NCBI GenBank assembly: GCA_965231005.1
Contig: OZ246405.1
Location: forward strand, 167,204-231,203
Source of the DNA: an uncultured Gammaproteobacteria bacterium
GTDB lineage: Bacteria > Patescibacteriota > Patescibacteriia > Magasanikbacterales > UBA922
DNA: 64,000 bases
Direction of reading: 5' to 3'
The position numbers and the translations under genes are program-made. Numbering within the stretch: position 1 is the first letter of the stretch; every line of letters begins with the position of its first letter. Below, in pieces: positions 1 to 64,000 of the stretch. Under the pieces are notes generated by a model. That model was given only the letters and a program-made list of their open reading frames with translations, did no database searches and was not told where the DNA came from.

Positions 1-12
1 GATCACACCATC

Positions 13-669
13 GTGACAAAAGTGGAGCCAAACATAATTATTAATAATATGAGTAAGGTAGTTGAAATTTTAACTAACGTAGGAGCAGTTCTTCCAAATG
101 ATCACTTTGTCGGAACTTCAGGCCGTCACTTTGATACATATATAAATAAAGATGCACTATTTCCACACACAAAAGAAACATCTGAAATTTGCAAAATGTT
201 CGCTGAAAAATTCAAAGACCTAAATATAGATGTAGTAGCAGCACCAGCAATGGGAGGCGTTATTCTTTCACAGTGGACTGCATTTCACTTATCTGAATTA
301 AAAGGAAAGGAAATATTGGGAATCTACGCAGAAAAAAAAGGAGATGAAATTTTGTTTACTCGTGGATATGATAAATTTTTACAGGGCGCAAACGTACTTG
401 TTGTTGAAGATTTGACTACAACAGGAGGTTCACTTAAGAAAGTCATTGATAGTGCAAAAGCAGCTGGAGCAAATGTTATAGCAAGTTCTGTAATGGTTAA
501 CAAAGATCCAGAAAGAGTAAACGAAGAATTTCTTGGAGCACCATTTTCGCCTCTTGGAATCTTAGAAGTTCAATCATATACAGCGGAAGAATGTGAACTT
601 TGCCAAAAAAATATTCCTGTAAATACAAAAATTGGACATGGTAAAAAATTTCTTGAATCAAAATCTTAA
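13..669 (+). CDS. pyrE: Type I phosphoribosyltransferase, probable orotate phosphoribosyltransferase. The frame is open to the window edge, so the start may be GTG 13, ATG 49, or upstream of the window.
   Basis: PRPP-binding motif VLVVEDLTTTGGS. Sits immediately upstream of pyrF. AT-rich host composition. Confidence 0.6.
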   Translation: MTKVEPNIIINNMSKVVEILTNVGAVLPNDHFVGTSGRHFDTYINKDALFPHTKETSEICKMFAEKFKDLNIDVVAAPAMGGVILSQWTAFHLSELKGKEILGIYAEKKGDEILFTRGYDKFLQGANVLVVEDLTTTGGSLKKVIDSAKAAGANVIASSVMVNKDPERVNEEFLGAPFSPLGILEVQSYTAEECELCQKNIPVNTKIGHGKKFLESKS

Positions 670-678
670 TTTAGGAGT

Positions 679-1446
679 ATGACATACGCAGAGCGCGCAC
701 AACAATGCGCAAATCCGGTTGCAAGACAATTGTTTGAACTCATGGAAGAGAAACAAACAAATCTTTCTATTGCCGCCGATGTTATTACAAAAAAGGAACT
801 ATTGAACCTCGCTGCAACAGTCGGTCCAGAAATTTGTGTATTCAAAACACATATTGATATTATTGAGGATTTTGATACTGAACTCATTACACAACTACAA
901 AGACTTTCTGAAGAACATAATTTTCTTATTTTTGAAGACAGAAAATTTGCAGATATTGGAAACACAGTAAAACACCAATATCAAAACGGAATTTATCATA
1001 TTGCAGACTGGGCACATATTACAAATGCACACACAGTTCCAGGAGCTGGAATTATCGAAGGATTGAAAGAAGTTGGCCTTCCAAAGAAGCGCGGCCTACT
1101 CCTTTTGGCAGAAATGAGTTCAAAAGGAAATCTTGCAACTGGCCAATATACAGAGGCATCATTAAAGATGGCTCAAGAACATAAAGACTTCGTCATTGGA
1201 TTTATCACAATGAAAAAACTTCTTGATGATCCATGCTTTATTAATATGACACCTGGTGTAAAGTTACAAAGCGGAGTAGACAGTCTTGGGCAACAGTACA
1301 AAACTCCAGAGCTTGTAATCACTCAAAATCAAAGTGATATAATCATTGTAGGAAGAGGAATTTATCAGGCTGACAATCCTGCTGAAGCAGCAAGAAAATA
1401 TCGAGAAGCTGGATGGGAAGCGTATCAAAAACGATTAGCATCTTAA
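679..1446 (+). CDS. pyrF: Orotidine-5'-phosphate decarboxylase of the eukaryote-like URA3 type
   Basis: Motifs [41 protein letters not shown] and AGWEAY align along the whole length with fungal URA3. SD is AGGAG. Confidence 0.9.
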
Positions 1447-1451
1447 GAATT

Positions 1452-1486
1452 AAAAAAACAGGGCGAAGGAAAGTCCTGTTTTTTAA
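1452..1486. terminator. Bidirectional rho-independent terminator after pyrF
   Basis: A-tract, hairpin ACAGGGC..GTCCTGT, then T-tract. Confidence 0.7.
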
Positions 1487-1492
1487 TTACTT

Positions 1493-2185
1493 TTACTCGA
1501 GTCCGCCAACAATCTTCTTAAAACTCTTATAATCAGTCTTTGAAATATTCCCTGACTTCCAATGCTTTTTCGCTTGCTTCCCCATTGCCCGTCTATCCTT
1601 ATATGTAAATCCAGATCCTGTTGACTTTCTTTTTGCAGCGTCTCCTATCACACCCTCGAGAATTTTTTTGTCTGAAGCAGACAAGTTTTTGTATGATGAA
1701 CGATTCTTTTTGATAAAACTTTTAAGATTTTTGTGCAACCCACCAAAGCCAGAAGATTTAAATGACTTTCCTTTCATAACTTTGACACCCTTTTCAACAG
1801 CAGCTGCAGCTGCCTCATCTGCTTCTCGCTGTTTCTTTTCTGCCATCATTTCCCGGATATGTGCATATCTTCGTCTGTCTGCTGCTTCTTGATCATATCC
1901 ATCATCGTTTGGATCAATTTGTCGTGCAGCACTGTTAATGGACGTTCTTGCTGCTTGTCGAACACCTCCAGGATGTGCTGCCGAGGTTGAAGGTGCACCT
2001 GATGCTTCTTTTCCAACATGGCCAATAGACGTTTTTGCATTTTCTCTATCCTTGTATTGATTCAATTTTGTTGTATTCAAATTTTGTGCACGACCAATAG
2101 ACGTACTAGGTCTAGTACTACCAGATGAGCCGGTTGGCAGTGTTGGTGGAAGATTTGCAGACATATCTCCACTAATTATTTTCAT
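1493..2185 (-). CDS. Hypothetical Ser/Ala/Lys-rich low-complexity protein
   Basis: 230-aa ORF that overlaps the miaA start by 14 nt on the same strand. No recognisable domain. Confidence 0.45.
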   Translation of the reverse strand: MKIISGDMSANLPPTLPTGSSGSTRPSTSIGRAQNLNTTKLNQYKDRENAKTSIGHVGKEASGAPSTSAAHPGGVRQAARTSINSAARQIDPNDDGYDQEAADRRRYAHIREMMAEKKQREADEAAAAAVEKGVKVMKGKSFKSSGFGGLHKNLKSFIKKNRSSYKNLSASDKKILEGVIGDAAKRKSTGSGFTYKDRRAMGKQAKKHWKSGNISKTDYKSFKKIVGGLE

Positions 2186-3122
2186 TATTTAAAAATTCTC
2201 TGACTAGCTTTTCTGCCTCTTCATATTCACTTATCCATGTAATACGATCATCGCGCTTAAACCAAGTCATTTGCCGACGTGCGAGACGGCGTGTGTCCCT
2301 TTTCAAGTTTTCAATAACTTCTTCAATTGTTTTCTCTCCGTCTAAATATTCTTTAAACTGTCGATATCCAATTCCTTGCATACTCGATCGTTCCCATCCA
2401 TATTTTTGATTCACCAAACCACGTACTTCCTCTTCTAGCCCAAGTTCAATCATTTCGTCAACTCTTTTATTAATTCTATCATATAATTCTTCGCGTGGCA
2501 CATCAACACCAATCATGAGTATATCAAATAAAGGATCACTTTTCTGTCGTTGAGCTGAAAAAGGAATTCCAGTAAATATACAAACCTCGAGCGCTCGAAT
2601 AAGTCGACGCTTATTCTTTTTATCAATCACTTTTAAAATATCAGGATCAAGTTGTCCAAGGAGATACAATAATTCATCATTTGTTTTCCCTTGCAAGCTT
2701 GCGCGTAACTCTTTGTTTGCAGGGACTCTTGGAATAACATAATTATCAACGACTGACTGAATATACAAACCAGTGCCTCCAGAAAGAATGGGGACACGAT
2801 TGTGTGAATGAATAAGTTTTGTAAATTTAATTGCACTATCACGAAATTGAGCAACAGTAAACTTCTTTCCTGGATCTAAAAAATCTATAAGATAATGTGC
2901 AATATCATCGATAAAAAAGGTCTTTCTCAGACGATTCCATTGCCATTTTCCTGCTGGTTTTGCCGTTCCAATATTCATTTTCTTGTAAATTTGTCTAGAA
3001 TCAGCATAAATAATCTCACCATCAAATTTTTTGGCAAGTTTAAGACTCCATGCTGTTTTTCCAGCTGCAGTTGGTCCAACTATGACAATGAGTTTTTGTA
3101 ATTTTGTATGTTCCTTACGCAT
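2172..3122 (-). CDS. miaA: tRNA dimethylallyltransferase
   Basis: P-loop GPTAAGKT at the N-terminus with IPPT-family motifs along the length. About 316 aa. Confidence 0.9.
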   Translation of the reverse strand: MRKEHTKLQKLIVIVGPTAAGKTAWSLKLAKKFDGEIIYADSRQIYKKMNIGTAKPAGKWQWNRLRKTFFIDDIAHYLIDFLDPGKKFTVAQFRDSAIKFTKLIHSHNRVPILSGGTGLYIQSVVDNYVIPRVPANKELRASLQGKTNDELLYLLGQLDPDILKVIDKKNKRRLIRALEVCIFTGIPFSAQRQKSDPLFDILMIGVDVPREELYDRINKRVDEMIELGLEEEVRGLVNQKYGWERSSMQGIGYRQFKEYLDGEKTIEEVIENLKRDTRRLARRQMTWFKRDDRITWISEYEEAEKLVREFLNNENN

Positions 3123-3189
3123 ATAATGAAGAATCGTCGGTAAGGTATACTACCGCAAGATGAAGTGCTGGTCAAGCTTGAAAGAGAAA

Positions 3190-3222
3190 AGAAAAACCTC
3201 GGCAGTGCGCCGAGATTTTTTA
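3190..3222. terminator. Hairpin terminator between miaA and thrS
   Basis: Hairpin CTCGGC-agtgc-GCCGAG flanked by A and T tracts. Confidence 0.7.
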
Positions 3223-5016
3223 TTAAGATGTTCGTTCTTTTACTTCTTTTTGCAATTTTTCTATAAATGCTTGCTTTTCAATAGTCTCTTGCTCTTCTTG
3301 TCCACGAATTCTTACTGTCCATGCTTCTCCACTTGCTTCTTTATCACCTATAACAACAATGTATGGAATTTTCTGTTTTGCAGCGCTTCGAATTTTCTTT
3401 CCAACACTTTCGTCAGAAATATCAACAGCAACACGCAAGCCAAGATCTGAAAATTCTTTTGCAAATGCCTGAGTTGCGTCTACATGTTTTTCTGAAACAG
3501 CAACAAATTGAACTTGCGTTGGTGAAAGCCACACAGGAAACGCTCCAGCATGATGCTCAATAAAGATAGACATAAATCTTTCAATCGAACCCATAATAGC
3601 AGCATGAACCATTACAATTCTTTCTTGTTCACCTTTCTCATTAATACAGCTAAGGTCAAAACGTTCGGGTAGGTTAATATCTAGCTGGATTGTTGCAACC
3701 TGCCACTCTCTGCCAATAGAATCTTTTGCAATAAAATCAACTTTTGGACCATAAAAAGCTGCTTCACCAATTTCCTCAATATAATCAACACCTCTTTCTT
3801 CTGCTAATTCCTTAATTGATGATTCTGCCTCTTTCCAAAGCTCTGGAGTTCCAAGATACGCATCAAAATTATCTGGATCATGAAGAGAAAGTCGGACAGA
3901 AAGTCCTTCAAAACCAACAGCTGGATAAAAAATATCAATTATATCCCAAACTTTCAAAAACTCTTCTTTGACTTGAGACTTTCTACAAAAAACATGCGCA
4001 TCATCTTGGCTAAATGCCCGAGTACGTGAAATTCCATGTAGTTCACCGGTCTGTTCGTCACGATAACATGTTGTGGTTTCTGCGAAACGTATAGGCATTT
4101 CACGATAACTTCTTGGAATCCGTGCAAAAATCTGCGTATGATGCGGACAGTTCATTGGTTTCATTGCAAATTCATGATCTTCGCGAGTAGTTATTTTAAA
4201 CAATTCATCTGAAAATTTCTGCCAATGTCCGCTTGTCTCATATAAGTCCTTTTTTGTAATGTGAGGAATTGTTACTTTCTCATAACCACGCTCGTGTCTT
4301 AGTTCCCATATAAAATCATCTAAAATATTTCTCAACAAAGTTCCCTTCGGTGTCCAAAGAGGAAGTCCTCCTCCTACAAGATCAGAAAAACAAAACAGAT
4401 CTAATTCCTTTCCCAGCTTTCTATGATCCCGCTTTTTTGCTTCCTCAAGCATGGCAAGATACTCATCTAATTCTTTCTTGTTTTCAAAACAAATTCCATA
4501 CACGCGCTGAAGCTGAGGATTGTTTTGGTCCCCGCGCCAATACGCTCCTGCTAACTTTGTTAGTTTAAACGCACCAATTTCTTTTGTACTTTCAACATGA
4601 GGTCCACGACAAAGATCAATAAAATCTCCTGTCTTGTATACAGAAACGTTTTCAACAGAATCACCAAGGTCTTGCAATTCTTCTTCACTCATCTTTGTTG
4701 TTCCACGTTCTTTCAAATCTTTTAACAAAGAAACCTTATAATCTTGATTGTGCTTTTCAAAAAACGTAATTGCATCATCAATAGGCATTTCTTCTCTTAC
4801 AAATTCAACATTGCGAGAAATAATTTTTTTTGCACGCTTTTCAATGCGTTTTAAATCTTCTTCTCCAATAGGTTCTGGTGTGTCAATGTCATAATAAAAT
4901 CCATAGTCAACAACAGGACCAACGCCAAATTTTGCTTCTGGATATAATTCTTGAATTGCTGCGGCTACCACATGTGCGCAAGAATGACGCATGCGTTCAA
5001 TTGCTTCTTTTTCCAT
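3223..5016 (-). CDS. thrS: Threonyl-tRNA synthetase with a shortened N-terminal region
   Basis: Class II core motifs RDHRKLG and HRD..GELHG, plus a C-terminal anticodon-binding region. 597 aa. Confidence 0.9.
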   Translation of the reverse strand: MEKEAIERMRHSCAHVVAAAIQELYPEAKFGVGPVVDYGFYYDIDTPEPIGEEDLKRIEKRAKKIISRNVEFVREEMPIDDAITFFEKHNQDYKVSLLKDLKERGTTKMSEEELQDLGDSVENVSVYKTGDFIDLCRGPHVESTKEIGAFKLTKLAGAYWRGDQNNPQLQRVYGICFENKKELDEYLAMLEEAKKRDHRKLGKELDLFCFSDLVGGGLPLWTPKGTLLRNILDDFIWELRHERGYEKVTIPHITKKDLYETSGHWQKFSDELFKITTREDHEFAMKPMNCPHHTQIFARIPRSYREMPIRFAETTTCYRDEQTGELHGISRTRAFSQDDAHVFCRKSQVKEEFLKVWDIIDIFYPAVGFEGLSVRLSLHDPDNFDAYLGTPELWKEAESSIKELAEERGVDYIEEIGEAAFYGPKVDFIAKDSIGREWQVATIQLDINLPERFDLSCINEKGEQERIVMVHAAIMGSIERFMSIFIEHHAGAFPVWLSPTQVQFVAVSEKHVDATQAFAKEFSDLGLRVAVDISDESVGKKIRSAAKQKIPYIVVIGDKEASGEAWTVRIRGQEEQETIEKQAFIEKLQKEVKERTS

Positions 5017-5021
5017 AAATA

Positions 5022-6743
5022 TTAATTACGTTTAATTCTTTTTGCCTGTTTTCTAGCATCTTTTATAACATCTTTTGCATACGCTAATGGACTTTTATCA
5101 CTCTTTTCAATCATTGTCTGACCATCTACCTTTTCAAACTCTATATTTACCACATGTCCCTTTCCTTCTAACGCTTCCATAAGTCGAAGATCATGAGTGG
5201 ATAGCACAACTGTCCCTGGAAAATCTTGGATCGCTTTTACAACTTCCTGAACAGTTGCCTCATCCATATGATTTGTTGGCTCATCTAGAAAAATGGCATC
5301 AGTTCCTTCGAATAAGCTTGCGGTAAGAAACCAAAGCAATCGCTGTTCACCTCCACTAAAGGAGGCAACAGGTTTTTCAAGAATACCTCTCTCGTCTTTT
5401 GAAAAACCAACACGTTTTAATTCTCTCTTAAACTGATTTATTGTTGCATCACTGTTTGGGCTTGTCTCTTGCTTTACCCAGCTAAAGAAGTCACCAAGAT
5501 TCCCTTCTGCAACATCATCTGGCCAAAACTGAGGCATGTACGCTACTTGAACGCCTTTTTCCTTTCGGATTTGCTTCTCACTTTTGTCAATAATTGCTTC
5601 TAAAAATTTTGTTTTCCCAGTTCCATTCTTTCCTGAAAATACGACGGTGTCACCACGATTGATATCTGGCATTTGTACTTCTTGCAACGGGGAATCTGGA
5701 ATTGTAATTGACTCATCAGCAGTAAACAATGCACCTGACTTTTTTGTAGGATCATAATACTGATCCCATTGAATTCCGCCCTTAATAATCGCACTCGAAC
5801 GTTTCTCCTTCTTCTTATACTTATTATACGAAGAATTAGATGCAACTAATTCACGACTATTTCTTCCCATTTCAATTTCCAATGTTCCATCTTGTCCTGC
5901 TTCTTGTAAAAACCATTCAACATGACTGACATTTACAATTCCCACGCCCGCTCTTTTGTACATTTCAAACAATCCTGTTAATTTTGCAATACTTTCCAAA
6001 TCCAAATGATTTGTTGGCTCATCTAAAAGCATCACATCTGGTTCACTTCCAAGGAGCATCAGTAAAGAAAGCTTTGTACGTTCACCACCAGAAAGTTCAC
6101 TTACCTTTCTATGTTTAAAATCATCAACCTCAAATAATTTTCCAACCTTTCCAACAAGTTCTTCAATACGTTGCTCTGCTTCTTGGTTAACCAAATTTCT
6201 ATCAAAGGCGTCATCGTCTGTTTGTGTCCAATCAACAGGAAAATCTTTTTTAAAGTGTTCAACAACTTGACCAAGTACTTCATCTACTGAAAGATTATCA
6301 ATATCTCCTAGAAGTTCTTCTTGATCTAAACGAGCAATGCGCAATGTTTCTTTTCCATGAACACCCTTTCCATACCCAAATCCACCTCGACCCATATCCC
6401 CAGAACGAAAATTTGCATTTCCTCTTTCCATGAATGCATCAAATACAGTACTTTTCCCTGAACCATTTGGTCCAATAAATGCAACGCTCTTTCCTCCTTC
6501 AATAGAAAGCTTAGGAACATTCACTGGAGGATCGCAACGCTCAACTTTTACGTCTACAGCACCAATAACACTACCACCAACATGACCACGAACATCTCTG
6601 TTCCCATGCCATTGTGGCTTTATATCTACAATATGCTTTTGTAGACATGCAATCAATCCTTCATGAATCTTTTCTTCTTCTTTATTTGGCTGACGAAGAT
6701 CAGGACTAATGCCATATTCTCCTCCCAAATAGCTTTCTCCCAT
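5022..6743 (-). CDS. ABC-F family ATPase with two ABC domains and no transmembrane domain
   Basis: Two copies each of GPNGSGKST/GKNGTGKT, the signature LSGGE/FSGGEQ and LDEPTNHLD. Confidence 0.85.
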   Translation of the reverse strand: MGESYLGGEYGISPDLRQPNKEEEKIHEGLIACLQKHIVDIKPQWHGNRDVRGHVGGSVIGAVDVKVERCDPPVNVPKLSIEGGKSVAFIGPNGSGKSTVFDAFMERGNANFRSGDMGRGGFGYGKGVHGKETLRIARLDQEELLGDIDNLSVDEVLGQVVEHFKKDFPVDWTQTDDDAFDRNLVNQEAEQRIEELVGKVGKLFEVDDFKHRKVSELSGGERTKLSLLMLLGSEPDVMLLDEPTNHLDLESIAKLTGLFEMYKRAGVGIVNVSHVEWFLQEAGQDGTLEIEMGRNSRELVASNSSYNKYKKKEKRSSAIIKGGIQWDQYYDPTKKSGALFTADESITIPDSPLQEVQMPDINRGDTVVFSGKNGTGKTKFLEAIIDKSEKQIRKEKGVQVAYMPQFWPDDVAEGNLGDFFSWVKQETSPNSDATINQFKRELKRVGFSKDERGILEKPVASFSGGEQRLLWFLTASLFEGTDAIFLDEPTNHMDEATVQEVVKAIQDFPGTVVLSTHDLRLMEALEGKGHVVNIEFEKVDGQTMIEKSDKSPLAYAKDVIKDARKQAKRIKRN

Positions 6744-6988
6744 ATAATTGGATTAGTTTATAAAAACAAAACCCCGACACCAAACCTTCTTTTGTAAGAA
6801 GATCTTGTGCCGGGGTCCTTCTCGACAAAATCGAGAGAGACGGTTCCACCCGCTGTTTAACTTTTGGTTGGTTGTCTTACCGCCAAGAGTGGTACCAACA
6901 CGTTTTTGTATAAAAGAGTTCTCAGTCATGACTCTTTTTTCCTGTATACCAAGTTCGTATGGGCTGGCTCTTTATCTATTACAACTCA
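6744..6988 (-). promoter_or_regulatory. Structured 245-nt leader of the ABC-F gene, a candidate attenuator
   Basis: Minus strand carries hairpin CTCGA..TCGAG, then hairpin ACCCCGGCAC..GTGTCGGGGT (6771-6817), then a T-tract. A 58-codon leader ORF (MTENSFIQKRVG...) reads through the hairpins. Confidence 0.4.
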
Positions 6989-7017
6989 ATAATACCTAGT
7001 GAAAGGAAAAATGTCAA
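6989..7017 (-). promoter_or_regulatory. Sigma70-type promoter for the ABC-F gene
   Basis: TTGACA, 17-bp spacer, TATTAT on the minus strand. Confidence 0.55.
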
Positions 7018-7021
7018 TGTC

Positions 7022-7056
7022 TAAAAAAGAAATGCCCCGTGCTTGTAACACGAGGA
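7022..7056 (-). terminator. Terminator of GC-rich cassette A
   Basis: Minus strand CCTCGTG-ttacaag-CACGGGG followed by CATTTCTTTTTT. Confidence 0.6.
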
Positions 7057-7090
7057 CTTGGTTTGAGAAGAATGTCAGAGTGTCTGAGAC

Positions 7091-7759
7091 TTAGCTGTCG
7101 ACGACCGCCAGAAAGAGGTTGTCCTTACCATCAAAGGCTATCTCATCCTTGCTCTCGCAGTTGAACACTGAACTCGTGACATAGCGATCTGCCGCGTACA
7201 GCACACAGGGACTCGTCCCACCAGCACTCACCTTCCAGCCGATCGAGCCTGTCGCACGAACAATCGTGCTTGGCGAGAGGAGTCGGAATACAGGGCTGAG
7301 ATGAACACAGGCGTGCGAGAACTCCCAGATGTTCGCAGGGCGCAGACCTCGTCGGGCCAGAATCTCATGCACTTCTGCGAGGGTGAACTTTCTTTGGAGC
7401 TCACCCCTTCTCCACACCTGACCGATACCCACGATCACCATCGTAGTCCACACAGGCTCACTGCTGGTTGCCACATGTGGAGGAAGAAATGCCTCAAAAC
7501 GCTTCTTGATCTCAGGGTAGGCTCTGACACCGACGTTCCCTTCGAAGAGCCTTGCCTCGCGCATGCGCTCGACTGGGCAGACGTCCATGGGGACTTCGTC
7601 AGGCAACCCCAAGTTGTGGTTCAGACATCCACCAACCAGCATGCGCCACGGCTCATCCAGGAACAGGTTGAACACCGTTGTAGTGCCTGGACCACGCTCG
7701 TGCTCCAGCTGTGCGAGCCGTCCGAATTCTGTATACCGCTTTTTTTTCTTACCACTCAT
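7091..7759 (-). CDS. GC-rich hypothetical protein (cassette A, 222 aa)
   Basis: GC-rich third codon positions against an AT-rich background. SD is GGAGTGAAAG directly before the ATG. No domain recognised. Confidence 0.6.
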   Translation of the reverse strand: MSGKKKKRYTEFGRLAQLEHERGPGTTTVFNLFLDEPWRMLVGGCLNHNLGLPDEVPMDVCPVERMREARLFEGNVGVRAYPEIKKRFEAFLPPHVATSSEPVWTTMVIVGIGQVWRRGELQRKFTLAEVHEILARRGLRPANIWEFSHACVHLSPVFRLLSPSTIVRATGSIGWKVSAGGTSPCVLYAADRYVTSSVFNCESKDEIAFDGKDNLFLAVVDS

Positions 7760-7875
7760 CTTTCACTCCATGCCAACTGACAGACCACACCAACCCTTGC
7801 TCCGTGCAAGGACCAATATAGATTCATCAGCCAACTCATTGACCAAGGGAATCATTCCCCCAACCATGTAGATAC

Positions 7876-7902
7876 ACTATAGAGAAATACTTGTGATGTC
7901 AA
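7876..7902 (-). promoter_or_regulatory. Promoter of cassette A
   Basis: TTGACA, 15-bp spacer, TATAGT, placed immediately after the T-tract of the upstream terminator. Confidence 0.5.
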
Positions 7903-7927
7903 GAAAAAACAAGCCTACACAGCTTGT
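7903..7927 (-). terminator. Terminator of the 7956-9095 gene
   Basis: Hairpin ACAAGC-ctgtgtag-GCTTGT followed by TTTTTTC on the minus strand. Confidence 0.55.
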
Positions 7928-7955
7928 TATTTGTTTCTTGTTATTTGTTAATTGC
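7923..7955. repeat. TTGTTAT/TTGTTAATTG repeat array
   Basis: Sequence GCTTGTTATTTGTTTCTTGTTATTTGTTAATTGC, a member of the dispersed TTGTTAATTG family. Confidence 0.6.
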
Positions 7956-9095
7956 TTACTGCACTGTCTTCACTATCACTTGCACATGATCTGGCACAAA
8001 CGGAACAGTTCGCACCCACACAGGTCTAAACTTCACATCAACACTATAGACATGATCGAGAGTCAACACGTGACGTCGAACTTCTTCTTTTGATTTTCCA
8101 AAGAATAATAATTTCTGTAACTGCTTACTTTCTGAATTCAATCGTTGTACGCCGTTATAAAATACTGCAAGCTCTGCTGTCCCAGCATCCAAATCATATC
8201 GTCGCAAACTGACCGTTGCAGCACCTTCACCTTCTCGCAAAATTGTTACATCGTCGATAACACGTTTCATTAATTTTTGACTTGCCAATTTTTGCACTTG
8301 CTGTGCATCGTATGCCACACCAAGTACTGTTGCGACTCCAGAAATTTCAAATTCAGAAACTTCTTTTCCTATATCACCTATTGTTTTTGTACTTTTTTCA
8401 AAAACCTCGTACACTGCTCGCTTTTCTCCAAATTTCTTTTGCAATTTTTCCTTTGCAAGCTCTTCAATTTCTGCAAGCAATTTTTTCTCAGCAGCATCAA
8501 CATCTGACTGACTAAGCACACCAACCGTTCTTACTCCACCAGTCATAGCATGTTTACTGCTTCCATAAATAAATTTTTGTTTTTCTTTTCGAAGTCCAGG
8601 AATAGTAAACCGATCGACCGCATCAATATTGCCGCTTTCCCCTTTTTTGTCAGCATACACTTCTGCCTCTACAGTACCATTTGCAGGAACCGTAGCTCGT
8701 TTCTTGAGTCGGAACAATGTTCCATCTGCTGTTTGCAATCGTGTTGTTGCAACAAGTGGTTGGGAAATATTTGATTCATTGTGCAAGATTACAATTCCAC
8801 CAGCAACACCTTCAATCTTCTTTTCTCCTGTTGGAGAAAAAGATTTTGTGAGCCGAACAGTTGAACTCGCAATCATTCCATCGACATCACCATCATTTGT
8901 CCCTATCATGACCGTTGACTCAACATCAACTGGATCTTCTTTTGTTGTAATAACAATGGTTGCTCGCTTACTCGACATGAATAAAATAATGCCAAGCAAT
9001 GCGATTGTTAAAAAAAGAAAAGATAAGGCAATCAGCTTGTAAAATCGAACTGGCTGCGCAATTGGTGGAGTTGTTGTTCTTCTACGTGGAGACAT
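7956..9095 (-). CDS. Hypothetical membrane-anchored protein co-transcribed with pilB
   Basis: N-terminal transmembrane helix. Start lies 6 nt after the pilB stop. AT-rich. Confidence 0.55.
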   Translation of the reverse strand: MSPRRRTTTPPIAQPVRFYKLIALSFLFLTIALLGIILFMSSKRATIVITTKEDPVDVESTVMIGTNDGDVDGMIASSTVRLTKSFSPTGEKKIEGVAGGIVILHNESNISQPLVATTRLQTADGTLFRLKKRATVPANGTVEAEVYADKKGESGNIDAVDRFTIPGLRKEKQKFIYGSSKHAMTGGVRTVGVLSQSDVDAAEKKLLAEIEELAKEKLQKKFGEKRAVYEVFEKSTKTIGDIGKEVSEFEISGVATVLGVAYDAQQVQKLASQKLMKRVIDDVTILREGEGAATVSLRRYDLDAGTAELAVFYNGVQRLNSESKQLQKLLFFGKSKEEVRRHVLTLDHVYSVDVKFRPVWVRTVPFVPDHVQVIVKTVQ

Positions 9096-9101
9096 AAAAA
9101 C

Positions 9102-10868
9102 CTATTCACTTACCCTAAATACCTCCTCTAAAGAGGTAATCCCATCTATTGCCTTTAGAATACCATCTTGAACCATAGTTGTCATCCCCTGGGCAATAGC
9201 TGCCTTTTCTATATCATATTCTGACACATGACCTTGAACAATCATCTGCTCAATTTCTTTGTTGATAAGGAGGGTCTCATATATACCAACACGCCCTTTA
9301 TACCCGAGTCCATTACATTCATCACACCCAGGTGCATCATAAAATGTAAGTGTTTTTGCAGCAACTTCTTGTTTTTCCTTTTCTGGCATTGCTTCTACAA
9401 TAGCCTGAATCTTTTGTTGTTCTTGTTCTGTTACTACATGCTCTTTTTTACATTTTTCACATAACTTTCTAACAAGTCGTTGTCCAACAACAGCATTGAG
9501 TGCTGGCGCAAGTAAAAATGGTTTTACTCCCATGGACAAAAATCGAGGAATTGCACCAGAAGCACTGTTTGTATGAAGTGTTGAAAGAATAAGATGACCA
9601 GTAAGTGCTGCTTGAATAGCAATTTCTGCTGTTTCTAAATCTCTAATTTCTCCAACCATGGCAATATCTGGATCTTGTCGGAGAATAGAGCGAAGTCCTT
9701 TTCCAAATGTATAATCTTTTGTTTTATCAATCTGACTTTGGTTGATCCCTTCCATTTTATATTCCACAGGATCTTCCAGTGTGATGATTTTCACGCCTGG
9801 CTTATTTAACATATGCATGACTGCATAGAGTGTTGTTGTTTTACCAGACCCTGTTGGACCAGTGGTAATAATCATACCGTTTGGTCGAGCAATTTCAGTG
9901 GAAATAATGTCGTATGACCATGGTTTAAATCCAAGTTTATCAAGTGTAAGACCTTCACGTGATTGACGGAGCAGACGCATAACAACACTCTCACCATAAA
10001 CTGTTGGCAATGTTGAAACACGAACATCTACATCGCCTTCTGGAATTTTAATTGTAAACCGTCCATCCTGTGGCTTGTCTGTAATATTTAATTTCAAACT
10101 TGAAACAAGTTTTATACGAGAAACCAATTTTCGAAATGTTTCTTTTGGTAGTGTAGCAACATCATGCAAAATACCATCAAGTCTAAACCGAACAGCAATA
10201 CCACTTTCTTCTGCTTCAATATGGACATCAGAGGATTCGAGTTTAAGAGAAGCACCTAAAATAAATGTAATAAGATCTGTTGTAGATGTTTTTTCAATAA
10301 GTGATTGCAATGATTTAAAATCATTCACATCTGCCTGCACTTTTTCCAAACCTTCTGCTTTTATTGAAATGTCTTTTGTAACTGCCTTAACTGTCGGAAG
10401 CTTTTTGTATAATTCAAGAACTCTATCATAACTACTTTGAGAAATAACATACATTCCTACTCTTGCACGTTCTTCTGATTCAAGACGAGTTACAATCTCT
10501 TGAACTGCTGGTGCCTTTGGATCAAGAGCACCAACACGAATTTCACTGTCATCTGCATAAAAACAAATAGCCTTTGCTTCTTTTGCTTCTTCAAGAGGTA
10601 CTTTCCGAAGAGCATGCTGGCTCACTGGAAATTTTCCAAGATCAATATGTGGCACACCAATCTGTGAAGAAAATCTCATTGCTTCTGTTTCTCTTTCCTT
10701 CAATGAAATCTGCCCCATCTTTTTTTCAAACTTTGCCTGAACAGATTCATCAACAACAGAAACAGCCTTCTTTTGTGAAGAAGGCGGTGGTGGTGCAGCA
10801 GCATCGTCTGTTTGTGGTGCTGCTGGTTTTTTCTTTAGTAAATCATCTATTGATGGAAGGTCAGACAT
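9102..10868 (-). CDS. pilB: Type IV pilus / type II secretion assembly ATPase
   Basis: GspE/PilB family with Walker A GPTGSGKTT, Asp box, His box, CxxC tetracysteine and an N-terminal GSPII-like domain. Confidence 0.85.
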   Translation of the reverse strand: MSDLPSIDDLLKKKPAAPQTDDAAAPPPPSSQKKAVSVVDESVQAKFEKKMGQISLKERETEAMRFSSQIGVPHIDLGKFPVSQHALRKVPLEEAKEAKAICFYADDSEIRVGALDPKAPAVQEIVTRLESEERARVGMYVISQSSYDRVLELYKKLPTVKAVTKDISIKAEGLEKVQADVNDFKSLQSLIEKTSTTDLITFILGASLKLESSDVHIEAEESGIAVRFRLDGILHDVATLPKETFRKLVSRIKLVSSLKLNITDKPQDGRFTIKIPEGDVDVRVSTLPTVYGESVVMRLLRQSREGLTLDKLGFKPWSYDIISTEIARPNGMIITTGPTGSGKTTTLYAVMHMLNKPGVKIITLEDPVEYKMEGINQSQIDKTKDYTFGKGLRSILRQDPDIAMVGEIRDLETAEIAIQAALTGHLILSTLHTNSASGAIPRFLSMGVKPFLLAPALNAVVGQRLVRKLCEKCKKEHVVTEQEQQKIQAIVEAMPEKEKQEVAAKTLTFYDAPGCDECNGLGYKGRVGIYETLLINKEIEQMIVQGHVSEYDIEKAAIAQGMTTMVQDGILKAIDGITSLEEVFRVSE

Positions 10869-10910
10869 ATGAAAATTTTATTTCCAAGGTATAGACGACA
10901 GGCGAAACGG

Positions 10911-11894
10911 CTACACTCCTAGCCAATGTGCTGTTCTGCTTTTTACTCCATCTTTGTGCATTTTCATAAACAAGTATGTCCATGTTGAAACACTAAAGAC
11001 TGTAAATAACGAACCAATGAAAATGATAAATAATGTAAATAATAGAAAGGCTACCATTGTGGCTGTTGCAAAGAGTGCACTACTTCCAAGTATTGCTGCT
11101 ACAACCCAGAGTAAGAGACTTGGAATGAAGAACACAAATAGTGAAAGAGCCGCAAAAATACCAAGTAAGAGATTCAACAAGAGAATAATCAAACCAACTT
11201 CAACTGAAACAAACCAATGACTGATGAATAAGTGCCATGCTGATTCCATTGCTTCCCAAAACGGTTTTTCTTCTACAACAACATAACATGCTGCATAAAT
11301 AACGTAGAATGAAACGAACAAACCAACAATTACTGCACTAGCAAATACTGCCAAAAATTGCATAATTTCCATCATTGAATTTCCACCGGCAGCACTAAGT
11401 GCAAGGGATCCAACACCAATTGAAAGTGCAAGGAGAATGAATTTTTTGAAAATATTAATGAAGAATAATCTCCAAAAATGATCAATACCAACATGCCATG
11501 ATTTGTTCGCCTTTGGCAGTTTCTTTTTTCCCACTGACTTTGATGATGCATGAATCAATGCGCCTTGTGATACTGTTGCAACAAAGGCAAAGAAAATAAA
11601 TATGCCAAGAAAGAAAACAAAAATCCAGAGCACGCCAACCCATCCTGTCAATGGCAGACCTGATAAAAATCCAAAGGAAAATCCTTGAAGATCTACGAGG
11701 ATGTCAAAAAAGATTTGTGACGGTGTTGCACTGTCTCGAACAAATCCAATTGTTGTAAGAAGTTCTAACACTCCCATTTGTCCAAGGAACGTTGCAAACA
11801 GTCCAAGTGGCCAAAGCCATTTGTGTTTCCATGCAAGATGCCAACTGTGTGTTAGCGCCTCACGATAAAGTGGTTTTTTCATACTGACAGGCAT
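10911..11894 (-). CDS. Polytopic integral membrane protein, hypothetical
   Basis: Multiple hydrophobic helices. Start chosen at the MPVSMKK methionine. Confidence 0.5.
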   Translation of the reverse strand: MPVSMKKPLYREALTHSWHLAWKHKWLWPLGLFATFLGQMGVLELLTTIGFVRDSATPSQIFFDILVDLQGFSFGFLSGLPLTGWVGVLWIFVFFLGIFIFFAFVATVSQGALIHASSKSVGKKKLPKANKSWHVGIDHFWRLFFINIFKKFILLALSIGVGSLALSAAGGNSMMEIMQFLAVFASAVIVGLFVSFYVIYAACYVVVEEKPFWEAMESAWHLFISHWFVSVEVGLIILLLNLLLGIFAALSLFVFFIPSLLLWVVAAILGSSALFATATMVAFLLFTLFIIFIGSLFTVFSVSTWTYLFMKMHKDGVKSRTAHWLGV

Positions 11895-12008
11895 TTTAAA
11901 ATATCTTAACGCCAGAAGAAAACCTCTTCTGGGCTTTGTGCGTAGTATAGCACAAATAAGTTGATTGGTTAATTTGTCAACTGGTTTATTGGGGATGAAA
12001 CACAAAAG

Positions 12009-12743
12009 TTAATCACGAAGAGACTCCCATACCATGTTCCAAACTGTTTTCATTGTAAGTGCAATTGCTGGGTCTTCAATTACAACGCCAGCATATGGCT
12101 TACGGAAACTAATCATTGAAACTTTGTTTCCATAAATGTGAACCTCAGTATCAAATTTAATATCTTTTGCAAGTTTTGTAACACGCATTTGCTTATGATC
12201 TAGTGATTTCACTTTGCGACCACCTTTTCCATCTCGCGCGATTCCTTTAAACGGAATTCCTCGCTTGACTCGTTCCTCCGGGACAAACCACGTCCAATCA
12301 CCGAACGACTCAAACATTTTTTCATAATCTGTGAAAGCAAATACTGGCTCTCCTGTTTCGAGTAAATCCATGTACACATTTCTGACACCTTCTTTTCCTT
12401 GATAATATCGAACTTTTGGTTTATTTCCCGGACGATTATAGAGTGCCTTTAATTCTGGCATAAACTTGCCAAGTTGCTTGAGTTGTTCCTTCCCTCTTTC
12501 CTCTAAAACAGTTGGGTCTTCTGCAACAATAAGGGTCTTACCATGATGTTGAATCTCTGAAAGAAACCCCATGGACTTCATTTCATCGAGAAAATTATAA
12601 ATACTGGTCCGTTTTACTTTTGATTTTTCTGCAAGTTCTTGGACAGTAGCACTCCCTAATTCTAAACAAGCCAAATATACTTGGGATTGCTTTTCGTTCA
12701 AGCCAAATTGTTTTATAAGGGTGGAAAGTTGTTTTTCTGCCAT
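12009..12743 (-). CDS. TrmB-family transcriptional regulator
   Basis: N-terminal winged HTH (QSQVYLACLELGSATVQELAEKSKVKRTSIYNFLDEMKSMGFL). Start at MAEKQ. Confidence 0.65.
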   Translation of the reverse strand: MAEKQLSTLIKQFGLNEKQSQVYLACLELGSATVQELAEKSKVKRTSIYNFLDEMKSMGFLSEIQHHGKTLIVAEDPTVLEERGKEQLKQLGKFMPELKALYNRPGNKPKVRYYQGKEGVRNVYMDLLETGEPVFAFTDYEKMFESFGDWTWFVPEERVKRGIPFKGIARDGKGGRKVKSLDHKQMRVTKLAKDIKFDTEVHIYGNKVSMISFRKPYAGVVIEDPAIALTMKTVWNMVWESLRD

Positions 12744-12745
12744 AT

Positions 12746-12812
12746 TATTGTCTATTTTATAGACAATATAATTTTTTTGCTGCGTTGTCAAGTTTTTGTA
12801 GACAAAAAATAT
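12746..12812. promoter_or_regulatory. Candidate operators in the divergent TrmB / binding-protein intergenic region
   Basis: Perfect palindrome TTGTCTAT-ttt-ATAGACAA (12748-12766) and a second related element GTTGTCAAGTTTTTGTAGACAA. Confidence 0.4.
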
Positions 12813-12912
12813 AGAGCAGCACATAAAATTTCTGTCTAAAGTGTGGACATATAAAATCCCCTCTGGTATGTTTTCCTCATATTGCAATAGATCGAAAATT
12901 AAATCATATGTT

Positions 12913-14028
12913 ATGAAAAACCAGACAAAATGGATTCTTGGAATTGCTCTTGGCATTATTATTATTGCCATAGGATTTTCAGGACCAAGCAAGAAAGAAG
13001 TTTCAAACACAACAGAGACAATTAAGGTTGGGCTTTCAGCACCAATGACAGGAGAGGCAGCGAGTTATGGTGATGCTTTATTTGGAGGAGTACATCTTGC
13101 TATATCAGAAATAAATGCAGCTGGAGGAATTAACGGACGCATGATGGAACTCATTGTTGCTGATGATAAGTGCTCCAAGGACGGTGCAAGCACATTTAAC
13201 AAACTCGTCCATGCTGACAAAGTAGACGTCATAATTGGACCAGTGTGTTCCGTAGCAGCAAGTCCGGGAATTCCAATCGCTCAGGCAGCTGGTGTTCCAA
13301 CAATCATTCATGCTACTGCAGCAGGGCTTCCTCGTGAAGGAAAGTACATCTTTAGAGACAATCCATCTGATGCATTTCAAGGAAAATTTGCAGCTGAATA
13401 TGTGAAAAATGAACTAAAAAAGAATAAAGTGGCAGTTCTCTACACAAAAAATCTGTGGGGTGAAGGAATTAGAGATGTGTTTATTAATCAATTTAAATCA
13501 CTTGGAGGAGAAATTGTGTATGAAGAAAGTGTATCTCAAGAGAGCACAGATGTTCGATCCCAAATCACAAAGATGAAGGCTACAAAACCAGAACTCGTAT
13601 ACATGCCAATGTATGCAAAAAGTGGCGGTGCAGCACTAAAACAAATGATTGAGCTTGGTCTTGATGTACCAATTCTTGCCGGGGATACATTTGACGGAGA
13701 AGAAATATGGAATCTCTCAGAGTCAGAGGGGGTCCTATACACAACCGCGAATGTAAATAATCCGCAAGAATTCCAGGACAAAGTAAAATTGATTTCTGGG
13801 AAAATACCTAACACGTTTACACCTTATGCGTACGACGCGGTAAATATTTTTGCAGAGGCTATTGAAAAAGTTGGGGACAACGGTGAAGATATCGCAAAAT
13901 ACATTGCAAAAACAACGTTTAATGCAGTATCTGGTCCAACCGTTTCTTTTGACAAAGACGGAGAGCTTACGAGTGCAGTATTCGACGTAAAGAAAATCCA
14001 GAATAAAAAAGGAGTTATTCTTGAATAA
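12913..14028 (+). CDS. ABC transporter substrate-binding protein, branched-chain amino acid (LivJ/LivK-like) family
   Basis: Signal anchor followed by a type-1 periplasmic binding fold (GLSAPMTGEAASYGD). Confidence 0.75.
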   Translation: MKNQTKWILGIALGIIIIAIGFSGPSKKEVSNTTETIKVGLSAPMTGEAASYGDALFGGVHLAISEINAAGGINGRMMELIVADDKCSKDGASTFNKLVHADKVDVIIGPVCSVAASPGIPIAQAAGVPTIIHATAAGLPREGKYIFRDNPSDAFQGKFAAEYVKNELKKNKVAVLYTKNLWGEGIRDVFINQFKSLGGEIVYEESVSQESTDVRSQITKMKATKPELVYMPMYAKSGGAALKQMIELGLDVPILAGDTFDGEEIWNLSESEGVLYTTANVNNPQEFQDKVKLISGKIPNTFTPYAYDAVNIFAEAIEKVGDNGEDIAKYIAKTTFNAVSGPTVSFDKDGELTSAVFDVKKIQNKKGVILE

Positions 14029-14041
14029 AAAATCACGAAAC

Positions 14042-14072
14042 AAAAAACCCCCGCATCAGCGGGGTTTTTTAA
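14042..14072. terminator. Bidirectional terminator
   Basis: AAAAAACCCCCGC-atca-GCGGGGTTTTTT. Confidence 0.8.
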
Positions 14073-14118
14073 TTATAGATGGCTCAATCTTGAACACCAG
14101 TAAAAGAAGTTGAAAAAA

Positions 14119-14340
14119 TTATGCATCAAGAAAATCACTTACAGAAATATCTAATTCTTTGAGAATCTCTTTTATTATTCTTGGATCAATATCTCCCTTG
14201 TGAGGATTGGGGACCCTAGAATACTTTCCAAAATAAAAAACTTTCTGGTGTTTTCTACCAAAATGAGGCCCTGTGCAGCCGAGCTTACGCAATTTTTGCA
14301 ATAGCTTTTTTCTTTTTAATGGCGTGATCCTCCTTTTCAT
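14119..14340 (-). CDS. hicA: HicA-family mRNA interferase toxin
   Basis: LRKLGCTGPHFGRKHQKVFY..RVPNPHKGDIDPRIIKEILKEL fits the HicA consensus. About 74 aa. Confidence 0.55.
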   Translation of the reverse strand: MKRRITPLKRKKLLQKLRKLGCTGPHFGRKHQKVFYFGKYSRVPNPHKGDIDPRIIKEILKELDISVSDFLDA

Positions 14341-14599
14341 GCCCTCCTTTAAATAAGTGAGAAAAAATTTTTCGAAGATGACTATCCAAATCTTTCCAAG
14401 AAACACCTTCATGCTCTGCATATGAGTCAACCAATTCCTCAATAACTTCTCTCATAACTTGTTTTGCCCTTTTCAATGTATATTCTTGGACATTTGCTCC
14501 AGGAAATGAATCACAAAAACCAACCCAACAATCAACAACTTCACCACGCACGTAGGTTGCTTTTTTATGATGGTAATCAATATATTCTTTCTTTGTCAT
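14285..14599 (-). CDS. hicB: HicB-family antitoxin
   Basis: N-terminal HicB-like fold (CWVGFCDSFPGANVQEYTLKRAKQVMREVIEE). Overlaps hicA by about 56 nt in a different frame. Confidence 0.5.
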   Translation of the reverse strand: MTKKEYIDYHHKKATYVRGEVVDCWVGFCDSFPGANVQEYTLKRAKQVMREVIEELVDSYAEHEGVSWKDLDSHLRKIFSHLFKGGHEKEDHAIKKKKAIAKIA

Positions 14600-14727
14600 A
14601 TAACATAAGTATATATTCTGATTCTATTTTGTCAAAAAATTGGGATATTTTATCTCACTTTTAAACAAATTGTTTAATTTAACAAAAAAACAAGACCCTT
14701 TCGAGCCTTGTTCATTATGTATACTTT

Positions 14728-16620
14728 TTACACCTCTGCTGAAAAAGAAGTTTCTGCTCCAGTACTCTCTTCCTTTTTCGCACCATCTCCCATGATATTT
14801 TTAAATTCATCTTGTTCAACAGTTTCTTTTTCAAGAAGTACTTTTACAAGTTCATCAACTTTTGCACGTTGAGTATCAAACACTTCTTGTGCACGACGTT
14901 TTGCAGTTTCAAGTAAGTCATTAATTTCAGCGTCAATGAGCTCTGCTGTTTTTTCTGAATAGTTTTTCTTTTCATGAATTTCTTGTGCCAAAAAAATAAG
15001 TTCGTCATTTTCTCCGTACATTCGTGGACCAAGTTTTTCACTCATTCCATAGCGCAGTACCATTGACTTTGCAGCATTTGTTGCCTGCTTCAAATCATTT
15101 GAAGGACCAGTTGTCTGATGGTCAGCACCATACACTGTTACTTCTGCAACAAGTCCACCCATCGCCATAGCAAGATCATCTTTAAACTGCGCAAGTGTCT
15201 TGTAGTTTGTATCTTTGTCTGGCATAGAAAGCGTGTATCCACCAGCCATACCACGACCAATAATAGATACTTTGCGAACAGGATCACAGTGTTTTAAGAA
15301 ATGAGCTACAACTGCATGACCAGCTTCGTGGTATGCTGTCATTTCACGTTCCTTCTCTGTAAGAATACGAGACTTTTTCTGTGGTCCAAGTAGCACCTTT
15401 TCAATACTTTCTAAGATATGCTCTTGTGTAATTTCTTTCTTTGTTTCACGAACAGCGAAAATAGCTGCTTCGTTCAAAAGATTTTCAAGATCTGCCCCGG
15501 TAAATCCAGGAGTTCTTTCTGCAAGACGTTTAAGATCAACATCTTTTGAAAGTGGTTTATTTTTTGCATGAACCTGTAAAATTTCTTCTCTATCATTGAT
15601 ATGTGGTTTATCAATAACAACTCGTCTGTCAAAACGACCAGGTCGAAGAAGAGCCTTATCAAGCACATCTGGACGGTTTGTTGCCGCAACAACAATCACA
15701 CCAGAGTTTGGTTCAAACCCATCCATTTCAACAAGGATTTGATTCAATGTTTGTTCACGCTCATCATGGCTTCCACCAAGTCCAGCACCACGCTTTCTTC
15801 CTACTGCATCAATCTCATCGATAAAAATAATTGATGGTGCAGACTTCTTTGCTTTGGTAAACAAGTCACGAACACGACTTGCACCAACACCCACAAACAT
15901 CTCTACAAATTCAGAACCAGAAATGTGATGGAATGGAACGTTTGCTTCTCCGGCAACAGCTTTTGCCAAAAGTGTTTTTCCTGTTCCAGGAGCACCCATG
16001 AGGAGTACACCTTTTGGAATTTTCGCTCCCATGTCTGCAAACTTTTTTGGATGTTTTAAGAAGTCAACAATTTCTTCTAATTCTTCCTTTGCTTCTTTTG
16101 CTCCTGCAACATCTTTGAATGTTTTTTTATCTTTTTGTTCTTCTGGTTTTACTTGCTTTGCTCCACTTTTACCAAATCCCATTGCACGGTTATTTACACC
16201 TTGCACTTGTCGACTCATAAAGAAAATAAGTCCACCAATAAATAAGAAAGGAATAATATATGGAGCAAGTGCACTGATCCAAAACTTCCAACCAGTTTCC
16301 TTTTTTACACTTAAGTCAACACCTCTGAGTTGTTCAGCAGTAACACCATAGTTGTTTAGTAATTCTGAAAGTGATTCACCAAATTCTTTTTTAATTTCTT
16401 GCTTTGTCTCACCTTCATCATTGAGTGTGACGTGAATTGTGTCGCCACGAACTTCAATGGTCTTTACTTTTTGTTCTTCAAGAGATTGAACCAAAGAACT
16501 AATACCAACTTCCTGTGGTTTTTCTTGCCCCACATCACCAAAACTGGCAAATCCAGCAATCAAAAACAAGACAATGAAAATGATACCAAAGTTCTTGATT
16601 AGTTGTTTAATGTTATTCAT
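14728..16620 (-). CDS. ftsH: ATP-dependent zinc metalloprotease FtsH
   Basis: AAA motifs GPPGTGKT, second region of homology and HEAGH zinc site. 630 aa. Confidence 0.95.
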
Positions 16621-16657
16621 AACAATGAATTAGCAATTAACAAATAACAATTAACAA
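16621..16657. repeat. TTGTTAATTG-type leader array immediately upstream of ftsH
   Basis: Sense strand reads TTGTTAATTGTTATTTGTTAATTGCTAATTCATTGTT then ATG. No SD. Confidence 0.6.
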
Positions 16658-16704
16658 ACTTTCCCCAACGTGTTATTTGCAATCCACTTATTTATTAAGC
16701 ACAC

Positions 16705-17967
16705 TTAAGCATTTTGTGAAGTTCCTGCAACAACCTCTTCCTTTGATTCTTCCTTCTTTGGAGAATTAACAGCCACATCTTCCGATGAAGTTTCTGAACC
16801 AGAACTTGTCTCTTCTACTGGAGCCTTTACGGCATTTACGGCCTCTTCAGCTTTTTCAACTTTTTGAGCAGACTTTCCCTTCACACCATGAACTTTCAAT
16901 CCAAGACGGTGTTCAGATGGCTCAATATTAATAATTTCAAATTTGTGTGTTGAACCGATTGCAAATTTTTCACGAACTTCTTGATCTGTCATTGGGCGAT
17001 CTGCAAGTTCTGAAATGTGCGCAAGTCCATGAATTGCATCATCAAGCTTTACCATAAGACCAAAATGTTCGATCTTATGAACAATACCGTCAACAGCTTG
17101 TCCAACTTTGTATGTATCTTTCACACTCTTCCAAGGATCATCTACAAGTCGTTTTACAGAAAGATAGATCTTTGATTTATTCAAATCAATAATTTGTGCT
17201 TTGATCTTTTGACCAACTTTAAGAACATCTTTTGGATGATCAATTCGTTGCCATGCAATTTCTGAAATATGAACAAGTCCTTCAAGACCTTGACCAAATC
17301 TCATGAACGCACCAAATGATGTAAGCGCACTTACTTCACCTTCGACCATGTCTCCAATCTTATACGATTCAAGAACAGCTTTTTGGTCGTCTTCCCAAAC
17401 AGCTTTTTCTGAAACAATCAATTTTTCTTCTTGACGATTTGTATCAATAACACGCACTTGGATTGTTTTTCCAATCATGCGTTGCAAGTGTTCTAAAATT
17501 TTATTTTTGTCTCCACCAGGAACACGTGGATAATTTTCAGGACTAAGTTGTGACACAGGCATAAATCCTTTTACTGCATCTACTTGCATCATAAGTCCAC
17601 CTTTGTTTGCAGCAAGAATTTTTGCTTCAATGGTAATACCGTCTTTCATGTATTTTTCCATTGAGTCCCAAACAAGTTGGTGTCCAGCGATACGGAATGA
17701 TAATTCCATTTCACCGTTTTCATTTTCCTGCTCAACAACTGTTGCTTCTACTGTATCTCCAATTTGGACGTTTCCATATTGTGCTGATTCAGCAAACAAT
17801 TCTGGTCCACGAACAACACCAGTGGTCATACCATCGATGTCAATACGAACAGCACCATTATCAATTGAGATAACAGTTCCTTTTACAATCTCTCCTACTT
17901 TTGGAATTTTTGTAAAAAAATCCTTCAGCAAATCTGCGAAGTCTTGTGTTTTTGCGTCTTGCGACAT
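16705..17967 (-). CDS. rpsA: 30S ribosomal protein S1 with four S1 domains
   Basis: Repeated S1 OB-fold motifs. 420 aa. Confidence 0.85.
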   Translation of the reverse strand: MSQDAKTQDFADLLKDFFTKIPKVGEIVKGTVISIDNGAVRIDIDGMTTGVVRGPELFAESAQYGNVQIGDTVEATVVEQENENGEMELSFRIAGHQLVWDSMEKYMKDGITIEAKILAANKGGLMMQVDAVKGFMPVSQLSPENYPRVPGGDKNKILEHLQRMIGKTIQVRVIDTNRQEEKLIVSEKAVWEDDQKAVLESYKIGDMVEGEVSALTSFGAFMRFGQGLEGLVHISEIAWQRIDHPKDVLKVGQKIKAQIIDLNKSKIYLSVKRLVDDPWKSVKDTYKVGQAVDGIVHKIEHFGLMVKLDDAIHGLAHISELADRPMTDQEVREKFAIGSTHKFEIINIEPSEHRLGLKVHGVKGKSAQKVEKAEEAVNAVKAPVEETSSGSETSSEDVAVNSPKKEESKEEVVAGTSQNA

Positions 17968-18101
17968 ATAAATTTGTAGAACCTATCTCAAAAATAATAA
18001 GGTACTTTTGGGATAGATTATGTTAACCTAGCAATTTTTTTGCCAAGTCAGCCCCGTTTAATGAATTAATAATGATTTGGGGCAATGAATAAGGTTGAAA
18101 T

Positions 18102-18130
18102 ACTATACCATTAATATAGAAAAAATGCAA
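18102..18130 (-). promoter_or_regulatory. rpsA promoter
   Basis: TTGCAT, 17-bp spacer, TATAGT. The 9-bp array abuts the -35. Confidence 0.6.
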
Positions 18131-18178
18131 GTAAAAAGCTTCAAAGGCTTTAAATGCCGTAAATGCCATAAAGGTTAA
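18131..18178. repeat. 9-bp tandem array (RGCNTTTAN x5) upstream of the rpsA promoter
   Basis: AAAGCTTCA AAGGCTTTA AATGCCGTA AATGCCATA AAGGTTAAG. Confidence 0.7.
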
Positions 18179-18247
18179 GGACATTTTTGGCTTATCTTAG
18201 CAAAAAAATCCCAAATTTCAGAAATTTTGAAACCCTTAAAGTTTACA

Positions 18248-18292
18248 GAGCCTTTAAGGCTTTTAAAGCTTTTACAGCATTTAAGGCCTTTC
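18248..18292. repeat. 9-bp tandem array x5 upstream of the cassette B promoter
   Basis: GAGCCTTTA AGGCTTTTA AAGCTTTTA CAGCATTTA AGGCCTTTC. Confidence 0.7.
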
Positions 18293-18295
18293 CTC

Positions 18296-18324
18296 TTGAC
18301 AAAACCGATTTTTTTTGCTATAGT
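18296..18324 (+). promoter_or_regulatory. Promoter of cassette B
   Basis: TTGACA, 17-bp spacer, TATAGT. Near-identical to the cassette F3 promoter. Confidence 0.6.
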
Positions 18325-18368
18325 GAGCAGTCCAAAATGTTCTTTAAAAAGGCTCTATTTGTCAAAAG

Positions 18369-18422
18369 CAGTAAGGTCTCACAGGATGTATCTATTCAGA
18401 TGCATCGTGTGAGACCTTACTG
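18369..18422 (+). other. Perfect 15-bp stem with 24-nt loop in the 260-nt leader of cassette B
   Basis: CAGTAAGGTCTCACA and TGTGAGACCTTACTG. No T-tract follows. Confidence 0.7.
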
Positions 18423-18583
18423 TAGTTCTCCCTGGTTGCTCTTGATGAGCTGCTAGGTTGTTTTTTGACCGTACTGAAAGAAGCCAACTGCCCGAGCGGC
18501 ATACAAGATAGATCCCCACAAGAGATCTGACAGGGCGATCCTGCCCAAACCAAAGGGCAGACTGCCCGACAACGGAGTAGACC

Positions 18584-19669
18584 ATGACTACGAACAACAA
18601 CGGAAGAAACCGAAACCGCCTCCTCGTCACCGACTGGGACGAAGTCGGTCGCGACATCGAGGGCAAGTTCACCCACCGCATCAGCCTGTTCGATGACCTC
18701 GGGCCGGCTCAGCTCCCCCAGGTCAGCGAGATCATCATCCGCGCCATCGAGACGGTCGCACCTGACCCCGAGACCGCTCACAAAGCCGTGGTACGCATCC
18801 AGACCCGCGAAATCCACGAGATCTTCGTGCGCGGTGACAGCTCGCGCGATGTGAAGCCGCGCATGGTCGCACGGGGCAAAGACAAGCACAACGAGATGAA
18901 GGCGAAGCTCGACTACAAGGGCAAGCTGCTCAGCGGCAAGCACAACCGCAAGAACCGGCATCTCCGCGAGAAGCTCGACGAGCTGGTCGAGCGTGTGTCC
19001 ACTGGCGACCTCGACCTCTTCATCGACCGCATCATCGGCAACATCGCCTGGCTCATGCGCGGCGATGGCATCTGGGTCGACGGCACCAAGATGTTCGAGG
19101 GCGAAAAGTTCTTCGCGTCCCAGATCGTGCTCCACAAGGACGACCTGGACGACGAGGAGCTGGAAGAACTGGAAGCCGAAGCCGAGGCCGACCGTGACGC
19201 GGCTGCCATCCGCGATGCCGAGAAGGAAAAGGGTGAGCCGCTGACCGACGAGGAGATCGAGCACGTCAAGGCCGAGCGTCGGCGCAAGTGGGCCGAGAAG
19301 GTCGCGGCGCGCGAGGCTCGCAAGGCCGAGCGTGATGGCAAGTCCGAGTCCGACGGCGAGAGCGGCGGTGAGTCCGGCGGCAAGGGTGACCTGGCCGACG
19401 ACGACAAGCTGAAGGCTCTCGACGGCAAGCTGCCGAGCAACCCCGACGAGGCCGAGCTGGCGCGCCTGCAGAAGAAGGACAAGTGGAGCGCCGCGGACTG
19501 GCGTGCGCACGCCGAGTGGAAGCTGGGCAAGCCGTTCAGCAAGGGCACCGAGGCCCAGGCCGCTCTGCGCGAAGCCAACTGGGACAAGGCCGTGGTCCTG
19601 AAGGGTCTGCAGCACAAGCTCGCCAACCTCGCCAACGGCAACGGTGAGGGCAAGTCCGACGCCAAGTAG
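18584..19669 (+). CDS. GC-rich hypothetical protein with a long charged C-terminal tail (cassette B, 361 aa)
   Basis: ATG with SD GGAG. GC-rich third codon positions. No domain recognised. Confidence 0.6.
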   Translation: MTTNNNGRNRNRLLVTDWDEVGRDIEGKFTHRISLFDDLGPAQLPQVSEIIIRAIETVAPDPETAHKAVVRIQTREIHEIFVRGDSSRDVKPRMVARGKDKHNEMKAKLDYKGKLLSGKHNRKNRHLREKLDELVERVSTGDLDLFIDRIIGNIAWLMRGDGIWVDGTKMFEGEKFFASQIVLHKDDLDDEELEELEAEAEADRDAAAIRDAEKEKGEPLTDEEIEHVKAERRRKWAEKVAAREARKAERDGKSESDGESGGESGGKGDLADDDKLKALDGKLPSNPDEAELARLQKKDKWSAADWRAHAEWKLGKPFSKGTEAQAALREANWDKAVVLKGLQHKLANLANGNGEGKSDAK

Positions 19670-19762
19670 ATTCGCCATCTACACCTGCCTGCCCAAAGGG
19701 TCGGGGGCCGCACGTAGTGATACGTTGTGGCCCCTGCCCCTGGCGGCGGGAACATAAGGAGT

Positions 19763-19790
19763 CACCCATTCTCTGGACAAAGAATGGGTG
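19763..19790 (+). other. 10-bp stem hairpin 3' of cassette B
   Basis: CACCCATTCT-ctggacaa-AGAATGGGTG. Confidence 0.5.
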
Positions 19791-19830
19791 AAGAAACAGT
19801 TCGTACAATAACTTGTACACACTGCATCAT

Positions 19831-19857
19831 AAAAAACTTCCTAACGGAAGTTTTTTA
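19831..19857. terminator. Bidirectional terminator after cassette B
   Basis: AAAAAACTTCC-taac-GGAAGTTTTTT. Confidence 0.8.
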
Positions 19858-19906
19858 TTGTCTAATATCTATTATTTAATAGACCTCGATTAAAGAACTA
19901 TTTTTT

Positions 19907-19942
19907 TGCCTTTAGAGCCTTTACAGCATTTATGGCCTTTTT
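19907..19942. repeat. 9-bp tandem array x4 upstream of the cassette C promoter
   Basis: TTGCCTTTA GAGCCTTTA CAGCATTTA TGGCCTTTT. Confidence 0.65.
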
Positions 19943-19974
19943 AGATTGACAATACAGTCAATCTAAGGTAACGT
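19943..19974 (+). promoter_or_regulatory. Promoter of cassette C with an overlapping perfect palindrome
   Basis: AGATTGAC-aataca-GTCAATCT spans the -35 TTGACA. The -10 is TAACGT at a 17-bp spacer. Confidence 0.5.
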
Positions 19975-20017
19975 CGTTTCACACACCCCAGACCGCACAG
20001 CGGTGGAGGAACAAACA

Positions 20018-20944
20018 ATGACTGGACCTTTCAAACTTCTCTTTCTCGACTTTGATGGAACTGCAACTGATGCTGAGCGCGAAGGCACTGAGCCTGGACC
20101 GCAAAGCCCTGGTGATCTGTCGTTTGTAGACGGATATCTCAAGGATATTGGGGTCATCTGTGACATTCCCTTGGCGCAAATGCAAAAGAGAAATGCAGCG
20201 CTTGTAGCCGAGATGCTTGCTGATCCAAGACGGCATTGTCTTGTCATTGATGGACAGAAGGTTGCACCAAGTTGTGTTGACCCCTTCCTCAGGACTGGTA
20301 TGGTTGTGAGACTGATTTTGGAAGAATCTGGTCTCATGTCCGAGACACCCGAAACAAGGGCAGCCCGAGACCGCATGATCACCAGTGTGATCTACCCATG
20401 GAACTACAGAGCAAGATCATCGATCTGCTTCCGTGCTGGAGCAAATGCGCTCTTTGCAGCGCTGCGCAACTCCAACATTCACATCATCAGCAACTCACAT
20501 ACAGACGGTGTGAATGGCAAGCTCGACCGTTTGAAGGATGGTCGATGGATCCTCAACGGAGATCAGGGCATTCCTCGTGTCCATGGTGATGCCAAGAAGT
20601 TCATCAACGACCCAAACTGGGAAGGCTCTGACCACATCGGCTGGCATCCGCCAACTGGACTGGAACTCCCAGGTCTTGATCGTGAAGTGCTGCTCCGACG
20701 ACGACTCTACTTCGCCAAGATGGATGCCATTCGCCGTCACTACGGACTCGAATGGGGACAGATCATGGTCGCAGGCGATATCTTCGAACTGGACCTGGCA
20801 GTGCCGTTGACACTGGGCTGCACTGTGGTGCTCATGGCCAACGAATTCACTCCGGGATACGAAATCGACTTCCTCCAGAGCCACCCCAATGGGCATGTGA
20901 TCGACAAGGTCATGGACATCGCAGATCTGTTCCTTGTCCCATAG
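20018..20944 (+). CDS. GC-rich HAD-superfamily hydrolase (cassette C)
   Basis: Motif I FLDFDGT, motif II ISNSHTD, motif IV VAGDIFELD. SD is GGAGGA. Confidence 0.7.
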   Translation: MTGPFKLLFLDFDGTATDAEREGTEPGPQSPGDLSFVDGYLKDIGVICDIPLAQMQKRNAALVAEMLADPRRHCLVIDGQKVAPSCVDPFLRTGMVVRLILEESGLMSETPETRAARDRMITSVIYPWNYRARSSICFRAGANALFAALRNSNIHIISNSHTDGVNGKLDRLKDGRWILNGDQGIPRVHGDAKKFINDPNWEGSDHIGWHPPTGLELPGLDREVLLRRRLYFAKMDAIRRHYGLEWGQIMVAGDIFELDLAVPLTLGCTVVLMANEFTPGYEIDFLQSHPNGHVIDKVMDIADLFLVP

Positions 20945-20966
20945 GAGCGGACATTCAACCCAAATT

Positions 20967-21013
20967 CCGAACTTACTCTTGTATACTGCTGAACGAGCAT
21001 GGAGTAAGTTCGG
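20967..21013 (+). other. Perfect 12-bp stem with 23-nt loop 3' of cassette C
   Basis: CCGAACTTACTC and GAGTAAGTTCGG. Confidence 0.65.
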
Positions 21014-21025
21014 CAGTATCAAAAG

Positions 21026-21050
21026 AATATCTCAAAAGAGATATTTTTTT
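21026..21050 (+). terminator. Terminator after cassette C
   Basis: ATATCTC-aaaa-GAGATAT followed by TTTTTTT. Confidence 0.75.
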
Positions 21051-21057
21051 GTTTTTT

Positions 21058-21100
21058 CCTTTAAAGCCTTTATAGCATTTAAGGCATTTATAGCCTTTTT
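21058..21100. repeat. 9-bp tandem array x5 upstream of the promoter of the MBL-fold gene
   Basis: TTTCCTTTA AAGCCTTTA TAGCATTTA AGGCATTTA TAGCCTTTT. Confidence 0.65.
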
Positions 21101-21107
21101 AAAAGCC

Positions 21108-21136
21108 TTGCAAATACTACAGAAATACGATATACT
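21108..21136 (+). promoter_or_regulatory. Promoter of the MBL-fold gene
   Basis: TTGCAA, 17-bp spacer, TATACT. Confidence 0.55.
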
Positions 21137-21171
21137 TGTTCTGTATTTTTATCATATATATAGTCTAAATT

Positions 21172-21786
21172 ATGCACATCTCTTGGCTTGGAAATACTGG
21201 TGTTAAACTGCAAGTAAAACCGTTTGACAAAGACATTACTGTTGTTATTGACCCATATAAACAGAAAAAAGGCTCATCTCCACGAAGTCTCTCTCCTGAC
21301 ATTGCACTATTCACACGTGGAAAAAAAGAAAGCATTACTCTTTCAGGAAATCCATTCACTCTTTCTTCCCCTGGAGAATGTGAAACAAAAGGTGTGCTTG
21401 TGACAGCTGTCCAAGGAAAGGAAAAGGACAATGTCCTCCTTCGTGTAGATGCAGAACATATGAGCCTGGGTCACTTAGGTTGCACAAATAAACAACCAAC
21501 TGACAAACAATTAGAAGTATTGTCTGGAGTTGATATCCTTTGTATCCCAGTTGGAAATGGTGTTTGTTACGATGCAGAGCAGGCAACAAAAGCAATCAAT
21601 ACAATTGAGCCACGGATTGTCATTCCTATTGCATTTAAAAGTGACAATGACCCACAAGCAAAACCTGTTGACTCATTTTTGAAAGAAATTGGAATAAAAG
21701 CAGACAAACCAGAAAAGAAAATAATTATTAAAAAGAAAGATTTACCTCAGGAAGACATGCAAGTAGTGGTATTAGCAAAAGACTAA
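21172..21786 (+). CDS. MBL-fold metal-dependent hydrolase (UPF0173-like)
   Basis: HLGHLG motif. AT-rich host composition. Confidence 0.6.
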   Translation: MHISWLGNTGVKLQVKPFDKDITVVIDPYKQKKGSSPRSLSPDIALFTRGKKESITLSGNPFTLSSPGECETKGVLVTAVQGKEKDNVLLRVDAEHMSLGHLGCTNKQPTDKQLEVLSGVDILCIPVGNGVCYDAEQATKAINTIEPRIVIPIAFKSDNDPQAKPVDSFLKEIGIKADKPEKKIIIKKKDLPQEDMQVVVLAKD

Positions 21787-21795
21787 CAAAATTAT

Positions 21796-22362
21796 ATGCC
21801 TGCAAAAAAATCAAAATCAAAAAAAGACACTGAACCAAAAAAGAAGAAAAAGAAAGTAACGAAAAAAGCAAAAAAACCTGCTGCTAAAAAGACACGAAAA
21901 AAGCATGCAAAGAAAGAGGTAAAGAAACATATTGAAAAGGCAGCAGAGCAAATTCCATCAATTATTTCAGAAGAGTTAAATAAAACACAACAGAAACGGT
22001 CTGTTAAGAAGGAAAAACAAATTGATCAGGAACATTTTATGTACGATCATGGAAGAGAAAGAAAAAAGAAACAGCTTGTACTGTTTGGTGTTCTCTGCCT
22101 TACTGCAGTTGTCCTTGCAATGTGGCTCTGGAACGCACGAATATTTATTTATCAAGTACAAGAACAGTCTGGTCAATCTTCAGCAGATAGTATTTGGAAA
22201 AATGTAAAAGATGATTTTCAAGAAGTACTCGATACGGTAAGAAAAGATGAAGAAGAGCGAGCTGCCACAATTGAAAAAGTAAAAGAACAAATAGAAACAG
22301 TAGAATCTGAACAAAAATTGCGAGATTCTCTGGAAAATATTGTAAAAGAAAAGAGCAATTAA
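21796..22362 (+). CDS. Lys-rich (histone H1-like N-terminus) single-pass membrane protein
   Basis: KKxKK-rich first 45 aa, one transmembrane helix, then a coiled C-terminus. Confidence 0.5.
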   Translation: MPAKKSKSKKDTEPKKKKKKVTKKAKKPAAKKTRKKHAKKEVKKHIEKAAEQIPSIISEELNKTQQKRSVKKEKQIDQEHFMYDHGRERKKKQLVLFGVLCLTAVVLAMWLWNARIFIYQVQEQSGQSSADSIWKNVKDDFQEVLDTVRKDEEERAATIEKVKEQIETVESEQKLRDSLENIVKEKSN

Positions 22363-22562
22363 CAAACTTGTATAGGGATATTCTTTAAGAGAAGAGTGGA
22401 ATCAATAGTTATTAGCTATTAGTTACTAGTTATTAGCAAACTAGGCTTAGATCTTTCTTAAATATTGTCTATTAACTATTAGCTAGTAACTAATTCCTTT
22501 CTTGCAAAGCCATCCTATACTAAGTTGTTAATTGCTAATTGTTAGTTGTTAATTGTTATTAA
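22355..22562. repeat. MITE-like structured intergenic element, copy A
   Basis: Bounded by GCAATTAACAAAC and the inverted TTGTTAATTG array. Carries the internal 12-bp inverted repeat ATTAGTTACTAG/CTAGTAACTAAT. Homologous to copy B at 40612-40836. Confidence 0.6.
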
Positions 22563-22565
22563 CGT

Positions 22566-25073
22566 ATGCCACGTAAGAAAAAAGCAGAACCAAAAAAAGA
22601 AAAAAAACTCCAAGAAGAAGCTCCTGCAGCTGGTAATATTGGAAAAGTAGAACCAATAGCACTTATAGACGAAATGCAAACGTCTTATTTGGATTATGCC
22701 ATGAGTGTTATTGTGTCACGTGCATTGCCAGATGTACGAGATGGACTCAAACCAGTTCATCGACGTATTTTATATGCAATGTGGAGAATTGGATTGAAGC
22801 ATAATACAAAATTCAGAAAATCAGCTCATGTTGTTGGTGAAGTGATGGCAAAATATCACCCTCACGGTGACGCTGCGATTTATGATTCTCTTGTACGTAT
22901 GGCACAAGATTTTAGCATGCGAGAAATGCTTGTTCATGGTCAAGGAAACTTTGGTTCTATGGACGGAGACCGTGCTGCTGCCATGCGTTATACAGAAACA
23001 AAACTTCGTGCAATTGCAGAACAGATGCTTCACGACATTGAAAAAAAGACTGTTGATTTTGCACCAACCTATGACTCAGCAACCGTTGAACCACGTGTGC
23101 TTCCAAGTAAACTTCCAAACCTCTTATTAAACGGAAGCATGGGTATTGCTGTGGGAATGGCAACCAATATTCCACCACACAATTTGAGCGAACTTTGTGA
23201 TGGTGTAACTCATTTGATTGAAAAACCAAAAGCAACTGTTGAAGATCTTACAGAATTCATAAAAGGACCAGACTTCCCTACTGGTGGAATTATTTATAAT
23301 AAAAAAGATATTTTGGCAGCCTATGCAACAGGCCGCGGCGGTATTGTTACAAGAGCAAAAACAGATATTCAAGAAACAAAAAATGGACGATTCCATATCG
23401 TTGTAACAGAAATTCCATACCAAGTGAATAAAGCAAACTTACTTGAAAAAATCGCTGGATTGGTTCAAGAAAAAAAGATTGAAGGAATTAAAGATTTGCG
23501 TGATGAATCTAATAAAGATGGAGTGCGCGTTGTTATTGAGTTGAAAAAAGATGCATATCCAAAAAAGATCTTGAACCGACTATTTAAATTGACACAACTA
23601 CAAACAACATTCCACGTAAACATGATTGCACTTGTCGATGGTATTCAGCCGCGTGTGTTAAACATGAAAAATGTATTGCAAGAATACATTAAACACAGAC
23701 AGGTGGTGATTCGTCGTCGAACTGAATTTGATTTGAAAAAAGCAAAAGACAGAGCTCATATTTTAGAAGGTTTGAAAAAGGCGCTTGATAAAATTGATGC
23801 AATTATTACAACCATTCGAAAATCAAAAGACAAAGAAGAGGCAAAGGTAAACTTGATGAAGAAATTCAAATTTACTGACTTGCAAGCAAGCGCAATTTTG
23901 GAAATGCGTTTGTCACAACTTGCAAACTTGGAACGAAAAAAGATTTTAGACGAATTAAAAGAAAAGAAAGAGTTAATCAAAGAACTTGAAGCAATCTTGG
24001 CAAGTGAGAAAAAAATTCTTTCTATCTTGAAAAAGGAAATTAAAGAAATCAAAGAAAAATTTGGAAACGAACGAAGAACAAGTATTATTGCGCATGGGGT
24101 AAAAGAATTTAGTATTGAAGACCTTGTTCCAAATGAACCAACACTTATCATGGCAACAGAAGATGGATATATCAAGAGAATGCCAACCACAACCTTTAAA
24201 ACACAAGGACGTGGAGGAAAAGGTGTTATTGGACTTACAACAAAAGAAACAGATGTTATCGAACATCTTATCTCAACAAATACACATGACAATATTCTTT
24301 TCTTCACAACACGAGGTCGTGTATTCCAATTGAGAGCCTATGACATTCCACAAGCATCACGAACTGCAAAAGGACAAGCACTTGTAAACTTCTTACAACT
24401 TGCACCAAACGAAAAAGTCGCAGCTATTCTTTCTATGGATGACATGGGCAAGTACAAATTCTTGGTCATGGTAACGAGCAAAGGTACAATTAAGAAAACA
24501 AAACTAGAAGACTTTAAAAATGTCCGTAAATCAGGAATTATTGCCTTGAAGTTAAAACAAGATGATATGCTTGAATGGGTCCGCCCAAGTAGTGGAAAAG
24601 AAGATATTATGATTGTGACTGCTGCTGGTCAAGCAATTCGATTTAAAGAAACTGGTATACGTGCAATGGGAAGAACGGCAAGTGGTGTACGAGGAATAAA
24701 ACTAAAAGGTGATGACGAAGTAGTTGGTATGGATGTTGTTCACCCTGACTTGGCAAAGAAAAAAGTTATTGAATTGCTTGTTGTTTCAGAAAATGGACTT
24801 GGGAAACGAACAGCCTTGAAAGAATATAAAGTCCAAGGACGCGGTGGAAGCGGAATTAAGACAATGTCTGTTACAGCAAAGACTGGAAAAATTGTTAGTG
24901 CACGTGTAATAAATAATACAGAAGAAAAAGATATCATGTTAATTTCTACAGAAGGACAGGTTGTGCGTACACCACTCAAGAGTATTTCAACACTCGGACG
25001 TGCAACACAAGGAGTTCGAATCATGCGATTCAAGAAAGATGGTGATTCTGTGGTAAGTATTGCACTCCTCTAA
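22566..25073 (+). CDS. gyrA: DNA gyrase subunit A
   Basis: AMSVIVSRALPDVRDGLKPVHRR with the active-site Tyr region, plus a C-terminal beta-pinwheel. 835 aa. Confidence 0.95.
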   Translation: MPRKKKAEPKKEKKLQEEAPAAGNIGKVEPIALIDEMQTSYLDYAMSVIVSRALPDVRDGLKPVHRRILYAMWRIGLKHNTKFRKSAHVVGEVMAKYHPHGDAAIYDSLVRMAQDFSMREMLVHGQGNFGSMDGDRAAAMRYTETKLRAIAEQMLHDIEKKTVDFAPTYDSATVEPRVLPSKLPNLLLNGSMGIAVGMATNIPPHNLSELCDGVTHLIEKPKATVEDLTEFIKGPDFPTGGIIYNKKDILAAYATGRGGIVTRAKTDIQETKNGRFHIVVTEIPYQVNKANLLEKIAGLVQEKKIEGIKDLRDESNKDGVRVVIELKKDAYPKKILNRLFKLTQLQTTFHVNMIALVDGIQPRVLNMKNVLQEYIKHRQVVIRRRTEFDLKKAKDRAHILEGLKKALDKIDAIITTIRKSKDKEEAKVNLMKKFKFTDLQASAILEMRLSQLANLERKKILDELKEKKELIKELEAILASEKKILSILKKEIKEIKEKFGNERRTSIIAHGVKEFSIEDLVPNEPTLIMATEDGYIKRMPTTTFKTQGRGGKGVIGLTTKETDVIEHLISTNTHDNILFFTTRGRVFQLRAYDIPQASRTAKGQALVNFLQLAPNEKVAAILSMDDMGKYKFLVMVTSKGTIKKTKLEDFKNVRKSGIIALKLKQDDMLEWVRPSSGKEDIMIVTAAGQAIRFKETGIRAMGRTASGVRGIKLKGDDEVVGMDVVHPDLAKKKVIELLVVSENGLGKRTALKEYKVQGRGGSGIKTMSVTAKTGKIVSARVINNTEEKDIMLISTEGQVVRTPLKSISTLGRATQGVRIMRFKKDGDSVVSIALL

Positions 25074-25092
25074 AAATATCAAATAAAACATA

Positions 25093-25124
25093 CAAGCCCG
25101 GCCTTTGGCCGGGTTGTTTTTATT
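25093..25124 (+). terminator. gyrA terminator
   Basis: CCCGGCC-ttt-GGCCGGG followed by TTGTTTTTATTT. Confidence 0.8.
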
Positions 25125-25204
25125 TACATAATAAGTTGTAGACTCCCCCCGACCTTGATCTTGCCAAGGCCGGGAGGGTCTGAGTGTTCTCCTTGTTGTT
25201 TTTG

Positions 25205-26464
25205 TCAGGCTACCTTGAAAACTGGTCTTGCTCTTACATCGTTTCGGTCAACTTTCAAGCAACCGAGGGCTTTACGTGCCTCTGCTGGGCTGATGAACTC
25301 GCGTAGCATGAGTCTGTAGATGTAGTTTACGCAAAGGATGTGCATGATGAAGTTGTACCCAACACGCTCCCCTGTGTAATACCGGTACTGATCGTGCCTT
25401 GAGATTTGTTCGTACAGCTGATCTCGAATGTACTGGATGTCATGTCCTTCTGCACGCAACTGTGCTTCTTGTCCTCTGTGGAACGTAAGCACATACAACA
25501 GCATGGGAGTCAGTTCGGGATGGAGTTGTGTTCCAATCCACCACGGACCTGCACTGAGCACCTCTACCATGTACTGATGTATTTCGTGCTTTCGCTTTGT
25601 TCTACCCACCCGGGCAAACCGACGATGACTCACAGCAAGTACTGAAGACCTCAGACTGGGATGATCTGGATCAAGATACATCGAATGCACTTCAAGCGCA
25701 AACGTATTATGTGTCATCCGAAGAACTGGGTGGCTCCGCTTCGTTCGAACGACTTGCAGTCGTTGTCTCCCGTAAATCATAAGGCGCTCGCCAGGAGAAA
25801 CTGGAAAAAAACGCCTGCTGGTCGCACCGGTTGATTCGACAAGTAAAGAAGCTTGTTCTGGAGCAATCAAATATTCTGGCATTACGCCGAAAAGCGCGTG
25901 TGCCATCATTTGGCATCCAAAACAAATGTTGAATCCTGGAATGCCAATCTCGTGACAAAACTGCATCAGTCTGATGGAATCTTGAATGACCGACGTGTCT
26001 TTGACCTGATCAAGCATCTTTGGTGAGCCACTGAAAATAATCCCAGCAGGTCGTGAATGCTCAACCATGATCTGGTGGCACAGGTCTGAAATGTGTGACT
26101 CGGCATGGACAATAAGCAGTTCGAGTGGTTTGGCACCACGTGCACTGAACGCACCAGAGTTGTTTGCCCAGCTCAGCCAACGACCGATCTTGTCAGTGTC
26201 TTTAAACCAACCATCATCAACACCACGCAGCAGCATCTTTCTGAGATCTTGACGGCCAACGCCTGTGTTGATGAAGAGATCAGTCCACTTATTCCCGTTC
26301 GCACTGTCCAACGTTTCTTGGATCATCTTGTGGTAGATGTGTTCCTGACCTGGACGCATGTCCACGTACACGACAGTGTTGCCCTTGATTCTGTCGCCTT
26401 TGCGGTAGATATAGGTTGGGCAAGGACGAGGCGTCCTGCCCGCAAATCTGCGGCTCATAGTCAC
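25205..26464 (-). CDS. GC-rich class I glutamine amidotransferase-like protein with extra N- and C-terminal regions (cassette D)
   Basis: GATase1 nucleophile elbow NICFGCQMMAHAL and HPE in IGTQLHPELT. SD is GGAGGTGA. Confidence 0.55.
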   Translation of the reverse strand: MTMSRRFAGRTPRPCPTYIYRKGDRIKGNTVVYVDMRPGQEHIYHKMIQETLDSANGNKWTDLFINTGVGRQDLRKMLLRGVDDGWFKDTDKIGRWLSWANNSGAFSARGAKPLELLIVHAESHISDLCHQIMVEHSRPAGIIFSGSPKMLDQVKDTSVIQDSIRLMQFCHEIGIPGFNICFGCQMMAHALFGVMPEYLIAPEQASLLVESTGATSRRFFPVSPGERLMIYGRQRLQVVRTKRSHPVLRMTHNTFALEVHSMYLDPDHPSLRSSVLAVSHRRFARVGRTKRKHEIHQYMVEVLSAGPWWIGTQLHPELTPMLLYVLTFHRGQEAQLRAEGHDIQYIRDQLYEQISRHDQYRYYTGERVGYNFIMHILCVNYIYRLMLREFISPAEARKALGCLKVDRNDVRARPVFKVA

Positions 26465-26523
26465 CTCCCCCGGTGGGTGTCACCGTATACCCATCTAGCC
26501 ATAGGTAGTTTATTTTGTCAATC

Positions 26524-26555
26524 AAAAAACCGACAGCATGTCAATTGTCGATTTT
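26524..26555 (-). terminator. ruvA terminator, overlapping the upstream region of cassette D
   Basis: Minus strand AAAATCGACA..TGTCGG followed by TTTTTT. Two TTGACA boxes follow. Confidence 0.5.
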
Positions 26556-26564
26556 CATCACTTT

Positions 26565-27149
26565 TTATTTGGACATTTGCTTTAGCGCCTCTCGCAATAA
26601 TTCTTCTGTTGTCTTTTCTCCTGCATCAAGCAACTGAACAACTTGCTTTGCCTCTTCTTTTCCATATCCCATAGCAACAAGTCCGTCTATTACTTCCCCT
26701 AAAATAACACCATCACCCTGCATCACCCCTTTGCTTCCTGAAGCACCTGCTTGAACTTTATTTTTTAATTCAACCACAATCCGTTCTGCTGTTTTCTTTC
26801 CCATTCCTTGTACAGCTGTAAGATATGCCACATCACCACGTGCAATTGCAGATTGAATTTCATGTATCGATCCGATTGATAAAATATGCATGGCACTTTT
26901 TGGCCCAACACTTTTTACAGACAAGAGCAAAGAGAAAAATTCTCTGTGCTGCTGAGATGCAAATCCAAATAATTCCATTCCAGAGTCACTCACTTTAAAA
27001 TATGTATTGATTTGGACGTCTTGTCCAATCTGATATTCTGCTGCCTGAAGTCGGGAAACTGTAATTTTGTATCCAACACCACCAGAAGTCTCAACAATCA
27101 CAAAATCAGCTCCTTTTTCACTAATTGTTCCTTTGATAAAAGAAATCAT
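26565..27149 (-). CDS. ruvA: Holliday junction DNA helicase RuvA
   Basis: OB fold, HhH pair (GVGPKSAM) and a C-terminal RuvB-interaction domain. Confidence 0.9.
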   Translation of the reverse strand: MISFIKGTISEKGADFVIVETSGGVGYKITVSRLQAAEYQIGQDVQINTYFKVSDSGMELFGFASQQHREFFSLLLSVKSVGPKSAMHILSIGSIHEIQSAIARGDVAYLTAVQGMGKKTAERIVVELKNKVQAGASGSKGVMQGDGVILGEVIDGLVAMGYGKEEAKQVVQLLDAGEKTTEELLREALKQMSK

Positions 27150-27236
27150 GCATCCGAATTACTAATGATACAAATGTACAAATAACATACCGATACTCAA
27201 ATTCGTATATTTGTACTATTTGTAATTTGTATGTAT

Positions 27237-28751
27237 TTAATTCCGAAGATATTCAACCATTGTTTGCACTCCAAATCCATTTGCACCAGAGCGAATATAC
27301 GACTTTCCTTTTCCACCATAGTAAGAGCAAGAAAGATCAATATGTGCCCATGGATATGCAGATTTTCCTTCTTTATCTTTTGTGAAAAATTCTAAAAATG
27401 CAGCAGCAGTGCTTGCACCACCGTACCCACGACCACCAACATTTCCTGTATTTTTAATATCTGCTATCTCACATTTCATTGCCTCACTAAATTCAGGACC
27501 AAGAGGAAGATGCCAGAGTTGTTCACCAACCTCTTTTGAACTTTTTTGTAATTTGCTAATCATTTTTTCTTCCTTGCTAAACAACCCTGAACGTTCATTC
27601 CCAACAGCAACAACACACGCACCAGTGAGTGTTGCAAAATCAATAACTTCCTTTGGTTTATACTTTTTTGCATAACTGAGTGCATCAGATAAAATCAACC
27701 GACCTTCTGCATCAGTATTATCAATCAATACACTTTTACCTTCCATATTAATAAGGATGTCATCTGGACGATATGAGCTTCCACTTGGCATGTTTTCACA
27801 ACTTGGCAAAAGACCAATAATATTTTTCTTCAGTCCAAGTGCTGCTGCAGCTTTTATTGAACCCAAGACTGTTGCTGCACCAAGCATATCAAATTTCATA
27901 TCAGGCATGTATGCACCCGGCTTAAGAGACAGACCACCAGAATCAAATGTAATTCCCTTTCCAACAAGAACTGTTGGTTTTTGTTTTTTTGCAGTACCAT
28001 TGTACTCAACAATAATAAATTTAGGCTCTTCTACTGATCCTTGAGAAACACCCAAGAAACACCCCATGCCAAGTTTTTTTATCTCTGGACGAGACAACAC
28101 TTTTGTCTTTACTTTTGTATATTCTTTTGACAATTCAGTTGCATACTTTGCAAGCAATGTCGGTGTCATGATAGATGGAGGAACATTCCCTAAATGACGC
28201 GTCAGTGTTACTGCAGAGGCAATACCCTTTCCTTCATTTTTTCCTTTTAGAATCGCACTTTTTGTTTTTGAATCAAAATCTCCAACAAATTGAACAGAAG
28301 AAACTGGCTTTACTTGTGATTTTTTGTCTTTGTTATCATCAAAAGAATAGTTGGCTGTTTCTACAGCAATAACAGTTTCTGATCCAATTTTTTTAGATCC
28401 TAATTTTTTGATTGCATCTTTTGGCAAAGCAAGAGCCAATTTTTTCCATTTTTTTGACTGCATAGCAAGCACAGCTGACCCTATCGTGTGTTTCCATGTT
28501 CGAATATTGAATTCTTTTTTCTTACCAAGACCAATTAAAAATAGTCGAGGAAGTTTTTTATCACTTGTATATAACAAACTTGTTTGCATTGCTTTTCCTT
28601 CAAAATCTTTTGCTTTTTTCACATGACTAAGCAAGCCATCATGTGCTGCATCAAGTGCTTTGGTATATGAATCAAAATTTTTGTCTTCCCAAACTGGGAC
28701 AATAAGGCAATCCACCTTTTCAGCCTGTTCTGGGCATGTATATGTAATCAT
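27237..28751 (-). CDS. pepA: Leucyl aminopeptidase, M17 family
   Basis: NTDAEGRL signature with Zn-binding residues. Confidence 0.85.
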   Translation of the reverse strand: MITYTCPEQAEKVDCLIVPVWEDKNFDSYTKALDAAHDGLLSHVKKAKDFEGKAMQTSLLYTSDKKLPRLFLIGLGKKKEFNIRTWKHTIGSAVLAMQSKKWKKLALALPKDAIKKLGSKKIGSETVIAVETANYSFDDNKDKKSQVKPVSSVQFVGDFDSKTKSAILKGKNEGKGIASAVTLTRHLGNVPPSIMTPTLLAKYATELSKEYTKVKTKVLSRPEIKKLGMGCFLGVSQGSVEEPKFIIVEYNGTAKKQKPTVLVGKGITFDSGGLSLKPGAYMPDMKFDMLGAATVLGSIKAAAALGLKKNIIGLLPSCENMPSGSSYRPDDILINMEGKSVLIDNTDAEGRLILSDALSYAKKYKPKEVIDFATLTGACVVAVGNERSGLFSKEEKMISKLQKSSKEVGEQLWHLPLGPEFSEAMKCEIADIKNTGNVGGRGYGGASTAAAFLEFFTKDKEGKSAYPWAHIDLSCSYYGGKGKSYIRSGANGFGVQTMVEYLRN

Positions 28752-28920
28752 ACGATCGTAATTAAGTAAGTATTATATCTTGACTAATCATACGACAAAT
28801 GTCAAGACTTTTCAAGCATAAGGTATGTTATGTATATGAAAAGCCCTGTCCTCATGTCTCGCACCGTGCGAAACTGAAGACAAGGCTGTGAATGTTCTTG
28901 GGTCAAACAAGGACCCGAGG

Positions 28921-29469
28921 CTATCGCCGGAAGCCTTTGGCAGGGAAACCGTACGTAATTCCAGACGAGGGTGGATGCAACAGAGAATTGAGTGCATCTT
29001 GGTACACTGAATACCAAGGAAGTCTCCCTGGAGCCCCCTCGAAGAGGGTGTGAGTCACAAGATGGACATGACTCTTTTTCACCGACCGAACATGTACTCG
29101 AATCCTGATCCGAAGATCTGGCATTTGAACCAATGAAACGACTTTCCGATTCGACGTCTTGATGCAAATAGGCTTGTCCTTGACCATGATGACAGGAAGT
29201 GGACTGCCGTTGTGGGCGCAAAACACATACCCACGTTTTTCATTGCACCGAAAGTAGGTCCGCACGCGATGTCGAGCAATGTGAAGCGGTGGAAACACCA
29301 TATCTCTTGGGCTAGAAAACAAATCCTCACCAGTCGCGTCGCACCGAAAGCGGAAAACAACACGACCACCACCCACACGAACAGGGTCAAAGCCTTCTCG
29401 TGCGATTTTTCTGAATACTTGCTGCGGCATCCGATTTACAACTCCCATGACTGCGATAAGCTGACTCAT
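28921..29469 (-). CDS. GC-rich hypothetical protein (cassette G, 182 aa)
   Basis: SD is GGGGGTGAAAG directly before the ATG, the same spacer as cassettes A and F3. Confidence 0.5.
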   Translation of the reverse strand: MSQLIAVMGVVNRMPQQVFRKIAREGFDPVRVGGGRVVFRFRCDATGEDLFSSPRDMVFPPLHIARHRVRTYFRCNEKRGYVFCAHNGSPLPVIMVKDKPICIKTSNRKVVSLVQMPDLRIRIRVHVRSVKKSHVHLVTHTLFEGAPGRLPWYSVYQDALNSLLHPPSSGITYGFPAKGFRR

Positions 29470-29538
29470 CTTTCACCCCCTGTGGAAGAATTTTCGTTTG
29501 CGTCATATATTTATAGTTACATTATTAAAATAATCTGT

Positions 29539-29570
29539 CAAAAAAACCAAGCAAATAGCTCGGTTTTTTA
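29539..29570 (-). terminator. ileS terminator, abutting the cassette G promoter TTGACAG
   Basis: Minus strand AACCGAGC-tattt-GCTTGGTT followed by TTTTTTT. Confidence 0.6.
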
Positions 29571-29589
29571 TTAACTTTTGTTTGAAACA

Positions 29590-32481
29590 CTATTCCTTAC
29601 TAACTTTCAATGAAAGGCTTGAGTCATGAATCGTAATATCTTCTCCAACACTCTTACCTGATTCTTCAACGCGCTGACTTCTTGTCGACTTTGCAATATC
29701 ATCTCTATATTCTGCAAAAACATCTTTCACCAACTTGTCAGAGGAGTTCCATGTCAGTACACCACCGTCGTTGAGTGTTAATTTTTCTTCTTTTCTCATT
29801 TGATTTACAGCACGAATAATCTCTCGAGCCATGCCTTCTTTTTTCAATTCAGGAGATAGTGTAACATTCAGACCAATTTCTAAATCGTTCTCTTTTCTCG
29901 TTTTCCATTCTCCTTCTTTTGACATTTTTTTCTGCAACGTTTTTACGTTTAACTCATCTAAAATAAGGGATGCAAGACTGCTTGAAATTTTTTCATTTAC
30001 TGACAACGTTGCCAGTGGCTGACGAACACGAATACCAACTTCTTTTCTAACAGACATTCCTAGTTCAACAACTTTTCTGACCTGTTCCATTTCACGAATA
30101 GACTTGGCATTTTTCCAAGATTTTTCTGCTTCTGGCCACATATCAAGATGAACTGATTGTTCTTGTCCACCAACTTTTCTGTAAACATATTCAGCAATAA
30201 AAGGAGTAAATGGTGCCATGACCTTTGAGAGTGTCAACAATACTTCTTCGAGTGTTCCGAGTGCAGCTGCTTTATCTTTTTGATCATCAGATTTGAGTCT
30301 ATTTCTTGATCGACGAACATACCATTGCGAAAGATCTAAAATAAAATCTTGAATTGGACGCGCTGCTTCTGCAAGTCTGTACGCCTTCATTTCCTTTGTA
30401 ACAATATCAACAAGTTCATAGAGGCGTGCACGAATCCATACATCAAGATCATGTTTTGATTTACTTTCCTTGTCACCATCTTTAAACATTTCATAAAATG
30501 TTACAACATTGGAAAGTGTATTCATGTTTTTGTTAAACACCTCTCTCACACCTGTCTCAGAAAAATTCATACTTTCCATTGCCATGACTGGAGAACTAAG
30601 CAAGTAATATCGGAGTGCATCTGCTCCATATGTTTCAATCATTTTCATTGGATCTGGATAGTTCTGTAACTTCTTACTCATTTTCTTTCCATCCTCTGCA
30701 AGAACAATCCCGTTCACAATAACATTTTTAAATGCATTTGATTTCTTTATTCCTGTTCCAATAATGTGCAGATAATAAAACCACGCACGTGTTTGGTCTT
30801 GCGCTTCTGCAATAAATTCTGCAGGAAAACCAGCATCAAATTTTTCTTTATCTTTAAATGGATAATGAACCTGCGCATATGGCATTGACCCAGAATCAAA
30901 CCATGTATCAAGCACATCTGGAATTCGTGACATTGTTTCATTACACGAAGGACATGAAAATGTAACCTTATCCATTGTATGTTTGTGTAAATCATCTATC
31001 TTCAAACCTGATAATGATTCTAGTTCTTTAACCGAACCTACAACAACATAGTCACATTCTTTTTCTTTCTTATTTGAACATTCCCAAACTGGCATGACAG
31101 ATGCCCAAAAACGCTGCCGAGAAATAGACCAATCTCGGGCGCCTTCTAACCAGTTTCCAAATCTGCCTTCTTTTACATGTGCTGGTGACCAGTTAATATT
31201 CTTTGCTTGTTTTAATGCTTCTTTTTTAATTTCTGTCACATGTACAAACCAAGAAGATGTTGCATAATTTAATAATGGTGTGTCACAACGCCAACAATGA
31301 GGATAGCTATGTTCATATTTTTTCTTTGCAAACAATTTTCCATTATGCGCAAGCCATTTAATAATTTTAACATCGGTCGCCATATGATCATCTGACGGTT
31401 TTACGTGGTCGCCAGCAAAATCTGTAACATCATCTGTAAATGTTCCATTCATTTTTACATGTTGGATAAATGGTACACCTTCTTGTTTAAAAATTTCATA
31501 ATCATCACTCCCAAAAGCAGGAGCAAGATGTACAACACCTGTTCCCTCTTCTGTTGTTACAAAGTCTGCATGCAGAATACGAAATGATTTTTCACTCTCT
31601 GCAAAATATGGAAATAATGGTTCGTATTCTAAATCGATGAGTTCTTTTCCTTTTTTGTTATCAATTACTTCAAATTCTTTACCCTCAAAATTTGCCATAA
31701 GCAAATCTTTTGCAAGAATATAATGTGCATTTTCAAATTTTACAATGACATAGTCTATATCTTTTCCAACAGCAAGAAGTACATTGCCAGGAAGTGTCCA
31801 CGGTGTTGTTGTCCATGCAAGAACATACACATCTCCTTCAACATCAAGTCCTTCTGGATTTGTGATTTTAAACTGAGCAGTAACTGAAATATCTTTTACA
31901 TCTTTATATCCTTCACTTACCTCTTGCTGAGAAAGTGTTGTCTCACAACGAGGACAAATATGCATTGGTTTGTATCCTTGATAAATCAAATCCTTTTCCC
32001 AAAGTTCTTTAAACACCCACCAAACTGATTCCATATAATCCTTGTCCATTGTCCAGTATGCATTTTCCATATCTACCCAACGACCATATCGCTTAATCAC
32101 CTTTGCCCATTCTGTTGCATATGCATCAACTTTTGAGCGACAAAGATTGTTGAACTTTTCAACACCCATTTTTTCAATATCTTGTTTACTTTTTGTTCCA
32201 AGTTCTTTTTCAACAATATTTTCAATTGGCAATCCATGACAATCCCAACCCCAAACACGTTCAACACGTTTTCCATTCATTGTCCAAAATCTTGGGACTG
32301 TATCTTTCATCACACTTGGAACAAGATGCCCATAATGAGGAAGACCTGTAGCAAATGGTGGACCATCATAAAAAACATACGGCTCATCTTCTGGACGTTG
32401 TTCAACTGATTTTTCAAATGCATGAATGTCTTCCCAATATTTGAGAATTTCTTTTTCATGCTTATCTGCTAAATACGGCAT
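29590..32481 (-). CDS. ileS: Isoleucyl-tRNA synthetase
   Basis: HYGH and KMSKK class I motifs, editing domain, and C-terminal zinc-binding cysteines. About 963 aa from the MPYLADK start. Confidence 0.95.
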   Translation of the reverse strand: MPYLADKHEKEILKYWEDIHAFEKSVEQRPEDEPYVFYDGPPFATGLPHYGHLVPSVMKDTVPRFWTMNGKRVERVWGWDCHGLPIENIVEKELGTKSKQDIEKMGVEKFNNLCRSKVDAYATEWAKVIKRYGRWVDMENAYWTMDKDYMESVWWVFKELWEKDLIYQGYKPMHICPRCETTLSQQEVSEGYKDVKDISVTAQFKITNPEGLDVEGDVYVLAWTTTPWTLPGNVLLAVGKDIDYVIVKFENAHYILAKDLLMANFEGKEFEVIDNKKGKELIDLEYEPLFPYFAESEKSFRILHADFVTTEEGTGVVHLAPAFGSDDYEIFKQEGVPFIQHVKMNGTFTDDVTDFAGDHVKPSDDHMATDVKIIKWLAHNGKLFAKKKYEHSYPHCWRCDTPLLNYATSSWFVHVTEIKKEALKQAKNINWSPAHVKEGRFGNWLEGARDWSISRQRFWASVMPVWECSNKKEKECDYVVVGSVKELESLSGLKIDDLHKHTMDKVTFSCPSCNETMSRIPDVLDTWFDSGSMPYAQVHYPFKDKEKFDAGFPAEFIAEAQDQTRAWFYYLHIIGTGIKKSNAFKNVIVNGIVLAEDGKKMSKKLQNYPDPMKMIETYGADALRYYLLSSPVMAMESMNFSETGVREVFNKNMNTLSNVVTFYEMFKDGDKESKSKHDLDVWIRARLYELVDIVTKEMKAYRLAEAARPIQDFILDLSQWYVRRSRNRLKSDDQKDKAAALGTLEEVLLTLSKVMAPFTPFIAEYVYRKVGGQEQSVHLDMWPEAEKSWKNAKSIREMEQVRKVVELGMSVRKEVGIRVRQPLATLSVNEKISSSLASLILDELNVKTLQKKMSKEGEWKTRKENDLEIGLNVTLSPELKKEGMAREIIRAVNQMRKEEKLTLNDGGVLTWNSSDKLVKDVFAEYRDDIAKSTRSQRVEESGKSVGEDITIHDSSLSLKVSKE

Positions 32482-32488
32482 AAATAAA

Positions 32489-32644
32489 AAACAATTAACA
32501 ATTAACAATTAACAATCCACCTAGGACTTGATAATCGTTAATTGCTGTTTGGTAATCGTTACCTATCGTATGTTTTTTTTGCTTAGTTGTCAAGTTTTTT
32601 TGATTCAAAAAATTTGTTAATTGTTTTTTGTTAATTGCTAATTG
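32489..32644. repeat. MITE-like element copy C, with inverted TTGTTAATTG arrays bounding about 100 bp
   Basis: Left arm is (AACAATT)x4 and right arm is TTTGTTAATTGTTTTTTGTTAATTGCTAATTG. It has an internal 9-bp direct repeat TAATCGTTA. The right arm abuts the island E terminator module. Confidence 0.55.
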
Positions 32645-32645
32645 T

Positions 32646-32689
32646 AAAAAGAAAAAGCCCCGTACGTAAACGCCGTGACTCTTCCTCCC
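32646..32689 (-). terminator. Repeated 44-bp terminator module, copy 1, 3' of the UPRT-like gene
   Basis: AAAAAGAAAAAGCCCCGTACGTAAACGCCGTGACTCTTCCTCC, near-identical to 34839-34882. Confidence 0.5.
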
Positions 32690-32721
32690 TTTTGTTTGTT
32701 ATAGACAGGTGGACACACAGC

Positions 32722-33570
32722 CTACTTCTTGGTTCCGTGCAGGCGCTCACCCACACCACCAGCACCAGGCACGATGTAGTGGATGTCGTTGAGTCCAGAC
32801 TCTTCGTCCCAGCGTTCACCGGGCACACAGTTGAGCACGTCTGTTGGGCTCATGCCACGGTCGATTCGACCGGCAAAGATGTGAACGTCTGGATGATCGG
32901 TCGACATCTTGCGGATGAACTCAGGCGTGACGATGAGACACATGACAACGAACGTGGCACCGAATCCACTATACTTCTGCTTGTACAGCGTGACCGCATC
33001 ACTCATGGACCCACCAGTTGCGCCCATGGGGTCTGGAATGAGAACGAGCTTGCCAGCCACATCACCGTCGATCTTGTCAGCCGGGCACTCAACATGCGTC
33101 ACAGCACCAGTTGTCTTGTGGGCCATGCGCTGCATCATGAGAACATCCATGCGCACGCACGCATCACCGAAAGTGGTCGTGAGGATCTCCTGCAGCCTGT
33201 AGCTTGGAATTCCACCAGCGCGCATCACATTTGCAATGACGATTCCACCGGCAGGCGGCTGGATGATCGGACAGGTGAACACTGCCTTGTCTCCAACCAA
33301 CTCATGCATCGGCGTAGTCACAGAAACCGACTTCTGATGAAAAATGGTACGGTCTTCAACCACTGCCTTCATGAGCTGAGAATAGGCTCCTCTCACCAAG
33401 TCGCCAAGCCGCGGCATGACCGCATCCTCACTGGACATTTCCGCGAGCATTCGGAACAGGTAGGGAGATGCAGGAACCCGCAACGAACCCCCACCTTCCC
33501 AATGGTACTGATGAGGGATGTCATCCAGATTGATGTCAAAATACAAATCCCAATGTGGATCTCTGTGCAT
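32722..33570 (-). CDS. GC-rich uracil phosphoribosyltransferase-like protein with a roughly 75-aa N-terminal extension (island E, gene 5)
   Basis: VLIPDPMGATGGSM aligns with Upp ALIVDPMLATGGS. YIVPGAGGVGERLHGTKK aligns with YIIPGLGDAGDKIFGTK. Confidence 0.7.
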   Translation of the reverse strand: MHRDPHWDLYFDINLDDIPHQYHWEGGGSLRVPASPYLFRMLAEMSSEDAVMPRLGDLVRGAYSQLMKAVVEDRTIFHQKSVSVTTPMHELVGDKAVFTCPIIQPPAGGIVIANVMRAGGIPSYRLQEILTTTFGDACVRMDVLMMQRMAHKTTGAVTHVECPADKIDGDVAGKLVLIPDPMGATGGSMSDAVTLYKQKYSGFGATFVVMCLIVTPEFIRKMSTDHPDVHIFAGRIDRGMSPTDVLNCVPGERWDEESGLNDIHYIVPGAGGVGERLHGTKK

Positions 33571-33614
33571 GTCTATCTCCCTACCACTGTTGAATGTGGT
33601 TTCGTTCTGGAAAG

Positions 33615-33643
33615 AGACTATCAAAAAAAATACATCACGTCAA
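33615..33643 (-). promoter_or_regulatory. Internal promoter for the UPRT-like gene
   Basis: TTGACG, 17-bp spacer, TAGTCT. Confidence 0.4.
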
Positions 33644-33653
33644 CGTATTCCTT

Positions 33654-33691
33654 AAAACAGAAAACCTCCACCCGACACTGTCGAATGGAGG
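33654..33691 (-). terminator. Attenuator-like hairpin between the MTAP-like and UPRT-like genes
   Basis: Minus strand CCTCCATTCGACA-gtg-TCGGGTGGAGG followed by TTTTCTGTTTT. Confidence 0.45.
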
Positions 33692-33721
33692 CTTCCTCCT
33701 TGTTGAGTTCTTGTGTTATGC

Positions 33722-34720
33722 CTACTTCCCCCCGAGCAGATGAAACAGCCAGGGCAGGAACCGTTGCAAATACACACGCTTGACCTTGCCGATCTTGGTG
33801 TGAAGACCGATCTGTGGTGCGTCTGCGCAGTAGCACGAAGCTTCGCTCTGAGCAGCCAGGTATGCAGCAGCTGCAGGACCTTGGAAGAACGCATCGAGAA
33901 GCAGGAACAAGGTCTTCTTGCACGTGCCCACGTTCTTGATGATCACAGTCAGATCGACTTCTTCATCAGACCATGCATCCTCATCGACAGGAAGCGCGAT
34001 CGGAACGTAGTGCAGCCCTGCATCACGTGAGAGCTTTGCCTCTGGAGCTGTGGTCATGCCGATGATGCCGATGTAACCGACAAGCTCGAGCAGCTTCTGA
34101 TGAAGGAGCGACTCCAACCTGGTCGAGAACTGCGGACCTTCCATGCAGACATAGCCAACAGGCAGGTCACCAGTGTAGAACAGGTCCTCGTACCCATCGA
34201 GTTGCTTGGCAGTCTCGAGAAGTGCAGCAGAGAGTGCATTGCAGAATGGATCTGCAAACTTCACATGAACAGCACACTCGCCCTCGTCGTAAAAGGTCGT
34301 CTTGCGTTTCGTGGTTTTGTCCCACAGTTGATGCGGCAAAACCGGCTTGCCCGGCTCGATGTCTCCGCTCAGTGAGCCCACGGTTGTTGGCGCGAGCACA
34401 TTCATCGTCAGCATGCGAAGTGCAAAGATGTTCGCCCGATTCGGGATCACAGTCGGAATCGTCTTGTGATAGTTGTCATGGCGCTCGATCACTGCGACAA
34501 TGATTTTTGAGCCTCGCCACGTACCAACGGAGATGTCAGAAGATGGCTTGCCAAACGGAGTGTCCGGATCGTTTAGAACAGTGACGTCCTCGAGCACCTC
34601 TGTGACATCGATGCCCGTTGGACAAAAAAGCGCAAAGTCTGCAGGCAGCAGTTCTTGCAGCTTGGGCCAGGGGAAAAACGTACCTTCGATCGTTGCTCCA
34701 CCGATAGATCTGAAAATCAT
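33722..34720 (-). CDS. GC-rich 5'-methylthioadenosine / purine nucleoside phosphorylase family protein (MTAP-like; island E, gene 4)
   Basis: DTPFGKPS, ANIFAL, PFC, LLETAKQL, CMEGPQFSTRLES, GMTTAPE and VDEDAW align with MTAP. Confidence 0.8.
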   Translation of the reverse strand: MIFRSIGGATIEGTFFPWPKLQELLPADFALFCPTGIDVTEVLEDVTVLNDPDTPFGKPSSDISVGTWRGSKIIVAVIERHDNYHKTIPTVIPNRANIFALRMLTMNVLAPTTVGSLSGDIEPGKPVLPHQLWDKTTKRKTTFYDEGECAVHVKFADPFCNALSAALLETAKQLDGYEDLFYTGDLPVGYVCMEGPQFSTRLESLLHQKLLELVGYIGIIGMTTAPEAKLSRDAGLHYVPIALPVDEDAWSDEEVDLTVIIKNVGTCKKTLFLLLDAFFQGPAAAAYLAAQSEASCYCADAPQIGLHTKIGKVKRVYLQRFLPWLFHLLGGK

Positions 34721-34802
34721 GTTGCCCTCCCAGCAGCATTTGCTGCAAATGAGCGTTCAAGTTCTTTAGACACAAAAAAAGCGTCCTAAACGACTGTAGC
34801 CG

Positions 34803-34831
34803 AGATTTAGATAAATGTCAACATTATTGAA
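34803..34831 (-). promoter_or_regulatory. Promoter for the MTAP-like gene
   Basis: TTGACA, 17-bp spacer, TACAGT. SD is GGGAGGG. Confidence 0.5.
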
Positions 34832-34838
34832 AAAGAAA

Positions 34839-34882
34839 AAGCCCCGTGCATAAACGCCGTGGCTCTTCCTCCTTGATTCTGT
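34839..34882 (-). terminator. Repeated 44-bp terminator module, copy 2
   Basis: GAAAAAGAAAAAGCCCCGTGCATAAACGCCGTGGCTCTTCCTCC. Confidence 0.5.
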
Positions 34883-34887
34883 AATTG

Positions 34888-36666
34888 TTATGCTGCAATG
34901 AGATCTGCTACTGTGACTGGCTTTGGCTCGCCAGGAGCAAGCAGCTTATGCCACTTACGCTCTATAGCTTCAGTCCAAGAAAAAATAAGCGGACACCCTT
35001 CTTCACTCGAGGCTCTAACTCCGATGACTAGACCGTCCTGCCTCATCCGAGAAAGAAACAGATCCAGTGCCAGTCTGGTCGGGAATTCTTTGGTCGGTCC
35101 GACAAACTCCTCTTCGAAATCACTTGCGAGAAAGTCTTTTCCTTCTGACCAGATGAAAATGAGCATCCTGCGGAACTCAACAAGTTCCTTGGGGTTCAGC
35201 TTGATGCAATGACTTATAACGTGTCGGACTTGGTGCTGCGGAAAATGCGGAAGACCTGGCAGCTTTTCTGCGAGCTTTGCTGTCCATGAGTAGGACTTAA
35301 CTTTTCTTTCGTTTTGTCTCACGTCTACTGACGTAAGGAATCCATACTCACAAGCCATATCAATGGATCTCTCCAGACTGACCACGGTTTTGAATTCCTT
35401 ATCCTCTCCAACCAAGTAGTCTTTGACATCACCTAGTGTGAACGGAAGTCCACACGAGCAGATGTACATAAGCCGGAGACGGGTAAGCCATGAATCGTAA
35501 TAGACTGTGTACTCAGGCAAAAGCCAGTTCGCAAGTTTTTGAACAAGTCTAGACTTTGTTTCGCCTTGCGAGCGAAAACTATCAAGCACATGTCCGTACA
35601 TCTTACGAGCTTTCTTCGTCCAATAGTAACGAAATGTACTGGAGTAGTTTTGTGCTTTCTTCGTTGTGACCATCCCACGTCTCTTCAGGAGATTGGTGAA
35701 ATTCTTGAGCTGGCTAAAGGTTCGGAACATCTTGTCCGGACCGACAACACAGTTAGCAATACCACGACGGAGAAATGGATTCCCGTACGAAGCCAAAAAG
35801 AGAAAGAGTCCTCGTCGGTACACCTGAGCTTCTGGCCCACCATGTACCAAATCTGAGTAAACATCGTCTCTGAGGCTTGCAGTGAGAATATCCCACGTCT
35901 CTCTTGAACTGAGCAGTGCTGCAAATGTTTCTAAGAGCTTGTTCTTTCCTGCTTCGGTCCAATCATATGTGGCCCTGGTCGAACTTTGAACAACTTCAAG
36001 CGAGCCATCGTAGACCATAAAATCAAGAAGCTCTCGGACAGGATGAGGGCCAATGAATTCGTCCCTGGTGCCAAAGAAAAATGTCTTGATTTCGTGACCG
36101 AAAAACCGGAGACCGAGCGTTCGAAGGAACACCACTGCTTGCTTCTGCTCAAGAGAAAGAGCGTTGAATGCATCTTCTCGAGCAGCTCTGTTTGCAAGTT
36201 CTGTTCTTCTTTGATTTCGCTCCCGCCTCTCACGAAGCCTTTCTCGGGCGAGAAATCGCTGACGAGCCCTTTCTTGTTCCTTCAGTTCAGCACGTGTAAG
36301 TCGACGCCTTTCTGGACGGCTTGATCTTGTCCGAACCTGACGTATACGCTTGCGCACCACCTTTGCTGGCTCAGGCTTTGACTGAGCGACAAAGTCAGCA
36401 TATCGCTGGAATTCACCTTCTTCCCAACTAGGAACCACGCGAGTGAAAGAGAAGAAGAACTCACGTCCTTTGTTCCGCGTCCCAATCCTACTCGCAAGCA
36501 TCTTCCCAGTTCCAGAATTTCTCAGTAAATGGGTTACAACATCGTCTTCGCACTCAAACGGACATCCGTCATCTTTGACGTGCGCGACCACAAACGACAG
36601 AGGAAATTCTTTCATCCCTCTGGTCAGCAGCCACACCCAGTGCAAATATGTAATTTGCCTTTGCAT
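34888..36666 (-). CDS. GC-rich hypothetical 592-aa protein with an Arg-rich coiled segment (island E, gene 3)
   Basis: Start at MQRQITYLH with SD GGAGGTG. No domain recognised. Confidence 0.55.
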   Translation of the reverse strand: MQRQITYLHWVWLLTRGMKEFPLSFVVAHVKDDGCPFECEDDVVTHLLRNSGTGKMLASRIGTRNKGREFFFSFTRVVPSWEEGEFQRYADFVAQSKPEPAKVVRKRIRQVRTRSSRPERRRLTRAELKEQERARQRFLARERLRERRERNQRRTELANRAAREDAFNALSLEQKQAVVFLRTLGLRFFGHEIKTFFFGTRDEFIGPHPVRELLDFMVYDGSLEVVQSSTRATYDWTEAGKNKLLETFAALLSSRETWDILTASLRDDVYSDLVHGGPEAQVYRRGLFLFLASYGNPFLRRGIANCVVGPDKMFRTFSQLKNFTNLLKRRGMVTTKKAQNYSSTFRYYWTKKARKMYGHVLDSFRSQGETKSRLVQKLANWLLPEYTVYYDSWLTRLRLMYICSCGLPFTLGDVKDYLVGEDKEFKTVVSLERSIDMACEYGFLTSVDVRQNERKVKSYSWTAKLAEKLPGLPHFPQHQVRHVISHCIKLNPKELVEFRRMLIFIWSEGKDFLASDFEEEFVGPTKEFPTRLALDLFLSRMRQDGLVIGVRASSEEGCPLIFSWTEAIERKWHKLLAPGEPKPVTVADLIAA

Positions 36667-36712
36667 GATCCACCTCCAATAGGATGGTTGGTTAATGTAG
36701 AGAGCAAGATAA

Positions 36713-36741
36713 AAATTACCAGAAAAATTGATAGTGGTCAA
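36713..36741 (-). promoter_or_regulatory. Candidate internal promoter for gene 3
   Basis: TTGACC, 17-bp spacer, TAATTT. Preceded by the hairpin CTCCCCCGAC/GTCGGAGGAG at 36769-36790. Confidence 0.35.
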
Positions 36742-36841
36742 CCTTTGATACTCTCACAAAGTTGAAACTCCCCCGACGATGTCGGAGGAGTGTCTTGTTG
36801 ACCAACCGCCGTCAAATGACAGAGATTGATACTTGAATTTT

Positions 36842-37300
36842 TCAGCTTGAATTAATTGGCTGATTTACCAACCAATCATAATGACCGCGACTGATGCGAA
36901 CGAACATCGGATTGTTTGAACGAGTTCGCCAACTGGCGTAAGCGATAGCACTTCTTCTTGTCTTGAATGGACAGTCTGGACTATCAATCAGGTGTTGAAG
37001 ACATGTATCTTTTATGGAAAATGGGCGGCCGCATGTCACATTCCAAAACCATTGGTCAGCTTCAGTCATTCCATCTGGCTCGGATCTGTTGAGCCAGTGA
37101 TAGAAGTTACCACCACGGATTTCGAGCAGTCTCATCCATTTGAGATCATCAATGACCTCCAGGACGATCCGCACTGACGGAAACTGCGTTCCTTTTCCAA
37201 CCTTCTCAACAACGTGCGCCGAGTGGAATCGAATTGGAAACGTTTCGCGTAGCCATTTCTGAATTTCAAGCTTTCTTGGAGTAATTGTTCTGTGTTCCAT
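36842..37300 (-). CDS. GC-rich hypothetical 152-aa protein with a possible Cys/His metal site (island E, gene 2)
   Basis: Start at MEHRTITPRK with SD AAGGGGGTG. The C/H spacing (CGRPF..CLQHLIDSPDC) hints at a metal site. Confidence 0.5.
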   Translation of the reverse strand: MEHRTITPRKLEIQKWLRETFPIRFHSAHVVEKVGKGTQFPSVRIVLEVIDDLKWMRLLEIRGGNFYHWLNRSEPDGMTEADQWFWNVTCGRPFSIKDTCLQHLIDSPDCPFKTRRSAIAYASWRTRSNNPMFVRISRGHYDWLVNQPINSS

Positions 37301-37488
37301 ACCAACACCCCCTTGTTTTGTTGGTGGTTGCAACAGACGTAGAGTCAAAGAGCGATAACTGACCCTATCATGATGCATCTTTCCTGTCAATGCAAATGAA
37401 AAAGCGCCTAGCGGTCTGTCGACCAGCTAAACGCTTTTTTTCCTTGCCCGGCTTGGAAACCGAACCCCTGTGTCTTGTGTTGTACTGA

Positions 37489-39297
37489 CTACGCTGCTTC
37501 ACTTGCATTCTGCGATTCCCGCTGCATCATGAGCTTGTCCACCCAACTACGAGGAACAACCCCAGGCACATAGCTGCCATAACGACTGTTGCGAGGTGTG
37601 TAGATGAAAACTCCTTGAACGATGAGTTCGCCCTGGACCTTTGCGTTTCTCCAGTCTTGTGAGGACATGTTAGAGCTGGTCTTTGCACGGAGAGCCTTGC
37701 AGTCTTCACTTCTGAACAGTTGTCCATCACTTGCAAGGAATATCTCCAAACCTCGATTGTAGCCCATTGGAGGGAGCCGGATGTACTCACGCGTCCAAAA
37801 GCCTTTGTACCAGACTGCGCCGTCTTCGCGGACTGTACCATCCGTTAGCTCAGTTGATGTAGCAGCTCGCTGTTCATAAAGTTCGTCGACCCACGAACGC
37901 AAAACCACTCCCGGTGTGTAGATTCCTCCACGTTTCCCTTCTTTCGAAGCGTATGAGTATGCTGCATCGAGCACACCACCCTGCTGTACAGCACTACGCC
38001 ACTGAGGGTAACTCATGGGAGGACTGATGACCTTGAGAAATTCCTTGATTGCCGATGACGGAAATGGTTGTCCGTCACTTTTGAGGAACATCTTCCTGAC
38101 TCGATCTTGAGCAAATGGACGAAGACCTGGAATCTCATCCATCACCCAAAAACCCCTGTACAGAACTGCACCATCTTCGCGGGCTGTACCGTCCTTCAGT
38201 TCAGTTGATGCTTTCTCGTCAGGCTTGTCTTCGGCCTGTTCTGGTTCTGCACCTTCTTCTTCGCTCGATTCATCATCAGCTTCGCTAGTTGCTGGCTCAG
38301 AATCTTCTGCTGCTGGTTCGTCCTCGACCTCTTCAGTCTCATCTGGATCTGCAGCTTCAGGTTCGATGGGTTCATCCGCATCTTGGATTTCAGGCTGAGA
38401 ATCTTCAGCTTGCGCCTGCTCAGTTTGATCTGCGGAATCAGCATCCGAATGAACCGGACCCTCACCCCAACCTGGTGGCGGACTTCCTTCCTGCCCGATC
38501 GGTGCAGCAAAAACCTTTGCAGCTCGTGCTGCAGCGGCAGCTTCTCGTGCTCTGACTTCTGCCTGAGCTTTCTCAGCAAGCGCAGCCCAGTTTCTGGAAC
38601 GGACAGACCAATCAACAGATCCAACCACCTCTACCATCCCATCTTCTCGGAACGTTGGCCTTGACCGGGGAAGAGTTGAAAGAGGCCATGAAGGAGCTGC
38701 TGGCTTTGCAGCTTGCTCACCCTCAACAGGCGTTTCGTCGTCAGCGTTTTGCTCTGGATGCAGCAGTGCAATGTTCAACTTCCAGCGACCTCTGCCAGCA
38801 TCGAGCAGCAGTTGGCATGCCACCAAATCAGAGAAAACAACATCACTTCCCTTCAGCCACTCAATGAGCCTGAAACGAGCAAAAACAGCACTGTTTGGAT
38901 CCTTGCCACCCTCGATCAGCTTGATTTCAATGAGCCGAGCTGCCTCAAAGTCAGCTTCCTCAGGATCTCGAAAAACGATTTTCTTCTTGATCGGTGGCGC
39001 TTTTTTACGACGCTTTGAAGATTTCGACTCCCCACCAGAAGGACGTTGAGAAAGGCAAGCACGCCCAGAATCTGTAAAGTACAGATGACCACTAGTGAGA
39101 CGCTTCAGGAACCCATGCCTGGTAGCATCTGAGATGAATGCAGCGAGATCGTCTTTTGCAATCCGCCCACTTACACGGAGAGCTTCTGGGAGAAGTCGCG
39201 CTCCATGCAATGTTTTGCTCATCCGTCCTAGTACTGTTGCCACCTCAGCAGCAACTGTTTTTTGACTCTTGACCATAGCCTTCTTTTTGCGAGCCAT
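37489..39297 (-). CDS. GC-rich 602-aa protein with a basic N-terminal region, a roughly 90-aa acidic low-complexity linker and two tandem roughly 110-aa C-terminal repeats (island E, gene 1)
   Basis: SD is GAGGAGGTCATC then ATG. The two repeat units begin ELKDGTAREDGAVLYRGFW and ELTDGTVREDGAVWYKGFW. Confidence 0.6.
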   Translation of the reverse strand: MARKKKAMVKSQKTVAAEVATVLGRMSKTLHGARLLPEALRVSGRIAKDDLAAFISDATRHGFLKRLTSGHLYFTDSGRACLSQRPSGGESKSSKRRKKAPPIKKKIVFRDPEEADFEAARLIEIKLIEGGKDPNSAVFARFRLIEWLKGSDVVFSDLVACQLLLDAGRGRWKLNIALLHPEQNADDETPVEGEQAAKPAAPSWPLSTLPRSRPTFREDGMVEVVGSVDWSVRSRNWAALAEKAQAEVRAREAAAAARAAKVFAAPIGQEGSPPPGWGEGPVHSDADSADQTEQAQAEDSQPEIQDADEPIEPEAADPDETEEVEDEPAAEDSEPATSEADDESSEEEGAEPEQAEDKPDEKASTELKDGTAREDGAVLYRGFWVMDEIPGLRPFAQDRVRKMFLKSDGQPFPSSAIKEFLKVISPPMSYPQWRSAVQQGGVLDAAYSYASKEGKRGGIYTPGVVLRSWVDELYEQRAATSTELTDGTVREDGAVWYKGFWTREYIRLPPMGYNRGLEIFLASDGQLFRSEDCKALRAKTSSNMSSQDWRNAKVQGELIVQGVFIYTPRNSRYGSYVPGVVPRSWVDKLMMQRESQNASEAA

Positions 39298-39515
39298 GAT
39301 GACCTCCTCTGATCCCTAGTCTGTCCCAAAATGGACAAAAACTGGTTTCAAAAATATTTTCTGCGTCTATTACAGATGGTATATAGTCCAAAATTCATTT
39401 TTGAGACCAGTTCTATATAAAACGTAACAAGAAATAGCATGCTCGTCAATTATTGCCGACAAAAATTCACCATGCTATAATCTGCTTGTATATTTAAGTC
39501 CTGACACACTATTAT

Positions 39516-39965
39516 ATGTACGAAGGAAACCTCTATATTGCCTCAGATCATGGTGGATACAAACTTAAAAAACGCCTTGTTCGGTATGTTGAAAATGAAC
39601 TAAAGCGAGAAATTACAGACTTAGGTCCACATGAGTATGACGAGGCTGATGATTATCCTGATTATGTAATCCCACTTGCGCAAAAAGTTGCAAAAGAAGA
39701 TGCACGTGGTATTGTAATATGTAGAAATGGCATTGGTGTGAATATTGCAGTAAATAAAGTTAAAAATATTCGTGCTGGAATTGGATACAATCTAAAAGTT
39801 GCTGAAAGTATGATGAAAGATGATAATACAAATATTCTTTCACTTGCAGGAGACTCACTTTCAGAAGATCATGCCATGGCAATTGTAAAACGATGGCTTG
39901 AAACAGAATTTAGTAGTGCAGAGCGTCATACCCGTCGATTAAAAAAAGTTGCTGAATTGGAATAA
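39516..39965 (+). CDS. rpiB: Ribose-5-phosphate isomerase B
   Basis: LacAB/RpiB family, 149 aa. Its promoter is TTGCCG, 17-bp spacer, TATAAT. Confidence 0.85.
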   Translation: MYEGNLYIASDHGGYKLKKRLVRYVENELKREITDLGPHEYDEADDYPDYVIPLAQKVAKEDARGIVICRNGIGVNIAVNKVKNIRAGIGYNLKVAESMMKDDNTNILSLAGDSLSEDHAMAIVKRWLETEFSSAERHTRRLKKVAELE

Positions 39966-39969
39966 TGTT

Positions 39970-40611
39970 ATGATAAAAATAATCCCATCAACTCTTGTTC
40001 AATCTGAACAAGAATTTCTTTCACAAATCAAAGGACTTGGTAAGAGTCTAGATATGATTCAATTAGATATTGCTGATGGAAAATTTGTAAATAATACGAC
40101 TTGGGCAGATCCTGATGTTGTGAGAACAATAGATCTTGCAGTTGAACTACATTTAATGGTTGAGAATCCACTGGAAGAGTTAGAGCGGTGGAAAGATGTA
40201 AAACAAGTGAATAGAGTTCTTGCACACTATGAATCAATAAAAGATAGAGCACACGAAGCAATTCACAAAATTCAAGATTCATATGAATGGGCAATTGGAA
40301 TTGCAGTAAATCCTGAAACAGATATTTCTGTTCTTGAACCACTACTGCCAGATATTCAACTTGTTATGTTTATGGGAGTGCATCCTGGAAAACAAGGACA
40401 AGGATTTTTACCGGAAACACTCGAAAGAATACGTCAATTTAAAAAACTAAATACTGAACATCTTGTTTCTGTAGATGGTGCAGTAAACGAACAAACAATA
40501 AAAGATATTCAAGAGGCAGGAGCAGACATTGTTTGCCCAGGAAGTGCGGTCTTTCACAGCGATAAAACTCCTGCTGAAAGTGTAGAATATTTACAATCAC
40601 TTGTATCATAG
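39970..40611 (+). CDS. rpe: Ribulose-phosphate 3-epimerase
   Basis: HLMVENP, GVHPG and DGAVN motifs. Confidence 0.75.
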   Translation: MIKIIPSTLVQSEQEFLSQIKGLGKSLDMIQLDIADGKFVNNTTWADPDVVRTIDLAVELHLMVENPLEELERWKDVKQVNRVLAHYESIKDRAHEAIHKIQDSYEWAIGIAVNPETDISVLEPLLPDIQLVMFMGVHPGKQGQGFLPETLERIRQFKKLNTEHLVSVDGAVNEQTIKDIQEAGADIVCPGSAVFHSDKTPAESVEYLQSLVS

Positions 40612-40836
40612 GCAATTAACAACTAACAATTAGCAATTAACAAGAATTTAGTATAGAATAACTTTCTTAGAAAAAAAGATTATTTATCAGCTAATAGTTA
40701 ATAGTTATTAGACAACTTGGCTTCTGCCTTTCTTATGTGGTCTATTAACTAGTAACTAATAGCTATTAATTCCGTACTCGTTATAAAGAATTTTTTCTAC
40801 TAAGCTTGTTAATTGTTTTTTGTTAATTGTTAATTG
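40612..40836. repeat. MITE-like structured intergenic element, copy B
   Basis: 33-bp terminal inverted repeats GCAATTAACAACTAACAATTAGCAATTAACAAG and CTTGTTAATTGTTTTTTGTTAATTGTTAATTG. The core is homologous to copy A. Confidence 0.65.
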
Positions 40837-40841
40837 ATTTT

Positions 40842-41810
40842 ATGAAAGAAGAACTACTTGATCTCGTTATTATAGGAGCTGCTGCTGCAGGAAGTGCTGC
40901 TGCAATTTATGCTGCGCGGCGACATCTAAATTTTATTGTTGTTGCAAAAGACACTGGTGGTGAAGTCGCACTCTCTGGTGAAGTGGAAAACTGGCCAGGA
41001 GTTATTCACACAACAGGATTTGAACTTGCAAAAAATTTCAATGACCATGTAAAAAGTTATGGTGTACAAATTGACGAAGGATTTGCTGCAACAAAAATTG
41101 AACAAGTAAAAAATTATCATATTGTTCATGCAGAAACTTCTACAGGAGAAAAAAGAACATACCAAACAAAATCTGTAATCATTGCAAGTGGTATTCATCC
41201 ACGACTCTTAGAAATTCCAGGAGAAACTGAATTAAAAGGAAGAGGAGTAACCTACTGTACAGTGTGTGATGGACCATTGTTTAAAGACAAAACAACTGCA
41301 ACAATTGGAGCTGGAAATTCAGCGGTTGAATCAGCACTTATGATGGCTGAAATTGCAAAAAAAGTTTATTTGATTACAAAATACCCTGACACACCAGAAC
41401 ACAAAGGTGGATTTCCAAAAGCAGAAGATATTCTTGTAAAAAAATTAAAGCAATTAAAAAATGTTGAAATTGTGTACAATGCTTTGACAAAGGAGATTCT
41501 TGGTGATGGCATGGTAAGTGGACTCAAGTATGATGATACAGAATCAAAAGAAGAAAAAGAATTAAAAGTTGATGGGGTTATGGTTCACATTGGTATGATT
41601 CCAAATTCTGACTTTGTAACATGTGGAAAGAAAACAAAAGAAGGAGAACTTATGGTAAATACACGCTGTGAAACTGATTGTCCTGGTATTTTTGCTGCTG
41701 GTGATGTTACCGATGTTCCATTTAAACAAATCAGTATTGCGGTTGGGCAAGGAGCGACCGCGGCTTTGAGTGCCATTGATTATCTGAACCATTGGGAGCC
41801 AGCAGAATAG
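40842..41810 (+). CDS. trxB: Thioredoxin-disulfide reductase
   Basis: FAD GxGxxG, redox-active CTVCDG, NADPH GAGNSA. Confidence 0.85.
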   Translation: MKEELLDLVIIGAAAAGSAAAIYAARRHLNFIVVAKDTGGEVALSGEVENWPGVIHTTGFELAKNFNDHVKSYGVQIDEGFAATKIEQVKNYHIVHAETSTGEKRTYQTKSVIIASGIHPRLLEIPGETELKGRGVTYCTVCDGPLFKDKTTATIGAGNSAVESALMMAEIAKKVYLITKYPDTPEHKGGFPKAEDILVKKLKQLKNVEIVYNALTKEILGDGMVSGLKYDDTESKEEKELKVDGVMVHIGMIPNSDFVTCGKKTKEGELMVNTRCETDCPGIFAAGDVTDVPFKQISIAVGQGATAALSAIDYLNHWEPAE

Positions 41811-41828
41811 GAATAAATGCAAAAACCG

Positions 41829-41858
41829 CCCTAGTACGGCGGTTTTATGATATTATTG
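41829..41858 (+). terminator. trxB terminator
   Basis: ACCGCC-ctagta-CGGCGGT followed by TTTAT. Confidence 0.7.
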
Positions 41859-41862
41859 AAAT

Positions 41863-43467
41863 ATGAAATTATTTAATAAACACAAATATCCCATCATTCT
41901 CATAGCATTATTCCTTTTTCAATTCCTCTTTATCTCACCAATAGGAGAATTTGCACTAAATGATGACTGGGTGCATACCGATACTATTCAACACTGGGCT
42001 GAAACTGGAGAATTTCGCATGCTTCCATTTGCAGGCCCAACCTTTTATGTTCCAATTTTATATGGAGCAGGATTAGTAAAAACATTTGGGTTTTCTTTTT
42101 CATTACTCCGAATATCTACTCTTGTTTTCATGCTTGCAACAATAGTGTTGTTCTTCTTGTTATTGAAAAAAATTACAAAAAATAATGTAATGAGTTTTAT
42201 TGGAACGCTTATCTTGTGGCTTAATCCAATGGTATATAATTTGTCATTCACATTTATGACAGACATTCCAGCACTGTTTTTATTAATGAGTGCAATGTAT
42301 TTATATTTGAAAGGATTTGAAGAACAAAAACCAATACATTTATTTTGGGCGTCACTTCTTTGTATTGCAGGAATGTTTACACGGCAAACAAATATCTTAC
42401 TCCTTGCCGCAGCAGGACTGTATAGTTTAACTCAATTGAAACATATTTCATTCAAAAATCTGCTCTGGAGTTTTGGAATTCCAATAATCTTTGGAGGTCT
42501 CATCTATGTATGGCTTGGCTTCAATGGATTGCTGCCACAAAATTTAAACAGTCATGGCATTGAAGGAATTGGAAGATTGCTTGGTCATATAAAATGGTGG
42601 CTATTTTATATTCCAATGTATTTAGGTCTCTTTCTTTTTCCAATTACTGCTGGATGGATTATAAAAAATAAAAAACAATGGAAATCAAAGCAACTTTGGA
42701 TATTGATTGGAGGTTTTGTACTGCTTGCGCTGTTTATACGTCAGACATATCATTTGCAATTGCCGTATGTCATTAATATGATCTCTCTGTTTGGTCTTGG
42801 CCCTATGCATGATGTGCTTGAAGGAGTGCTTACGCCAATATGGTCGAGTAAGATATGGGGATTGATAACTATTCTTGCTGCTGCCAGTGCTGGAGTACTT
42901 ATATATCTTTTAACCAAGAAAAAAATAAATGTCAATGACACTTCTTTTATAACAATATTTGGATTGTTGTATGCAATTCCACTCCTTGTTGTTGAAGGAT
43001 TTGACCGTTATCTTATTCCTTTGATTGTTGTAATGATTATTCTTCTATTTGAAAAAATACAGACAACTGAATTGTCAAAAATAATGACAATGCTAAGCAT
43101 TGGAGTATTTGCAATCTTTAGTATTAGTCAAACACAATTTTATATGAACTGGAATCAGGCCCGCTGGGAGCTGGCAAATGATCTGTTCAATAACCAAGGA
43201 ATTAAAGCAGCACAAATTGATGCTGGATATGAGTGGTTAGGATGGCATGACTATTGGAATGCGTACGAATCTGGAGAAAAACAACTTTCAAAATCACTCT
43301 CACCATGGATTCGAGCAGTATTTGGAAATAATACAAGGGAGTACATGGTAAGTTTTTCTGATATTGAGGGATATGACGTGATAACATCTAAAAATCTTAC
43401 TGGTTGGAATCCAAATAACACCCTTTTCGTACTTAAAAAACAAGAAAACCCAACTGCTGACAGATAA
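41863..43467 (+). CDS. GT-C superfamily glycosyltransferase (ArnT/PMT-like, GT39/GT83)
   Basis: About 12 transmembrane helices with an acidic motif in the first loop. 534 aa. Confidence 0.6.
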   Translation: MKLFNKHKYPIILIALFLFQFLFISPIGEFALNDDWVHTDTIQHWAETGEFRMLPFAGPTFYVPILYGAGLVKTFGFSFSLLRISTLVFMLATIVLFFLLLKKITKNNVMSFIGTLILWLNPMVYNLSFTFMTDIPALFLLMSAMYLYLKGFEEQKPIHLFWASLLCIAGMFTRQTNILLLAAAGLYSLTQLKHISFKNLLWSFGIPIIFGGLIYVWLGFNGLLPQNLNSHGIEGIGRLLGHIKWWLFYIPMYLGLFLFPITAGWIIKNKKQWKSKQLWILIGGFVLLALFIRQTYHLQLPYVINMISLFGLGPMHDVLEGVLTPIWSSKIWGLITILAAASAGVLIYLLTKKKINVNDTSFITIFGLLYAIPLLVVEGFDRYLIPLIVVMIILLFEKIQTTELSKIMTMLSIGVFAIFSISQTQFYMNWNQARWELANDLFNNQGIKAAQIDAGYEWLGWHDYWNAYESGEKQLSKSLSPWIRAVFGNNTREYMVSFSDIEGYDVITSKNLTGWNPNNTLFVLKKQENPTADR

Positions 43468-43499
43468 ACACAGTTTTGATATACTGTATACATATATAA

Positions 43500-43814
43500 T
43501 TGAAGAATATGGAGAACATCTGTTCAACATACATACCAAATTGTACAGAAACTGCTGTTATTATCGTAGCTATACTAGGAACTGTGCTTTTGATTTATTC
43601 ACAATTTGTCGAAGCTGAAAATAGAAGAGACCTGATTAGAATGGTCGGTGCTGCTATGCTATTTGTATATGCATTATATGTTGCAGACGGTATATTCATG
43701 ACAGTCACAGCTGGAATTTTCTTTGCCTCACTTATTGAATTTCTTGAAATATATTTAGGTATGCACAAGCATAACAAAGTTGATATCGATCGGTATAAAA
43801 AGATGAAATACTAA
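43500..43814 (+). CDS. Small three-helix membrane protein
   Basis: 104-aa hydrophobic ORF upstream of the sugar kinase gene. Confidence 0.4.
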   Translation: MKNMENICSTYIPNCTETAVIIVAILGTVLLIYSQFVEAENRRDLIRMVGAAMLFVYALYVADGIFMTVTAGIFFASLIEFLEIYLGMHKHNKVDIDRYKKMKY

Positions 43815-43831
43815 CTTACTAGATATTATTT

Positions 43832-44803
43832 ATGCTGGATGTAATCACAATTGGAGATTCTCTTATCGACATTTTTCTCATCCTTAGTGAAGAAGACGCT
43901 AACTGTATTATAAATAAACACACCAAAAAGTTGTGTTTTAATTATGCAGATAAAATTTGTATTCAGCACTCGACACACGACGTCGGAGGCAATGCACCAA
44001 ATGTTGCAATAGGTGCAAAACGTATAGGACTGAAAACAGGAATCATCACAGAACTCGGTGACGATATCAATGGACAAGCAATTGCACAGGAATTTGAAAA
44101 AAGAGGCATTGACACAAGTCTTGTTAAAATTCACAAAAATAAAGAAACTCGGTATTCTGTTGTTTTGAATTATCAAGCAGAACGAACAATTTTGAGTTAC
44201 CACGTTCCGCGAACATACCGTTTGCCAACTCTTCCAAAAACAAAATGGATTTACTACACATCGCTCGGAAGTTCATTTGAAAAATTGCAAGATAAATTAG
44301 TCTCATATCTTAAAAAACATCCAGATGTAAAACTCGCCATGAATCCTGGATCATACCAATTCCGAAACGGACTTAAAAAAATAAAACAAATCATCCCAAG
44401 AGTTGATCTTCTTCTTTTGAACAAAGAAGAAGCAGGAAAAATGGTTGGAAAAAAGAAGACAATAAAGGGATATATTCGATCACTACACAAACTTGGAGCC
44501 AGACATGTAGTCATTACAGATGGAATGAAAGGATCATACGCATCAAATGGAAATACAACCTTTTTCATGAAGCCATATCCTATTAAAGCTATTGCAAAAA
44601 CAGGTGCAGGCGATGCCTATACAAGTGGTTTTCTTTCTGCTATGATTGTTGGGCGAACACTCCCAGAAGCAATCCAATGGGGCACAGCAAACGCAGCTGG
44701 AGTGGTTCAGGAATTTGGAGCACAAAAAGGATTATCTACAAAAAAACAAATACAAAATATCATAAAAAAACATCCAAAAGTGCTTCCAAAAACATATAAA
44801 TAA
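43832..44803 (+). CDS. PfkB-family carbohydrate kinase (ribokinase-like)
   Basis: GG dipeptide region and GAGDAYTSGF anion hole. Confidence 0.8.
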   Translation: MLDVITIGDSLIDIFLILSEEDANCIINKHTKKLCFNYADKICIQHSTHDVGGNAPNVAIGAKRIGLKTGIITELGDDINGQAIAQEFEKRGIDTSLVKIHKNKETRYSVVLNYQAERTILSYHVPRTYRLPTLPKTKWIYYTSLGSSFEKLQDKLVSYLKKHPDVKLAMNPGSYQFRNGLKKIKQIIPRVDLLLLNKEEAGKMVGKKKTIKGYIRSLHKLGARHVVITDGMKGSYASNGNTTFFMKPYPIKAIAKTGAGDAYTSGFLSAMIVGRTLPEAIQWGTANAAGVVQEFGAQKGLSTKKQIQNIIKKHPKVLPKTYK

Positions 44804-44821
44804 ATACTATATAACCTAATT

Positions 44822-46234
44822 ATGTCTTCTTCAAAGGTAACAAAAAAAGTAACCCAAGGAGTAAAAAGAGGCGTCAAAGGAGTTACAAGTGTTGTACCAA
44901 TAAATCTCGTTGGGAAACTATACGACCAAGTTGTAAAAACAATAAGTAGCAGCGGTTCAAAACAGCACCGCGATATTATCTTATATGTTGGAGCCGTCTA
45001 TAATCATATGATAGACGCCATCAAACAGTACGAAAAATTGAAAAAAAGAAAATTTCGTATTGCCCTGTTGCATGATTCAAGACAGAAGTTAGATCAATAC
45101 ACACAAGCTGCACTAAATCGTGTGGATATTGTACTCTCTTGTGATACAAACCAAGTTACGGCTATTCAAAAAACACTTCTACCATATCAGCATGAATTGC
45201 TTACCGTAACATGTAGAAGTGAAAAACATATTCCAATGCTTTCACGTGTGATTCCAAATGTCCCTTATGTAAATACACCAACAACTGCTTCCCTTACATG
45301 GGCTTCAGACAAAATAACTATGCGAGAACGTATTGCTGCGTACAACAAAAAAATCTCTCCAGCATTTACACTCGTAAAAGACACAACAAAAGCATCTATT
45401 AAAAAAATTGAAGAAGAAATTGGTTATCCATTAATCGTCAAACCATCTGGGTTAGCAGCAAGTGTATTAGTGAGTATTTGTTATCACAGAGAAGAACTGG
45501 AGGAAGTATTAAAACGAGTGTTCAAAAAAATCGAATCGCTTTACAAAAAACACAATTTTCAACACGAGCCTCGTGTTCTTGTTGAAGAATTCATGGAAGG
45601 AGAAATGTATTCTGTTGATGCATACGTAAGTGCACACGGAAAAGTATTTTTCTGTCCAATGGTTTACATTCGAACTGGAAAACGAATAGGGTTTGATGAC
45701 TTTTTTGGCTACTTCCAAGTAACACCAACATTATTGAATAAAGAAAGTATTGCCAATGCACAACGCGCAGCAACAGAAGCAATTCTTGCTATTGGACTTC
45801 GCAGCACAACTGCACATGTTGAAATGATGAAGACAGAACAAGGATGGAAAATTATTGAACTTGGTGCACGCGTCGGTGGATTCCGACATATGCTCTATGA
45901 ATTTGCATATGGCATAAATCATACAGCAAATGACATAGCAATCCGACTTCCAGAAAAACCAATTATTACAAAAACTGTAAAAGGATATACGGCTGCAATG
46001 AAATTCTATGCAAAAAAAGAAGGAAAACTTACAAAACTGGTTGGGATAAAAAAGGCCCAGGAATTGAAATCATTCAAACGACTCTACGTAAACAAAAAAA
46101 TTGGAGATCAATGCAAATTTGCTAAACACGGTGGAGCAAGTGTATTTAATATCATTCTTCATCACAAAAATAGATCAGACCTTTTGGCCGATGTTCGACG
46201 ACTAGAGCAAATGATAAGTATAGATACTGCGTAA
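44822..46234 (+). CDS. ATP-grasp domain protein
   Basis: The C-terminal half carries an ATP-grasp fold (EEFMEGEMYSVDAYV). Confidence 0.55.
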   Translation: MSSSKVTKKVTQGVKRGVKGVTSVVPINLVGKLYDQVVKTISSSGSKQHRDIILYVGAVYNHMIDAIKQYEKLKKRKFRIALLHDSRQKLDQYTQAALNRVDIVLSCDTNQVTAIQKTLLPYQHELLTVTCRSEKHIPMLSRVIPNVPYVNTPTTASLTWASDKITMRERIAAYNKKISPAFTLVKDTTKASIKKIEEEIGYPLIVKPSGLAASVLVSICYHREELEEVLKRVFKKIESLYKKHNFQHEPRVLVEEFMEGEMYSVDAYVSAHGKVFFCPMVYIRTGKRIGFDDFFGYFQVTPTLLNKESIANAQRAATEAILAIGLRSTTAHVEMMKTEQGWKIIELGARVGGFRHMLYEFAYGINHTANDIAIRLPEKPIITKTVKGYTAAMKFYAKKEGKLTKLVGIKKAQELKSFKRLYVNKKIGDQCKFAKHGGASVFNIILHHKNRSDLLADVRRLEQMISIDTA

Positions 46235-46244
46235 TCACAAAAAC

Positions 46245-46276
46245 AAAAAAATGTAGGGAATACCTACATTTTTTTA
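46245..46276. terminator. Bidirectional terminator
   Basis: ATGTAGG-gaata-CCTACAT followed by TTTTTTT. Confidence 0.75.
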
Positions 46277-46284
46277 TATTCATA

Positions 46285-46995
46285 TTATTTGTGTATAGGC
46301 CGTTTCTTTTTCAAATGGACCTTTCTTCCCTCAAAATGCTCTGGAGCGCTACACAGAGCCTCATAGCTTATCTCTGGGCCAAGAGCACACATACCAAGCT
46401 CAAATCCACGAACTTGATCTCGAATCTCCCCTGCAAGCTGTGGATGTTCTTGTTCTGCATCAGCCATAATACGAAGGCTATCTAGCCGATGTTCTAAATC
46501 TTCTAAAATATCTGAAAATTCAAGAACTCTATCCATAAATTCTTTTTTTCTTGTACTATGAACGTCATGAACCACTTGTGCGCGAATTGCTTGAGCTAAT
46601 TCAACCAATGCCTCACAAAGATGTGACCGTTCTTCTGATGTAAAAAAATTAACAGATCGACCTGCATGCAACTCACGAAGTGATCCACCATCTTTTATAA
46701 AATCATCAAATCTTTTTTTCATTTTTGAAGATAAATGACTTCGTAGTAACTTTTCACCAACCTTTCCTTCTTGAAGTAATGCAAATTCAACAAACGCCTT
46801 TCTATATGGCCAAACTTTTTTTCCAAAAACAATCATGGTGTCTTCTAATTCTTCAAGCGTAAGAGAATAATTATTTTCAAGTTGATCAAGTGCTTCTTGC
46901 ATTTCTTCTTGAACATCTTTTGGTACGACAAGACAGACTAAATCGTATAGTCGACGGAAAATTAACAATGTATGTTCCACGGCTGCATCATGCAT
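46285..46995 (-). CDS. Hypothetical protein
   Basis: AT-rich 236-aa ORF. A TTGTTAATTG leader overlaps its 5' end. Confidence 0.45.
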   Translation of the reverse strand: MHDAAVEHTLLIFRRLYDLVCLVVPKDVQEEMQEALDQLENNYSLTLEELEDTMIVFGKKVWPYRKAFVEFALLQEGKVGEKLLRSHLSSKMKKRFDDFIKDGGSLRELHAGRSVNFFTSEERSHLCEALVELAQAIRAQVVHDVHSTRKKEFMDRVLEFSDILEDLEHRLDSLRIMADAEQEHPQLAGEIRDQVRGFELGMCALGPEISYEALCSAPEHFEGRKVHLKKKRPIHK

Positions 46996-47028
46996 AGCAA
47001 TTAACAAATATCAATATAAATCAAGACC

Positions 47029-47337
47029 TTACCACTCAAACAAAGGAGGGAGCCCTGCCTTAGATCTTTTATACGAATTCCATGGTGTTTTTTTATCAAG
47101 ACCTTGTTCACCAGCATCAAACAACTCCTTTTCAAGGAATAATTTTACATCTTCATCATCAAATTTATCCGCATCATTTATGCAAAAGCGCCTCGCACCT
47201 GCATCACCATTTGCTCTCCAAAAACGCAAAAGACGCTTGTAAAAAATGTCGTCTACTCGGTCACCTAAAAAACGTTCAAATGCATCTGCAGATGCTGAAC
47301 CAACTTTCATATCTGGATTTGATCTTGTTTCACCCAT
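47029..47337 (-). CDS. Hypothetical protein (102 aa)
   Basis: ORF with host composition. Confidence 0.4.
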   Translation of the reverse strand: MGETRSNPDMKVGSASADAFERFLGDRVDDIFYKRLLRFWRANGDAGARRFCINDADKFDDEDVKLFLEKELFDAGEQGLDKKTPWNSYKRSKAGLPPLFEW

Positions 47338-47380
47338 AGTTTGTAATTAATGATAGTATATCAAAGCTTCTAACTAATAT

Positions 47381-47854
47381 CTATTCTTGGTCAATTTTCT
47401 TCTTGATTTCATACATGGCAATTCCAGCTGCAATACTTACATTAAGACTTCTTTTTGTGCCATACATTGGAATATGAATAATACTGTCACAATGAGGTAA
47501 AATGTCTGGATCAATGCCTTTCACCTCATTTCCTACAATAAGTGCCAAAGGCGTGGAAAATGTTGTCTCAGCAATGTCAGTACTTGTCTCTGTTTTTTCT
47601 AATCCAACAATAGAAAAACCCTCTGACTTTAATTTTTGAATTAACTCAAGCAAATCTTCATGTTTTTCCCACTTCATCCAAAGTTCAGCACCAAGAGATA
47701 CTTTGTCGATCTGTGGTTTTGGTGGCGTCGCTGTATAACCAACTAAATGGAGTTTTGAAAATCCACACGCATCAGCAGTACGAAACATCGCACCAACATT
47801 ATGGCACGATCTCATACTCGGAAGGATTATATGTAGTTCATTTTTCATACACAC
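47381..47854 (-). CDS. SpoU/TrmH-family RNA 2'-O-methyltransferase (TrmL-like)
   Basis: SPOUT motifs LIVGNEVKGI and IPMYG..SLNVS. Confidence 0.8.
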   Translation of the reverse strand: MCMKNELHIILPSMRSCHNVGAMFRTADACGFSKLHLVGYTATPPKPQIDKVSLGAELWMKWEKHEDLLELIQKLKSEGFSIVGLEKTETSTDIAETTFSTPLALIVGNEVKGIDPDILPHCDSIIHIPMYGTKRSLNVSIAAGIAMYEIKKKIDQE

Positions 47855-47871
47855 ACTCTAACATAAAAAAA

Positions 47872-47905
47872 TAAAAAAACAACCCCGGGAAACAGGGTTG
47901 TTTTA
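47872..47905 (-). terminator. Terminator
   Basis: CAACCC-cgggaaaca-GGGTTG followed by TTTT. Confidence 0.65.
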
Positions 47906-47913
47906 AATAATTC

Positions 47914-49362
47914 CTAGCTATCTGCCTTTTTCATTTCAATTTTTTTCTTCAATACTGGTTTTTTAGCAGGTACCTTTGTAGCCTCATTTACCTTCTTCAA
48001 AATGGGCTTTTTCGCTGGTGCAACATCTTTTTTAATCTTCTTTTCTTTAAGATCCTTTAAAATTTGGTCTGCCTTTTTTGTAGGTTGAATCTTTTTCATT
48101 TCTCTTTTTGCTTCATCTCGTGTTACATCTTTATGAACAGCATCTTTCACAGCTTCTTTTTTCTTGTTCAACTGGATTGCTTTTTTAATAACTGGCTTTG
48201 GCTTTCTATTTGAGTCCAACGCTTTCTTTTCATCTCCAGCATTTTCTTTTCTTTTTTCAATTCGATCTTCTCGCTTCTTCTCTACACGAGCTTTTAATGT
48301 ACCTTTTCTCTTTTCTAATTTTTCTTTTGAATTGTCAATAAGACTTTTTACCCTTTCTTGTCCTGCATTTATTCTTTTCAATTTCTTTGCAGCTTCTTCG
48401 TCACCGTCACTTGCTGCAGCACGAAGTTCTTTTTTCTTTTCAATCAATTCTTTGTGAACCTCTTTTACTCGTTCACGCTTATCAGCAGCTTTTTCTTTAC
48501 GATTTTCACGCAATTCTTTAATTTTTGCTGCAGCTTCTTCTGATCCTTCTCGTGCGTCTTTAAACAATGTAGCTTTTGCCTTCTTAAATTCCTTTAAATC
48601 CTTTGTGTGATTTTCAATTCTCTTTTTTACATGTCTAAGATGCTTAACAACATTTTCTGGAATGTTATCGTTCTTAATTGCGTTCAGCAAACGACCATTT
48701 TTCTCTAGCATTTGCTCACGACGTTCTTGAAATTTTTCCAAAGCATCTTCTGGAAGTCTTTCCTCTATTCTATCAAGTACTTTTTCTCTACGAACTTGAT
48801 GATTTGCAATATTCTTTAACAATTTTTGTACTTTCTCATCTTTCTTTTCAATCCATTTTGCCTTTTTCTCCTCCATGTTTTCCAACATTGTATTTGCTCG
48901 TTCAATAACTTTCTGAGCTTTTTCTTGTGCTTTTGGATTGTCACTGTTTGCTGCAATTTTTTCTGCAATTCGCATGCGTTCTTCTGCAAATTTTACTTGC
49001 TTTTCAGCTTTCTTAACAGGATCAAATGTAACAATCAATGAAAGTCGCTCACGAAGTCCACGAAACCACAAACCTGTACCACTTGGCTCTTCTTCTGGGA
49101 CATCAATATCAACATCTTCGAGAGATGTATCTACAACTTCACCAGTTTCCTCGTCAACGTCTACATCTAATTCTGTAATTTCTTCATCTTCATTAGCATC
49201 TTCTGCGTCATCCTCTACAACTTCTGTTGTTTCTGCTTCATCTGCAGAAGTATCGTCTGACTGAGCATGTGCTGCAACTATTCCAATATAAAAAAACAGC
49301 AAAATAGCTGCAAAAAACACGACCATGTAGCGTGTAAGTGATTGAAAAAAGGCCTTATTCAT
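47914..49362 (-). CDS. Membrane-anchored acidic and Lys/Glu-rich coiled-coil protein
   Basis: N-terminal transmembrane/signal segment, a DE-rich region, then a roughly 350-aa KE-rich coiled coil. Confidence 0.5.
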   Translation of the reverse strand: MNKAFFQSLTRYMVVFFAAILLFFYIGIVAAHAQSDDTSADEAETTEVVEDDAEDANEDEEITELDVDVDEETGEVVDTSLEDVDIDVPEEEPSGTGLWFRGLRERLSLIVTFDPVKKAEKQVKFAEERMRIAEKIAANSDNPKAQEKAQKVIERANTMLENMEEKKAKWIEKKDEKVQKLLKNIANHQVRREKVLDRIEERLPEDALEKFQERREQMLEKNGRLLNAIKNDNIPENVVKHLRHVKKRIENHTKDLKEFKKAKATLFKDAREGSEEAAAKIKELRENRKEKAADKRERVKEVHKELIEKKKELRAAASDGDEEAAKKLKRINAGQERVKSLIDNSKEKLEKRKGTLKARVEKKREDRIEKRKENAGDEKKALDSNRKPKPVIKKAIQLNKKKEAVKDAVHKDVTRDEAKREMKKIQPTKKADQILKDLKEKKIKKDVAPAKKPILKKVNEATKVPAKKPVLKKKIEMKKADS

Positions 49363-49428
49363 ATAAATATGTTAGAAATAAGCCTTTTGATTATAACACA
49401 CCACTACATATTTGGGGAAATAATAAAT

Positions 49429-50022
49429 TTATGGTTTTTTTACTTTATCAAACATGTCCATATGAACCATATGTTCAAACATACCACGAAGGATAATCTC
49501 TTCATTTTTCATTTGTTCTATTTCTTCTTCGTCTAACGTGGATTGACCTGCTTCTATATCTTGCTGAAGTTCGCTCCTTCTTAGAGCGACCCAATCATAT
49601 GGACTTCTAGTAGTTCTTTTAACCCGTACAACATGTGTAATCTGAATAAGAGCAGAACCCTCTTCTCTAAATTTTCCTTCTTTATACAGCCGAGAAACCT
49701 CTTTTAGAATACCCTCCTGTACTCGTAGACTTTTTATATCAAACTCATAATTATGATCTCCTGTACTCCGAAAACGAGCTTCTGCTTCTGCAAGCATTTC
49801 ATCATTCATTTCTTTAAGACGAGAAAAATACAAAATACCATCCTTATATTTTCTTTCTGAATCCCTTCCAGTCAAATCCCTTCTGTCAGGATCTTCATGA
49901 TCTTTTTTCAAGTCTTGCTCAAGCCACTTGCCAGAATCACTCGTAATGGCATCCTTTTTCCTAGGGAGAGCTGCTAATAGCTCTGGAGGAACAGGTGTTT
50001 TCCTTATTCTGCTTCGAGACAT
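49429..50022 (-). CDS. Hypothetical charged protein
   Basis: 197-aa ORF with host composition. Confidence 0.4.
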   Translation of the reverse strand: MSRSRIRKTPVPPELLAALPRKKDAITSDSGKWLEQDLKKDHEDPDRRDLTGRDSERKYKDGILYFSRLKEMNDEMLAEAEARFRSTGDHNYEFDIKSLRVQEGILKEVSRLYKEGKFREEGSALIQITHVVRVKRTTRSPYDWVALRRSELQQDIEAGQSTLDEEEIEQMKNEEIILRGMFEHMVHMDMFDKVKKP

Positions 50023-50435
50023 AGGAATACTATTACCCTATTGAAACGCGTGGCAAAAATAAAAAAACAGCTACCAACAAACTGATACCTGCAAGCAAAT
50101 AATAGTAAACAAGGTGAAATTCTTCTCTTTCTTGGGTATTAAAAAGACCCTTATGTTTATGTTGCATAGATTTTGTGTTTGTTTTGATGTTTATGTTTGT
50201 TTGGGGCGCATTGTCCCCTGTCTTTGTGTCCCAACTGGCGTGTGAGATCACACGTTATGATACAAAAGCACTACACACCTACATTATTCTCCGATAAAAC
50301 AACAACCGGATGAAAAATATAAATATCTGCTACTTTTATATAACTATTATAGCAGAAAAAAGGGCGTTTGTCAATAGCAATTTTTTGCAAAAAACCTTTA
50401 CTTTGCGATTCAAGTGTCGTAAAATAGTTACATAT

Positions 50436-51413
50436 ATGAAAAAAAATCTTGCAAAACTTCTCAGAGAATTTCTTGAACATTTAGAAATTGAAAAAAATCG
50501 AAGCAGCAAAACTGTTCAAAACTATACCTTCTATCTTTTTAGATTTTTAGAGTGGCATGGAGAAGATAAAGGGGCAAAAAGTATTGATGGTGAGGCTGTA
50601 CGCCAATATCGTCTTTGGTTAAATAGGCTTGTTGATGTTCACGGGGAACCCTTGAAAAAAAATACACAAAATTATCATCTTATTGCATTGCGTTCTTTTC
50701 TAAAATACCTAGCAAAACGTGATATCACGAGTTTGGCAGCAGAAAAAATTGAATTAATGAAAATGCCAGACCGCCAAGTAACATTTTTAGAAGGCACAGA
50801 TCTTAGTCGCCTACTCGAAGCACCAGTAGAAGAATTAAAAAATACAAAAGACCAAAAAAACGCATCAACAAATAGACTGATCGGTCTTAGAGACAAATGT
50901 ATTTTAGAAATGTTGTTTTCAACCGGTCTACGTGTTTCAGAATTGGCAAAATTAAAAATTGAAGATGTAAATGTTGAAAAGGATGAATTTACTATTCAAG
51001 GGAAGGGAAAGAAAACAAGAATTGTATTTTTATCTGAGCAGGCAAAATACTGGTTAAAAGAATACACAAAAGCAAGAAAAGACATGAATCCTCATTTATT
51101 TGTATCTCATGACAAGAACAAAAAGGCAAGAGACAAAAAAGCAGAAACTCTCGAGTCAATTAGTCCAAGGACGATTCAACGAATTGTTCAAAAATATGCA
51201 AAAATAGCTGGAATTACAAAACCAGTAACTCCTCATACCTTGCGACATTCATTTGCAACAGATCTTTTGCAAAATGGAGCAGATATTAGGAGTGTTCAGA
51301 GCATGCTAGGTCATTCTTCTATAACAACAACACAAATTTACACCCATATTACAGATAAGGAGCTTCGAAAGATACACAAAAAATTCCATGGGAAAAAGCG
51401 AAGTGGCGATTGA
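50436..51413 (+). CDS. Tyrosine site-specific recombinase, XerC/XerD-like
   Basis: Catalytic R..K..HxxR..Y (LRHSFATDLL, GHSSITTTQIYTH). AT-rich. Confidence 0.8.
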   Translation: MKKNLAKLLREFLEHLEIEKNRSSKTVQNYTFYLFRFLEWHGEDKGAKSIDGEAVRQYRLWLNRLVDVHGEPLKKNTQNYHLIALRSFLKYLAKRDITSLAAEKIELMKMPDRQVTFLEGTDLSRLLEAPVEELKNTKDQKNASTNRLIGLRDKCILEMLFSTGLRVSELAKLKIEDVNVEKDEFTIQGKGKKTRIVFLSEQAKYWLKEYTKARKDMNPHLFVSHDKNKKARDKKAETLESISPRTIQRIVQKYAKIAGITKPVTPHTLRHSFATDLLQNGADIRSVQSMLGHSSITTTQIYTHITDKELRKIHKKFHGKKRSGD

Positions 51414-51438
51414 CAAATCGTTGTTTTAGCGTTACTAT
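51410..51438 (+). promoter_or_regulatory. Promoter of tRNA-Arg
   Basis: TTGACA, 17-bp spacer, TACTAT, 12 nt before the tRNA. Confidence 0.55.
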
Positions 51439-51450
51439 AGCCCTCATTAC

Positions 51451-51522
51451 GCCCTGATAGTTCAATGGATAGAACACCGGCCTTCTAAGCCGGGAATGTA
51501 GGTTCGATCCCTACTCGGGGCA
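51451..51522 (+). tRNA. tRNA-Arg (anticodon TCT)
   Basis: Hand-folded cloverleaf with a 7-bp acceptor stem containing one G-U pair, D-arm GTTC/GAAC, anticodon loop CTTCTAA and T-arm GTAGG-TTCGATC-CCTAC. Confidence 0.8.
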
Positions 51523-51562
51523 CAATACAAACACCAACCTTTAACTATTAATATAAAAAGGT

Positions 51563-52306
51563 ATGGAAATCACATCACTTTTTACATTCATCATAATCGT
51601 GCTGCTTATCAGCATTCGCCAGGTGAATGAATATCAACGGGGGGTTAAATTTCAGCTCGGAAAATTTACACGAGTAGTAAATCCAGGTTGGAGATTGGTC
51701 ATTCCAATTTTCCAAAGCATGGTAAAAGTAGACATCCGTGTTAAGGCAGTCGATGTTCCTTTTCAAGAAGCAATTACAAAGGACAATATTTCTGCAAAAA
51801 TCAATGCGGTTATTTACTACCGAGTAGCAGATGCAAAAAGAGCAATTATTGAAGTGGAACGATTTAGACATGCAGTCAGTCAGCTTGCACAAACAACAAT
51901 GAGAAATGTTGTAGGTGAAATGGAATTGGATCAATTACTTTCTAATCGTTTAGCTGCTGCACAAAAAATAAAAGAAATTGTTGACGCTGCAAGTGATCCA
52001 TGGGGAATTGAAGTTGAAAGTGTTGAACTGAAAGACGTTATTCTTCCAGACGATATGCAACGTGTTATTGCAAAACAAGCAGAAGCAGAACGTGAAAGAC
52101 GTGCAGTTGTTATTAAATCTGGTGGTGAAGTTGAAGCAGCAGAAAACTTGCGAAGAGCTGCAGAAATGTTGCACAGTCAGACTGGTGCGCTTCACTTGCG
52201 TACATTGAATACACTGAATGATTTGAGTTCAGATCAAAGTAATACTGTGATTTTTGCTCTTCCACTCGAGGTCTTGAGAGCGTTTGAGAAAATGGGAAGC
52301 AGATAA
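51563..52306 (+). CDS. SPFH/band-7 (stomatin/HflK-like) protein
   Basis: N-terminal transmembrane helix then an SPFH domain (RVVNPGWRLVIP...). Confidence 0.8.
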   Translation: MEITSLFTFIIIVLLISIRQVNEYQRGVKFQLGKFTRVVNPGWRLVIPIFQSMVKVDIRVKAVDVPFQEAITKDNISAKINAVIYYRVADAKRAIIEVERFRHAVSQLAQTTMRNVVGEMELDQLLSNRLAAAQKIKEIVDAASDPWGIEVESVELKDVILPDDMQRVIAKQAEAERERRAVVIKSGGEVEAAENLRRAAEMLHSQTGALHLRTLNTLNDLSSDQSNTVIFALPLEVLRAFEKMGSR

Positions 52307-52319
52307 AAAAATTACAAAA

Positions 52320-52351
52320 TAAAAAACCTGGCCTAAGGCCAGGTTTTTTGC
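52320..52351. terminator. Bidirectional terminator
   Basis: AACCTGGCC-taa-GGCCAGGTT flanked by A and T tracts. Confidence 0.8.
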
Positions 52352-52367
52352 TATTCGCAAAACTAAT

Positions 52368-52898
52368 TTATTTTATGATCCAAGGACTTACATCACTTTC
52401 AGATAAGTACTCCCCACTTTCTCCACAAAAAGATCCAGAAAACTCACAATAAGAACCGCTGAGTTTATTATCTTCTGTCCATTCAAAATTGATTGGATTA
52501 ATATCCTTACCAACAACATCATATGTCTTTCTGTCTGCAACAGAATATATTTTTACATACACACTTTCCCACCCATCAGCAAGCATTGCAACAAACTTTT
52601 TATCTGGTGAAAATTCAGCTTTTGAATATCTGTACTGAGAAAAATGAGAACTTACATCTCCATCAACCTCCTTTTTCTGCTCGGCTACTAGCGTAGATTG
52701 ACCTTCCTCGTCTGCAATATAAACATCACCGTTCTTTATATGAACCTGACTTATCTTTTTTTGAGACTGATCTTTTTGCTCAACTATGTTGCTGCCGTCA
52801 TTATAATCACCTTCAGGCGTAACATGTAACTTCACAGACGCGCAACCGGCACCAAATAAAATTGTTATAAAGCAAAGAAAAATTATTCTTTTATACAT
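52368..52898 (-). CDS. Lipoprotein
   Basis: Lipobox LFGAGC after a hydrophobic signal. About 176 aa. Confidence 0.6.
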   Translation of the reverse strand: MYKRIIFLCFITILFGAGCASVKLHVTPEGDYNDGSNIVEQKDQSQKKISQVHIKNGDVYIADEEGQSTLVAEQKKEVDGDVSSHFSQYRYSKAEFSPDKKFVAMLADGWESVYVKIYSVADRKTYDVVGKDINPINFEWTEDNKLSGSYCEFSGSFCGESGEYLSESDVSPWIIK

Positions 52899-52970
52899 AA
52901 TATATTTATTAGCAATACTCAAAAACCTTAACAAGAAGCCATTGACCTGTCAAATCAAAAAACAGAGATC

Positions 52971-52999
52971 TTGACACAGGTGGCAGATTGAAGTATAAT
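52971..52999 (+). promoter_or_regulatory. Promoter of tRNA-His
   Basis: TTGACA, 17-bp spacer, TATAAT. Confidence 0.6.
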
Positions 53000-53023
53000 T
53001 GTCTTCGACAAAGCCCCTAGCGG

Positions 53024-53097
53024 GGTGGCTATGGTGTAGTGGTAACACAGAGGCTTGTGGTGCCTTTATCACGGGTTCGATCCCCGTTAGCCACCCC
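53024..53097 (+). tRNA. tRNA-His (anticodon GTG) with an encoded G-1
   Basis: Hand-folded. G-1 pairs with discriminator C. Acceptor GTGGCTA/TAGCCAC. Anticodon loop TTGTGGT. T-arm ACGGG-TTCGATC-CCCGT. Confidence 0.8.
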
Positions 53098-53116
53098 TTT
53101 GGGGGTTTTTTATTTG
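53089..53116 (+). repeat. tRNA-His 3' end plus terminator, repeat copy i
   Basis: AGCCACCCCTTTGGGGGTTTTTTATTTG. An identical 28-mer recurs at 54081-54108 and a diverged copy at 53569-53606. Confidence 0.8.
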
Positions 53117-53120
53117 GATC

Positions 53121-53149
53121 AAAAAAACACCAGAGTTGGTGTTCTTTTG
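53121..53149. repeat. Cassette-boundary hairpin module 1
   Basis: AAAAAAACACCA-gagt-TGGTGTTCTTTTG. Confidence 0.75.
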
Positions 53150-53182
53150 TTATAGGAAAAGCCGTATAGGTCTAGTCATGAT

Positions 53183-53500
53183 CTACCCCCCTGCCTCAAA
53201 TATCGTTGCCAGATCTTCAATTTCCTCTCTTGTCCATCCATCATAATATTCGCTCCAAAAAGGATGTTCTTTATCCTCAAGCATCGCTCTATAGTCGTAG
53301 GACAGACTCTTAAACGAGACTGGGGATGGGTTTTCAGACTCCAGCACACTACGCTCTTTCTCAAATTCACGCTGGAATATTTTCATCACCCTGTCTGTAG
53401 GTGCCAACTGCTTGGCTTTTTCACTGACCCTGTTTAGTATCTCCTCACCCATCTCCTTTACATACGCAATTTCCCTATATGGGCTCAATTCACTATCCAT
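53183..53500 (-). CDS. Hypothetical 105-aa acidic protein (cassette F6)
   Basis: ORF between boundary modules. Its promoter TTGTTC, 16-bp spacer, TATAAT lies at 53528-53555. Confidence 0.5.
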   Translation of the reverse strand: MDSELSPYREIAYVKEMGEEILNRVSEKAKQLAPTDRVMKIFQREFEKERSVLESENPSPVSFKSLSYDYRAMLEDKEHPFWSEYYDGWTREEIEDLATIFEAGG

Positions 53501-53568
53501 ATGAAAATATTAATAATAATCTCCCTCATTATAGCACCAATCAGAGAATGAACAAAGTTCTAATACCG

Positions 53569-53606
53569 CCCACTAACCCACCCCAGTGGGGGTTTCTTTT
53601 TTTACG
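53569..53606 (+). repeat. Diverged copy ii of the tRNA-His 3' end plus terminator module
   Basis: CCCACTAACCCACCCCAGTGGGGGTTTCTTTTTTTACG compared with CCCACTGAGCCACCCCTTTGGGGGTTTTTTATTTGCAC. Confidence 0.6.
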
Positions 53607-53653
53607 CTAATTTTCTTGTTTTTGTTGAGGGAAATATCTTGGCTCTAACCAAA

Positions 53654-53683
53654 CAAAAAAACACCATGGTTGGTGTTCTTTTG
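53654..53683. repeat. Cassette-boundary hairpin module 2
   Basis: AAAAAAACACCA-tggt-TGGTGTTCTTTTG, followed by a second hairpin GCGGTTT..AAACCGC. Confidence 0.75.
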
Positions 53684-53740
53684 TGCTCGCGGTTTTTTGG
53701 GAAACCGCGAAAACCTTTGGCCTTTCCTCTCACGTAAGGA

Positions 53741-53974
53741 TTACCGACGAGAGCAGGAATCGCGAGGCAAGGAAAGCACTGTTCCCCGGCCACCGCACCG
53801 AGAACAGCGGGATCTTGCAGCGCGCCTGCTGCACCCTCCTCCGCCACATGCGGGACATGTCGGGCAGGTCATCGTGAACCCGTGCCCTCCACATCTTGTG
53901 CACGTTGAAGAGAACGTAACTTCGCCACTTCCATCACACCTGGGGCAAGTGACTCTAATTTCCTTCTCATTCAT
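53741..53974 (-). CDS. GC-rich 77-aa DnaJ-type zinc-finger miniprotein with four CxxCxGxG repeats (cassette F5)
   Basis: CPRCDGSG, CTRCGGHG, CPTCPACGGGG, CSRCGGRG. SD is AAGGAGG. The promoter TTGACA, 17-bp spacer, TATATA lies at 54008-54036. Confidence 0.6.
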   Translation of the reverse strand: MNEKEIRVTCPRCDGSGEVTFSSTCTRCGGHGFTMTCPTCPACGGGGCSRRAARSRCSRCGGRGTVLSLPRDSCSRR

Positions 53975-54071
53975 ACAACCCTCCTTGGTTGTTGAAACAC
54001 ACATTCATATATAGCATGGCAGTTCTTTCTTGTCAACTGTACAACACTCTTTATATCGAGGATACTAATAT

Positions 54072-54108
54072 CCCCCACTGAGCCACCCCTTTGGGGGTTT
54101 TTTATTTG
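54072..54108 (+). repeat. tRNA-His 3' end plus terminator, repeat copy iii (identical 28-mer)
   Basis: CCCCCACTGAGCCACCCCTTTGGGGGTTTTTTATTTG. Confidence 0.8.
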
Positions 54109-54163
54109 CACTGTGTCTCGCCGAAGCCCTGTCTGCCGACAGGCAGGTTTAGTGAAGGCGGAT

Positions 54164-54192
54164 CAAAAAAACACCATTACTGGTGTTCTTTT
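54164..54192. repeat. Cassette-boundary hairpin module 3
   Basis: AAAAAAACACCA-ttac-TGGTGTTCTTTTG. Confidence 0.75.
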
Positions 54193-54303
54193 GTTATCGG
54201 GCGATTCGTATTGAATCACCCATCTCCTTCAGCCCGATATAGCTCGGGCCAGGCCTCTGCAAAAAGCAGGAGTGAAAGGTGGCTTTCTCAGCCACTACGT
54301 TTT

Positions 54304-55476
54304 TCATCGGCTTTTCCGACGGCGTCTATTCCTTGGGCTAGGTTTTCTTCGCGGTCTTCTCAGTCGGATAAAGGACAAACCCTCGAGTGCACGAATGGCA
54401 GACTGCTCTTTGGATTTTTCCGCACTGGATCCAACACCAATCCCAATTCGCTGCTCTCCGACGAACACTTGTCCGACGAACCAAGTCTGCGAACCTGACC
54501 TTTGCTCAACCTCATAGGTTGGCAACACGCCGAGCTGCTCTAGTAACCTGCGCTGCAATTTCTCGACTGCGCTGTTTGGGGTCCCTTCAGCATACTTCTG
54601 GACCTCGAGCTCGACTTGTGGAGTAGAGGCCGGAGGTGGTTCAGGTTCAACGTTACTTGGAGCCCGAGACGTTGTTGCTGGAGAAGTTCGTTTGTTTGTG
54701 GAAGATAGGGTTCGTGAAGGTTCGCTGCGAGGAGCTGTTGGCTCAACTCGAGTGAACAACTGTGGATGCATTCTGGCGAGCTTTATCAGTGCGCGCCTTG
54801 CAGCTTCTTCCATGGACGCAGGCTTAGTACTGCCCATGCCAGATGCGAAATCCTGTCCATCGATGAGAGCAACAGACCGGACTCTGCCGGTTGGAATCTT
54901 CCCGTTCTGCTTCACAGTCCTCATGCCAGGCTTTTTGCCAAGCCGAGTAACCAGAAGCCGAAACCTCACAAAAGGAGTGTTGAGATGTCTCTGTCTGACT
55001 TCTGGGAGCCGAGAACAAACAAGTCTGTGAACAAACGACCTTGCTTCTCCATACCCGACATCAAGGTTAATCGCCTGAATGATTGCTTCCATTGCACAAG
55101 CAACCTTCATGTAGCTGCGACCAATACGGAGGCTCTTCTTTTGGTACACAGTCCCGCGGATGTCGAGATGCAAGCCAAGACTGATTCCAATATCAGCAAG
55201 ACATCGGTTGCTAACCAGCTCTCGGCAGTATCGAGTCAGTTCGACTAACGTCTCCCCTGGTGCTCGATGGCTGACAAGATATCCTCTGACAATACCTTCG
55301 AGAAGTCCGTCACCGATCCACTCGAATTCTCTGTTGTCGCCGAGCTCGCTTGCTTCGGGATTCTCCCAGACAAATTCCTTGGTAGTCAGTGCAACGAGAA
55401 GAACTCGCTTGTCTTCGAACGTCACACCGATCTTTTTCTCAACTCGCGAAACAAGTTCGCGGTCAGATTGGTGCAT
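54304..55476 (-). CDS. GC-rich RNase III-like protein with two C-terminal dsRBDs, a Pro/Ser/Thr-rich linker and an Arg-rich tail (cassette F4)
   Basis: The signature NREFEWIGDGLLEGIV parallels ERLEFLGDSILS. Two dsRBD C-terminal halves are present (GSTKPASMEEAARRALIKL and GSSAEKSKEQSAIRALEGL). The second catalytic Asp appears replaced by Cys in hand alignment (ACAMEAI versus ADTVEAL). The promoter lies at 55565-55593. Confidence 0.7.
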   Translation of the reverse strand: MHQSDRELVSRVEKKIGVTFEDKRVLLVALTTKEFVWENPEASELGDNREFEWIGDGLLEGIVRGYLVSHRAPGETLVELTRYCRELVSNRCLADIGISLGLHLDIRGTVYQKKSLRIGRSYMKVACAMEAIIQAINLDVGYGEARSFVHRLVCSRLPEVRQRHLNTPFVRFRLLVTRLGKKPGMRTVKQNGKIPTGRVRSVALIDGQDFASGMGSTKPASMEEAARRALIKLARMHPQLFTRVEPTAPRSEPSRTLSSTNKRTSPATTSRAPSNVEPEPPPASTPQVELEVQKYAEGTPNSAVEKLQRRLLEQLGVLPTYEVEQRSGSQTWFVGQVFVGEQRIGIGVGSSAEKSKEQSAIRALEGLSFIRLRRPRRKPSPRNRRRRKSR

Positions 55477-55617
55477 GTGCACCTCCCAATATGCTATGAA
55501 GCTCTACCCTTCTTGTGCGAAGAGGAGCTTAGTTTTTATATGCCCATGTTTTGTGGGACGTATAAACATATCATAACACAGTTTTTTTGTCAATAAAGCG
55601 AACTTTTTAATGAAATA

Positions 55618-55649
55618 TCAAAAAAACACCATTTTCTGGTGTTCTTTTG
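55618..55649. repeat. Cassette-boundary hairpin module 4
   Basis: ATCAAAAAAACACCA-tttt-CTGGTGTTCTTTTG. Confidence 0.75.
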
Positions 55650-55800
55650 ATTGGCCCCAACAATGATGTTCGTCATGTCAGAGCGGTGTTTGGTCAACTG
55701 CAAGCAGCTGCCTAAGTAGGGAGCATTCGTCAACGAGTGACAAATGATTCCAAGGGCCAAAGGCCAGAATCTGGAGGACTATGATTTTTTTTGCTGGCGA

Positions 55801-56214
55801 CTAGCTCAGCAGTTCGCGGATGCTCGTGCTAAGCGACTCGCTCAGGTGTTGATCGACAACGAGCTTGCCATCGACCTTGTTCATGATGACGACATGGGTC
55901 ATGCCATTCGAGGACATTTCTGCCTCGAGCAACAGCTGATACATGTCGATGAGTTTGACAGGAATCTTCTTGAGCATCTCTGGGTTTCTCGCAAACGATT
56001 GAATCGACACGATGTTGCCAGTGAGATCAGGAAAAAGCGCGTCTCCATTCTCGTCCCACAGAGGGGAATCTTCAGGTTCGCTCACAGTGACCACTGCGAC
56101 GCGTCCATCGGACCAAATCCTTCTCAGCTTCTCCTCCTCTCGTCGAGTGAAGGAGCATCCGAAATGATCTGCAAGAACCCAACAGGCCCTATCATACTTA
56201 TCATACCTATCCAT
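55801..56214 (-). CDS. GC-rich hypothetical 137-aa protein (cassette F3)
   Basis: The promoter TTGACA, 16-bp spacer, TATATT is at 56248-56275. The leader carries the inverted repeat GTCCA-caaaa-TGGAC. SD is AAGGAGGTGAAAG. Confidence 0.55.
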   Translation of the reverse strand: MDRYDKYDRACWVLADHFGCSFTRREEEKLRRIWSDGRVAVVTVSEPEDSPLWDENGDALFPDLTGNIVSIQSFARNPEMLKKIPVKLIDMYQLLLEAEMSSNGMTHVVIMNKVDGKLVVDQHLSESLSTSIRELLS

Positions 56215-56328
56215 CTTTCACCTCCTTGTCCATTTTGTGGACGCTTTAATATAGCATAAAAAAAGCTTTTTGTCAAGGGGGAATCCTGAATATTTATTTA
56301 AAATAAAGCATTTTTTTGCAAATTTAAT

Positions 56329-56347
56329 ATCAAAAAAACACCATTTT
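56329..56347. repeat. Cassette-boundary module 5 (truncated, 5' arm only)
   Basis: ATCAAAAAAACACCATTTT then AACAATGATG. The 3' arm present in module 4 is deleted. Confidence 0.6.
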
Positions 56348-56398
56348 AACAATGATGCCTTTTTGGTTTAGGGCAATGCTCCAAGATTGCCCCTCCCC

Positions 56399-56761
56399 CT
56401 ATGAATGTTCTTGTTCGAGTCGACGGAGAATCCGCAGCGCAGACTCTGCGAATTCGTGATCCTGGTCAAACCGATCTGGTATGTTTCGCTGTGTGTTACC
56501 GATAGACGTACGAGAAAACTGTGGGAACGCCACATGAGTCGCTGGAACATCCATGTGGCTGAACCAGTAAAGAAAGTAGATGCACAGCTTTTGCGCTCGA
56601 CTCAGTGGCTCACCACTCTTGTGAAAACCGATCTTGTCAAGATCGACTCCGCATACGTCAGCACAAACTGCAATCACACGCTCTGTTTTGTATCGCCGCC
56701 GCTCCATTGCAGCACTTCGCAGCACCTGTCCGGGTGGATCTGTACTATAGATGCACCTCAT
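56399..56761 (-). CDS. GC-rich 120-aa protein with a possible DnaA-C-terminal-like HTH (cassette F2)
   Basis: Translationally coupled to F1 through an ATGA overlap. LSRAQKLCIYFLYWFS..HVAFPQFSRTSIGNTQ loosely parallels the DnaA domain IV pattern. Confidence 0.45.
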   Translation of the reverse strand: MRCIYSTDPPGQVLRSAAMERRRYKTERVIAVCADVCGVDLDKIGFHKSGEPLSRAQKLCIYFLYWFSHMDVPATHVAFPQFSRTSIGNTQRNIPDRFDQDHEFAESALRILRRLEQEHS

Positions 56762-57222
56762 GCCAGGTGTGGACGCGTCTTGCGCGCACAGGCCAGGAAG
56801 CAGCGCGCAATCGGACCGTGCCAGTACGAGTAGAGGATGAACTGCAGTGGCTGGCTCGTGTCAGGAAACATCCGAGTGATCATCCTTCCTCCAGGCCGAT
56901 CAAACCGATCACGCTCTGGCTCGACACGAACAGGAATCCGCGGGTGATCCACGCGGATCCATGCCGGACCAGCTTGTGTGTGGATCGAAGCGCAGAAAGG
57001 CCCGTCGGTCGAACCTTCCTTGACCATGCAGCCAGTGACGTACTCTCCGGTCTCGAGAAGATGTCGAGCCTGCTCATCGGTGATGGTGTGCTGCACCACT
57101 CGCCGTCCTTCTTCGTCGCGCGGCACCGTACGTGCGGCCGGCGTGCGATCCCACAGACCGTCGTGCCACTTGCGATCACGACGCCTGCCAAAACCAATAT
57201 CTCTGCCGAGTCCCATAGTCAT
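56758..57222 (-). CDS. GC-rich hypothetical 154-aa protein (cassette F1)
   Basis: Start at MTMGLGRD with SD GGAGGTCATC then ATG, identical to the island E gene 1 SD. The promoter TTGACA, 17-bp spacer, TATAAC lies at 57257-57285. Confidence 0.5.
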   Translation of the reverse strand: MTMGLGRDIGFGRRRDRKWHDGLWDRTPAARTVPRDEEGRRVVQHTITDEQARHLLETGEYVTGCMVKEGSTDGPFCASIHTQAGPAWIRVDHPRIPVRVEPERDRFDRPGGRMITRMFPDTSQPLQFILYSYWHGPIARCFLACARKTRPHLA

Positions 57223-57346
57223 GATGACCTCCGTGTTGTAGGAACGTTGCCATAGGGTTATACATGAAAAAGATGAAGATGTCAATTAGGAAAACAAAAA
57301 AACCTTTTTTAAGGTTTACAATATATTTAAATATGAATTTTTGAAT

Positions 57347-57392
57347 GCGCCTTTTAAGCCTTTAAGGCCTCTACGGCTTTTAAAGCCTTTTT
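57347..57392. repeat. 9-bp tandem array x5 at the outer edge of island F
   Basis: GCGCCTTTT AAGCCTTTA AGGCCTCTA CGGCTTTTA AAGCCTTTT. Confidence 0.65.
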
Positions 57393-57517
57393 ATCGTCTC
57401 CTCAACCACATCCCCGGAAACCCGGGGCTGTGATATTTGGAAGGATAGACATACGTCCATCTATTCCCCCTTAATAGAGCAAAAAGACTATATGAGTGGC
57501 TTGCTTCTACAGCAAAA

Positions 57518-57568
57518 CCATGATCCATTCAAGAATCATGATTTGTATAGAATCATGACATATCATAA
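57518..57568 (+). promoter_or_regulatory. Direct repeats of ATCATGA upstream of the response regulator gene
   Basis: CCATGATC, AATCATGAT, AATCATGAC and ATATCATA at spacings of about 17-18 bp within a 420-bp non-coding gap. Confidence 0.3.
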
Positions 57569-57818
57569 ATCCTGAGGTGTGGGGTCAGGTATTCATCTAT
57601 GTATAGAGAAATATAACCCTCTACCCTAGACAGAATCCACACAATCTCACAAATATCGTATTTTTACTCTAAGTACGTGTAAAAAGAACAATTGCCCACA
57701 AGAAAATACTACAATAAGGCAATTAATGAAAAAATAAAGAGTTCTTAAAATTAAATATGACGCTCCTTGCACACCAAAACAGTATAGGCTATACTTTTAG
57801 AATATACCTAAACCGAGT

Positions 57819-58490
57819 ATGCGAATTTTACTTGTTGAAGATGAGAAAGATATTGTCCAATTTTTAAAGCCAAGCCTTGAATCTGAGTGTTTTGTAGTTG
57901 ATGTTGCAACAGATGGAGAGCAAGGATCTTTTCTTGGACCTACAAACAACTACGATCTCATTATTCTGGACAACATGCTTCCAAAGAAAAATGGAAGAGA
58001 AGTGTGCACAGAAATTAGAGAAGCTGGAAAGACAACACCTATCCTTGTTTTGTCTGTAGTAGAAGAAACAGATCAGAAAGTTGGCCTTCTCAATGCAGGA
58101 GCAGATGACTACATGACAAAGCCATTTTCCCTAGGGGAATTGCTTGCCAGAATGCATGCACTCCTTCGACGACCAAAGAAAATAGAAAGCCAAATTCTGC
58201 AAATCGCTGATCTTACTTTGGATACACGAAAACACCTTGTAAAAAGAGGTGGAAAGGAAATTTACCTAACACGAAAAGAATTTATTTTCCTTGAATACCT
58301 TATGAAAAATCCTGGTGTTGTCTTGTCCAGAGGAATGATAATGGAACATGTCTGGGATATGAATGCTGACCCTTTTTCAAATACAATTGAATCACATGTA
58401 TTAACATTGAGAAAGAAAATTGATACAAAGGGAAAGAAAAAATTGATACGGACTGTTCCAGGAAGGGGTTACAAAATTGAAGCAAGCTAA
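57819..58490 (+). CDS. OmpR-family response regulator
   Basis: Receiver domain (D..D..K) followed by a winged-helix trans_reg_C domain. Confidence 0.85.
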   Translation: MRILLVEDEKDIVQFLKPSLESECFVVDVATDGEQGSFLGPTNNYDLIILDNMLPKKNGREVCTEIREAGKTTPILVLSVVEETDQKVGLLNAGADDYMTKPFSLGELLARMHALLRRPKKIESQILQIADLTLDTRKHLVKRGGKEIYLTRKEFIFLEYLMKNPGVVLSRGMIMEHVWDMNADPFSNTIESHVLTLRKKIDTKGKKKLIRTVPGRGYKIEAS

Positions 58491-58684
58491 AAAATTCAAG
58501 AAAAAAATAATAAAAGTCTGTTCAAGGCTTTTTTTGTTTGTTAAAAGTGAAAATGTTGTGACTTTATATGGAATTTATATTTAATAAATAAAAAATCGAA
58601 ACCGAATTTATCTTTACAAAGATTTAAAGACATATAATTAATACAAAAGACAACTTTCTATCAAAAAAAATAAATACAGACAAC

Positions 58685-59386
58685 ATGAATATCCCAAGAA
58701 CTGAGGGGAAACGTGTTTGGAGGGATTTTCGCGAGACAACATTTAACGAGAGGCTGAAAATCGGATATAGCCAAGTGAAACAACGTTGGGCCAACGCTCC
58801 TGCTCATTTTACTAATAAGTCATTACAAATTTGTGGACATCCAGTTATGAATAGTTGGGAAAAAAACTACATGAAATTACTTGCAAACATTGCCACAAGT
58901 AATGGTGGCGATATTGTGGAAGTCGGATATGGGATGGGAATCTCTGCAAAATTCATCCAGACAAACATAAATATTCAATCTCACATAATAATAGAGGCAA
59001 ACAAAGATGTTTTTGAGAAAGCAGTTGAGTTTGCACAGCAAGATTCAAAAAAAATAAAACCCGTATTTGGATTTTGGGAAGAAATTATACCAGAAATGGA
59101 AGATAACTCTATTTCTGGTATTTTGTTTGACACATATCCACTTTCAGAAGATGAAATCCACAGAAATCACTTTCCATTTTTCAAGCATGCATACCGAATA
59201 TTAAAACCAGGAGGTGTCCTTACATATTATTCTGATGAAGCAACAGATTTTTCAGACGACCACGTTCAAGAGCTGGTCGATGCAGGATTTAGCAGAATTA
59301 ATAGTTTTCTTTGTGAAGTTAACCCACCTCCAGACTGCAAATATTGGAAGAGCAATACGATCCTTGCGCCCATCATTGTTAAATAA
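58685..59386 (+). CDS. Guanidinoacetate N-methyltransferase (GAMT/RMT2) family SAM-dependent methyltransferase
   Basis: Matches vertebrate GAMT along its length: ICGHPVMNSWEKNYM, VEVGYGMG, ILFDTYPLSEDE, LKPGGVLTYYS and NPPPDCKYW. Confidence 0.7.
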   Translation: MNIPRTEGKRVWRDFRETTFNERLKIGYSQVKQRWANAPAHFTNKSLQICGHPVMNSWEKNYMKLLANIATSNGGDIVEVGYGMGISAKFIQTNINIQSHIIIEANKDVFEKAVEFAQQDSKKIKPVFGFWEEIIPEMEDNSISGILFDTYPLSEDEIHRNHFPFFKHAYRILKPGGVLTYYSDEATDFSDDHVQELVDAGFSRINSFLCEVNPPPDCKYWKSNTILAPIIVK

Positions 59387-59486
59387 TAAGACACAAGACA
59401 CAAACCAACATATCAAATCGCAAAGTTTGTATCTTGCATCTTAAGATTTAATCCGAGGCTCTTTCACAACCCTAAGGAGGGAAAAT

Positions 59487-59894
59487 ATGAGCACACAAAC
59501 ACAAACATTTGGAACGCACCTCATACTGGATTGCTATGGTGCAGATCCCAAAAAACTTCAAGACGTTGGTCTCATCTTTCGCTTTCTGGATGAATTGCCT
59601 GCACTCATTGGAATGCAGAAAATTGGCCCTCCCCAGATGGCAAATTTCGATGACGAAGCAATTGCTGGTGTGACTGGCGTCATCCAGATTGTTACGTCAC
59701 ACATAAGCATCCACACATATGCGCTCAAGCATTGTTTTTTTATGGATGTCTTCTCGTGTAGCGAATTTGACCCACAAACGGTCATTGACCACGTCAAAAA
59801 GGCATTTTCCGTCGATACAATCGAACATACCGTAGTCTCACGTGGAAAACACTTTCCAGTCAACAACCTCAGCCAACCGGAGCAGAAGCAATGA
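59487..59894 (+). CDS. S-adenosylmethionine decarboxylase-like pyruvoyl enzyme of the small SpeH/class 1a type
   Basis: GTHLILDCYG and the TSHISIHTY Ser-cleavage motif. SD is AAGGAGGG. GC above the host level. Confidence 0.65.
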   Translation: MSTQTQTFGTHLILDCYGADPKKLQDVGLIFRFLDELPALIGMQKIGPPQMANFDDEAIAGVTGVIQIVTSHISIHTYALKHCFFMDVFSCSEFDPQTVIDHVKKAFSVDTIEHTVVSRGKHFPVNNLSQPEQKQ

Positions 59895-60613
59895 ATCCGT
59901 TCAAAGCAAGAGCTGGAACACGAAATGACATCGACGCAATCATTGCGATTGAAAAACAGGCTTTCAAAGACTCGGGAGCACCAACATTCGGCCGCAAAGA
60001 GATTGAATCTTGGTTCGATGTTCACCCCGAAGGTGTCCTTTTGGCAGAGAAAGACGGAAGAGTCGTCGCATTTACGTACATGCAACTGATTCACCTAGAT
60101 CCAGAAAACCTGCCCCCATTCAAAACGCATGATGAGCTGTCTGACAATAGCTCGAGTCGAGCAACGCATACGCCTGATGGCAACTGTTTTCACGGATTCA
60201 CTCTTGATTCGATTAGTCCTGGTGCTGGACTTTTTTTGCTTGAAAAGGCAAAAGAGTTTGTTAAACAAAAAGGAAAACCCTATTTGTTTGGCACATCCCG
60301 AATCGTTGGGTTCAACAATGTCATGCGTGCTGTAGCACTCATGAACCCAGAAATCACGCTGACAAAAGAGCTTGAACAGAGCATTGCCGTATGGTATGCT
60401 AGAAAAACTGCAGCGATGGTAAATGGATGGATCGGGAAACTCATACCAGACACGCCCAACACAGCAGACCTCGTCCTCCCTGAACTCGACTCTCCAGATC
60501 CAATCCTTGGGTTCTACCTCATGAATGAGTGTGAAATGCACTCGTTTCTACCAGACTTCATTCATGATCCGCCCAGCCGTGGCCATGCCTTCCTCTGCCT
60601 TTGGCATATTTAG
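59891..60613 (+). CDS. GNAT-family N-acetyltransferase-like protein
   Basis: ATGA overlap with the preceding gene. GNAT-like core. GC above the host level. Confidence 0.5.
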   Translation: MNPFKARAGTRNDIDAIIAIEKQAFKDSGAPTFGRKEIESWFDVHPEGVLLAEKDGRVVAFTYMQLIHLDPENLPPFKTHDELSDNSSSRATHTPDGNCFHGFTLDSISPGAGLFLLEKAKEFVKQKGKPYLFGTSRIVGFNNVMRAVALMNPEITLTKELEQSIAVWYARKTAAMVNGWIGKLIPDTPNTADLVLPELDSPDPILGFYLMNECEMHSFLPDFIHDPPSRGHAFLCLWHI

Positions 60614-60625
60614 GCAAAAACATCT

Positions 60626-62773
60626 TTGTGTCCCTATATGTTCATCTTTACCTACACGGCCGCAACCTTAGCACTCATTTGCACTGGGTTCGCGGCTGTT
60701 GTCTTTTATAAAAAGAAACAGGATAAGTTAGCTCAATTTCTTGTCCTTATTATGATATTCACTGCTTGTTGGCTTTCTAGCAATAGTTTGGCAGATATAG
60801 CAAAGACAGAATCTTCGCTTATATTATTTAGCGGATTAGCAGTGATTTCTGGATTTTTTCTACATAGCTTTTATCTGTGCTTTGTAGAATTCTTCATTGA
60901 TAAATCACTCTCTTTACGAAAGAAAATTTTTTATGTTGCACCAAGTATTCTTGCTGTGCCATTCGCGTTTTCCAAATATAGTACAGCGGCTATATATTTT
61001 CCAGAAGGACAACCTGCGCAAATTGAACCTGGAATACTTTACTACTTCTTTATTCTTTTTAGTTGGTTTGTATTTATATATAGTATAAATCGACTCAGAA
61101 TTGAACATAAAAAATCAAATTACCAACGAAAAGCACAAATTGCCTATATCCAACTTGGCTTCCTTATCATGGCACTTTTTGGTCAATTGTTTTCTGTCAT
61201 ACTCCCACTATTTGGAACAATCCATCTTTTTAACCTTGGACCACAATTTTCACTTTTCTTAATAGTACTCATCGCATACGCAATCTTTAAACACAAACTG
61301 TTTGATATTAAAATTGTTATCCAGTTGGGTATTATTTATTCAATACTTTTGGCTGGAATTGTCTCGGTCTATCTTGCAGTACTCTATGTGTTACTCTTCC
61401 TTCTAAAAGAAACCGATAGTCATATTATTTTCTTAATCAGCTCGCTTATCACGACTATCATTGGTATTTTTGGTGTCCCTCCAATTCAATTGTATTTCCA
61501 AAAAATTACAGATAAAATTTTCTTTAAAAACAAATACAATTATTCAAAATCTTTACGCAGATTAAGTGAAATTGTTTCTAGAAATATTAATCTAAAAGAC
61601 ATCCTTGCAAAGGCAGAAGATGCTTTGAAAGATATATTCAAGGTTGAAAACGTTTGTTATCTTCTTATCAGTGAAAATGCAAAATTGATTAAACATGAAA
61701 AATTCAAAAAGATAGACAAAAAACATGCAAAATATCTTGCAAAGGCATTGAGTGGAAAAAAGAAATATATCATTACATCTGAAATCCCGTATATCCTAAA
61801 AAACAATAAAAGATTAGGAGAAGAACAGACCGAAGCTTTGGACAAAATTGAAAAACTCTGCAAATCAAGAAAGCTTGAAATTGTTATTCCGCTTTTTGCA
61901 AATGACAAGTTGATCGGTGCATTTTCTTTATCGAAAAAATTATCTGGAGATGCATATACTGACAGAGATATTCACCTTTTGCAAACATTTTCTCACCAAG
62001 CTGCGCTTGCACTTGAAAAATCCAAATTGTATGAACAAGTTATTGACCATACAAAGAATCTTGAAAGACGTGTTTTAGAAAGGACCTCAGAGATTAAAGA
62101 ATTGCAGGAAAATCAGGCACAAGTTATGATGGATATTTCACATGGATTGCAAACACCACTGACAATTGTCAAAGGAGAACTAGATCTTCTTCAAAATAGA
62201 ATCCAAGATACACATGTTTTTGGGCGCTTAGAAAAATCTATTGATCGCATTTCAAAATTTATTGCTGCAATGCTTAATTTGTCTCGTCTTGAAACAGAAG
62301 CAAACACCGACAAAAAAGAAAAAATAAATATAAGTCTTCTTTTGGAAGAATTGCTCGAATACTTTACAACATTGGCAGAACAAAAAAGTATTTCAATAAC
62401 CTCTGAAGTCGCAAAAAATATCTTTGTGCTTGGCTCACGCAACAGACTAGAAGAACTTATTACAAATCTAGTCAGCAATGCTGTAAAATATATTGCGAAT
62501 GAAAGGAAAATTACAGTAACACTTGAAAAAGAAGAAAAAAATGCTGTCTTGCGTATTTCTGACACGGGAATTGGTATTCATAAAGAAGAATTGCCAAACC
62601 TATTTAAACGTTACTACCGATCAGAAGAAGAGCATAATACTATCCAAGGAACAGGATTAGGGCTTGCAATTTGTAATAAGATAGTCCAAAATCATCATGG
62701 TCGTATTTCTATTACAAGTACTCTTGGAGAGGGCACAACCGTAGAAGTCATGCTTCCTCTTATAAAGCGATAA
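60626..62773 (+). CDS. Sensor histidine kinase with a polytopic N-terminal membrane domain
   Basis: About 8 transmembrane helices, a GAF-like segment, HisKA H-box MMDISHGLQTPLT and HATPase_c boxes (ISDTGIGI, GTGLGLAI). Confidence 0.8.
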   Translation: MCPYMFIFTYTAATLALICTGFAAVVFYKKKQDKLAQFLVLIMIFTACWLSSNSLADIAKTESSLILFSGLAVISGFFLHSFYLCFVEFFIDKSLSLRKKIFYVAPSILAVPFAFSKYSTAAIYFPEGQPAQIEPGILYYFFILFSWFVFIYSINRLRIEHKKSNYQRKAQIAYIQLGFLIMALFGQLFSVILPLFGTIHLFNLGPQFSLFLIVLIAYAIFKHKLFDIKIVIQLGIIYSILLAGIVSVYLAVLYVLLFLLKETDSHIIFLISSLITTIIGIFGVPPIQLYFQKITDKIFFKNKYNYSKSLRRLSEIVSRNINLKDILAKAEDALKDIFKVENVCYLLISENAKLIKHEKFKKIDKKHAKYLAKALSGKKKYIITSEIPYILKNNKRLGEEQTEALDKIEKLCKSRKLEIVIPLFANDKLIGAFSLSKKLSGDAYTDRDIHLLQTFSHQAALALEKSKLYEQVIDHTKNLERRVLERTSEIKELQENQAQVMMDISHGLQTPLTIVKGELDLLQNRIQDTHVFGRLEKSIDRISKFIAAMLNLSRLETEANTDKKEKINISLLLEELLEYFTTLAEQKSISITSEVAKNIFVLGSRNRLEELITNLVSNAVKYIANERKITVTLEKEEKNAVLRISDTGIGIHKEELPNLFKRYYRSEEEHNTIQGTGLGLAICNKIVQNHHGRISITSTLGEGTTVEVMLPLIKR

Positions 62774-62780
62774 TCATACT

Positions 62781-63863
62781 GTGAAAAACATACTAATAAT
62801 CTCAGCGTCTGCAGGTGCAGGTCATGTACGAGCTGCAGAAGCTATCAAAAAGACTGCTGGAACAACATATCCAAACCTGAATGTACGCCATATTGATCTC
62901 ATGGATTATATTAGCTTACCTGTAAAAAAAATGGTTGGGACATACAATATTCTTGTTAAGCAAGCCCCTGAGCTCTGGGGATTTATGTATGAAAAGACAA
63001 ATGCTCCTGGCATTACAAAGCAGCTGAAAAAAATGAGCAAAAAAATGAGAAAACTTAATGCTCAAAAGTTAAATGAATATATTAAAAAACAAACACCTGA
63101 TTATATTTTATTCACTCACTTCCTTCCCCCAGATTTAATTGACCAAGAATTGTTTGGACACATTCCAACAGGAACACTCATTACTGATTATGATTTACAT
63201 GAACTTTGGATAAATAACAAAGAAAGTCATTACTTTGTGGGATCTAAAAAAATTTCTTGGAAACTAGAAAAAAGAGGGATTAATAAAAATAAAATCACTG
63301 TTAGTGGACTTCCTGTTGATCTAATTTTTTATCAAGAAAAAAATAAAAAAGCACTATTAGAAAAATACAATATTAGTAACAGCAAACCAATTATTCTTGT
63401 GCTGTCTGGTGGGCATGGACTTGGACATAGTGATAAAATAGTAAAAGCACTTTTTAAGAAAAAAGAAGAAGTGACAATAATAGCAATTGCAGGTCAAAAT
63501 GAAGATCTTTATAAAAAATTGCAACATCTGACTCCTCCAAAATATATAGACTACACTGTATTGAATTGGACAGATTCAATTGATGAGTATATGCGCATTG
63601 CTGACATCATCGTAAGCAAGCCAGGTGGAATGACAACAACTGAATGTTCAATCCTAGAAAAATATATGATTGCTGTTGACCCAATTCCAGGACAAGAAGA
63701 GCAGAATTCAAGATACATTATGGAAAAAGGATTTGGTGCAATTGCAAATAATGCTGAAGATTTACTATTTCTTATTGAAGAGGAGTTAGAAAAACCTCAT
63801 ATTATAAAAAAGAAAGAACAAGTATCGGCTGCAGAAATTATCTTGGAACAAATCCAAAAATAA
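62781..63863 (+). CDS. GT28-family glycosyltransferase (MGDG synthase / MurG-like)
   Basis: N-terminal ISASAGAGHVRAAEAI and a C-terminal GT-B half. Confidence 0.65.
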   Translation: MKNILIISASAGAGHVRAAEAIKKTAGTTYPNLNVRHIDLMDYISLPVKKMVGTYNILVKQAPELWGFMYEKTNAPGITKQLKKMSKKMRKLNAQKLNEYIKKQTPDYILFTHFLPPDLIDQELFGHIPTGTLITDYDLHELWINNKESHYFVGSKKISWKLEKRGINKNKITVSGLPVDLIFYQEKNKKALLEKYNISNSKPIILVLSGGHGLGHSDKIVKALFKKKEEVTIIAIAGQNEDLYKKLQHLTPPKYIDYTVLNWTDSIDEYMRIADIIVSKPGGMTTTECSILEKYMIAVDPIPGQEEQNSRYIMEKGFGAIANNAEDLLFLIEEELEKPHIIKKKEQVSAAEIILEQIQK

Positions 63864-63904
63864 AAAAAGGCACAATTGCCTTTTTTCTATACTGTCATTG
63901 CGAG

Positions 63905-63945
63905 GATAGCCTTTATGGCTTTTAAGGCATTTTAAGCTTTTACTC
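63905..63945. repeat. 9-bp tandem array x4 at the window end
   Basis: ATAGCCTTTA TGGCTTTTA AGGCATTTT AAGCTTTTA. Confidence 0.6.
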
Positions 63946-64000
63946 AGTAATACAATCCTGATACACAGTTGATCCATCATTATATCCACCTTGAGGATCA

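What the first reader, a model, noticed from the sequence alone, without database searches (positions are those of the whole stretch)
57819..62773. GAMT-like methyltransferase, AdoMetDC-like pyruvoyl enzyme and GNAT inserted between a response regulator and its histidine kinase
What the sequence shows: the OmpR-type regulator (57819-58490) and the membrane histidine kinase (60626-62773) are separated by three genes. The 58685 product aligns along its whole length with vertebrate guanidinoacetate N-methyltransferase. The 59487 product is a small SpeH-type AdoMetDC-like proenzyme (TSHISIHTY). It is translationally coupled to a GNAT-like gene. GC rises from the first to the third gene.

Established knowledge: GAMT makes creatine from guanidinoacetate, and AdoMetDC-fold enzymes decarboxylate SAM or arginine.

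Inference: this may be a two-component-regulated pathway making or modifying a guanidino or polyamine compound. That is unusual for a reduced genome and was possibly acquired horizontally.
Basis: partly seen in the sequence, partly recalled or inferred. Interest (0 to 1): 0.55.

Follow-up and report, generated by a model that had tools for sequence, protein, structure and literature searches.

The report
Conserved sensor-flanked guanidino-amine synthesis cassette
Three enzyme genes (a creatine-synthase-like methyltransferase, a self-cleaving decarboxylase and an acyltransferase-fold protein) sit between a bacterial signal sensor and its regulator in a fixed five-gene unit that recurs in many tiny-genome bacteria; it probably makes a methylated, arginine-derived small molecule, and I found no description of it in the papers I could search.

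Summary

The "insertion" reading is wrong. RR, GAMT-like, SpeD-like, GNAT-like and 7TM-GAF kinase form a conserved collinear cassette. At least 15 further loci carry the enzyme genes plus the kinase in this order, mostly in Patescibacteria/CPR MAGs. Some loci fuse the GAMT-like and SpeD-like genes. Every homologue of the third gene that I sampled lies in the same cassette.

Across 80 prokaryotic GAMT-like loci, the partners are non-homologous equivalents:
- a pyruvoyl or a PLP decarboxylase, or an amidinotransferase
- a GNAT-type protein or an ATP-grasp ligase
- EamA or LysE transporters
- related 7TM kinases

The methyltransferase keeps the SAM motifs and the guanidino-binding Glu/Asp pair, but lacks the 13-residue loop that holds the guanidinoacetate carboxylate. 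The decarboxylase lacks the Pro that marks true AdoMetDC, and no spermidine synthase lies nearby.

Best reading (about 0.5): arginine is decarboxylated to agmatine, N-methylated on the guanidino group and probably acylated. The enzyme genes and the kinase form one transcription unit behind phased TTTAT(C/A)T repeats that the regulator probably binds. I found no published description.

The parts
57819..58490 (+). OmpR/PhoB-type response regulator (223 aa), phospho-acceptor Asp51 (57969-57971)
   Evidence: Pfam Response_reg 4.4e-25 and Trans_reg_C 1.8e-24. Orthologues with E 1e-70 to 1e-103 sit at the same position in cassette loci.
58512..58535 (+). Hairpin followed by a T-run directly after the regulator gene (terminator-like), separating the regulator from the enzyme genes
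   Evidence: RNAfold of the intergenic region, coordinates. Comparable hairpin plus T-run after the RR gene in at least 10 of 16 cassette loci. The tool scan did not flag it because the stem has few G-C pairs.
58563..58638 (+). Putative operator and promoter of the enzyme/kinase unit. TTTATAT at 58563 and 58574 and TTTATCT at 58607 are spaced 11 and 33 nt apart. A -10-like TATAAT lies at 58633-58638.
   Evidence: TTATC[TA] occurs 18 times in the RR-to-GAMT spacers of 16 loci, against 4.1 +/- 2.0 in shuffles (0 of 2000), and once on the other strand. The motif was chosen post hoc, so this is suggestive only.
58685..59386 (+). GAMT-family (PF27704) SAM-dependent guanidino N-methyltransferase, 233 aa. 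Glu59 (58859-58861) and Asp149 (59129-59131) correspond to rat GAMT E45 and D134.
   Evidence: PDB 1xcj/3orh E about 6e-44. 836 homologues. PF27704 annotation. Residue conservation and the 13-residue deletion.
59474..59480 (+). Shine-Dalgarno-like AAGGAGG, 6 nt upstream of the decarboxylase start codon
   Evidence: Read directly from the sequence.
59487..59894 (+). AdoMetDC-fold (SpeD/SpeH class 1b-like) pyruvoyl proenzyme, 135 aa. Predicted cleavage is between T70 and S71 (Ser codon 59697-59699); His76 and Cys91 are present. Probably an amino-acid (arginine) decarboxylase.
   Evidence: PF02675 2.7e-23, but below the TIGR03330 cut-off. Alignment to T. maritima AdoMetDC. Clade motif lacks the diagnostic Pro.
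59891..60613 (+). Free-standing GNAT-fold protein of the 'loading-module GNAT-like' type, 240 aa, translationally coupled to the decarboxylase by an ATGA overlap
   Evidence: 176 homologues by exhaustive HMMER. AlphaFold pLDDT 97.6. Foldseek best hits SxtA, GphF and CurA GNAT-like domains, E 4e-11 to 5e-10. Profile against PDB: GphF 1.3e-9.
60626..62773 (+). Membrane sensor histidine kinase: multi-pass (HisKA_7TM) N-terminal domain of about 290 aa, then GAF, HisKA (His506, 62141-62143) and HATPase_c. The more likely start is the ATG at 60638.
   Evidence: Pfam. Hydrophobic segments and H/G boxes. The 7TM domain is conserved in all cassette loci at E 1e-35 to 1e-76. The gene call in the source contig starts 4 codons later.

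Best explanation
This is one copy of a conserved five-gene module. An OmpR-type regulator forms its own transcription unit. A second unit follows, encoding a guanidino-group N-methyltransferase (GAMT family), a pyruvoyl decarboxylase derived from AdoMetDC, a GNAT-fold enzyme and a 7TM-GAF sensor kinase.

Proposed chemistry (inferred):
1. The SpeD-like enzyme processes itself at Thr70-Ser71 to form a pyruvoyl group, and decarboxylates L-arginine to agmatine.
2. The GAMT-like enzyme uses SAM to methylate a guanidino nitrogen of that guanidino-amine. The order of steps 1 and 2 could be reversed.
3. The GNAT-fold protein probably acylates the free amino group from an acyl-CoA.

Proposed control (inferred): the phosphorylated regulator binds the phased TTTAT(C/A)T repeats that overlap the -35 region of the enzyme/kinase promoter. 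Synthesis of the compound and the level of the kinase are then both under the control of the signal the kinase senses.

Shown: the gene order and its conservation, the family and fold assignments, the conserved and missing residues, and the fusions.
Inferred: the substrates, the product, the binding site and the signal.
For: Conserved cassette:
- At least 15 of 80 loci found with the GAMT-like profile carry GAMT-like, SpeD-like, the 240-aa gene or a replacement, and the HK in this order. 12 of them have the RR upstream (11 with separate genes plus L026, where the two enzymes are fused). They come from many CPR classes and from MAGs labelled Gammaproteobacteria.
- Sampling from the side of the 240-aa family gives the same result: P0230, P0260 and P0313 lie in the same cassette, and P0294 (short contig) has only the 7TM-GAF kinase downstream.
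- GAMT-like and SpeD-like are fused in one polypeptide in P0077, P0081, P0085, P0102 and P0116, and in loci L011 and L026.

Partners of GAMT-like genes in other clades are non-homologous but equivalent:
- a PLP Orn/Arg-type decarboxylase in 16 loci, mostly labelled Saccharibacteria (PF02784 2.7e-48)
- SxtG/AGAT-type amidinotransferases in 5 loci (9e-112); L081 has a PLP decarboxylase plus an amidinotransferase
- ATP-grasp ligases or a weak (sub-threshold, E 1.4e-4) FeeM-type match where this cassette has a GNAT
- NNMT-family amine methyltransferases
- EamA and LysE transporters
- a histidine kinase in 47 of 80 loci, some with the same 7TM sensor type
Every route can deliver a guanidino-amine to the methyltransferase.

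Methyltransferase: in all 81 prokaryotic sequences the SAM motifs and the residues matching rat E45 and D134 are invariant. The 13-residue rat segment C168-K180 is absent, and next to the gap is a nearly invariant TY-YSDE with two acidic residues.

Decarboxylase:
- Ser, His and Cys are kept.
- The Pro of HTWPE, which marks bona fide AdoMetDC (PMC10407285), is missing in 27 of 28 clade members, the window's protein included.
- It scores below the NCBIfam equivalog cut-off.
- No SpeE homologue is found in the window or in any locus.
- The best phage relative is speH_1 of Microcystis phage MaAM05. That gene sits next to a bona fide speH_2, speE and an agmatinase, so by context it is an arginine decarboxylase.

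Regulation: a terminator-like hairpin follows the RR gene, and the spacer is enriched in strand-specific, phased repeats.
Against: - No substrate or product has been tested.
- AdoMetDC-fold enzymes of this size decarboxylate SAM, arginine or ornithine. The Pro test only separates true AdoMetDC from the arginine decarboxylases. One phage enzyme in the ornithine-decarboxylase clade is a true AdoMetDC (PMC9992855).
- The PLP decarboxylases in the Saccharibacteria loci match Lys/Orn decarboxylases best, so they may make diamines rather than agmatine.
- The loop deletion is shared by all prokaryotic GAMT-like proteins, including the amidinotransferase-linked ones. It therefore does not by itself exclude guanidinoacetate.
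- The roles of rat E45, D134, L170 and T171 are quoted from memory (Komoto et al. 2004). I could not check them in the paper library.
- The closest structural relatives of the GNAT-fold protein are decarboxylase domains, not acyltransferases.
- In L004 and L006 the third gene is replaced by an unrelated family. In L005 both inner genes are missing.
- The repeat motif was picked from the same data it was tested on.
Confidence: 0.5

Rival explanations
1. Polyamine route. The SpeD-like protein is a true SAM decarboxylase. The methyltransferase-fold partner uses decarboxylated SAM as an aminopropyl donor, or the decarboxylated SAM feeds a spermidine synthase encoded elsewhere.
For: The Pfam family is AdoMet_dc, with all catalytic residues present. 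SpeD is classically paired or fused with a methyltransferase-fold aminopropyltransferase. A true AdoMetDC exists inside a neofunctionalised clade.
Against: - The diagnostic Pro is absent and the score is below the equivalog cut-off.
- No SpeE lies in the window or in about 90 loci.
- Motif I of the GAMT-like protein is the same as in GAMT (EVG[FY]G[ML]G). I see no acidic gatekeeper of the kind I recall from aminopropyltransferases; that comparison is from memory.
- The guanidino-binding dyad is invariant.
- Most GAMT-like loci (56 of 80) have no SpeD-like gene.
- In another clade the decarboxylase is a PLP amino-acid decarboxylase, and that family is not known to act on SAM.
Confidence: 0.1
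2. True creatine-type synthesis. The methyltransferase converts guanidinoacetate to creatine, as in vertebrates.
For: 40.6% identity to rat GAMT, with the catalytic Asp and Glu conserved. Source databases name homologues guanidinoacetate N-methyltransferase.
Against: - No amidinotransferase lies in the window's cassette or in the 19 cassette-type loci I inspected.
- The loop that holds the guanidinoacetate carboxylate is deleted (the role of the loop is from memory).
- In the NJ tree vertebrate GAMT groups with the amidinotransferase-linked bacterial proteins, not with this clade (no bootstrap).
- A decarboxylase and a GNAT have no role in creatine synthesis.
Confidence: 0.05
3. Protein methylation. 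The GAMT/RMT2-family enzyme methylates an arginine residue of the kinase, the regulator or another protein, and so tunes signalling, as CheR does for chemoreceptors.
For: Yeast RMT2, a protein arginine delta-N-methyltransferase, belongs to the same family (own knowledge). A histidine kinase lies within 4 kb of 47 of 80 GAMT-like genes, often directly downstream.
Against: The recurrent partners are small-molecule enzymes and transporters: decarboxylases, amidinotransferases, ATP-grasp ligases, NNMT-type methyltransferases, and EamA and LysE transporters. The enzyme is fused to a decarboxylase in several lineages.
Confidence: 0.07
4. Chance insertion. Three unrelated, horizontally acquired genes landed between a regulator and its kinase in this genome only.
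For: The two inner genes have GC3 0.46, against 0.26-0.31 for their neighbours. An integrase, two tRNA genes and a GC-rich island lie 1-7 kb upstream.
Against: The same order recurs in at least 15 other loci, with orthologous RR and HK. GC3 is roughly even across the cassette in 11 other loci whose overall GC ranges from 0.31 to 0.63, so the module is long resident in those genomes.
Confidence: 0.03

Closest known systems
Vertebrate guanidinoacetate N-methyltransferase (GAMT; PDB 1xcj, 3orh) and the GAMT/RMT2 family (PF27704)
   Same: Class I SAM methyltransferase with about 41% identity over nearly the whole length. All SAM motifs and the Glu/Asp pair that holds the guanidino group are the same.
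   Different: It lacks the 13 residues matching rat C168-K180, which contain the site for the guanidinoacetate carboxylate (role of the site from memory), and has TY-YSDE instead. It has no amidinotransferase partner. It is embedded in a two-component operon and is sometimes fused to a decarboxylase.
Neofunctionalised AdoMetDC homologues SpeDA (arginine decarboxylase) and SpeDC (ornithine decarboxylase) of Li, Liang, Phillips and Michael 2023 (PMC10407285, PMC9992855)
   Same: A small class 1b AdoMetDC fold. Ser, His and Cys for self-processing and catalysis are kept. The Pro of true AdoMetDC is lost. No spermidine synthase is nearby. It is common in CPR bacteria.
   Different: It forms its own clade, with at most 38% identity to any phage homologue and 53-69% within the clade. 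The residue before the Ser is mostly Thr instead of Glu. It is clustered or fused with a GAMT-like methyltransferase and a kinase, not with speY, hss or speE. Its activity has not been tested.
GNAT-like decarboxylase domains of polyketide-synthase loading modules (CurA, GphF, SxtA; PDB 2ree, 6mfc, 7uci)
   Same: These are the best sequence-profile and structural matches, over the full 240 residues. The shared features include the C-terminal extension, the S/T-Arg motif and the PDP(V/I)L motif.
   Different: The protein is free-standing and has an extra insertion of about 35 residues. There is no carrier protein or synthase next to it. The position that aligns with the catalytic His of those domains is Tyr209 here, and across the family it is His, Tyr or Phe. 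The numbering of the CurA catalytic residues is from memory.
Autoinducer synthase plus sensor kinase loci such as cqsA-cqsS of Vibrio and lqsA-lqsR-lqsS of Legionella (own knowledge)
   Same: Small-molecule biosynthetic gene(s) sit next to a multi-pass membrane histidine kinase and a response regulator.
   Different: The enzymes are unrelated. Nothing here shows that the product leaves the cell or is the ligand of the kinase.
Bacterial amidinotransferase plus GAMT-like loci (L032, L042, L058, L071, L081)
   Same: The same methyltransferase family acts after an enzyme that can make a guanidino compound.
   Different: The guanidino group comes from amidino transfer rather than from arginine decarboxylation. 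These loci have no SpeD-like or 240-aa GNAT gene, and usually no kinase.

Membership tests
Guanidinoacetate N-methyltransferase (creatine synthase, EC 2.1.1.2) | Homology to GAMT with the class I SAM-binding motifs | tested here: met
   1xcj E 5.9e-44. PF27704. Positions matching rat G67, G69, E89, W116 and D134-T-Y-P are invariant in 81 sequences.
Guanidinoacetate N-methyltransferase (creatine synthase, EC 2.1.1.2) | Glu/Asp pair that binds and deprotonates the guanidino group (rat E45, D134; roles from memory of Komoto et al. 2004) | tested here: met
   E59 and D149 in the window protein; invariant in 81 of 81.
Guanidinoacetate N-methyltransferase (creatine synthase, EC 2.1.1.2) | Loop whose backbone (rat L170, T171) holds the carboxylate of guanidinoacetate (role from memory) | tested here: not met
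   The residues matching rat C168-K180 are absent in all 81 prokaryotic sequences.
Guanidinoacetate N-methyltransferase (creatine synthase, EC 2.1.1.2) | A source of guanidinoacetate (glycine amidinotransferase) in the same pathway | tested here: not met
   No amidinotransferase is seen in the window's cassette or in the cassette-type loci. One is present only in a different clade. The rest of the genome was not available.
Guanidinoacetate N-methyltransferase (creatine synthase, EC 2.1.1.2) | Catalytic activity on guanidinoacetate | not testable with these tools
   Needs an enzyme assay.
Bona fide S-adenosylmethionine decarboxylase (SpeD/SpeH class 1b) | AdoMetDC fold with the self-processing Ser and the catalytic His and Cys (T. 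maritima S63, H68, C83) | tested here: met
   PF02675 2.7e-23. S71, H76 and C91 align.
Bona fide S-adenosylmethionine decarboxylase (SpeD/SpeH class 1b) | Conserved Pro in HTWPE, fully conserved in true AdoMetDC (PMC10407285) | tested here: not met
   The window has HTYAL. 27 of 28 clade members lack the Pro, while more distant hits have HTWPE.
Bona fide S-adenosylmethionine decarboxylase (SpeD/SpeH class 1b) | Score above the curated equivalog threshold (TIGR03330) | tested here: not met
   68.7 bits against a cut-off of 75.65.
Bona fide S-adenosylmethionine decarboxylase (SpeD/SpeH class 1b) | Obligatory partner spermidine synthase (SpeE) | tested here: inconclusive
   No SpeE homologue in the 64-kb window or in any fetched locus. 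The whole genome could not be searched.
AdoMetDC-derived arginine decarboxylase (SpeDA) | AdoMetDC fold without the diagnostic Pro, and grouping with characterised arginine decarboxylases | tested here: inconclusive
   The Pro is absent. The nearest phage relative, MaAM05 speH_1, is an arginine decarboxylase only by gene context. Sequences of the characterised enzymes were not available for a tree.
GNAT superfamily | GNAT fold with the glycine-rich loop that binds the pyrophosphate of CoA or phosphopantetheine | tested here: met
   The model has pLDDT 97.6, and Foldseek returns GNAT structures throughout. P-G111-A-G113 is conserved in 73 and 70 of 79 sequences.
GNAT-like decarboxylase of polyketide loading modules (CurA/GphF/SxtA type) | Closest relatives by sequence profile and by structure | tested here: met
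   GphF 1.3e-9. SxtA 4e-11, GphF 5.9e-11 and CurA 1.5e-10, with about 244 aligned columns.
GNAT-like decarboxylase of polyketide loading modules (CurA/GphF/SxtA type) | Catalytic His and Thr (CurA H389, T355; from memory of Gu et al. 2007), mapped through the GphF alignment | tested here: not met
   The His position is Tyr209 in the window protein, and His 30, Tyr 26, Phe 12 of 79 in the family. The Thr position is Ser136. The mapping is by alignment and index arithmetic, not by superposition.
GNAT-like decarboxylase of polyketide loading modules (CurA/GphF/SxtA type) | Part of a synthase module with a carrier protein | tested here: not met
   It is a free-standing 240-aa protein, and no carrier protein or ketosynthase lies in the cassette.
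Two-component system (OmpR-type regulator plus HisKA-type kinase), cognate pair | Receiver Asp and winged-helix domain; H-box His and the G1/G2 ATP-binding boxes; conserved co-occurrence | tested here: met
   D51; Trans_reg_C; H506 in SHGLQTPL; DTGIG and GTGLG boxes. Orthologous RR and HK flank the enzymes in 12 loci (11 unfused plus L026), and the 7TM domain is conserved at E 1e-35 to 1e-76. Phosphotransfer itself is not testable here.
Autoinducer synthase and receptor-kinase circuit (works-like comparison only) | The product is released and is the ligand of the adjacent kinase; positive feedback | not testable with these tools
   Only indirect hints: the kinase is co-transcribed with the enzymes behind a repeat-bearing promoter, and sister contexts carry EamA or LysE transporters.

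The most novel reading that the evidence does not exclude
The cassette is a self-contained chemical signalling circuit of ultra-small (CPR/Patescibacteria) bacteria. The three enzymes make a methylated, acylated agmatine-type molecule from arginine. The molecule is released, and the 7TM-GAF kinase encoded in the same transcript is its dedicated receptor. The regulator then drives more enzyme and more receptor, giving positive feedback. This would be a new autoinducer chemistry and a new receptor class. The related contexts would be variations on the same theme: a PLP decarboxylase, an ATP-grasp ligase, a B12 radical-SAM enzyme, and EamA or LysE exporters, each with a kinase of the same sensor type.
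Probability: 0.25. Interest if true: 0.85.

Novelty: new variant of a known kind. Interest (0 to 1): 0.66.

Why it matters
It gives a concrete, testable function for three things that have none at present:
- the widespread prokaryotic branch of the GAMT (creatine synthase) family
- a new clade of AdoMetDC-derived pyruvoyl decarboxylases
- a 240-aa protein family that matches no Pfam model and occurs only in this cassette (four of four sampled)

It also ties them to one class of multi-pass sensor kinase (HisKA_7TM-GAF), for which I know of no described ligand.

The host group, Patescibacteria/CPR, has very small genomes and few regulators. A five-gene sensory and biosynthetic module kept across many of its classes is therefore likely to matter for how these bacteria live, and possibly for how they interact with host cells.

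For polyamine biochemistry it would add an N-methyl-guanidino branch. For the evolution of creatine synthesis it points to amidinotransferase-linked bacterial homologues as the nearest relatives of the animal enzyme.

Tried and rejected
- The word-index protein search found no homologue of the 240-aa ORF, which made it look like an orphan. The exhaustive search found 176.
- A single-sequence AlphaFold run of that ORF was useless (pLDDT 46). The run with a 79-sequence alignment gave pLDDT 97.6.
I sampled homologues one by one instead.
- The third gene of L004 and L006 (58% identical to each other) has no similarity to the 240-aa family, to Pfam or to the PDB. It remains unexplained.
- The 227-aa gene that replaces the GAMT-like gene in the variant cassette L091 is not a GAMT relative.
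- A literature check of the GAMT active-site residues found nothing in the held library. The Skiba et al. 2020 paper on GNAT-like decarboxylases is not held. Those residue roles are therefore quoted from memory.
- The four diagnostic residues for ornithine decarboxylase (SpeDC) in PMC10407285 are shown only in a figure, so I could not apply them.
- A study that screened two bacterial proteins annotated as GAMT (Winogradskyella, Streptomyces) for creatine production gives no activity figures for them in its text.
- Saskemycin contains N-methylagmatine units, but that paper proposes a different (SznE-like) arginine methyltransferase.
- A ribosomal-peptide reading was considered for the ATP-grasp context. 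I found no precursor-like small ORF in the window's spacer, and dropped it.
- A search for SpeE and agmatinase with phage queries gave no real hit.

Full report
**1. The observation**

The five ORFs are at the stated coordinates on the + strand.
- The regulator (57819-58490) has a receiver domain and a winged-helix domain (4.4e-25 and 1.8e-24). The acceptor Asp is D51.
- The 58685-59386 product matches rat and human GAMT at E about 6e-44, over residues 34-233 of 233. Identity is 40.6%.
- The 59487-59894 product is an AdoMet_dc family protein (2.7e-23). It scores below the NCBIfam equivalog cut-off for SAM decarboxylase, 68.7 against 75.65 bits.
- Its stop codon overlaps the next start codon in ATGA.
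- The 59891-60613 product has no significant sequence-level match in Pfam, NCBIfam or the PDB.
- The kinase (60626-62773, more likely starting at the ATG at 60638) has HisKA_7TM, GAF, HisKA and HATPase_c domains. It has about eight hydrophobic segments in its first 290 residues and an intact H-box at H506.
- The GC rise is real. GC3 is 0.31, 0.46 and 0.46 for the three enzymes, against 0.28 for the regulator and 0.26 for the kinase.

**2. A conserved cassette, not an insertion**

The GAMT-like protein has 836 homologues in the large protein collection. Several of them are fusions with an AdoMet_dc domain: P0077, P0081, P0085, P0102 and P0116. Close homologues of the SpeD-like protein sit on contigs of the same lengths as contigs that carry GAMT-like homologues.

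A scan of one genome per species gave 80 loci.
- At least 15 of them carry GAMT-like, SpeD-like, a third gene of 220-250 aa and the kinase in the same order and on the same strand.
- 12 of these have the regulator upstream: 11 with separate genes, plus L026, where the two enzymes are fused.
- They come from Falkow-, Doudna-, Yanofsky-, Uhr- and Parcubacteria/Paceibacterota, and from MAGs labelled Gammaproteobacteria.
- The regulators (E 1e-70 to 1e-103) and kinases (E up to 1e-178) are orthologues, not just family members. The 300-residue membrane domain of the kinase is conserved at E 1e-35 to 1e-76 in every cassette locus.

The 240-aa protein looked like an orphan in the word-index search, but the exhaustive search found 176 relatives. 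I looked up four of them, at 22-30% identity. Three lie in the same cassette. The fourth, on a short contig, has only the 7TM-GAF kinase downstream.

The source is a 1.23-Mb contig. Downstream of the window lies an array of T4SS-pilin genes. Together with the closest relatives, this suggests a Patescibacteria/CPR genome.

**3. The three enzymes**

*(a) Methyltransferase.* I aligned 81 prokaryotic GAMT-like sequences with rat and human GAMT.
- The SAM motifs and the positions of rat E45 and D134 are invariant.
- All 81 lack the 13 residues matching rat C168-K180. Next to the gap they have a nearly invariant TY-YSDE.
- From memory of Komoto et al. 2004, E45 and D134 hold the guanidino group, and the backbone of L170 and T171 holds the carboxylate of guanidinoacetate. 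I could not check this in the library.

The sequence therefore says that the guanidino group is recognised, while the site for the far end of the substrate is different and acidic.

*(b) Decarboxylase.*
- S71, H76 and C91 align with the processing and catalytic residues S63, H68 and C83 of the T. maritima enzyme.
- The clade motif is IV(T/E)SHISIHTY..K.CFFMDVFSC. The Pro of HTWPE is fully conserved in true AdoMetDC and lost in the arginine decarboxylases (PMC10407285). It is missing in 27 of 28 clade members, the window's protein included.
- The best phage relative is speH_1 of Microcystis phage MaAM05 (38% identity). It sits in the cluster speH_2 (true motif), speH_1 (no Pro), speE, agmatinase. 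By that context speH_1 is an arginine decarboxylase.
- No SpeE homologue exists in the window or in any fetched locus.

*(c) Third protein.*
- With a 79-sequence alignment, AlphaFold gives pLDDT 97.6.
- Foldseek puts the GNAT-like decarboxylase domains of SxtA, GphF and CurA first (E 4e-11 to 5e-10, about 244 aligned columns). Ordinary N-acetyltransferases follow: the next-best hits align over only about 150 columns, and lower-ranked ones that align over more columns have E 1e-6 or weaker. The sequence profile agrees (GphF 1.3e-9).
- The glycine-rich P-G-A-G loop is conserved.
- R137, Y169 and D226 are invariant.
- The position aligned with the catalytic His of the loading-module decarboxylases is Tyr209 here. 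Across the family it is His, Tyr or Phe. The CurA numbering is from memory, and the mapping goes through GphF.

I therefore call it a GNAT_L-type protein, and think acyl transfer more likely than decarboxylation.

**4. What the wider family says**

I clustered the neighbours of all 80 GAMT-like genes and annotated the clusters. Four recurrent contexts appear:
- (a) the cassette described here
- (b) EamA-like transporter, GARS-type ATP-grasp ligase, GAMT-like, a roughly 560-aa kinase, and often a regulator; three of these loci also have a SpeD-like gene
- (c) mostly in loci labelled Saccharibacteria: a PLP Orn/Arg-type decarboxylase convergent on the GAMT-like gene (16 loci), a 7TM-GAF kinase of the same sensor type in L041, L045, L050, L038 and L037 (E 4e-19 to 9e-7), an EamA transporter, a protein with a weak, sub-threshold FeeM-type GNAT match (E 1.4e-4), and in some loci an NNMT-family methyltransferase
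- (d) SxtG/AGAT-type amidinotransferases (9e-112), with SDR, LysE, EamA, ATP-grasp or polyketide genes; L081 combines an NNMT-like methyltransferase, a PLP decarboxylase and an amidinotransferase

A kinase lies within 4 kb in 47 of 80 loci, and a decarboxylase in about half.

A simple NJ tree (no bootstrap) makes contexts (b) and (c) separate clades and puts nearly all cassette (a) sequences in one cluster. It places vertebrate GAMT next to two amidinotransferase-linked proteins from Acidobacteria MAGs.

The constant element is the guanidino methyltransferase. The variable elements are non-homologous ways to do three things:
- make a guanidino-amine: arginine decarboxylation by a pyruvoyl or a PLP enzyme, or amidination of a diamine
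- form an amide: a GNAT, a FeeM-like protein or an ATP-grasp ligase
- move the product: EamA or LysE transporters

This pattern is my main argument for the proposed chemistry. It is inference, not proof.

A variant cassette (L091) keeps the regulator, the SpeD-like gene, a GNAT_L-like gene and the 7TM kinase. It replaces the GAMT-like gene with an unrelated 227-aa protein plus a B12 radical-SAM enzyme.

**5. Regulation**
- In the window a hairpin with a T-run (58512-58535) follows the regulator gene. A comparable hairpin plus T-run follows it in at least 10 of 16 loci.
- The rest of the spacer carries TTTATAT at 58563 and 58574 and TTTATCT at 58607. The spacings are 11 and 33 nt. The last repeat ends 20 nt before a TATAAT at 58633.
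- Over 16 loci, TTATC[TA] occurs 18 times against 4.1 +/- 2.0 in shuffles, and once on the other strand. Spacings of 11, 12 and 22 nt appear in L005, L028, L007 and L017.
- The motif was picked from the same data, so I treat it as a lead. It is what a PhoB/OmpR-type activator site would look like (own knowledge).

If it is real, the enzymes and the kinase are induced together by the regulator.

**6. Horizontal transfer**
- Cassette loci range from 0.31 to 0.63 GC. In 11 of them GC3 is roughly even across the five genes, so the module is long resident in those genomes.
- Only this window shows a step at the two inner genes. That fits a local exchange of those two genes, or simply the generally patchy GC of this window (0.34 to 0.54 per 2 kb).

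**7. Comparison with what is known**
- The methyltransferase belongs to the GAMT family by homology, but fails two features of a creatine synthase: the carboxylate loop and the amidinotransferase partner.
- The decarboxylase is an AdoMetDC-fold proenzyme, but fails three features of a true SAM decarboxylase: the Pro, the curated cut-off and a local SpeE partner.
- The third protein is a GNAT nearest to loading-module decarboxylases, but it is free-standing and lacks their His.
- Searches of the held literature for combinations of GAMT, AdoMetDC, histidine kinase, Patescibacteria and methylagmatine found no description of this cassette.
- N-methylagmatine units do occur in a Streptomyces antibiotic, but that paper proposes an SznE-like enzyme as the methyltransferase.

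**8. Verdict**

I put about 0.5 on arginine to agmatine to N-methyl (and probably N-acyl) agmatine under control of the flanking sensor system. I put much higher confidence, about 0.8, on the weaker claim that this is a conserved, uncharacterised, sensor-coupled small-molecule module acting on a guanidino compound.

The most novel reading that the evidence does not exclude is an autoinducer circuit with a dedicated receptor (0.25).

Noticed in passing
window 50310-57300: A tyrosine-integrase gene (50310-51413), tRNA-Arg (51451-51523) and tRNA-His (53025-53097) are followed by a stretch of 50-60% GC in a genome of about 36% GC. The stretch holds an RNase III-like gene with a long Pro/Ser-rich linker (54304-55482, -) and several ORFs with no Pfam match. 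It looks like an integrated foreign island just upstream of the cassette.
   Followed up: partly
window 62781-63863: An MGDG-synthase / diglucosyl-diacylglycerol-synthase-like glycosyltransferase starts 8 nt after the kinase stop codon on the same strand, so it may be co-transcribed. No conserved gene follows the kinase in the other cassette loci.
   Followed up: partly
L001 15256-20702 (source contig, downstream of the window): At least ten tandem genes with the T4SS_pilin domain (PF18895) lie on the opposite strand, directly after the glycosyltransferase.
   Followed up: no
window 18001-20000 and 32001-40000: Further patches of 46-54% GC. Large ORFs in them (18392-19678, 34888-36741, 37489-39297, all on the - strand) have no Pfam match.
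   Followed up: partly
L091 1699-7894: Variant cassette: regulator, unknown 227-aa protein (not GAMT-like), B12-binding radical-SAM enzyme, 118-aa AdoMet_dc protein, a 224-aa relative of the window's third gene, and a HisKA_7TM kinase.
   Followed up: partly
L004 7082-7759 and L006 2077-2742: In two cassette loci the third position holds a different protein family of about 225 aa. The two are 58% identical to each other and have no match in Pfam, in the PDB or to the 240-aa family.
   Followed up: partly
L026 7014-7844; L031 4732-5514; L081 7488-8261: NNMT/PNMT/TEMT-family small-molecule N-methyltransferases recur next to GAMT-like genes in three different contexts. This hints at a second methylation, on an amine.
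   Followed up: partly
L086 2507-5285 (Microcystis phage MaAM05): The phage carries two AdoMetDC homologues (one with the true motif, one without the Pro), a spermidine synthase and an agmatinase in a row. This is an apparently complete arginine-to-spermidine module.
   Followed up: partly
L071 3202-7352 and L081 4997-11684 (Acidobacteria MAGs): Amidinotransferase plus GAMT-like clusters whose methyltransferases group with vertebrate GAMT in a simple NJ tree. They are candidates for the bacterial relatives of the animal creatine pathway.
   Followed up: partly
L044, L049, L068, L070, L074, L078, L082 (context b): A Cys-rich small secreted-looking protein of about 165 aa (absent in L074), an EamA-like transporter (also absent in L074), a GARS-type ATP-grasp ligase, a GAMT-like gene and a roughly 560-aa multi-pass kinase form another conserved unit. 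The records label it Bdellovibrionales or CPR.
   Followed up: partly
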